In this document: positions 1 through 20,164 of the stretch, piece by piece
Layout: every line of letters starts with the position of its first letter
Position numbering within the stretch: the stretch's first letter is position 1
Assembly (NCBI GenBank): GCA_964507075.1
Contig: CAZDOL010000005.1
Span: 23,437 to 43,600 of the forward strand
Direction of reading: 5' to 3'
DNA length: 20,164 nucleotides
DNA from: an uncultured Gammaproteobacteria bacterium
Lineage (GTDB): Bacteria > Patescibacteriota > Patescibacteriia > UBA2591 > UBA6264
The notes under the pieces: generated by a model
Database searches by the model: none
What the model was told of the DNA's origin: nothing
What the model saw: the letters and a program-made list of their open reading frames with translations, nothing else
Translations under genes and position numbers: made by a program

Positions 1-444
1 TTTAAGAATTTTCAATAATTCTAAGTAAGCATCTTCTGGGCTTTCTTTACTGCCCCTGCAATGCAATATCAGTGGCAGGTTAAATGTGTGAGCTAATTCT
101 ATGTGCTGTTTTAAAACTTTTGTTTGCTCGTCTTTGTTTTTATCTGAATGATAAAAATCCAATCCTGTTTCGCCAATTGCTTTAATATAATCTATATTGG
201 CCTTAACAATTTCACTATATTTATTAATATCAAAAACTTCATCTTTGACATGAATTGGGTGCAAGCCAATAGCTGCATAACATTCATTGTGTTCTTTCGC
301 TATTTCAATGGCCTTCTGGCTGGTTAAAAAATTAGAGCCCACATTAATAATTGAGCGGACATTATTCTTCAATGCCCGCTGAATAGCTTGTTGGTAATCA
401 TTCTGAAATGCTTTAAAATTTAAGTGTGCGTGAGTGTCAATCAT
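1..444 (-). CDS. tatD: TatD-family metal-dependent hydrolase/DNase, N-terminal 148 aa (3' end runs off the window)
   Basis: My own translation of rc(1..444) gives MIDTHAHLNFKAFQNDYQQAIQRALKNNVRSIINVG...IGETGLDFYH...LPLILHCRG. The N-terminal DTHxHL and GExGLD motifs are TatD/YcfH hallmarks. It is absent from the ORF track because no stop codon lies in the window. Confidence 0.85.
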   Translation of the reverse strand, partial: MIDTHAHLNFKAFQNDYQQAIQRALKNNVRSIINVGSNFLTSQKAIEIAKEHNECYAAIGLHPIHVKDEVFDINKYSEIVKANIDYIKAIGETGLDFYHSDKNKDEQTKVLKQHIELAHTFNLPLILHCRGSKESPEDAYLELLKILK

Positions 445-448
445 TTAT

Positions 449-889
449 TCATAATTTAAAATTCTTGAGGTTGAATGCTATTGGCAAAAGTTCAGAAATT
501 TTAGCAATTATAATTTTAGTTTTGTCTCTATCGGACATAATAACATCAAAATCAATACCTGATTTCTGAGAAAATTCAGAAAGCATTTGCCGACAAGCTC
601 CGCAAGGAGTAATTACTTCCTCTAAAGAACTAATAATAGCCATAGCTTTAAAATTATTCTCTCCCAAAATATTTGCTTGCGCTAACGCTGATTGTTCTGC
701 GCAGGTCGATAAACGAAAAGAAGCATTTTCAATATTAGCCCCTTGAATTACTTTATTGCTATCTGTTAAAATGGCCGCGCCCACTGCTATGTTTGAATAA
801 GGATTATGGGCTCTATGGCTCGCCTCTTCTGCAGATTGTACTAAGTCCTTGTATTCTTCTTTCAATTCTTTAAAATTAATATTTTCCAT
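449..889 (-). CDS. cdd: Cytidine deaminase
   Basis: 146 aa. The zinc-ligand motifs CAEQSA (C-A-E) and PCGACRQ are present, and the size fits the homotetrameric bacterial Cdd class. The stop codon is TGA. Confidence 0.9.
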   Translation of the reverse strand: MENINFKELKEEYKDLVQSAEEASHRAHNPYSNIAVGAAILTDSNKVIQGANIENASFRLSTCAEQSALAQANILGENNFKAMAIISSLEEVITPCGACRQMLSEFSQKSGIDFDVIMSDRDKTKIIIAKISELLPIAFNLKNFKL

Positions 890-900
890 ATTTTTAATTT

Positions 901-923
901 ATTTGGAGACTTAGTCTCCAAAT
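901..923. repeat. REP-like perfect palindrome ATTTGGAGAC-TTA-GTCTCCAAAT (copy 1 of 4)
   Basis: 10-bp stem with a 3-nt loop. The same core recurs at 19722, 19940 and 20042. It overlaps the last codons and the stop codon of the Doc gene (CCA AAA TTT GGA GAC TAA = PKFGD*). Confidence 0.85.
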
Positions 924-1342
924 TTTGGATAGTTGACCAAATGATTGATTATAAAATTTTCAATTTCAGAGAGAATATGAGCTTTATTTTCAGCTGGACT
1001 TTCAGTAACCCATAAAATAAAATTATAGAACTCATCTTCTTGTACTCTTAACCATTTATAATTCTTGGCCATAAAGAACAAAAGAGTAGCCAAAGCTATC
1101 CTTTTGTTGCCGTCCCTAAAAGCGTGATCCTTAATCATTAAATAAAAAGTGATAGCCAACTTTTTGGGCAAATCCCTATAAAAGGGCTGCCCGCCGAACT
1201 CTTCAAAAGGGACCACCAGAGAACTCTCTAAAATATTAGGGTACCGAGTTCTAAATCCTGGCATTTTTTTATGATACTTCTTTAAAACTTTATTTAGCTG
1301 AGTAAAAAGTATCTCTATTTCGCTAATGAAAATTCTTTTCAT
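911..1342 (-). CDS. doc: Doc (death-on-curing) family Fic-fold toxin
   Basis: 143 aa. It carries the Doc-type Fic motif HAFRDGNKRIA (H-x-F-x-D-G-N-K-R) and lies 5 nt downstream of a small HTH ORF. Confidence 0.8.
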   Translation of the reverse strand: MKRIFISEIEILFTQLNKVLKKYHKKMPGFRTRYPNILESSLVVPFEEFGGQPFYRDLPKKLAITFYLMIKDHAFRDGNKRIALATLLFFMAKNYKWLRVQEDEFYNFILWVTESPAENKAHILSEIENFIINHLVNYPKFGD

Positions 1343-1347
1343 AAAAA

Positions 1348-1614
1348 TTAACTTAAACGCTCAAATAATGAGCCATAATCATCAATCATTTTCTTTACTA
1401 TATGGGATATTTCTTCGGATGACACAAAAGCTCTAGTTAACTTTTCTAAACTTTGTACTGGACAAAATAAATCTTGATCCTTTTTTACGAGCTTAATGTC
1501 CCCCTTTTCGGCCTTATCAATGATTATTTTTTTATCTACTCCTAAATATCTGGACAATTCGTTTAAATTTAAACATCTTTCTTCGAGAGATTTTTTTTTC
1601 TTATTCGCAATCAT
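1348..1614 (-). CDS. Small HTH DNA-binding protein, candidate antitoxin for Doc
   Basis: 88 aa. The segment LNLNELSRYLGVDKKIIIDKAEKGDI resembles an excisionase/MerR-type HTH. It sits immediately upstream of doc, and its ATG overlaps the rarA stop (ATGA at 1611-1614). Confidence 0.5.
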   Translation of the reverse strand: MIANKKKKSLEERCLNLNELSRYLGVDKKIIIDKAEKGDIKLVKKDQDLFCPVQSLEKLTRAFVSSEEISHIVKKMIDDYGSLFERLS

Positions 1615-2837
1615 AAATATTTTCTATTTTTTAATTTATCTGGCAAATAACTTTGCTTTTCTTTATAGTTATGGTCAGGGCTATATTGATAACCCTTTCC
1701 ATAACCCATGTCTTCCATCAATTGCGTTGAAGCATTGCGTAAATGTAACGGAACAGGTAAATTTCCATGCTCAGTTACATCCTTTGCTGCCTTTGTATAA
1801 GCGGAATATAAAGCGTTTGATTTTTTGCATTTAGATAGATACACCACTGCTTGCGCTAAAATTACATTGCACTCTGGCATGCCAATAAAATGACATGCTT
1901 GATAAGCTGCAACAGTTTGCTCTAACGCTTTAGAATTAGCCAAACCAACATCTTCTGATGCAAAGCGAACTAAACGACGAGCAATATATAATGGCTCTTC
2001 TCCCGCCTCCAACATTCTTGCCATCCAATAAATAGCAGCGTTAGCGTCAGACCCACGCATTGACTTGTGTAGGGCAGAAATAATATTGTAATGTTCTTCT
2101 CCGTTTTTGTCGTAAAAAAGATGAGATTTCTGAAACGCCTGCTTAACTACCTCAATTGTAATTTTTAAACTCTTTTTACTATTTTTGGGGTGCGAGAAAA
2201 CGGCATATTCTAAAACATTAAGAGCTGTTCTGGCATCACCGTTACTCATTTGAGCAATAGATTCAATAACCCTATCTTCTATTTCTATTTTAAATTCTCC
2301 TAAACCCATTTTCTTGTCTTTGATAGCATTTTTAATAATTTTACAAATCTGTTTTTCTGTTAAACTTTTCAGAACAAATACCCTGCAACGAGAAAGCAAA
2401 GCGCTAGTTATCTCAAAGCTGGGATTTTCAGTGGTTGTGCCAATTAAAACAACTTTACCCTGTTCAACATATGGCAAAAGCGCGTCCTGTTGATTTTTTC
2501 TCCACCTATGAATTTCGTCAACAAAAAGAATTGTTTGTTTTCCTTCTTTTTCGTTCTCCTCAGCTTTTTTAAAAATATTTCTCAAATCTTTCAATCCAGA
2601 ACTAACAGCGCTAATTTTTTCAAATTCCGATTTAGTTTGTTTAGCGATAATAAAAGCCAAAGTGGTTTTTCCGCTTCCCGGAGGTCCCCAAAAAATTAAA
2701 GAAGGTAATTGATCAGATTCTATAACTGCTTTCAAGAGAGTGTCATCTCCCACAACTTCCTTCTGTCCTAAAAAATTCTTTAGAGAAACAGGCCTCATTC
2801 TATCTGCTAATGGCGCATTTAAAAAAGTATTTGACAT
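1611..2837 (-). CDS. rarA: Replication-associated recombination protein A (AAA+ ATPase, MgsA/RarA)
   Basis: 408 aa. It has Walker A GPPGSGKTT, Walker B LFVDEIHR, and a C-terminal MgsA-type region (HYNIISALHKSMRGSDANAAIYW...). Confidence 0.9.
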   Translation of the reverse strand: MSNTFLNAPLADRMRPVSLKNFLGQKEVVGDDTLLKAVIESDQLPSLIFWGPPGSGKTTLAFIIAKQTKSEFEKISAVSSGLKDLRNIFKKAEENEKEGKQTILFVDEIHRWRKNQQDALLPYVEQGKVVLIGTTTENPSFEITSALLSRCRVFVLKSLTEKQICKIIKNAIKDKKMGLGEFKIEIEDRVIESIAQMSNGDARTALNVLEYAVFSHPKNSKKSLKITIEVVKQAFQKSHLFYDKNGEEHYNIISALHKSMRGSDANAAIYWMARMLEAGEEPLYIARRLVRFASEDVGLANSKALEQTVAAYQACHFIGMPECNVILAQAVVYLSKCKKSNALYSAYTKAAKDVTEHGNLPVPLHLRNASTQLMEDMGYGKGYQYSPDHNYKEKQSYLPDKLKNRKYL

Positions 2838-2898
2838 ATATTATAATTTAGTATTATTTTAACACATTCCATAAGTTAGAACAATAATCTTATTGCAC

Positions 2899-2926
2899 TT
2901 GTCAAAAAAAACTTTCTTGATATAAT
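2899..2926 (+). promoter_or_regulatory. Sigma70-like promoter for the tRNA pair
   Basis: TTGTCA (2899-2904), a 16-nt spacer, then a perfect TATAAT (2921-2926). It lies about 45 nt upstream of the first tRNA. Confidence 0.5.
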
Positions 2927-2973
2927 AAAGAAACTTTGTTATTCGTTTCACTCATAATAAGTATTGTTAATAA

Positions 2974-3048
2974 CGCGGGGTAGAGCAACGGCAGCTCGCC
3001 AGGCCCATAACCTGGAGGTTACAGGTTCAAATCCTGTCCCCGCAACCA
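2974..3048 (+). tRNA. Initiator tRNA-fMet (anticodon CAT), with encoded CCA
   Basis: Hand-folded cloverleaf: cgcgggg|ta|gagc|aacggca|gctc|g|ccagg|cccataa|cctgg|aggtt|acagg|ttcaaat|cctgt|ccccgca|a|cca. The C1xA72 mismatch and the A11:U24 pair are bacterial initiator hallmarks. Confidence 0.85.
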
Positions 3049-3049
3049 T

Positions 3050-3121
3050 GGCAGGATAGCTCAATGGTAGAGCGGCGTCTTCATAAGGCGCATGTTGCGG
3101 GTTCAATTCCCGCTCCTGCTA
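3050..3121 (+). tRNA. Second tRNA with anticodon CAT (elongator Met or lysidine-modified Ile2; undecidable by eye), no encoded CCA
   Basis: Cloverleaf: ggcagga|ta|gctc|aatggta|gagc|g|gcgtc|ttcataa|ggcgc|atgtt|gcggg|ttcaatt|cccgc|tcctgct|a. It has a G1.U72 wobble and starts 1 nt after the CCA of the first tRNA. Confidence 0.8.
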
Positions 3122-3129
3122 TTTTATAA

Positions 3130-3162
3130 AATCTTGTATATTTCAGGATTTTTTATTTTTTT
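3130..3162 (+). terminator. Intrinsic terminator after the tRNAs; probably also serves the convergent PAP2 gene
   Basis: Stem aatcttg/caggatt (one G.U pair), loop tatattt, then TTTTTTATTTTTTT. On the opposite strand the hairpin is followed by TTTTAT. Confidence 0.55.
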
Positions 3163-3698
3163 CTAAAAATTATATCCACTATCCAAACTGAAAGACAAGC
3201 AGTCAATATCCCCCCTAAAATATCTAAAGGATAATGAACTCCAATAAAAATTCGGGATAATCCCACAATCAAAGAAAAAGTTAATAAAATCAAACCAAAT
3301 TTTCGCCAATCAATAAAGACAATTAACCCCATAACAAAGGCCATGGACGTATGATCAGAGGGAAAAGAAAAATCTTGTGGGGAAGCCAAGAATTTACTCA
3401 ATTGATAAATTGCGGGATAAACAATAAAAGGCCGTTGCCGAACAAAAAATACGCCCAATACATAATTCAATAAATGGCTAATCAAATAAGCTAAAGCCAC
3501 AGCAAAAATAATTTTTAACAAAACAGAAACCAAACGGTTTCTGCGACCAAAAAGATAAAAAATAATGATAAGTAAAGGAATTACAAAAATTAGAAAATCA
3601 GCACAAAAAATTCCAAAAATATCTAAACTAATAAACTTTCCGGCCCAACTATTTATCCAGAGACACAAAGAATGATCTAAAAACCTTATAAACTCCAT
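3153..3698 (-). CDS. PAP2-family membrane phosphatase (undecaprenyl-diphosphatase-like)
   Basis: 181 aa and polytopic. It has the PAP2 motifs VRQRP, PSDHTS and SRIFIGVHYPLD. Confidence 0.8.
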   Translation of the reverse strand: MEFIRFLDHSLCLWINSWAGKFISLDIFGIFCADFLIFVIPLLIIIFYLFGRRNRLVSVLLKIIFAVALAYLISHLLNYVLGVFFVRQRPFIVYPAIYQLSKFLASPQDFSFPSDHTSMAFVMGLIVFIDWRKFGLILLTFSLIVGLSRIFIGVHYPLDILGGILTACLSVWIVDIIFRKK

Positions 3699-3703
3699 GC
3701 AAA

Positions 3704-4108
3704 TTAATGATTAGACTTTTTGAAAAAATAATCCCACCAAGTTTTAAAATTAAAAGAATATTCAGGAGATGAGGGTTGAGCTTTGTTTGGAGAAGAAGAG
3801 TCAACCACTAAAGGAACGATTACTATGGTTCTTTCTCCAGGCTTTTGTAAACTTAGGTTCAAACGAGCAGCTTTTTCCTTAAAATATTCAGTTTTGGACT
3901 TTTCTAAACTATCTATCAAAATTTGATTTTCTGATTCTGTTTCCTCAACCTGTTCTTTAAGGTAATCTAATTCTCTGGTGAGAAGCACGCGATAATTCAT
4001 TTCTTTGACCAAATATATTAAAACCAATAATAAGAAAAAAATTAAAAGAAAAAACAAATATTTAGAAGAAATAATATTCTTTAAAGTGGAAACTTTCTGT
4101 TTAGGCAT
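3704..4108 (-). CDS. Septum formation initiator (FtsB/DivIC-like) protein
   Basis: 134 aa. It has one N-terminal TM segment, then a coiled coil, then EKAARLNLSLQKPGERTIVI, which resembles the FtsB/DivIC C-terminal motif. Confidence 0.65.
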   Translation of the reverse strand: MPKQKVSTLKNIISSKYLFFLLIFFLLLVLIYLVKEMNYRVLLTRELDYLKEQVEETESENQILIDSLEKSKTEYFKEKAARLNLSLQKPGERTIVIVPLVVDSSSPNKAQPSSPEYSFNFKTWWDYFFKKSNH

Positions 4109-4131
4109 AATTATAAATACTTAAAACGCTT

Positions 4132-5931
4132 TCATTTGGTCATGGTTGCAAGATAGGCCTCTGGGGGAATATTAATTTTCCCAAATTGTCCTAATTTTTT
4201 CTTGCCCTTTTTCTGCTTTTTTAATAATTTATTCTTTCTACTAACATCTCCTCCATATAATTTAGCAGTCACATCCTTTCGTAAAGCGGAAATTCTTTCT
4301 GAAGCTAAAATTTTTCCGCCAATTGCTGCTTGGATTTTAATCTCAAACATTTGACGTGGTAAAATATCTTTCAACTTCTTAACTATTCTCCGCCCACAAA
4401 GGTATGCTTGGTCGCGGTAGACAATAGTAGCTAACTGGTCCACTAAATCTCCAGCAACCAAAATATCAAGACGCGCCACATCAGCTACCCTGTAATCTAA
4501 AAACTCATAACTATAAGAAGCATATCCCCTGCTTAATCCTTTTATTTTATCATAAAAATCAACCAATAGTAAAGACAAAGGAGCTTCATAGTGCATAAGA
4601 GCTCGTTTTGAGGTTTGAGAGGCTCCAATATATTCCAAAGAAATAAATTTTACTTTCCCTAAATTATCCAAAAACTCCATTAAAAGCCCGAAACATTCTT
4701 GCGGACATACGATATCAATTTTAACCCAAGGCTCTTCTATTTTTTCAATTTGAGAGGGGTCTGGAAAAGAACTAGGGCTTTTTATAATCTCAAAACGATT
4801 TTTCCAAAAAAGCTTATAAGAAACACTTGGCGCGGTAATAGCTAAATCTAATCCATATTCCCTTTTAAGCCTTTCTCTAGTTATATCTAAATGTAACAAA
4901 CCCAAAAATCCTACCCGAAAACCAAAACCAAGAGCAGAAGAATCTTCTGGTTCAAATATTAAACTAGCATCATTTAATTTTAACTTATCTAATGCTCTAC
5001 GCAGTTTTTCCTGACGACTTCCATCTTTTGGATAAATCCCAGCAAAAACCATGGACTGGGGCTCCTGATAACCGGGCAAAGCCTTATTATCCTGTTTATT
5101 AACTGAGATTGTATCTCCTACCCTACACTTACTAATATCCTTTAGTCCCGTAACAATATATCCTATTTTTCCTGCAGACAACGAATCCTTATCAACTAAA
5201 TCTGGACGAAATATCCCCACCTTAAGAGCAATTGATTCAACGCCAGCTCTAATAAACTTCACTTTTTGATCAGTTCTAACAGATCCATTAAAAATTCTCA
5301 CAAAAGCTACTACACCACGATATTCATCAAAATATGAATCAAAAATCAAAGCAGATAAAGGTTGGTCATTTACGGATTCAGGCGCAGGGACTTTTTTAAT
5401 AACCTCATTTAAAAGTTCTTCAACTCCTTGTCCTATCTTAGCCGAAATGCAAATTATATCATTAAGAGGAGTCTCGGTTAATTCTGATAATTCTTTTTTA
5501 ACTGCTTCTAAATCTAAGTGTGGTAAATCCATCTTATTGATAGCCGGAACAATTTTCAACCCTTGATGTTGCGCTAAATGAAAATTAGCCAAGGTTTGGG
5601 CCTGAATACCCTGACTAGCGTCAACTAATAAAATAGCGCCTTCAACAGCCGCTAAAGAACGCGAAACCTCATAAGAAAAATCAACATGACCCGGGGTATC
5701 AATTAAGTTTAAAATATAGTCCTTTCCTTCCCATTGATAATTCATGGTTACGGGTTGAAGCTTAATGGTAATACCACGCTCTTTTTCTAAGGGCAAACGA
5801 TCTAAATATTGAGGTTCAATTTTATCTTTAGAAATGGTATTAGTTATCTCTAAAAAACGGTCAGCCAGAGTTGACTTTCCGTGGTCAATGTGCGAAATAA
5901 TACAAAAATTTCTAATATTCTGTTTAGACAT
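4132..5931 (-). CDS. lepA: Elongation factor 4 (LepA)
   Basis: GTPase motifs IISHIDHGKST, DTPGHVDF and NKMD, plus a LepA-type C-terminus. The track's start at 5970 is a TTG that forms part of a TTGACA -35 box, so I place the start at ATG 5929-5931 (MSKQNIRNF...). Confidence 0.9.
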   Translation of the reverse strand: MSKQNIRNFCIISHIDHGKSTLADRFLEITNTISKDKIEPQYLDRLPLEKERGITIKLQPVTMNYQWEGKDYILNLIDTPGHVDFSYEVSRSLAAVEGAILLVDASQGIQAQTLANFHLAQHQGLKIVPAINKMDLPHLDLEAVKKELSELTETPLNDIICISAKIGQGVEELLNEVIKKVPAPESVNDQPLSALIFDSYFDEYRGVVAFVRIFNGSVRTDQKVKFIRAGVESIALKVGIFRPDLVDKDSLSAGKIGYIVTGLKDISKCRVGDTISVNKQDNKALPGYQEPQSMVFAGIYPKDGSRQEKLRRALDKLKLNDASLIFEPEDSSALGFGFRVGFLGLLHLDITRERLKREYGLDLAITAPSVSYKLFWKNRFEIIKSPSSFPDPSQIEKIEEPWVKIDIVCPQECFGLLMEFLDNLGKVKFISLEYIGASQTSKRALMHYEAPLSLLLVDFYDKIKGLSRGYASYSYEFLDYRVADVARLDILVAGDLVDQLATIVYRDQAYLCGRRIVKKLKDILPRQMFEIKIQAAIGGKILASERISALRKDVTAKLYGGDVSRKNKLLKKQKKGKKKLGQFGKINIPPEAYLATMTK

Positions 5932-5941
5932 AGTAAAACCA

Positions 5942-5970
5942 ATTTTATGATATTTATGGACTAATGTCAA
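5942..5970 (-). promoter_or_regulatory. lepA promoter
   Basis: On the minus strand: TTGACA (5970-5965), a 17-nt spacer, TAAAAT (5947-5942), then 10 nt to the ATG. This implies a very short leader or a near-leaderless mRNA. Confidence 0.55.
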
Positions 5971-5972
5971 AT

Positions 5973-6006
5973 AAAAAAAACTAGGACCCCCTTAGTATGA
6001 GGGTCC
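5973..6006 (-). terminator. Intrinsic terminator of the 136-aa membrane protein gene
   Basis: On the minus strand: GGACCC-tcatactaag-GGGGTCC followed by TAGTTTTTTTT. Confidence 0.65.
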
Positions 6007-6024
6007 ATAGAATGATGTTGTGTG

Positions 6025-6435
6025 TCAAAAGAGAATAACAGTAGCCATTGCATATGATAGTATCGCGTCCAGAAAAACGCCAGGGAAGATTTGTCTCATT
6101 CCATAACGGAAAAGATAAAATGTATCTGCTACACGGAAAATCAATATGAAAAGAGAAAAAATCAACTGGACAAAGAAAATAGCCATTAGGAAAAAGTAAA
6201 ATTGTATTCTTAACAAATCAACAATTCTATTAATGCCGAGCGAATAAATAGCTGTCAAGACACAAATTACTGTCATCAAGAATACCAAAAAAGCAAAAAA
6301 AACAATAACTAGATTACCCGTTTCTTCCTTTCGGCGTACTATAAGATCTACTGTTTTCCGAGCCATAAATAGAAATAGAAGAATTAGTGGAATATAGCAT
6401 ATCCCAAAACACAAAACTTTTTGAATTAGTGACAT
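6025..6435 (-). CDS. Hypothetical polytopic membrane protein
   Basis: 136 aa with about 4 hydrophobic segments. A strong SD (GGAGGTG) ends 4 nt before the ATG. I recognise no family. Confidence 0.7.
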   Translation of the reverse strand: MSLIQKVLCFGICYIPLILLFLFMARKTVDLIVRRKEETGNLVIVFFAFLVFLMTVICVLTAIYSLGINRIVDLLRIQFYFFLMAIFFVQLIFSLFILIFRVADTFYLFRYGMRQIFPGVFLDAILSYAMATVILF

Positions 6436-6476
6436 TTGTCACCTCCTTGTTTAATTGTAAAGAAATTAATTAATAT

Positions 6477-6505
6477 AATTATTACAGATTTAAACAATTT
6501 GTCAA
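6477..6505 (-). promoter_or_regulatory. Candidate promoter for the membrane protein gene
   Basis: On the minus strand: TTGACA (6505-6500), a 17-nt spacer, then ATAATT within a TAATAATTAT stretch. The -10 choice is ambiguous. Confidence 0.35.
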
Positions 6506-6510
6506 GATGC

Positions 6511-7215
6511 TTATTTCTTTGCTATAGCGACAATATTAGGGCGTAAAAAAGGAAAAATAGAGCCAATTATTCTATTTATAACCTTGTCTAAATTGTTTCT
6601 ATTTGGATAGTTAAAATCAGCATATCGTATTTCAATATCTTTAAATCCAACTATCTTCAAGAGATATTTAATTTCTCGAACAGAATATTCACGATAATGA
6701 TAACCAGGACCATAATCTTTTTTAATATCGTTATTTATGCTTTTTCCAAAAAAACATTTAATCCTATTATTTAATCTTAAAAGGTTAGGGGTGGTAATGA
6801 TAAGTTTCCCTTCTGGCTTTAGTGTCCTAAAGGCTTCAGTAAATACTCTTTTTGGATGAAAATTAAAATGTTCTAATGTTTCGGCCAATAAAGTAACATC
6901 AAATTTTGAATCATCAAACGGAATCTTTTCTTTTGATAAATCACAAGCTTTAATGGTTATGTTAAATTCCCTAGCTCTCTCCTGCATAAGATGATCATCA
7001 ACATCCAAATCAATCCCATATAAATTTCTACAACCCAATGAATGTACACCTAAGAGCGTGTATAAATAGTTTGAAGAGCCAATGTCAAGAAAATATTTAT
7101 CTTTGTCAAATAAATTTTTCAATAATTTGAAGATATACTCAAATCTGTATTGATGAAAATGAAAATATTCTTCTTTATTAACTTTTTGTAAAACTTGTTC
7201 GATGATTTTTGTCAT
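6511..7215 (-). CDS. Class I SAM-dependent methyltransferase
   Basis: 234 aa. It has a motif I-like FLDIGSSNY, an acidic loop YGIDLD, and LLAETLEHF / LIITTPN, which are typical of Methyltransf_11/23-type enzymes. The substrate is unknown. Confidence 0.75.
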   Translation of the reverse strand: MTKIIEQVLQKVNKEEYFHFHQYRFEYIFKLLKNLFDKDKYFLDIGSSNYLYTLLGVHSLGCRNLYGIDLDVDDHLMQERAREFNITIKACDLSKEKIPFDDSKFDVTLLAETLEHFNFHPKRVFTEAFRTLKPEGKLIITTPNLLRLNNRIKCFFGKSINNDIKKDYGPGYHYREYSVREIKYLLKIVGFKDIEIRYADFNYPNRNNLDKVINRIIGSIFPFLRPNIVAIAKK

Positions 7216-7314
7216 ACATTTTCGTTTTAATTTTGATAATTATTGTGAGCGAAGCCACGCTTAGCAGGGCGAAACGAACAACAAGGTTATGACGAGCGTA
7301 GTTAGGAATTGTTC

Positions 7315-10300
7315 TTATAAAGGAGTTACTTGAATATTGTCCCAGTAGACAACAGCATTCCCGTAATCACCCGTCCAAACGCCCAAACCAATATTGCCTC
7401 TTGTTAATCTTGTCCCTAAATCAGTAATCTCTATTGTTGAATCTTCCAAGTCATCAATGTAAATTTTAATATTCTCTCCTTGAATTATGATTTTCACATG
7501 ATGACTTTCTCCGTCATTAAAAATGTTAGGAAATACTTGAACTTCTTCTAAAATTTCATTCCCACTTTGAGTAGAAATTCTGTATAAACGTAATTTAGGC
7601 ATCCAGGACCATTGACCCATGAAATTAAGTTGATAAAAATTCTCATTATCAGCTCTACGAAACATAACATAACGATCAACTCCATCTATTAAATTAATAT
7701 CAAATTCCATTTGATAATCTTGCCAAGAATAATCACCAATAAAAGTTTCGGAATTAACAGCTTGTTGGCCTACAACAGAAACTCCATATTGTTCATTAAC
7801 TACATTCCAATAATCCTCTTCATTCCATCCATTAGAATTTCCATCATCAAAGTTCTCTGATAATTGTGGTTGTGAAACTGACGGCAAATCTAATGGATCA
7901 GATATTTCTCGCACTTGTAAATTATCAATGGCCATATCCCCTTCTTCACTGTCGCCACTTGAAACAGTAAAACCAATTTTACCGTAAGTAATAGGCAAAG
8001 TATCATCTATATAATCAACTATTTTTTCGCCATCTATATAAACCCTAATATTATTTGATTCCACAACAGCCGTCAAATGATATTCCTGCTCTTGATTAAA
8101 GTAGATTTTGCCGGGGAAAAGGTATTGCGCTAAATTAGTTCCTTGACTTGAAATTATTTTGTCTAAATAAATTCCTGGCGTTGCAGAATCAAATCCCCAA
8201 TAACCGCGCAAATTGATCAAATAATAATTTTCCTGCGATTGATAACGTAAAATCACATAACGGTCAATTCCATCATTAAGGGTTATGTCAACGTCCAATT
8301 GATAATCCTCCCAATCAGGACTCCCAGTGATAGCCCTTGCGTGTAAACTGGTGCCAATCAAATCAACTTGATATTTATTATCAACAATCTGCCATGCATT
8401 TTCGGGACAAGTTCCTGTCGGACAATTATTTGGGCCTGCTATTTTCCAATAATCAGGCAAAGCACCATCAAAATTTTCTTCATAAGGTAATGTAATGAGT
8501 CCTGATAAGGATATTCCTTGAAAAAGTGTTTTAATTTTTATATTATCAATACTCATTTTCCCAGAACCAGCATCTCCCGAATGAGCACTAAAACCAATTT
8601 TGCCTTGGGGAATACGAGCATCCTCAGTTAAATCATATTCCATCATTTTCTCGTTATCTAAATAAATTTGGATGATGTCGTCATTAACTCCAATTGTAAA
8701 TTGATATTCTTGTCCGTTATTAAATGTCGATAACAAAGGATAGGACAAGGACGACAACAAAGTGGACTGACCTTGCTGAATTTCCTCTAAACGTATTTCT
8801 GGATTAGCGCTTTGCCATGTACCTTTTAAAATTAATTGATAATAATTTTCAGCATCTTGATAACCAAATAAAACAGAACGGTCAACGCCATTATCAAAAA
8901 TAATGTCAACATCAATTTGATAATTACGCCAGTTATCCTCGCCTGTCAAAATTTTGGCTGTAAGGTCGGTACCATTTAAATCTACTTGACATTTTTGATC
9001 AACAACCTGCCACGCTAATATTTCTCCTGATTGCGTCCAATTATCATCATTGCCATCACTAAAATCATCTTCAAAAAGCGTTAAATTATTGACTAAACCA
9101 TAAGATGATTGCGGGTTTGGGTTTATTTGCGAGAAAAAATCTTGCAAATTGTTATCTGTATCTTCGCCATTACCATTCGGCCAACCCTGTTTTCTTTCAA
9201 AAGAATAATTTTGCCCTGGAATGGGAGAAAATGATGTTCCTTCTTTAACATATTGCGGATTGCCCCAAGCAAAAACATCAGTATAATTTTGTTGTAAATA
9301 TTCACTTGTCTTTTCGCTCGGATTATATGAATAAAGAACTATTGAACCATTCTCGTTGCTTAAATTAAATTGACATTCATCATAAAGCAACCAATCAATT
9401 ACTGAGCCCAGATAGCCATTTAAACCGATAAGATAATAATCCTTTGAATTAATAGTTGCTTGTTCTGGGAATTTATTTACATAAAGTGGCTCATTCCAAT
9501 CGCTCGCCTTCGTATAATACGCAAAATACCAATTTTCCAAAGAAATATCATCATCTGTTGGATTATATAATTCCACGAACTCATTATCGGCTATTTGTAT
9601 TTCACTCAATAAAACAGTTGGCAAATCAATAGAATATTCAACAGAATCCGACCACTGGCCCTGATTGCCTGCTTTATCTATAGCGCGCGTTTTAAAAGAA
9701 TAAGTTTGCCCATCTTCGCCAGTTAAATTAAAAAATATGTCTGTAGTTGAGGTTGTATTGCCAGACCAACTAATTTCATAATGATCCAACCCTGACAAAT
9801 TATCTTCTACTGCGTCCCATGAAACCCTTAAATCTAATGCTGTGTCACCTTCTTCTATTTGTGGATTTACAACCTGTTCTGGTGCGGTATTATCAAAAAT
9901 AAAATCAGCCGTTGAGGTGCTATTTTGAGCATTTCCAAAAGTGTCAAATGCTTGAGAATAGATAGAATAATAATCGTCAGTCAACAATGAATCACTTAAA
10001 TCAAAATTCCAAGTAGGTGTTGTGCTGGTAGTATTCCCTAATATTGTGCCTAACCAAAGCGAAGAATCACGCCATATTAAATCAGAAGTTGAAGTTGTGT
10101 GCCCTAAATATTGCTGGTTTGAAATTTTTTGAACTTGAATCTTTACCTCTAAAATATCGCTTGTTGTGGTAGCGTTTGAGGATGCGGTTCCTTCAATTCT
10201 ATCTGGCCAAGAAACAGAATTAAAAATATTATTAGCAAGATTAATGTTTGAAATTGGAGCCGTTAAGTCAATGGTCCATTCATAATTTTTCGTCGCTATA

Positions 10301-13300
10301 TTGCCTGCTTGGTCTATCGCCTCTAAATAAAAAATATGACCTCCTTCAGAGAGGTCATTATAGTTTTGCGGAGAAACACAATCTTGTCGCATTTCTTCGT
10401 CTATCCAACAAGAAAAAACAACTATCTCATTTGCCGAAAACTCAAATTGTGCTGATGTTTGATTGGTTAATGAATCAGGAAAAGAATCTAAAGATATTTC
10501 TGGAACGGTTGTATCAATTTCGGGCGCGGTAATAATATTACTCACCCCTTTTGTTAATGTCGTTGTTATTGAAAAATCATTTTTGTCATTGTTGGTATCT
10601 TGTCCATCAATATTGCGAGCACTAGATTGTCCTTTGCTTGGTTCGGGAGCATTGTCGCTTGCGTCTCCATCATCAAAATCTCCATAACTAATTTGATCAA
10701 TAATTGTATCATTGTATTTTAGTTTAATAATATCGCCAGTATTATTTAAGAAAAAGCTGAAATCTTGTCTTTGATTTAAAACTAACCAACTATACGACTC
10801 TAAGGTCAGACCTTCAAGTGATTTTAAAGATTCAGTATTGTCTTCAATCGTCCAATTAGTTAAATCAATTGAATCGCCAGTGTTATTAAAAAGCTCAATC
10901 CATTCTGTCTCTCCTGTTGCAGGGTCTGATACAAATTCATTAATTACTATGTCACTGAGAGAATATTGTGGGAGTTGAGTGTCCCCGCTTTCATCATCAT
11001 CTCCTGCCTCGTCATCTCCCGAACCATTACTAGATTCGTCGTCATCACCTTCCTCTTCTCCATCATTATTTTGTCCCCCTTGTTCGTTGCCACTATCGCT
11101 TACATATATACTATTTGCTTCGCCTGGAGTGCCACCATCAGACAAACTTCCGGTCCATGTCCCGTCAGATTGCTTCTCTATTGTTCTGTTATTATCATTT
11201 CCTCCCCATTCACTTAAATAAGTCAACTCGTCTATTAGATTCCCTATTCCGTCTTTTATGGCAATTGTCTCTGAAGTGTTTTTTAAAGAAAAAGAACTAT
11301 CAAAAAGAGTTCCTGAAAAATTTGTATAATCTACAACAAACGAATTCGCATTGTCAGCAATAATCGCGTAATCGCCAGAAGATAATACTAAATCCCCTTG
11401 TTGTAAATTCAAAGAATGATTCGTTTCCTCTTCATGAAATTTCCAATTAGTCAAATCAACATTTCCATCAGTTGTGTTATATATTTCTATCCACTCATGC
11501 CCAGTATCAACCCCTGACGGATTATACATTATTTCGTTAATTATAACATCTGATAATTGATGCGCTTGATATTGGACACTGGATGATCCGCCCCCTCCTC
11601 CGCCAGAAGAGCCTCCACTGGAGCCACCAGAAATCACAGCCGTAATGACATTGGCCACACCTTTGGTTAAAGTTGTTGTTATTGAAAAATCATTTTTGTC
11701 ATTGTTGGTATCTTGTCCATCAATATTGCGAGCACTAGATTGTCCTTTGCTTGGTTCGGGAGCATTGTCGCTTGCGTCTCCATCATCAAAATCTCCATAA
11801 CTAATTTGATCAATAATTGTATCATTGTATTTTAGTTTAATAATATCGCCAGTATTATTTAAGAAAAAGCTGAAATCTTGTCTTTGATTTAAAACTAACC
11901 AACTATACGACTCTAAGGTCAGACCTTCAAGTGATTTTAAAGATTCAGTATTGTCTTCAATCGTCCAATTAGTTAAATCAATTGAATCGCCAGTGTTATT
12001 AAAAAGCTCAATCCATTCTGTCTCTCCCGTTGATGGATCTGACACGAATTCATTGATTACAATATCACTGACAAGATATTGATGAGGTGAAACCTCATCA
12101 TCGTCTTTTTCGTCCTCAACTTCTTCTAATTCTTCTGGAACAGTATCTTCTTCTAACTCTTCCTCTGGCTCTGTATCCAAAACAAATTCTTCATATTTTT
12201 CTTTTATTTCATCTGTGTCTGAAAAATCCTCACCTCCCACAAAATCTATTAAAAATGGATCCTCTTCTTCATCTGTATATTGAATAAAATCACCTTCTAA
12301 AACAGGAGTGTCGCTGATGTCTGTGTCTGATAATAATTCTTCTATTTTTGCGTCTGCCTTGGGCCCACTTAACAAGCCTTTATTGACCAAATCAGCAATT
12401 TCGTCTGATTCTTTGGCTCCAAATTCTACAAATTGTTGCGTTTTCCGCCAAAAACCTAAGGCAGCATCAAGGTTATCAACTGGATTATCATTTTTTAAAA
12501 AATCTAAATTAATTTTAATTTGGTCAGCGTCAGATAAATCTGCCAATTCTTTGCCAATCGTTAGCCAAGATTTTATAGAACCAAAAAAATTAGCTATCTT
12601 TGATGGTAAGCCAAATTTTTTAGAGATAAGAGTTTTGGCACACAATTTTCCGGTTTCATCAACTATTCTTTTACTAAAAGCCATGATCAAGTTAATCTGA
12701 CGACGTTGTTCTGAGAGTCCATCAACTAATTGAGATTTACCAATAGAAGCAATCTCAATATCTACAGGAACGTCTTTTAGGCTAGACTGTTTAAATTGCG
12801 TGGCGGGAAAGAAAAAATATCTTTCCCCCTCATAATTATAGCCCAAAATATTTATCGTCAATATCTTGCTGATATCTATTTCTGCCTTCATCATCGCTAT
12901 AATCTCTTTGAATTCTTTAAATGCAAATTTCTCCCAAAAATCACCTTGACCCAATTTATGAATTTTCGAAAATTCTTGAGATAACGAGAAACAATCACCA
13001 GATTCATTAATCTCACTTTGATTATCAAAACCGTCTGGAGTGATATTAATGGCATAATAACTATAATTCATTAGGGGATCTGGATGATAAGTTAAATGCG
13101 GAGCATTAGCGCTTTCGTAAATCTTTTCCACGAAACCAACAGATGTCCATTCCCCGCTTTGGGGACCTTTTTGATCACCATAAGTGTAATCAAAAAGTTC
13201 ATGATCCTGAGCAACAATTTTCCTCATTATCGACTTAGCTATTTTATGATTATATTCAAAATCCTGGGGAATTTTAGCCCCAACAAATTCTTCTCCTTTA

Positions 13301-13593
13301 TCTATGTCAACAAAGTATTTCGCGGGAATAATACGCACCTCACCATAATCCACTTCAACGACTAACGGAACGCCTGTTTTCTGTGCTTTGCCAACATAAA
13401 TGCCAACCGCGCCTGGATAAACTTGACCAGAAATAAACGAGCTTTCAAAATTATTGTAGCCATACATTTTGCCATCTTCGGAAGTGTGATAAATAACTGA
13501 ACCCCATGGCAAAGCAAAAGCATTGGTAGTAATGCCAATGCCAAGAAAAAATATTAAACCAAAAAGAATACTTTTTTTGTGAACAATATTCAT
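7315..13593 (-). CDS. Giant secreted multidomain protein: signal peptide, N-terminal globular domain, 4 lamin-tail (LTD) domains, Ig/FN3-like modules, 3 C-terminal ConA-like (DUF1080/LamG-like) modules
   Basis: 2092 aa. The signal peptide is MNIVHKKSILFGLIFFLGIGITTNAFA. LTD signatures are VINEFVSDPxTGETEWIELFNNTGDSIDLTNW (twice), IINEIMYNPSGVDTGHEWIEIYNTT and LLSEIQIADNEFVELYNPT. An FN3-like segment reads LRVSWDAVEDNLSGLDHYEISW...YSFKTRAIDKAGN. Three roughly 190-aa repeats each end in GKIGF..H/S.GD....IDNI/LxV. Acidic and Gly/Ser linkers separate the domains. Confidence 0.85.
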   Translation of the reverse strand: MNIVHKKSILFGLIFFLGIGITTNAFALPWGSVIYHTSEDGKMYGYNNFESSFISGQVYPGAVGIYVGKAQKTGVPLVVEVDYGEVRIIPAKYFVDIDKGEEFVGAKIPQDFEYNHKIAKSIMRKIVAQDHELFDYTYGDQKGPQSGEWTSVGFVEKIYESANAPHLTYHPDPLMNYSYYAINITPDGFDNQSEINESGDCFSLSQEFSKIHKLGQGDFWEKFAFKEFKEIIAMMKAEIDISKILTINILGYNYEGERYFFFPATQFKQSSLKDVPVDIEIASIGKSQLVDGLSEQRRQINLIMAFSKRIVDETGKLCAKTLISKKFGLPSKIANFFGSIKSWLTIGKELADLSDADQIKINLDFLKNDNPVDNLDAALGFWRKTQQFVEFGAKESDEIADLVNKGLLSGPKADAKIEELLSDTDISDTPVLEGDFIQYTDEEEDPFLIDFVGGEDFSDTDEIKEKYEEFVLDTEPEEELEEDTVPEELEEVEDEKDDDEVSPHQYLVSDIVINEFVSDPSTGETEWIELFNNTGDSIDLTNWTIEDNTESLKSLEGLTLESYSWLVLNQRQDFSFFLNNTGDIIKLKYNDTIIDQISYGDFDDGDASDNAPEPSKGQSSARNIDGQDTNNDKNDFSITTTLTKGVANVITAVISGGSSGGSSGGGGGGSSSVQYQAHQLSDVIINEIMYNPSGVDTGHEWIEIYNTTDGNVDLTNWKFHEEETNHSLNLQQGDLVLSSGDYAIIADNANSFVVDYTNFSGTLFDSSFSLKNTSETIAIKDGIGNLIDELTYLSEWGGNDNNRTIEKQSDGTWTGSLSDGGTPGEANSIYVSDSGNEQGGQNNDGEEEGDDDESSNGSGDDEAGDDDESGDTQLPQYSLSDIVINEFVSDPATGETEWIELFNNTGDSIDLTNWTIEDNTESLKSLEGLTLESYSWLVLNQRQDFSFFLNNTGDIIKLKYNDTIIDQISYGDFDDGDASDNAPEPSKGQSSARNIDGQDTNNDKNDFSITTTLTKGVSNIITAPEIDTTVPEISLDSFPDSLTNQTSAQFEFSANEIVVFSCWIDEEMRQDCVSPQNYNDLSEGGHIFYLEAIDQAGNIATKNYEWTIDLTAPISNINLANNIFNSVSWPDRIEGTASSNATTTSDILEVKIQVQKISNQQYLGHTTSTSDLIWRDSSLWLGTILGNTTSTTPTWNFDLSDSLLTDDYYSIYSQAFDTFGNAQNSTSTADFIFDNTAPEQVVNPQIEEGDTALDLRVSWDAVEDNLSGLDHYEISWSGNTTSTTDIFFNLTGEDGQTYSFKTRAIDKAGNQGQWSDSVEYSIDLPTVLLSEIQIADNEFVELYNPTDDDISLENWYFAYYTKASDWNEPLYVNKFPEQATINSKDYYLIGLNGYLGSVIDWLLYDECQFNLSNENGSIVLYSYNPSEKTSEYLQQNYTDVFAWGNPQYVKEGTSFSPIPGQNYSFERKQGWPNGNGEDTDNNLQDFFSQINPNPQSSYGLVNNLTLFEDDFSDGNDDNWTQSGEILAWQVVDQKCQVDLNGTDLTAKILTGEDNWRNYQIDVDIIFDNGVDRSVLFGYQDAENYYQLILKGTWQSANPEIRLEEIQQGQSTLLSSLSYPLLSTFNNGQEYQFTIGVNDDIIQIYLDNEKMMEYDLTEDARIPQGKIGFSAHSGDAGSGKMSIDNIKIKTLFQGISLSGLITLPYEENFDGALPDYWKIAGPNNCPTGTCPENAWQIVDNKYQVDLIGTSLHARAITGSPDWEDYQLDVDITLNDGIDRYVILRYQSQENYYLINLRGYWGFDSATPGIYLDKIISSQGTNLAQYLFPGKIYFNQEQEYHLTAVVESNNIRVYIDGEKIVDYIDDTLPITYGKIGFTVSSGDSEEGDMAIDNLQVREISDPLDLPSVSQPQLSENFDDGNSNGWNEEDYWNVVNEQYGVSVVGQQAVNSETFIGDYSWQDYQMEFDINLIDGVDRYVMFRRADNENFYQLNFMGQWSWMPKLRLYRISTQSGNEILEEVQVFPNIFNDGESHHVKIIIQGENIKIYIDDLEDSTIEITDLGTRLTRGNIGLGVWTGDYGNAVVYWDNIQVTPL
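10541..10975. repeat. Intragenic direct repeat, copy A (encodes LTD 3)
   Basis: 10562..10914 is base-for-base identical to 11675..12027 (353 bp by my manual comparison), an offset of 1113 bp or 371 codons. The flanks are diverged but alignable. Confidence 0.85.
11654..12088. repeat. Intragenic direct repeat, copy B (encodes LTD 1)
   Basis: Partner of 10541..10975. The perfect core is 11675..12027. Confidence 0.85.
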
Positions 13594-13629
13594 ATAAATA
13601 AATTATTATTAATTACTAACAATTAGACA

Positions 13630-14541
13630 TCAATAATCGCCTAAAAATGTATTACTTATATAATCATCTATTTCTTCTTGCGTGGCTTCAATGTCTTGTG
13701 TTTTGCCAGTCAAGGATTCTAATACATCAGCTACTGCCACCCTAATCGTATATTCTTTATGCCCCAATAAAGGTTCTAAACTTATAATTAATTCATCAAG
13801 GTTCTCTGTGGTGTTCTCTCGGGCAATATCTTCAATGGCCAATAAAGCCAAACTGCGACCCGTTAAATCATTTGTCTCGCCTAAAGCAATTTTCACAAGT
13901 TCAGAAATTTGCTTCTGTCCTCCTGCCCTACCCAAAGCATTCGCAACTTCTAACCGAACACTTGAGGCTGGATTGATTAAATTAGTAAACAAGGCCCTTT
14001 CAAGACCTTCTGTATCTATTGTGCTCATGTTCGCCAAAACCTTTCTTTTGAAGTCAGGATGAACATTTGGATCTATAATCATTTGCTCTTGAAGCGCTAT
14101 AATTTTTTCGTCATCTATTTGCGCATCTAATAAATAAGAATAAGCGAGTTGACGAAGGTCAAATGGGTTTTCGTTTTCTGTTGCAATAGAATAATAAAAA
14201 TCAGATTCTTGAATAGTAATTAATTGATTATCTCCTCTGGAAAGGCCAAAAAACATACCTAAAGCAAATATCCTATTTTCCTCTGATTTATTTTTGTCTT
14301 GGATGATTTGTATTAATTCAATTTTTTGAGTGCCAATAACATCATTTAATCTATCGGCTATCTCTAACTCGCAATCTTCGCCACCCCTCGTTTGACACTT
14401 TCTGTATATAGATTCAAGCGTTGTTAATTTGTCTTCTGCCGACAATCCATGCCACGCTAAACGAGTGAGATACAAATAAATACTAATTATTGCAATAATT
14501 GATAAAATAATTACCAAAAAAAATTTAATTGATTTTTTCAT
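13630..14541 (-). CDS. Membrane-anchored hypothetical protein with HEAT/PBS-lyase-like repeats
   Basis: 303 aa with an N-terminal TM segment (FFLVIILSIIAIISIYLYL). The C-terminal half has HEAT-like units (SSVRLEVANALGRAGG; EYTIRVAVADVLESL). It ends 36 nt before the giant gene, so it is probably co-transcribed. Confidence 0.7.
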   Translation of the reverse strand: MKKSIKFFLVIILSIIAIISIYLYLTRLAWHGLSAEDKLTTLESIYRKCQTRGGEDCELEIADRLNDVIGTQKIELIQIIQDKNKSEENRIFALGMFFGLSRGDNQLITIQESDFYYSIATENENPFDLRQLAYSYLLDAQIDDEKIIALQEQMIIDPNVHPDFKRKVLANMSTIDTEGLERALFTNLINPASSVRLEVANALGRAGGQKQISELVKIALGETNDLTGRSLALLAIEDIARENTTENLDELIISLEPLLGHKEYTIRVAVADVLESLTGKTQDIEATQEEIDDYISNTFLGDY

Positions 14542-14555
14542 AGATATGATTGTTA

Positions 14556-14579
14556 TTTTTTTAAAACAAAAAAATACTA

Positions 14580-14595
<16 letters not shown>
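14556..14595 (-). terminator. Terminator/attenuator hairpin between the leader ORF and the HEAT-repeat gene
   Basis: On the minus strand: AAATACTACT-TTTT-AGTAGTATTT (10-bp perfect stem, 14595-14572) followed by TTTTGTTTTAAAAAAA. The TAG stop of the leader ORF (14582-14580) lies at the boundary between the loop and the 3' arm. Confidence 0.55.
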
Positions 14596-14780
<185 letters not shown>

Positions 14781-14800
14781 AAAATTTGTTTACTCCTTTA

Positions 14801-14829
14801 AATATAGTACAACACAAAAAAGAGGTCAA
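14801..14829 (-). promoter_or_regulatory. Promoter of the leader / HEAT-repeat / giant-protein transcription unit
   Basis: On the minus strand: TTGACC (14829-14824), a 17-nt spacer, then TATATT (14806-14801). It lies immediately downstream of the ybaB terminator. Confidence 0.55.
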
Positions 14830-14834
14830 GGATA

Positions 14835-14863
14835 AAACACAAAAAACCAACCCGTCGGGTTGG
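14835..14863 (-). terminator. Intrinsic terminator of ybaB
   Basis: On the minus strand: CCAACCC-gac-GGGTTGG followed by TTTTTTGTGTTTT. Confidence 0.7.
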
Positions 14864-14894
14864 TTATGAAATTTTACCTTTTCTGTTTAAAAAA

Positions 14895-15140
14895 TTAGAA
14901 GCCTGCTTTAAGGTGAGACATCTGAGAAGCTAAATTGAATTGCATTTTACGTATAGCCTGATTAAAACATTTCTTAATAGAATCTTCTTGTTCCTTTATC
15001 TCTAAATCTGGATTAAGAGTAATTCTTAAAATTTCCATTTTACCGTTAATTACTATCTCTACTCCATTCACTTCTTCCTGCACCTCTTCTTTTGTTAAAA
15101 TGCTTTGCATTTGTTTTAATTGTTTTAACTTATCAAACAT
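14895..15140 (-). CDS. ybaB: YbaB/EbfC-family nucleoid-associated protein (short form)
   Basis: 81 aa. The N-terminus MFDKLKQLKQMQ..., then the EVNGVEIVINGKMEILRITLNPDL core and the C-terminal helix, match my recollection of the YbaB/EbfC (DUF149) pattern. Confidence 0.7.
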   Translation of the reverse strand: MFDKLKQLKQMQSILTKEEVQEEVNGVEIVINGKMEILRITLNPDLEIKEQEDSIKKCFNQAIRKMQFNLASQMSHLKAGF

Positions 15141-15160
15141 AAATTTAAATTATGGATTAA

Positions 15161-15245
15161 AAATAAAAAATGGTGCTCATTTGGCATCTAAAGGGCGAAC
15201 CCTTTGTCAGCTACAAGAACCGAAGTTCTAAAACAAGCACCACTA
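15161..15245 (-). ncRNA. Candidate structured small RNA, unit 1 (three-way junction, two UUCG tetraloops, terminator-like closing helix plus U-tract)
   Basis: Minus-strand RNA: UGGUGCUUGUUU-U-AGAAC(UUCG)GUUCU-UGUAGCUGAC-AAAGGG(UUCG)CCCUUU-AGAUGCC-AAAUGAGCACCA-UUUUUUAUUUUU. The 12-bp P1 has two G.U pairs that would be C.A mismatches on the plus strand. Four compensatory pair changes occur against unit 2 (18711-18794). Confidence 0.6.
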
Positions 15246-15247
15246 AT

Positions 15248-15292
15248 AGAATAACAGAAACGATTTTTTTAGCAATACCTATCTGTGGATAA
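15248..15292 (-). promoter_or_regulatory. Promoter of sRNA unit 1 with an upstream DnaA-box consensus
   Basis: On the minus strand: TTATCCACA (15292-15284), 8 nt, TTGCTA (15275-15270), 16 nt, TATTCT (15253-15248), then 5 nt to the P1 helix. The same layout occurs in units 2 and 3 while the spacer sequences differ. Confidence 0.55.
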
Positions 15293-15301
15293 CTAAAACA
15301 A

Positions 15302-15461
15302 TAAAAAAATGGTGTTAGATTAGAATCTAGTAAAACTTTCAATTAATAAATTAAATAACCGAAATTAAATAATCCAATAAAATTAAGCAAAACTTTCAAC
15401 TAATAAATTAAATAACCGAAGTTAAATAACTTTGAGAAATAAATCCCACTAACACCATTAA
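15302..15461 (-). ncRNA. Candidate structured small RNA, unit 3 (expanded variant with AU-rich interior)
   Basis: Closing helix ATGGTGTTAG (15309-15318) pairs with CTAACACCAT (15449-15458), followed on the minus strand by UUUUUUUAU. The interior carries two tandem ~57-nt modules, each with a (U/C)UUCGG element. Confidence 0.45.
15332..15447. repeat. Tandem direct repeat (2 x ~57 bp) inside unit 3
   Basis: aaaactttcaaTtaataaattaaataaccgaaAttaaataa (15332-) aligns with aaaactttcaaCtaataaattaaataaccgaaGttaaataa (15389-). This is 41 nt with 2 differences, after which the tails diverge. Confidence 0.8.
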
Positions 15462-15462
15462 T

Positions 15463-15508
15463 AACTTAACACCTTAAATAATATTGACAATACTTGAACT
15501 GTGGATAA
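15463..15508 (-). promoter_or_regulatory. Promoter of sRNA unit 3 with an upstream DnaA-box consensus
   Basis: On the minus strand: TTATCCACA (15508-15500), 9 nt, TTGTCA (15490-15485), 16 nt, TAAGTT (15468-15463), then ATTAA and the P1 helix. Confidence 0.5.
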
Positions 15509-15546
15509 CTTAAAAAGTGGACTCCAATGGGTTTTCTGGCTTTATT

Positions 15547-18120
15547 TTATTCAATAAAATTTTCAATCCAATCTGGTCTATTAAGAGGATCTGTCTCTAA
15601 CATTTCTCTCCATTTTTCATCTGTCAAACGATCTTTCATTGGCCAAGGAAATTCATAATAACTAAACATTGGACCAACAGCCAAACCAATCCTGCCATCT
15701 TTTGCTTTGTGAGCAACTATTACCCAATCAACCTTGCCTGTCCCAACTTCTAACGCTTTCTTAGTGTTTGATTCTGTGTGTACATCAGCAATAATTGTGG
15801 TTTTAAATGCATCATCTTTGCCTTGCAATGATTTCTGTTCTTGGCTGCCTGGCAATTCTACTCCTTCTTTGACGGTTAATGCCGAAGCCAAATCTTCAAT
15901 AATAGCATTAAAGCTCTTGTCAATTTGTTCTATATAGTCATAGTCCCCTTCACTCAATACTTTGCCTTCTAATTCTTTTTCTGAAATTTCTTGCAATCTA
16001 GCCATCATATCTCTGCTTTGCTCTAAAGATTTTTTAACATCTTCTGTCATTACTCCTTGCTCTTCCAGGCCTTGAATTAAAAATTCAGTAATAAATTTAG
16101 CGCGAGCAAATAATTCGGGATTTGGCTCTACATAGCCATAATATTTAGCGTTCATGGGGGCTGGCGCTGAAGTCACCCTCATCATTACTACTTTAGTGTA
16201 ACTTTGCTTAACATAAAGGATTGTATCATGTCTTAACTGCGCCCAAGAGGATAAAGCAGTAACCAAATCTTTATTTTCCCATATTAATGACCTCATCCAA
16301 TTAGGATAACCCTCTGGCTTTTCTTCTAGAACTGGTTGAATCATCCAAAGCCAAGAGTTGTATAAATTTTTAGTCCATTTTTTTTGATCATAACCTTTAA
16401 CTAAATTTTTCATTTCCTGGCTTTTTTTGTCATAATCGCAAAATGTTGACATATTTTTCTCAACCAACAATTCGTCAGCTCTTTTTGAACCCAAAACTGA
16501 CATTACATCTAATCCTGTTGGCATAAACCTGCAAACATTCCATAATTGTTTTTCGTCCAATCCCTCACACACGCCATATACATACATTTCCATTGCCTTA
16601 GAGCATACCTCATTCCAATATTTTATTTTGTCTTTGTTCATGCTATCGCAGGAATAATAAAAATCTTCGGGCTCACTTAACTTTTCATAAGTCTCTTTAC
16701 ATTGGATAACTCTTTTATAATATCCTGAGTTTGGATTAACCCCAACATTATTATAAACCATATCTGATAAAATATGAGAATCAAGCGCATATCTTTGCCC
16801 GATTAATCTTAAACCCTGTGTTGTGTCTTTTAAATTGCCAGCTAAATCAAATTCAAATCCACCTAAAATCTTCGGTCCTCTTATCTTTCTAATCTCGCTT
16901 TGCATATTTTCGGCAATCTGTTCTTTTAATTCTTTATTTTTATCAAATTCATAAGTAAATAAATTAAAAATAGCTGCGTCATATTCATAAAAAGTCAAAT
17001 CATCAGAAGCTCCAGCAAAAAATCCCGTCACAGTATATATTTTATTCCATAAATCCATCACATCTGCTGATTTTACAGCATCGGTCAATAAAACAGCTTG
17101 CTTAGTCCAGTTTTCGCCTACGGCCTTAAAAGTCATTCTGCCCAACCACATCATAGATTTAAAATATTGTTTTAATTCTTCGCTAGAAGTATAGTGTCCT
17201 CTGGGAACATACTGACTGTAATCTTCGCAATAACACGACTTAAGACATACTTCCTTATATAAATCTTGAAATCTCCATATCTCTCCTTGATATTCTACGT
17301 CGCCCTTAACCTCTTGATTGCAGACATAATCAAGATCAGGAGGATATAATCTGCTATCACAAACATCTGGACAATCTTTGCTGAATAACTCATTTTTGAA
17401 AAATCCTTTATGCGCTTCTATTCTCTCTATCTCATGTTCTACATCTTTCTTGACATTTTTGGGAATACTGAAACTCGGATCCAATAATTTTGTAGCAACC
17501 GCCAGATACGCCATATTTCTTCTTGATAATTCCTTTAAATTTTCATCTTCTAAACTATTATATTGATTTTCTGCTTCATTAATGGCTTTATCTAAAAATT
17601 CATTTAGCATCGGCGTTAGCTTGTTAATTTCAATATTTTTAAGAAGTTCATTGAACTCAATGTGGAATAAATGCATTACCGAATCAGCTGTAACAATAAT
17701 TGGCACGCCACTTTCGTCATATTTTCTTTCACCATCTATTTCATAAAGCTTTGAATTGTTAAGTTTATTATATGCATTTTCAAATCTATCTTGGTCGCCA
17801 GCAACGATAACAACTCCATTATTCTTTAATACTGTCTTCTGCTCTTCTGTTAGATCTAAATTAAATTTTTCCTTAATATCTCTCTCATAATTGTCTGGCA
17901 TTTCTTTTAGGGGCAAACTATATTCGGGATTATTATATTTTTTTTCAGCGAAAGAATAAGCTGGTGGATTATAGCTTAAACTTGGCTCATCCATCTCGCC
18001 TGCTGTATATTCAATAACCCTTTCAACGATAGGCCCTTCTGGTTTCACACAACCAGAAACTAAAAATAGCAGGAAAAATAACATTCCTGCTGAAAGTGAA
18101 ATTTTAATTGCTTTTTTCAT
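15547..18120 (-). CDS. Large lipoprotein of unknown function (DUF3160-like)
   Basis: 857 aa. It has a signal peptide with lipobox LVSG|C (Cys24). The motif YVPRGHYT and the overall size recall the DUF3160 family. That assignment is from memory and was not searched. Confidence 0.8.
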   Translation of the reverse strand: MKKAIKISLSAGMLFFLLFLVSGCVKPEGPIVERVIEYTAGEMDEPSLSYNPPAYSFAEKKYNNPEYSLPLKEMPDNYERDIKEKFNLDLTEEQKTVLKNNGVVIVAGDQDRFENAYNKLNNSKLYEIDGERKYDESGVPIIVTADSVMHLFHIEFNELLKNIEINKLTPMLNEFLDKAINEAENQYNSLEDENLKELSRRNMAYLAVATKLLDPSFSIPKNVKKDVEHEIERIEAHKGFFKNELFSKDCPDVCDSRLYPPDLDYVCNQEVKGDVEYQGEIWRFQDLYKEVCLKSCYCEDYSQYVPRGHYTSSEELKQYFKSMMWLGRMTFKAVGENWTKQAVLLTDAVKSADVMDLWNKIYTVTGFFAGASDDLTFYEYDAAIFNLFTYEFDKNKELKEQIAENMQSEIRKIRGPKILGGFEFDLAGNLKDTTQGLRLIGQRYALDSHILSDMVYNNVGVNPNSGYYKRVIQCKETYEKLSEPEDFYYSCDSMNKDKIKYWNEVCSKAMEMYVYGVCEGLDEKQLWNVCRFMPTGLDVMSVLGSKRADELLVEKNMSTFCDYDKKSQEMKNLVKGYDQKKWTKNLYNSWLWMIQPVLEEKPEGYPNWMRSLIWENKDLVTALSSWAQLRHDTILYVKQSYTKVVMMRVTSAPAPMNAKYYGYVEPNPELFARAKFITEFLIQGLEEQGVMTEDVKKSLEQSRDMMARLQEISEKELEGKVLSEGDYDYIEQIDKSFNAIIEDLASALTVKEGVELPGSQEQKSLQGKDDAFKTTIIADVHTESNTKKALEVGTGKVDWVIVAHKAKDGRIGLAVGPMFSYYEFPWPMKDRLTDEKWREMLETDPLNRPDWIENFIE

Positions 18121-18174
18121 AATTTTTATAACTTAGAACTTTTAAATATAAATAAACTTTATTGAACCTACAAA

Positions 18175-18618
18175 TTAAATTCTCATTTCAATCTCTCCAG
18201 TTTCAATAAAACTGCACTTTTTATAAAAAGGAATATTGTGTTTGGCGCAATTCAAAATGATTTTATAACAATTTTTCTTGCGCGCTTGCCTAATCAGGTA
18301 TTCAATCATTCTTGTGCCAATACCCTTACCGCGCTGAGCTTGATCAGTAACAACGTTCTCAATATGACTATAAGATTGACCAGAATGTGATAAGTTTAAT
18401 TGAATCAACAGGACTGCTGTGCCAATCACTTTACCATCATGTTCACAAACACAAAGATGATGATTATCGTCAGCAATAATTCTATGCAAAGTCTCCTGCA
18501 ATTTCTTATAATCAGTTAAACCGTCCTCTTCTTTGATGGGACTTAACTGATGCAATAAATCAAGTAGAGCATTTAAGTCTGTAATGTTAGCTTGTCTAAT
18601 TTTATATATTTCTTCCAT
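18175..18618 (-). CDS. GNAT-family N-acetyltransferase
   Basis: 147 aa with the acetyl-CoA binding motif A, QRGKGIGTRMIEYLIRQARKKNCYKIIL. Confidence 0.85.
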   Translation of the reverse strand: MEEIYKIRQANITDLNALLDLLHQLSPIKEEDGLTDYKKLQETLHRIIADDNHHLCVCEHDGKVIGTAVLLIQLNLSHSGQSYSHIENVVTDQAQRGKGIGTRMIEYLIRQARKKNCYKIILNCAKHNIPFYKKCSFIETGEIEMRI

Positions 18619-18674
18619 AACTATATTATACTATATCATCTTATCTTTATTCGGCAAGCCAAATGGGGATAGCA

Positions 18675-18707
18675 GAAAACCAACCAGACGAGTTGGTTTT
18701 CTTTTTT
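18675..18707 (+). terminator. Terminator-like hairpin whose U-tract is on the plus strand
   Basis: GAAAACCAAC-cagacga-GTTGGTTTTC followed by TTTTTT on the plus strand. The minus-strand reading has only a weak U-tract. The stem is related to the ybaB terminator stem (aaccaacc/ggttggtt). Confidence 0.4.
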
Positions 18708-18710
18708 AAT

Positions 18711-18794
18711 AAAAAAAAATGGTACTTATATAGCATCTGAAAGGCGAACCTTTCGTCAGCCGAAAGAACCGAAGTTCTAATATAAGTACCATTA
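18711..18794 (-). ncRNA. Candidate structured small RNA, unit 2
   Basis: Minus-strand RNA: UGGUACUUAUAU-U-AGAAC(UUCG)GUUCU-UUCGGCUGAC-GAAAGG(UUCG)CCUUUC-AGAUGC-UAUAUAAGUACCA-UUUUUUUUU. The junction strings GCUGAC and AGAUGC are conserved with unit 1. Confidence 0.6.
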
Positions 18795-18796
18795 AT

Positions 18797-18842
18797 AGAA
18801 TAACATAAATAATTTTTTTAGCAACACCCAACATGTGGATAA
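18797..18842 (-). promoter_or_regulatory. Promoter of sRNA unit 2 with an upstream DnaA-box consensus
   Basis: On the minus strand: TTATCCACA (18842-18834), 9 nt, TTGCTA (18824-18819), 16 nt, TATTCT (18802-18797), then ATTAA and the P1 helix. Confidence 0.55.
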
Positions 18843-18944
18843 CTAAATCAAGGGACCGACCATAGAATTCTCTGATATTTCCATTCGTTCCGTTTTTTAG
18901 GAACTCATGGAATTATATTAACATATTTCATAATAGAAACAACT

Positions 18945-18964
18945 AATGATTATGGATAATCATT
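18945..18964. promoter_or_regulatory. 20-bp perfect palindrome AATGATTAT-GG-ATAATCATT (possible operator), containing a one-mismatch DnaA-box-like 9-mer
   Basis: Read directly from the sequence. TATGGATAA (18951-18959) differs from TGTGGATAA at one position. Confidence 0.4.
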
Positions 18965-19069
18965 TTCTTCAATCCCTAAATTCATATTAATTCATGGAAC
19001 GGCAATCCACAAATTCATCACAATAGCTTTAGAAAAACATCAATCATCAATGCGTGGATAATTATTTTT

Positions 19070-19101
19070 AAAAAAGGGGGACCCCATGGGTCCCCCTTTT
19101 T
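19070..19101. terminator. Bidirectional intrinsic terminator
   Basis: AAAAAA-GGGGGACCC-cat-GGGTCCCCC-TTTTT. It has a 9-bp GC stem with A and T tracts on either side. Confidence 0.7.
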
Positions 19102-19116
19102 ACTAATAACCAAAAC

Positions 19117-19131
19117 AGTGGCTGAGCCACT
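19117..19131. repeat. Second palindrome family, copy 1 (AGTGGCT-G-AGCCACT)
   Basis: aaacAgtggctGagccactAAgaa (19113-) is related to aaacGgtggctAagccactGGgaa (20095-). Both have the same orientation and flank the RAYT gene. Confidence 0.6.
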
Positions 19132-19256
19132 AAGAAAACCATATTTGTCATTACTTTCCCATCTTCTTGATGTATAATGACATTAAGGCTAAAAAGGATC
19201 CGAGCGGTTAAATACCTAAGGAGCCTTTTTCTTTTTATATTTAATTATTCCAAATT

Positions 19257-19919
19257 TCAATCTTCTAGTAAAAACTTTTTGATTTGTTTATTTTCCCTAA
19301 TTCTTTCTAAAGAATCTTCTGCAAACTCTTTGTAATCTAAGGGGCTACCAAATTGATCTGATATAATATCCTTTTTACAAAAACCTTTTTCTTCCTTGTT
19401 GTTATTAATATATTCATTCCAACTTGATTTAAAAAGTTTGGACACTCGGTGTCCAAACTTTTCTAAATTATGAACCTTATAATTTAAATTAACATAAGCA
19501 CTTAAGTGTAATAAATATTCATTAGAGCCTATGTGAATCGCTTTAAAAGGACCCTGAAACAATGAACCGTTTCGCTTATATTCTTTATTAAAAAACATTG
19601 TATAACCTAGACTAACTTTATGCATAAACTTCCTGATCCCTTCTTCAACTAACTGCTTTAAAATAAAATGATAATGATTTGGGTTAAGACAATAACAAAC
19701 AAATTCAACTAACTTTTCTTTTTTGGAGACTAAGTCTCCAAATTTGTTTCTACGAAAAATCTCTTCATAAATACTACCAATTGGGTCCAAAACATTAAAT
19801 TCTTTCATGCTAAGAAAGAATCTGTCTATATCTTCTTGACGCTCAAAAATTGTACGCTTATCTACTCCACGATTATAAATATGATAATATTCCCCGTTAA
19901 TAAATTTTACTTTTCTCAT
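19257..19919 (-). CDS. HUH/Y1 transposase of the IS200-like / REP-associated tyrosine transposase (RAYT) type
   Basis: 220 aa. It has the HUH motif in YCLNPNHYHFIL, GSLFQGPFKAIHI, the tyrosine region LSAYVNLNY, and a trailing SSW. This pattern matches PF01797-type RAYT proteins as I remember them. Confidence 0.75.
   Translation of the reverse strand: MRKVKFINGEYYHIYNRGVDKRTIFERQEDIDRFFLSMKEFNVLDPIGSIYEEIFRRNKFGDLVSKKEKLVEFVCYCLNPNHYHFILKQLVEEGIRKFMHKVSLGYTMFFNKEYKRNGSLFQGPFKAIHIGSNEYLLHLSAYVNLNYKVHNLEKFGHRVSKLFKSSWNEYINNNKEEKGFCKKDIISDQFGSPLDYKEFAEDSLERIRENKQIKKFLLED
19722..19742. repeat. REP-like palindrome copy 2, inverted loop (TAA), inside the RAYT coding sequence
   Basis: TTTGGAGAC-TAA-GTCTCCAAA. 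On the minus strand it is read in frame as K FGDLVSK K. Confidence 0.85.
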
Positions 19920-19939
19920 ATATCTTTTTTCTGAGATCT

Positions 19940-19960
19940 TTTGGAGACTTAGTCTCCAAA
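19940..19960. repeat. REP-like palindrome copy 3
   Basis: TTTGGAGAC-TTA-GTCTCCAAA, 20 nt upstream of the RAYT ATG. Confidence 0.85.
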
Positions 19961-20025
19961 TCTATTTTAGCAGAAGCATAGAAATAACACAATGACAAAT
20001 AACAAAACTGCAAAACCAAACCAAA

Positions 20026-20064
20026 AACTTTTGGAGACAACTTTTGGAGACTTAGTCTCCAAAA
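20026..20064. repeat. REP-like palindrome copy 4, preceded by a 13-bp tandem duplication of its left arm
   Basis: AACTTTTGGAGAC (20026-20038) is repeated at 20039-20051. The full palindrome TTTTGGAGAC-TTA-GTCTCCAAAA spans 20042-20064. Confidence 0.85.
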
Positions 20065-20098
20065 AGCAGTCCCCTTCTTTTTAAGAGAATGGCTAAAC

Positions 20099-20113
20099 GG
20101 TGGCTAAGCCACT
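20099..20113. repeat. Second palindrome family, copy 2 (GGTGGCT-A-AGCCACT)
   Basis: See 19117..19131. Confidence 0.6.
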
Positions 20114-20164
20114 GGGAATTGGTAAAAGCAAAGGCCCGAGGTAAAGGAGTGATTCTCCAAGACC

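Follow-up and report, generated by a model that had tools for sequence, protein, structure and literature searches.

The spacer upstream of ybaB in the window (the whole stretch of 20,164 nt that was analysed) contains what comparative sequence analysis identifies as a real and previously undescribed RNA gene of ~78 nt, here called unit 1. On balance we favour the reading that unit 1 and its paralogue, unit 2, are each a gene in its own right, encoding a stable non-coding RNA of ~78 nt (type A of a clade-specific superfamily), with a protein-binding scaffold or decoy acting in trans as the most likely role. A DnaA-box-like promoter element, a tandem G.A loop, a dispersed and mobile-looking distribution, the link to ybaB and a second RNA type on the same promoter are points beyond the original prediction for this DNA.

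Architecture of the RNA genes in the window

Unit 1 and the gene that follows it are made up of these elements.

15292-15159, minus strand: unit 1 gene overall, consisting of sigma-70-type promoter, ~78-nt RNA with three-way junction, and U-tract, in the spacer upstream of ybaB
15284-15292, minus strand: upstream promoter element TTATCCACA, an exact DnaA-box consensus 8 nt upstream of the -35
15270-15275, minus strand: -35 hexamer TTGCTA; its TTG is kept in all homologous promoters
15248-15256, minus strand: extended -10, TG-T-TATTCT (TG 15256-15255, TATTCT 15253-15248), 16-nt spacer from the -35
15165-15243, minus strand: type-A RNA, ~78 nt, three-way junction plus first U-run (covariance model, MFE fold, covariation)
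15231-15243, minus strand: 5' strand of P1, pairing with 15170-15182 over 13 bp
15170-15182, minus strand: 3' strand of P1 (covariation)
15216-15229, minus strand: P2 (hairpin A), AGAAC-UUCG-GUUCU (MFE fold and alignment)
15184-15211, minus strand: P3 arm (hairpin B), with a G-C/C-G base, a 4x4 internal loop, a 6-bp stem and a UUCG cap
15159-15170, minus strand: U-tract UUUUUUAUUUUU, directly 3' of P1; with P1 a predicted intrinsic terminator
14895-15140, minus strand: ybaB, 81 aa (Pfam YbaB_DNA_bd, E 1.8e-11), immediately downstream of unit 1

The promoter, P1, two UUCG hairpins and U-tract of the minus-strand transcription unit originally predicted here all read as stated, with P1 measuring 13 bp. 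MFE folding recovers the three-way junction (-26.0 kcal/mol, z -2.75), in which the internal loop of P3 is UGAC/AGAU (U.U, G.A, A.G, C.A). The 3' strand of P1, GAGCACCA, is followed by U6AU5, the arrangement of a G+C-containing stem and immediate U-run that defines an intrinsic terminator by sequence, and P1 and the U-run are assigned this predicted function. A long-range, branched P1 is an unusual form of such a terminator. Between the end of the U-tract and the ybaB ATG (15140) there are 18 nt.

Two further units lie upstream on the same strand.

18714-18793, minus strand: type-A RNA of unit 2, the paralogue (whole unit 18842-18711)
18797-18842, minus strand: unit 2 promoter (box 18842-18834, -35 TTGCTA 18824-18819, -10 TATTCT 18802-18797)
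18674-18702, either strand: back-up bidirectional terminator hairpin AAAACCAAC...GTTGGTTTT, just past unit 2
15303-15458, minus strand: unit 3, a type-B RNA of ~156 nt with ends AUGGUGUUAG...CUAACACCAU plus a U-run (fold z -4.3)
15500-15508, minus strand: TTATCCACA box of unit 3, an exact match

Unit 2 is indeed a homologue of unit 1 (100.4 bits with the type-A covariance model) and its MFE fold is again a three-way junction (-25.2 kcal/mol, z -4.6). The two copies had been said to differ by ~19 substitutions with every helix preserved; the helices are kept, but the count is 15 of 80 aligned RNA positions. Four compensatory double changes described between them are all present, at alignment columns 7/70 (G-C vs A-U), 13/64 (U-A vs A-U), 40/55 (A-U vs G-C) and 43/52 (G-C vs A-U), as are the two G.U wobbles in P1 of unit 1 (columns 10/67 and 11/66).

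Unit 3 (15458-15303) had been taken for a third copy and is instead a longer relative: it shares the promoter and the paired ends with type A, while its interior is different and internally duplicated, a module of a CUUCGG hairpin and a UGA..AGAU hairpin being repeated in tandem. Short type-B relatives score 26.8 and 28.7 bits against the type-A model (E ~1e-6), and the model alignment runs through P1 and the UGAC/AGAU arm. By these comparisons types A and B form one small superfamily.

Shine-Dalgarno sequences precede few genes, and the organism seems to use leaderless mRNAs, with a TATAAT often 6-8 nt before the ATG. Many copies of the unit begin with AUGGUG at the predicted 5' end, and in the type-B copies a frame of 16 codons is retained, with the UAA stop in common, features that a leaderless micro-ORF would share. 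Such a micro-ORF is nevertheless very improbable. Neither start codon nor frame is conserved in type A, which we take to be non-coding because its first codon is ATG, GTG, ACG or ACA and because an in-frame TAG interrupts unit 1 and several other copies. Substitutions are compensatory for the helices, and each of the type-B inter-copy differences that were checked would alter an amino acid.

Homologues and covariation of the fold

Pattern scans yielded 16 distinct type-A homologues, all in AT-rich contigs that LepA assigns to Patescibacteria (Parcubacteria-like). Nine of the 12 matches in the first genome scan were chance matches in coding sequence (Acidobacteriaceae and others), the real ones being loci L019, L020 and L023; likewise, 7 of 23 loci in the metagenome scan were coding chance matches. 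Two pattern scans of viral contigs gave coding or unrelated matches only, and the covariance model gave none there. Around lepA in relatives with 77-88% LepA identity (~150 kb) there is neither a unit nor a box. Taken over the sequences scanned, the family appears confined to one narrow clade of Patescibacteria. The region upstream of lepA is rearranged in the relatives with 77-88% LepA identity.

Both window copies exceed 100 bits with the type-A covariance model (E ~1e-28), far beyond a chance resemblance, unit 1 scoring 102.8 bits at 15165-15244. Standard pairs fill 97.1% of the 416 pair cells in the 16 sequences, and 37-54% once the partners are slid. Compensatory double changes are found at nine pairs (six in P1, three in hairpin B), which amount to few independent events because the homologues are close relatives (mean identity 85%, model effective sequence number 1.29). 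P1 is 96% paired, with double changes at 6 of its 13 pairs, and three pairs in the distal P3 stem covary. No shuffle out of 500 reached the observed covariation values, a control that can be surpassed through relatedness of the sequences alone; RNAalifold concurs with the covariation result. The invariance of P2 is largely imposed by the search patterns, and the lone copy found independently of the P2 pattern has a G.U variant in this helix. Covariation identifies the predicted fold as a three-way junction with two arms closed by P1, and the covariation support first proposed from the window's own copies holds across the 16 distinct homologues.

The RNA strand is the minus strand, as had been proposed from the wobbles and loops of the window copies, because of 38 G.U cells: the alignment is 97.1% paired on this strand vs 90.6% on the opposite one. 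In the internal loop of P3 the GA of both strands is invariant in all 16 sequences. The string AGAUGC, described originally as invariant, is so between the two window copies, but homologues have AGAUGU, AGACGC, AGAAGC and GGAAGU. At least five U follow CCA or CUA in 16 of 16 homologues.

At the gathering threshold the Rfam 15 matches are tRNAs, namely two tRNA-Met genes in the window and others in 16 related loci, with nothing at the units, and ARAGORN reports the two tRNA-Met genes (2974-3122) with no other tRNA or tmRNA in the window. Searched at E ≤ 10, units 1-3 and the short type B return spurious low scores alone (KCNQ1OT1, RUF6 and similar; GOLLD with 9.8 bits vs a threshold of 150). 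The original remark that the fold is not recognisable as a known RNA family stands, with no match at the gathering threshold and no relevant one at E ≤ 10. A hammerhead ribozyme was considered, since CUGAC(G/A)A partly fits the CUGANGA core in some copies; the GAAA strand is absent and there is no Rfam match.

The RNA upstream of ybaB might also be a highly divergent SRP RNA, the clade's 4.5S RNA. Its size is within the 4.5S range and the location would fit, the SRP RNA gene scr of Bacillus subtilis lying upstream of dnaX-yaaK(ybaB)-recR. We give this identification next to no credence: no SRP model matches even at E ≤ 10, both loops are UUCG and there is no GNRA tetraloop, the conserved loops of domain IV are absent, and several copies and variants occur per genome. 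A literature search on ffs-dnaX-ybaB synteny turned up nothing useful.

Promoter, ybaB linkage and genomic distribution

Across 26 distinct promoters the box, -35, TG and -10 stay in register and the spacers differ in sequence, and the position of TGnTAnnnT is conserved among the homologous promoters. This constancy of promoter and terminator positions bears out the proposal of a self-contained gene. A simple promoter scanner misses the window's own unit promoters (8 of 12 matches); they are called on the strength of their conservation among homologues. The start site and 3' end of the unit RNA are, like the promoter, predictions made from sequence. In every copy a sequence that matches the DnaA-box consensus, TTATCCACA, exactly or nearly so precedes the -35 by 8 nt. 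The consensus being TTATNCACA, 19 of the 26 promoters have exact TTATCCACA and 4 of 26 differ at the N position alone, among variants limited to those that the regular expression used for the box makes visible. Exact TTATCCACA occurs three times in the window, once upstream of each unit, and this motif and GAAC-N4-GTTC are within the window confined to the loci of the three units. GAAC-N4-GTTC, the DNA of hairpin A, resembles a LexA/Cheo-box, but 245 kb of related DNA has one further site outside units, which gives no hint of a regulon.

The same box promoter also precedes a protein gene, for an AAA_14/DUF4143 ATPase, and the units are co-oriented with their flanking genes. Both observations would suit a portable promoter-terminator module that insulates operons and supplies a strong, box-regulated promoter, its RNA serving only to terminate and to resist decay. 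We regard this as unlikely: a simple hairpin would suffice for termination, yet conservation and covariation extend to the GA loop, the junction and hairpin B, and the internal modules are duplicated in type B.

Six lineages, with YbaB identity falling to as little as 56%, have a superfamily RNA immediately 5' of ybaB; a further, more remote lineage, at 48% YbaB identity, has none there. The orthologous ybaB-upstream RNAs are 78-91% identical vs 57-79% at ybaB third codon positions, a difference that indicates purifying selection on these RNAs. Downstream of the copies not linked to ybaB are genes for GNAT, a HEAT-like 303-aa protein, RNase HI or a tRNA, or another unit, usually separated from them by an extra terminator; the hairpin family of 18674-18702 follows most of these copies. 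In tandem arrangements each unit has its own promoter and U-run.

The original prediction had left room for a terminator-type leader or riboswitch, in which the RNA acts in cis on ybaB or the following gene and P1 with the U-tract is a regulated attenuator. The 18-nt distance to the ybaB ATG and the recurrence upstream of ybaB in six lineages speak for this, as does the lack of a back-up terminator hairpin at precisely these six ybaB-linked copies. It is nonetheless rather unlikely, and a riboswitch or attenuator finds no support. P1 (11-13 bp) is constitutive and formed from the extreme 5' end, with no conserved antiterminator pairing competing with it in the MFE fold or in RNAalifold; other copies precede heterogeneous, unrelated genes, usually past an extra terminator, and tandem units are self-equipped; and a TATAAT-like box of their own precedes the ATG of ybaB and other genes by 6-14 nt.

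The units are dispersed; a contig has at least 2-4 of them (4.8 kb of related locus L063 contain three of type A and one of type B), and they are embedded among reused hairpin modules. Orthologous loci differ in that L069 has a unit between two similar hairpins and L073 has none, and many assemblies break at units. A Y1_Tnp-like (RAYT-like) gene adjoins the units in the window, L061 and L063, and neighbours are often of mobile or defence type (RAYT-like Y1, NYN, AAA_14/DUF4143, Panacea and IS genes). Copy number, presence and absence, and this clustering form the pattern expected of a selfish mobile intergenic repeat, REP/REPIN- or MITE-like, spread by the RAYT-like Y1 protein or by recombination between terminator hairpins, with the RNA as a by-product. 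We consider this unlikely as the main explanation. What maintains P1 and hairpin B is compensatory and G.U change, not identity of sequence, which argues for selection on the RNA and against recognition by a transposase. The ybaB-linked copy remains at one orthologous site across 56-85% YbaB divergence and is more conserved than ybaB third positions. Neither fixed-sequence terminal inverted repeats nor a target-site duplication is seen at the units, and the Y1 protein scores 28 bits with Pfam Y1_Tnp but 16 bits with REP_Tyr_transpos (RAYT) vs a cut-off of 80.

Proposed role and comparison with known RNA systems

Under the favoured reading of an independent, trans-acting RNA, conservation places the transcription start 1-3 nt before P1, where TTGCTA, the 16-nt spacer and the extended -10 would direct initiation, with the centre of the DnaA-box-like TTATCCACA at about -50. 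The two ends of the RNA would pair as the 11-13 bp P1, which together with the U-run would terminate transcription and seal both ends. One arm would be a hairpin capped by cUUCGg; the other would present the 4x4 internal loop (CUGA facing GA-N-G, predicted to form tandem sheared G.A and U.U) below a UUCG cap. We infer a protein-binding role, as scaffold or decoy and not as antisense regulator or switch, from the inert tetraloop caps, the near-absence of conserved single strand and the duplication of the module in type B; contacts are probably made via the tandem-G.A internal loop and the cUUCGg hairpin.

The 9-nt motif suggests that the box-bearing promoter may couple the level of the RNA to the replication initiator DnaA. 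Gene adjacency makes YbaB, a nucleoid protein whose gene is the neighbour across the clade, the leading candidate partner, a choice that is speculation. At the ybaB-linked copies, which have no back-up terminator, read-through may add to ybaB transcription. A fuller scenario, in which DnaA sets transcription via the single box at about -50, the RNA binds or titrates YbaB, and the gene also spreads as a mobile cassette, is a long shot. If the DnaA/YbaB reading is true, the RNA would connect the state of replication with control of the nucleoid or of genes in a minimal-genome organism; were the RNA the mere by-product of a selfish repeat, its interest would be modest. A large part of bacterial diversity belongs to the Patescibacteria (CPR), whose regulatory RNAs and promoters are almost uncharted. 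What the locus provides is an RNA family cleanly supported by covariation, whose gene boundaries are unusually well marked; a promoter layout that recurs, perfect DnaA-box consensus included; a conserved association with ybaB; and an sRNA gene that behaves like a dispersed cassette. Transcription signals, regulation tied to replication, and RNA-protein biology thereby become open to concrete tests in a lineage that cannot yet be grown alone.

Archaeal and eukaryotic guide RNAs carry box C/D motifs and the tigRNAs of TIGR-Tas systems, which occur in Patescibacteria, carry box C/D-like motifs (PMC12045711; bioRxiv 10.64898/2026.09.09.750476). The P3 loop resembles a C'/D' K-turn or K-loop and the tigRNA motif in its CUGA and GA-U-G strands, in D'-then-C' order, with G-C, U.U and tandem G.A. 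It is not a K-turn because a 1x1 C.A mismatch replaces the 3-nt bulge; the symmetric 4x4 loop does not fit box C/D (C box RUGAUGA and D box CUGA, with tandem G.A pairs beside that bulge). tigRNAs are defined by a tandem array, by two ~9-nt variable spacers per unit flanked by box C/D nucleotides and by an adjacent tas (Nop-domain) gene (PMC12045711; bioRxiv 10.64898/2026.09.09.750476). The unit RNAs form no tandem array and have no guide or spacer segments: box C/D guides are 10-21 nt long and lie upstream of D/D', and the type-A alignment has no variable or single-stranded region of this kind. Each unit stands alone, equipped with a promoter and a terminator, and its 4-nt loop strands are conserved. 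Box C/D partner proteins are L7Ae, Nop5 and fibrillarin; Pfam domains of the window and related loci include no Nop (Tas), fibrillarin or L7Ae.

The bacterial small SRP RNA (4.5S/scRNA) is similar in size and in its site upstream of ybaB, whereas the unit RNAs are multi-copy and show no domain IV motifs, GNRA loop or model match. REP/REPIN-RAYT systems likewise consist of structured repeats that are dispersed between genes, flank a Y1-type gene and vary in presence between strains, but the units have a promoter and U-tract, their helices covary and are no fixed palindrome, and the Y1 protein is far under the RAYT cut-off.

Upstream of ybaB/ebfC in Borrelia burgdorferi, the dnaX-ebfC 5' UTR combines a region bound by DnaA with a structured, transcribed RNA to which EbfC/YbaB binds (PMC9879097). 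The arrangement here is alike, with a box sequence as the putative DnaA element. Unlike that leader, the unit RNA ends in a predicted terminator, has copies away from ybaB and is unrelated in sequence. Among structured sRNAs that bind proteins and have paired 5' and 3' ends are bacterial Y RNA/YrlA, and sponges built of repeated modules include CsrB/RsmY. These RNAs differ in that the unit RNAs have no sequence or model similarity to them (Rfam negative) and no Ro/Rsr or CsrA gene is seen near the units. The likeness lies in the design: a stand-alone gene for a compact RNA closed by a terminal helix, conserved nucleotides in an internal loop or junction with no antisense seed, and, in type B, duplication of a binding-type module.

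Anatomy, fold and distribution of the RNA units

The spacer upstream of ybaB had been predicted to hold a self-contained RNA gene with a three-way-junction fold. This is confirmed, as the parts can be read on the minus strand and ViennaRNA recovers the fold.

Features of the ybaB spacer
14895-15140, minus: ybaB (Pfam YbaB_DNA_bd)
Between ybaB and the DUF3160 gene (15547-18120), minus: spacer with two tandem transcription-unit-like elements
15292-15284, minus: unit 1 box, TTATCCACA, then 8 nt to the -35
15275-15270, minus: unit 1 -35, TTGCTA, then a 16-nt spacer with TG at its end
15253-15248, minus: unit 1 -10, TATTCT, then ~5 nt
15243-15231 paired with 15182-15170, minus: unit 1 P1 (closing helix, 13 bp), enclosing hairpin A and the hairpin B arm
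15229-15216, minus: unit 1 hairpin A (P2), AGAAC-UUCG-GUUCU
15211-15184, minus: unit 1 hairpin B arm
15170-15159, minus: unit 1 U-tract, UUUUUUAUUUUU, ending 18 nt from the ybaB ATG
15458-15303, minus: unit 3, a type B RNA of ~156 nt with the same promoter architecture as type A

The three-way junction is both the MFE and the centroid structure (ViennaRNA) of unit 1 (-26.0 kcal/mol, z -2.75) and of unit 2 (18842-18711, minus strand; -25.2 kcal/mol, z -4.6). The RNAs of these two homologous type-A units align without gaps and differ at 15/80 positions rather than by about 19 substitutions; all four compensatory double substitutions and both G.U wobbles of the original prediction are found in the alignment. 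At the base of hairpin B, 5'-GCUGAC-3' faces 5'-AGAUGC-3' (G-C, C-G, U.U, G.A, A.G, C.A), which makes a 4x4 internal loop whose G.A pairs are sheared and in tandem. These strings had been read as invariant single-stranded junction sequence; GA is indeed invariant on both loop strands (16/16 sequences), but the strands face each other and AGAUGC as a whole varies, the loop position opposite U being U, A or C.

A scan of species-representative genomes (search pattern built around the loops and the junction strings) returned three true homologues in two MAGs and nine chance matches in coding sequence. The metagenome scan, anchored on hairpin A and GCUGAC, returned 16 loci with true homologues and seven chance matches, and an additional, more divergent type-A copy (locus L059/L066) was detected via its promoter alone. 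Type A thus totals 16 distinct sequences with pairwise identities of 72-97%. An Rfam search gave no match, in keeping with the claim that this is no known RNA family, and a viral origin was rejected as IMG/VR yielded no copies.

When the predicted structure is applied to the 16-sequence alignment, standard pairs fill 97.1% of the 416 pair cells, and the covariation originally proposed is borne out by nine pairs in which both partners have changed, six of them in P1 and three in hairpin B's distal stem. Because these homologues are close relatives (covariance-model effective sequence number 1.29), however, few independent events underlie the compensatory changes. No column shuffle out of 500 equals the observed pairing, covarying-pair count or covariation score, and pairing drops to 37-54% when the 3' partners are shifted by 1-3 columns. 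RNAalifold finds the same fold independently, with a hairpin B arm whose base may be 4 bp long. The 38 G.U cells of the alignment become A.C mismatches on the opposite strand (pairing 90.6% vs 97.1%), so the minus strand is the RNA strand, as had been proposed. The invariance of P2 is mostly imposed by the search patterns; the independently found L059/L066 copy has AGGAC...GUUCU, a G.U variant, and the fourth P2 pair changes from G-C in one type to U-A in the other.

In unit 3 the ends (AUGGUGUUAG...CUAACACCAU plus U-run) pair in P1 fashion (fold z -4.3) and inside lie an additional 5' hairpin and a tandemly duplicated module that combines a long hairpin capped by CUUCGG with a UGA...AGAU hairpin. 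Type B homologues occur at loci L059, L061 (two copies), L063, L070 and L073. Short, single-module type B RNAs (L070; L092-94) score 26.8-28.7 bits (E ~1e-6) against the type-A covariance model, the alignment running through P1 and the UGAC/AGAU arm, so the two types are related. They have in common a core of a terminal helix, a cUUCGg hairpin and a G.A loop arm.

The RNA family is real, apparently undescribed and so far restricted to one Parcubacteria-like clade. The window's LepA shares 81% identity with a "Candidatus Parcubacteria bacterium 4484_255" protein and the remaining named matches are Patescibacteria, so the CPR assignment is right. Two public MAGs with type-A RNA (NCBI CAZTWG01 and CAZTIC01; loci L019, L020, L023, L087) are labelled "uncultured Gammaproteobacteria bacterium". 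They have the gene order ybaB-rpsB-tsf in common with the CPR clade of the window (YbaB 77% identical), and since both RNA and gene order are common to that clade the label looks wrong.

Promoters and the DnaA-box-like element

The 26 distinct promoters of unit-type architecture agree in the -35 TTG, the extended -10 (TG + TAnnnT) and the 16-nt spacing but not in the sequence of the spacer. P1 starts 4-7 nt past the -10, which should place the transcription start at most 1-3 nt from the helix. All 26 have (A)AGTTATCCACAG located 8 nt upstream of the -35. The exact DnaA-box consensus TTATCCACA is present in 19/26; four promoters deviate solely at the N position of TTATNCACA, and the variants TTGTCCACA and TTATCCCCA occur in one and three promoters. 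Exact TTATCCACA occurs only three times in the window, once in each of units 1-3, and ~150 kb of related genomes contain no exact copy except one coding coincidence. The motif suggests that DnaA may bind the box, and the box points to possible DnaA control of the RNA. A simple promoter scanner misses the window's own unit promoters (8/12 positions matched).

A fourth promoter of unit architecture is found at 18879-18959 (minus), with the box variant TTATCCATA at 18959-18951 followed by 8 nt. The element may be a decayed unit or an additional RNA type.

Further features of the fourth promoter
18942-18937, minus: -35, TTGTTT, then a 16-nt spacer
18920-18915, minus: -10, TAATAT
18912-18879, minus: hairpin UUCCAUGAGUUCC...GGAACGAAUGGAA, containing a tandem G.A pair of its own; no U-tract

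At two homologue-search loci (L056 123-213, plus; L063 2040-2139, minus) a TTATCCACA-box promoter stands in front of a protein gene, encoding an AAA_14/DUF4143 ATPase. The short 5' UTR of this gene holds a perfect hairpin, TTTGTGGA...TCCACAAA, made of the box core and its complement, which looks like an operator arrangement for a box-binding factor. Shine-Dalgarno-like sequences precede only 2/16 window genes and several have a TATAAT-like hexamer 6-8 nt before the ATG (gene starts e.g. 2837, 4108, 15140, 18618), which suggests leaderless or near-leaderless mRNAs in the source organism.

Dispersal and the link to ybaB

Copies elsewhere precede unrelated genes (GNAT, tRNA, RNase HI, a HEAT-like 303-aa protein, another unit), and most of these non-ybaB copies have a second, canonical terminator hairpin (AAAACCAACCCGTCGGGTTGGTTTT or similar) behind them. 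All units, wherever they lie, are co-oriented with their neighbours. Mobile or defence-type neighbours are frequent: a RAYT-like Y1_Tnp protein, NYN, AAA_14/DUF4143, an HTH-Panacea pair and an IS integrase. The Y1_Tnp-like protein (220-232 aa, YHIYNRG and NHYHF motifs; Pfam 28 bits, NCBIfam REP_Tyr_transpos only 16 bits) is encoded at window 19257-19919 (minus), L061 8213-8911 and L063 3594-4292; its gene adjoins an RNA unit in 3/3 loci, with a type-A unit on both sides in L063. The orthologous regions L069 2480-3000 and L073 2380-2720 (methyltransferase, tRNA, GNAT) differ by one complete type-A unit, which in L069 lies between two similar TTTGGAG-type hairpins; units thus come and go as cassettes. 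Many assemblies stop at units.

Terminator-like hairpins of three families, near-identical within each (AAAACCAACCCGNCGGGTTGGTTTT, GGGGACCCCnnGGGGTCCCC, TTTGGAGACTAAGTCTCCAAA), are reused between unrelated genes (window 14845-14865, 18674-18702, 19079-19093, 902-922 and 19940-19960; also L056, L061, L063, L068 and L073). They often directly flank RNA units, a GC hairpin lying 6-7 nt before the box, and look like REP-type dispersed repeats in this 33% GC genome. Window 6025-19919 carries a methyltransferase, a 2092-aa LTD protein, a HEAT-like protein, ybaB, DUF3160, GNAT and Y1; in relatives with 77-88% LepA identity (L075-L085) lepA is instead preceded by murJ, a glycosyltransferase, secDF + secA or an AbiEii island, so this block has been rearranged or is variable. 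The only clear plus-strand genes in the window are two neighbouring tRNA-Met (CAU) genes at 2974-3122, all its protein genes being on the minus strand.

In six lineages (window unit 1; L023/L086; L060; L064/L065; L059b/L066/L089; L092-94) ybaB has a family RNA immediately upstream. In L092-94 it is a short type B and YbaB identity is only 56%; where YbaB identity falls to 48%, in one further lineage, no family RNA precedes ybaB. Orthologous ybaB-linked RNAs are 78-91% identical vs 57-79% at ybaB third codon positions, so the RNA is under purifying selection. The second terminator hairpin never follows ybaB-linked copies, which leaves room for read-through that may add to ybaB expression. However, a TATAAT-like box belonging to ybaB itself lies 8-14 nt ahead of its ATG, as is the case for many genes here, mostly without Shine-Dalgarno.

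The units could conceivably be a selfish dispersed repeat, which would account for their dispersal and the Y1 neighbour but leaves unexplained both the helices maintained through compensatory and wobble changes and the long-term retention at ybaB.

Nature of the RNA and comparison with known systems

Most likely, each unit is an independent gene whose product is a stable structured RNA, with both RNA ends sealed in one helix that would also serve as terminator stem. We favour a trans-acting protein-binding scaffold or decoy over antisense pairing, because each of the two loops is an inert UUCG cap, nucleotide conservation falls in the internal loop and junction, and type B multiplies hairpin modules. 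Conserved adjacency points, speculatively, to YbaB as the partner. The proposal of a riboswitch or terminator-type leader, and likewise an attenuator, is not supported; P1 is a constitutive 11-13 bp helix with no alternative pairing, and the downstream genes are heterogeneous. A type-A peptide gene is contradicted by the first codon (ATG, GTG, ACG or ACA) and by an in-frame TAG in several copies.

Among known RNAs, SRP RNA is dismissed (no model match, GNRA loop or domain IV loops; the RNA is multi-copy), as are the hammerhead ribozyme, whose core is incomplete, and box C/D or TIGR guide RNAs (no bulge, spacers or array, and no Nop-domain gene in the window or the related loci). The gene anatomy is unusually explicit and the promoter element intriguing, of relevance to RNA and CPR specialists; we regard the RNA family as new, but not the kind of system to which it belongs. 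The internal-loop motif has the same letters as a box D'/C' pair, whereas a K-turn has a 3-nt bulge and the type-A loop is bulge-free.

Follow-up and report, generated by a model that had tools for sequence, protein, structure and literature searches.

A putative REPtron-like unit in Patescibacteria: a Y1 HUH gene with lineage-specific palindromes at recurrent sites

RAYT/REP systems provide the most familiar example of a transposase that has been domesticated and coexists with a repeat family of its own. Binding and cleavage by TnpA_REP take place on single-stranded DNA that carries its cognate REP hairpin (PMC8266576; 4ER8), and the known TnpA_REP enzymes act in a strand-specific manner, using the GT[AG]G foot or irregularities of the stem (PMC8266576). 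The classification of Quentin et al. 2018 (PMC6006769) describes in-frame REPs inside the tnpAREP genes of subclass 2.4, and it reports subclass 2.1 as being without REP-like sequences and as having a C-terminal HTH-like domain. Palindromes have also been found in frame within housekeeping genes, both as Rickettsia palindromic elements (RPEs; Ogata 2000, cited in PMC3733652) and as GTAG/CGTC REPs (Di Nocera 2013).

Against this background, a stretch of DNA of 20,164 nucleotides, here called the window, was analysed together with homologous loci. By analogy with these systems, we think it probable that the window holds a REPtron-like unit belonging to a large, Patescibacteria-wide clade of Y1 HUH genes, each with a lineage-specific palindrome that would be the cognate partner of the enzyme. 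A literature search returned no account of CPR RAYTs or of the four-site architecture described below.

The Y1 HUH gene and the palindromes of the window

The gene is located on the minus strand at 19257..19919 and, according to the open reading frame list and its translation, encodes a protein of 220 amino acids that is assigned, from its sequence and predicted structure, to the Y1 HUH enzymes of the RAYT/TnpA_REP kind. An earlier note on this DNA had already called it a RAYT-type HUH enzyme, and this agrees with a Pfam profile search, in which residues 67-144 matched PF01797 (Y1_Tnp) at 28.2 bits, the gathering cutoff being 23 bits, as well as with a Foldseek search using the AF2 model of the protein (pTM 0.77). 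The best PDB match in that fold search was 4er8_A (E 1.2e-4, TM 0.46/0.59), which is the E. coli RAYT with a bound REP hairpin (PDB 4ER8), and the next matches were the TnpA proteins of IS608 and ISDra2. Because the family sequence profile gave nothing at E<=0.01 when run against the PDB, it is the fold search that ties the protein to 4ER8; against the NCBIfam RAYT equivalog NF047646 the 220-aa protein scored 16.3 bits, below the cutoff of 80. The HUH motif corresponds to H82-Y83-H84 (19668-19676), while the presumed catalytic Tyr142 (19494-19496) belongs to the motif YVNLN and terminates a helix modelled at residues 133-144. H82, H84 and Y142 do not vary across an alignment of 30 homologs, and the translation and this comparison with homologs also show that YVNLN is followed by a variable residue, with the Y and N kept and the P of Y---NP absent. 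Model confidence is low at residues 47-65 (pLDDT<50) and averages 58 over the block 151-160. More than 5000 homologs of the protein were retrieved, the clade comprising 830 clusters at 50% identity with E below 1e-30; the names of their sources point to Patescibacteria and, going by these names, the host setting is Patescibacteria/CPR, in line with the CPR-like setting suggested earlier.

Exact copies of TTTGGAGACNNNGTCTCCAAA with the loop TTA on the plus strand are present at 902-922, 19940-19960 and 20043-20063, and a further exact copy with the loop TAA lies at 19722-19742. The earlier note had placed four copies correctly, but had missed a fifth, variant one at 19432-19462. Chance or a codon artefact was ruled out as the origin of the palindromes, as dinucleotide-preserving shuffles yielded 0 matches to TTTGGAGACNNNGTCTCCAAA and control windows hardly ever reached at least 9 of 10 pairs. 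When folded as single-stranded DNA, the hairpins of the window range from -7.9 to -13.8 kcal/mol, with z-scores of -4.8 to -8.0.

Two of these palindromes are contained in frame within the gene. The copy at site 1 (19722..19742, minus strand) reads TTTGGAGAC-TTA-GTCTCCAAA on the coding strand and provides the codons TTT GGA GAC TTA GTC TCC AAA, so that its loop is exactly one codon and its product is F60 G D L V S K66; this is the peptide FGDLVSK that had been noticed just before the HUH motif, and it is positioned 15 residues ahead of H82-Y83-H84, within the stretch of lowest model confidence. The loop orientation of this copy had been remarked upon as opposite to that of the others, which is correct but has a trivial cause: the reverse orientation would put TAA in frame, and the orientation is therefore forced. 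The copy at site 2 (19432..19462, minus strand) is AAAAGTTTGGACAC-CGA-GTGTCCAAACTTTT on the coding strand, with a perfect 14-bp stem and the most stable hairpin (-13.8 kcal/mol, z -8.0, as single-stranded DNA). Its core at 19437-19457, TTTGGACAC-TCG-GTGTCCAAA, is the one that was overlooked; it shares the reading frame of site 1, is translated as F155 G H R V S K161 and is unlike the core of the other four copies of the window, two compensatory changes relative to these copies preserving the palindrome.

Upstream of the gene there are two palindromes, 103 nt apart and with the same loop orientation, at measured distances of 20 and 123 nt from the ATG, for which 20 and ~120 nt had been given before. 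The proximal one (19940..19960) has its loop centre 31 nt before the ATG and a coding-strand loop TAA. The distal one (20042-20064, with a 10-bp stem) is part of a feature spanning 20026..20064, in which one arm is present as a 13-bp tandem duplication, AACTTTTGGAGAC twice, at 20026-20038 and 20039-20051. This duplication at 20026-20051, also recorded in the earlier note, is real and represents an indel polymorphism with respect to a 95%-identical relative (L089) that does not possess it; extra arms beside a full palindrome were seen for 8-10 of 205 family palindromes, compared with ~0.4 expected by chance by our own estimate. No hairpin was found downstream of the stop codon in the window. 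The remaining, dispersed copy (901..923, with a 10-bp stem) is 19 kb away from the gene and overlaps the 3' end of a Fic/Doc ORF (911-1342, minus strand), to which the palindrome at 902 contributes the codons F-G-D and the TAA stop (the product ending ...NYPKFGD*), while the ATG of a cytidine deaminase gene (449-889, minus strand) is 12 nt downstream of it.

Palindrome sites and their turnover across homologous loci

The sample consisted of 80 homologous Patescibacteria loci plus the window (81 loci), and palindromes were called as perfect stems of at least 8 with a loop of 3. In these loci the palindromes are perfect and lineage-specific, following the form cACTTGG-N4-N3-N4-CCAAGTg, and they occupy up to four fixed sites, namely the promoter, codon ~60, codon ~150 and a position ~13 nt past the stop. 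An upstream copy is present in 60/81 loci (modal loop centre at -26), a palindrome at site 1 in 48/81, one at site 2 in 40/81, and a downstream copy in 47/81 (mode +13 past the stop codon). Watson-Crick pairing extends to at least 9 of 10 pairs at 64-81% of the sites versus 2.6% of control windows, and the density of palindromes amounts to 1.75 per kb in these ORFs versus 0.14 per kb in the flanks, which bears out the clustering on the gene that had been described from the window. The loop equals one codon in 87/89 in-ORF copies, although counts of phase 0 and of fixed positions do not represent independent events because the sites are inherited. The copies inside the ORF have been shown to hold the frame, since a 21-nt palindrome whose 3-nt loop is one codon translates into a small polar peptide of the form (L/F)-G-x-x-x-(S/P/T)-K, located in loops of the protein that are modelled with low confidence.

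The in-frame copy is not the scar of an individual insertion. Alignment of the homologs and of their DNA rejects a one-off insertion at site 1; instead, the copy is one of two conserved in-frame sites that are common to most relatives and form part of the four-site architecture. In the same alignment analogous peptides are encoded by palindromic DNA, whereas the earlier note had considered that homologs might carry the peptide in non-palindromic DNA; the conditions which that note had set for its own refutation do not overturn its reading. Homologs without hairpins retain every catalytic motif and have linkers of similar length and unrelated sequence, and since linkers with and without a hairpin differ in length by only ~2-3 residues, the presence or absence of a hairpin is not a simple indel.

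Comparison of the 19-nt cores, of which there are 69 distinct ones in total, showed that different sites within a locus have the same core in 78-88% of cases, as opposed to 0.8% between loci. The same imperfect copy was found at different sites within one locus in three cases (L015, L025 and L030). Between L048 and L051, which share 93% nucleotide identity, the loop is GCC versus GGC in the upstream and site-2 copies alike, and such concerted change is also seen for L051 versus L087 and for L020 versus L021. In L089 the core of site 2 has been swapped to GGAAGC-TCA-GCTTCC, which is still a perfect palindrome; the window and L089 differ at 7/31 nt of site 2, as compared with 1.9% over the 259 nt between sites 1 and 2. 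At the protein level, the peptide of site 1 is identical to that of site 2 in 65/119 close homologs, against a null of 2.3%. It is thereby shown that ongoing copying between sites, in either orientation, keeps the copies of one genome alike, while the central ~11 nt undergo fast turnover between lineages. The rule for the core across the family is cAC-TT[G/A]G-N-N-R-Y for the left arm, NNN for the loop and R-Y-N-N-C[C/T]AA-GTg for the right arm, as instanced in the window by TTTGGAGAC-TTA-GTCTCCAAA; the loop-closing pair is Y:R in 63/64 cores, and two loci (L045 and L077) have GTGG...CCAC cores.

Outside the gene the palindromes are sparse, with 16-18 distal copies of the family type in 510 kb of flanks, or about 1 per 30 kb, and the gene carries them at ~80-fold the density found in other places. 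In the reference set, each genome with the exact 21-mer has at most 5 copies of it. This 21-mer also occurs in five other MAGs, at loci from which the gene is absent, except that L006 ends in a partial RAYT match. The contigs that encode the identical protein do not exceed 6.5 kb, and the genome-wide abundance of the palindrome is accordingly estimated from the flanks. About 7/16 of the distal copies in the loci fall within long open frames, and dispersed in-frame copies are present in a HolA-like protein, a Mur ligase and LeuRS, the LeuRS of L007 having one abutting pair with opposite loop orientation. A REPIN doublet as a repeated unit was not seen in the window or in the loci, and none of the loci, which extend up to 12 kb, has two copies of the gene. 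The 244 neighbouring ORFs form 175 clusters, and their conservation is local only. The low copy number outside the gene weakens the case for genome-wide mobilisation of the repeat by the enzyme. A second palindrome, GTGGCT-N-AGCCAC, was considered as the true cognate REP and set aside; as it is restricted to this lineage, it is treated as a separate element.

With regard to transcription, a match of at least 5 of 6 positions to TATAAT follows 42/57 upstream copies, versus 9% of controls, and begins at +14 from the loop centre of the upstream copy. A TGn extension accompanies 31/42 of these -10 boxes, the modal distance from the -10 box to the ATG is 6 nt, and the TTGGAx left arm of the upstream palindrome occupies the -35 slot; judging from these sequences, the promoter is probably leaderless in most loci. 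In the window, no good -10 box follows the proximal upstream copy, and the best -10 candidate, TGCTAAAAT, is located between the two upstream copies. Mismatches in the stems comprise 45 G:T, 40 A:C and 126 others, with no G:U bias, and loop orientation is about 50/50. Together with the Y:R pair that closes the loop, these counts speak for conservation as DNA rather than as RNA. A search of Rfam matched no family to the hairpins and returned two tRNAs only, and downstream copies are not followed by a consistent U-tract.

Proposed mechanism and rival explanations

In the REPtron-like reading, the palindromes are situated in the core promoter of the gene, in the low-pLDDT, sequence-variable linker that precedes HUH, in the linker after the helix of the catalytic Tyr, and just past the stop. 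On the model of E. coli TnpA_REP and of IS608 TnpA, the enzyme may bind the hairpins after their extrusion in single-stranded form; the copies would then be spread and homogenised, either by the enzyme cutting and rejoining DNA at or close to them or by gene conversion that the hairpins promote. The gene itself may be the favoured substrate, owing to cis preference, and the copy embedded in the promoter would render expression sensitive to hairpin binding or extrusion. It is association and analogy that connect the enzyme with the hairpins, their regulatory role is likewise presumptive, and homogenisation could also proceed by ordinary gene conversion, with the enzyme playing no part. Strand discrimination would have to work differently here, on palindromes that are perfect, that lack the GT[AG]G foot and whose loops are randomly oriented. 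The window itself is atypical of the family in that it has no downstream copy, no good proximal -10 box and a divergent core at site 2. A bolder version, which we regard as improbable, is that the enzyme rewrites fixed hairpin cassettes on its own gene by cleavage and rejoining at the conserved outer stem, in either orientation. If true, a single cassette exchange would alter the promoter operator, the DNA substrate and two surface loops of the enzyme at once, coupling substrate evolution, autoregulation and protein sequence, and from time to time such exchange would also place 7-codon cassettes in housekeeping genes.

A real possibility, although not the one we would choose, is that the palindromes are tolerated selfish passengers, that is, small mobile or conversion-prone elements which do nothing for the gene, are renewed through gene conversion with neighbouring copies, and persist at the two intragenic sites because those linkers accept any short polar peptide. 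Both sites are indeed in low-confidence, hypervariable linkers, the catalytic motifs are all kept in hairpin-free homologs, in-frame copies in other genes have parallels in the RPEs of Rickettsia and in the REPs that Di Nocera et al. 2013 describe within genes, and the same view is taken for subclass 2.4 by Quentin et al. 2018 (PMC6006769). However, passengers leave unexplained why the same two positions, the promoter and the post-stop site are occupied across at least 69 core variants, why copies are ~80-fold denser on the gene, and why the upstream copy stands in fixed register with the -10 box. The same ~80-fold density is in favour of an autoregulatory operator set, in which the four palindromes would be primarily cis-regulatory and selection for regulation, and not mobility, would hold them matched to the specificity of the protein; the promoter copy would be occluded by the enzyme or by hairpin/cruciform extrusion, while the intragenic and downstream copies would play an auxiliary part, as further operators or as roadblocks, much as lac O2 does within lacZ. 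The upstream copy reaches, in most loci, from the -35 slot as far as the extended -10 box, and the four sites are all perfect and matched. We nevertheless hold this to be rather unlikely, since regulation of the RAYT gene does not explain the dispersal of the same core in unrelated housekeeping genes, identical imperfect copies at different sites suggest copying and not site-by-site selection, one or both intragenic copies are absent in many homologs, and the promoter arrangement of the window is itself a poor fit.

In most loci a hairpin directly borders the ORF on either side, which would also be expected of an autonomous IS200-like element of ~750 bp, with the flanking hairpins as left-end and right-end subterminal hairpins and the ORF as the transposase. 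The size of IS200 is close to that of this ~750-bp unit, neighbouring genes vary widely from locus to locus and contig breaks are frequent upstream of the gene. On the other hand, the motif is Y---N and not the IS200-type Y---Q, no locus has two copies within 12 kb, among the homologs listed most proteins are on one or a few contigs each, both ends consist of one and the same perfect palindrome, randomly oriented, which is not the case in IS200/IS605, and the downstream hairpin is missing in the window, all of which makes such an element quite improbable. It is highly improbable, in turn, that the hairpins act in the mRNA through stability, translation pausing, termination or processing: stem mismatches are without an excess of G:U wobble, orientation is random relative to transcription, downstream copies do not have a consistent U-tract and no Rfam family was matched, even though every copy on the gene is transcribed or borders the transcript, two window copies are terminator-like on the plus strand, i.e. 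against antisense transcription, and REPs elsewhere are reported to act in the 3'UTR (10.64898/2026.03.23.713779).

Retaining the REPtron-like reading, the layout of the clade is unusually compact and regular, with a hairpin in the promoter, in two protein loops and at the 3' end of the gene, and it opens to test self-regulation via the substrate, enzyme-catalysed homogenisation and the recognition of a palindrome without a GTAG guide. The present findings also show that CPR bacteria with small genomes tolerate 7-codon palindromic cassettes in essential genes (LeuRS, Mur ligase), in parallel to the RPEs of Rickettsia, and such in-frame cassettes are relevant to annotation and to protein-family alignments of CPR organisms.

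Comparison with known systems

RPEs are longer than the present 7-codon cassettes and, to our knowledge, have no fixed positions within a cognate Y1 gene. The genes that host RPEs and intragenic REPs include those of tRNA synthetases and replication proteins, similar to the LeuRS and HolA-like genes found here; unlike RPEs, the in-frame 7-codon copies of the present family co-vary with the copies on the enzyme gene. IS200 has a hairpin upstream of its start. The TnpA of IS200/IS605 and the present enzyme share the same fold and have hairpins just beyond both gene ends, but the Y motif is Y---Q in IS200/IS605, as given in PMC6006769, and Y142---N146 here, and, in contrast to IS200/IS605, a single perfect palindrome forms the hairpins of both ends, oriented at random, with one gene per locus.

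By comparison of motifs, the nearest relative among the subclasses of PMC6006769 would be subclass 2.1 (Bertels group 1; 'TIRYT'), which has in common with the present clade NH[YF]H, FQ, a Y[IV]HLNP-like motif, SS in the proximal tail and a size of more than 200 aa; unlike subclass 2.1 as characterised there, the P of Y---NP is missing here and palindromes are abundant on the gene. The best structural match is the E. coli REPtron (Nunvar 2010; Ton-Hoang 2012; Messing 2012, 4ER8; Corneloup 2021), in which the gene is likewise flanked by its own palindromes, with one palindrome variant per gene. Unlike in that system, there is no GTAG guide, bulge or BIME/REPIN array here, dispersed copies are few, and palindromes lie within the ORF and within the promoter. 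The 5' GT[AG]G foot of REPs is replaced by the consensus foot cAC...GTg, with a core that starts with TT[G/A]G, and whereas classical REP families are of high copy number, usually >100 per genome, the present palindromes occur at ~1 per 30 kb of flanks. Of the REP/RAYT system proposed in the earlier note, the REPtron-like gene with palindromes stands, but this is not a canonical REP/REPIN system, in view of the missing GT[AG]G foot, the sparse copies, the score below the NF047646 cutoff and a window in which no REPIN doublet is evident.

The closest parallel for the in-frame copies is subclass 2.4 (Bertels group 4; PMC6006769). Both groups have a Y1 HUH gene of the TnpA_REP type flanked by cognate palindromes, and in subclass 2.4, too, extra copies are present in the gene with the frame intact, in peripheral loops of the protein. 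This precedent weakens the claim to novelty, and the in-frame copy is unusual in a narrower sense than had been thought, through its position and its clade: the palindromes here are placed before the HUH strand (residues 60-66) and after the Tyr helix (155-161), which is unlike subclass 2.4, and the hosts are Patescibacteria as opposed to Cyanobacteria and Bacteroidetes (PMC6006769). The long REPs of subclass 2.4 have a GT[AG]G foot or 'double foot' (PMC6006769), whereas those of the present clade are perfect palindromes of 21-41 nt with the foot cAC...GTg, and the motifs NH[IFV]H/WQ/YIxNNP (PMC6006769) have NHYH/FQ/YVNLN as their counterparts here. Fixed four-site placement, promoter embedding and concerted turnover do not figure in the consulted parts of the description of subclass 2.4 (PMC6006769). 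In conclusion, the phenomenon is already known in kind from the in-frame REPs that the 2018 study describes for subclass 2.4, and it is found here at a different position and in a different clade.

Palindromes in the window and the gene that carries them

Exact copies of the palindrome TTTGGAGAC-NNN-GTCTCCAAA lie at 902-922, 19722-19742, 19940-19960 and 20043-20063, as an earlier note on this DNA had claimed, and no match arose when the window was shuffled with its dinucleotides preserved. With two mismatches allowed, the same search recovers a fifth copy which that note had missed, TTTGGACAC-TCG-GTGTCCAAA at 19437-19457, whose two differences are compensatory and whose perfect stem reaches 14 bp, spanning 19432-19462. 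Folded as single-stranded DNA, the window hairpins range from -7.9 to -13.8 kcal/mol (z-scores -4.8 to -8.0). The 13-bp arm duplication reported at 20026-20051 is real and of the same kind as the extra half-arms that recur beside 8-10 of 205 full palindromes, against about 0.4 expected by chance on our estimate, invariably arranged as L-L-loop-R or L-loop-R-R and never inside genes.

Two copies fall in the same frame of a 220-aa transposase-like ORF at 19257-19919 (-), with the 3-nt loop forming exactly one codon in both: the 19722-19742 copy (site 1) is read as F60-G-D-L-V-S-K66, so that the in-frame FGDLVSK is borne out by translation, and the 19437-19457 copy (site 2) as F155-G-H-R-V-S-K161. 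The 19722 copy has its 'opposite' loop orientation of necessity, since TAA would stand in frame if it were turned round. The product, for which an HUH/Y1 assignment had been proposed, matches Pfam Y1_Tnp (28.2 bits, cutoff 23, residues 67-144), and an alignment of 30 homologs shows no variation at H82, H84 or Y142. An AlphaFold2 model built with these homologs (mean pLDDT 76.6, pTM 0.77) finds its closest PDB structure in 4ER8, the E. coli REP-associated tyrosine transposase with a REP hairpin, followed by IS608 and ISDra2 TnpA. The NCBIfam RAYT equivalog model scores 16.3 bits, where the cutoff is 80, and searching PDB sequences with the family profile found nothing at E<=0.01. The protein is therefore a divergent RAYT-kind member of the Y1 HUH superfamily and not a canonical proteobacterial RAYT. 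At 50% identity its clade falls into 830 clusters below E 1e-30, and homolog source names, where given, are Patescibacteria, Parcubacteria or Niyogibacteria, in support of the suspected CPR-like setting.

A Fic/Doc ORF at 911-1342 (-), which ends ...NYPKFGD*, takes its final three codons, F-G-D, and its TAA stop from the remote copy at 901-923 (exact 902-922); 12 nt separate this copy from the downstream ATG of a cytidine deaminase gene (449-889, -). Directly upstream of the Fic/Doc gene, a small ORF at 1348-1614 (-) without a Pfam match could be its antitoxin partner.

Several other repeats were observed in this stretch. A second palindromic module of about 41-50 nt, (C)CAGTGGCT-N-AGCCAC(C/T)GTTT..ATT...T then AAAAAG(A/G)(A/G)GGG, forms direct repeats around 19118-19130 and 20100-20112 that bracket the whole transposase unit; its GTGG...CCAC ends are like those of 'double-foot' REPs, and it always stands 5' of the same A-rich/GGGG motif. 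It is restricted to the window's lineage (loci L090-L094, with a variant in L089, the window's closest relative) and is a presence/absence polymorphism: the copy upstream of the gene is present in the window and absent in L089, and one directly downstream is present in L089 (about 885-930) and absent in the window. Contigs from different samples with an identical gene (L090-L094) frequently stop 220-500 nt ahead of the ATG, as the window itself does at 20164 (245 nt), and these shared ends may be assembly breaks at a repeat upstream of the gene. A perfect palindrome with a 14-bp stem, AAAAAGGGGGACCCCATGGGTCCCCCTTTTT, and runs of A and T on its flanks separates the transposase unit from a GNAT acetyltransferase gene at 19071-19101 and resembles a terminator acting in both directions. 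Further features include a 123-nt direct repeat of 83% identity upstream of two different genes (15157-15279 and 18706-18828), another palindrome family, AACCAAC...GTTGGTT (14845-14865, 18674-18702), a 2092-aa ORF at 7315-13593 (-) with internal repeats, among them a 97% identical 300-nt unit (10526-10825 and 11639-11938), and two tRNA-Met (CAT) genes at 2974-3048 and 3049-3122 (+), abutting without a spacer.

A four-site architecture in a fixed reading frame

In-frame copies recur across the family. Among 81 loci, namely the window and 80 homologous metagenome loci with protein identities of 49-71%, perfect palindromes (stem at least 8, loop 3) occupy four positions: upstream of the gene in 60 loci (with the loop most often centred 26 nt before the ATG), site 1 at about codon 55-65 in 48, site 2 at about codon 145-160 in 40, with stems of up to 19 bp, and downstream in 47 (mode 13 nt after the stop). 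When one mismatch is allowed in a 10-bp arm, 64-81% of these sites are occupied, compared to 2.6% of control windows, and of the 89 in-ORF copies 87 have a loop that spans precisely one codon. All four sites share the consensus cACTTGG-N4-N3-N4-CCAAGTg, and 64 distinct cores follow the arm rule TT[G/A]G-N-N-R-Y, which makes the loop-closing pair Y:R in 63 of them. The KFGDLVSKK peptide, suspected of being an insertion, is not a one-off in the alignment of 30 homologs; comparable peptides of homologs are likewise encoded by palindromes, and are alike at both sites within a protein and unlike between proteins (KFGHRVSK, KFRSSAPKL, KFSGSATEL and KLRSSASQ, each twice). Some homologs (P0181, P0208, P0245, P0262) have far longer site 1 insertions that split the profile match into two stretches, and locus L080 (6001-6738) has nested or double palindromes with 23-24 bp stems at both sites; apparently, multiple cassettes can stack at the same positions.

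Away from the gene, 510 kb of flanks contain 16-18 family-type palindromes, about one per 30 kb, which is a low copy number compared to classical REPs. Most have the exact core of the local gene, and about 7 of 16 distal copies fall within long open frames, where the loop mostly forms a codon. The window's 21-mer recurs exactly and in frame, as FGDLVSK, in genes of other MAGs encoding a HolA-like (DNA polymerase III delta-like) protein, a Mur ligase and a leucyl-tRNA synthetase (L003 6399-6419, L005 4670-4690, L007 5929-5978), the synthetase carrying an adjacent pair whose second copy is in another phase (THLETKSPSG-FGDLVSK). Many of the family's copies lie inside genes, a feature shared with Rickettsia RPEs and with the intragenic REPs of Di Nocera et al. 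(PMC3733652).

Concerted turnover of the copies

Within a locus, 19-nt cores are identical in either orientation in 78-88% of site comparisons, compared to 0.8% between loci, with 69 distinct cores in total and a loop orientation between sites of about 50/50. Identical imperfect copies at different sites of one locus (L015, L025, L030) are a sign of copying, not of separate selection for pairing. In close relatives different sites change together: the loops of the upstream copy and of site 2 read GCC in L048 and GGC in L051, two loci 93% identical in ORF nucleotides, L051 and L087 show the same loop base difference at both copies, and in L020 and L021 site 1 and the downstream copy are altered together. 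At the peptide level, sites 1 and 2 agree at no fewer than six of seven positions in 65 of 119 close homologs, compared to a null of 2.3%, and in 12 of 107 representatives of more distant 50%-identity clusters.

L089, with 95% protein identity, has the site 2 core GGAAGC-TCA-GCTTCC where the window has GGACAC-CGA-GTGTCC, both perfect palindromes. Aligned over window 19257-19919 and L089 205-867, the two differ at 7 of 31 nt (22.6%) in site 2, at 7.3% from the ATG to site 1, at 1.9% in the 259 nt between the sites, including 208 identical nt in a row, and at 4.0% after the site 2 hairpin. This mosaic, anecdotal as a single pair, suggests recombination with breakpoints near the hairpins.

Predicted promoter register, proposed mechanism and published systems

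Upstream copies are followed by a TATAAT match of at least 5/6 in 42 of 57 cases, compared to 9% of controls. The match typically begins 14 nt away from the loop centre, has TGn ahead of it in 31 of the 42 and ends a modal 6 nt short of the ATG, so that the mRNA is expected to have little or no leader. With its left arm TTGGAx in the -35 slot and a 17-nt spacer, the upstream copy looks, from consensus, to be embedded in the predicted core promoter. The window is atypical in this arrangement, as no good -10 box follows its proximal upstream copy (loop centre -31) and the strongest candidate, TGCTAAAAT, is located between its two upstream copies; it also lacks a downstream copy.

The sequence comparisons establish the four-site layout, the reading frame, the concerted turnover and the register with the predicted promoter. 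E. coli TnpA_REP and IS608 TnpA bind and cleave their hairpins as single-stranded DNA (PMC8266576; 4ER8); by analogy, the enzyme probably recognises the family hairpins, which would be spread and homogenised by its cleavage-rejoining or by hairpin-promoted gene conversion, most efficiently on its own gene. Random loop orientation is compatible with conversion between palindromes aligned either way, or with spacer inversion, but not with the strand-specific recognition of known TnpA_REP enzymes (PMC8266576), which also use a GT[AG]G guide that is lacking here; thus the enzyme, if it acts on the hairpins, must recognise them differently.

Of the readings that rival or complement this one, two are serious, namely that the palindromes are an autoregulatory operator set or that they are purely tolerated selfish passengers. 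Both in-frame sites fall in low-confidence regions of the model (pLDDT below 50 at residues 47-65; mean 58 in the 151-160 block), and hairpin-free homologs have linkers of similar length with unrelated, lysine-rich sequence. Less probable are an autonomous IS200-like element and an RNA-level element; against the latter, stem mismatches (G:T 45, A:C 40, other 126) show no G:U bias and the palindromes have no Rfam match, which argues for a constraint at the DNA rather than the RNA level.

Overall, the original observation is confirmed and extended, and its interpretation is supported in part. Its central surprise, the in-frame copy, has a published precedent in the TnpA_Y1 classification of Quentin, Siguier, Chandler and Fichant (2018; PMC6006769), which describes REPs that sit in frame in tnpAREP genes of its subclass 2.4, at another position and in another clade. 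A literature search with partial journal coverage found no published description of the features that set the present clade apart; their interest lies in how regular they are, in how widely they extend over a major bacterial radiation and in the experiments to which they lead directly. The clade differs from the precedent in six respects: its motifs NHYH, FQ, YVNLN and SSW are closest to subclass 2.1, for which that classification found no REPs, the hosts are Patescibacteria, the insertions precede the HUH strand and follow the Tyr helix, the repeat is a short perfect palindrome without a GT[AG]G foot, the copies occupy four fixed sites including the promoter, and their concerted turnover is documented.
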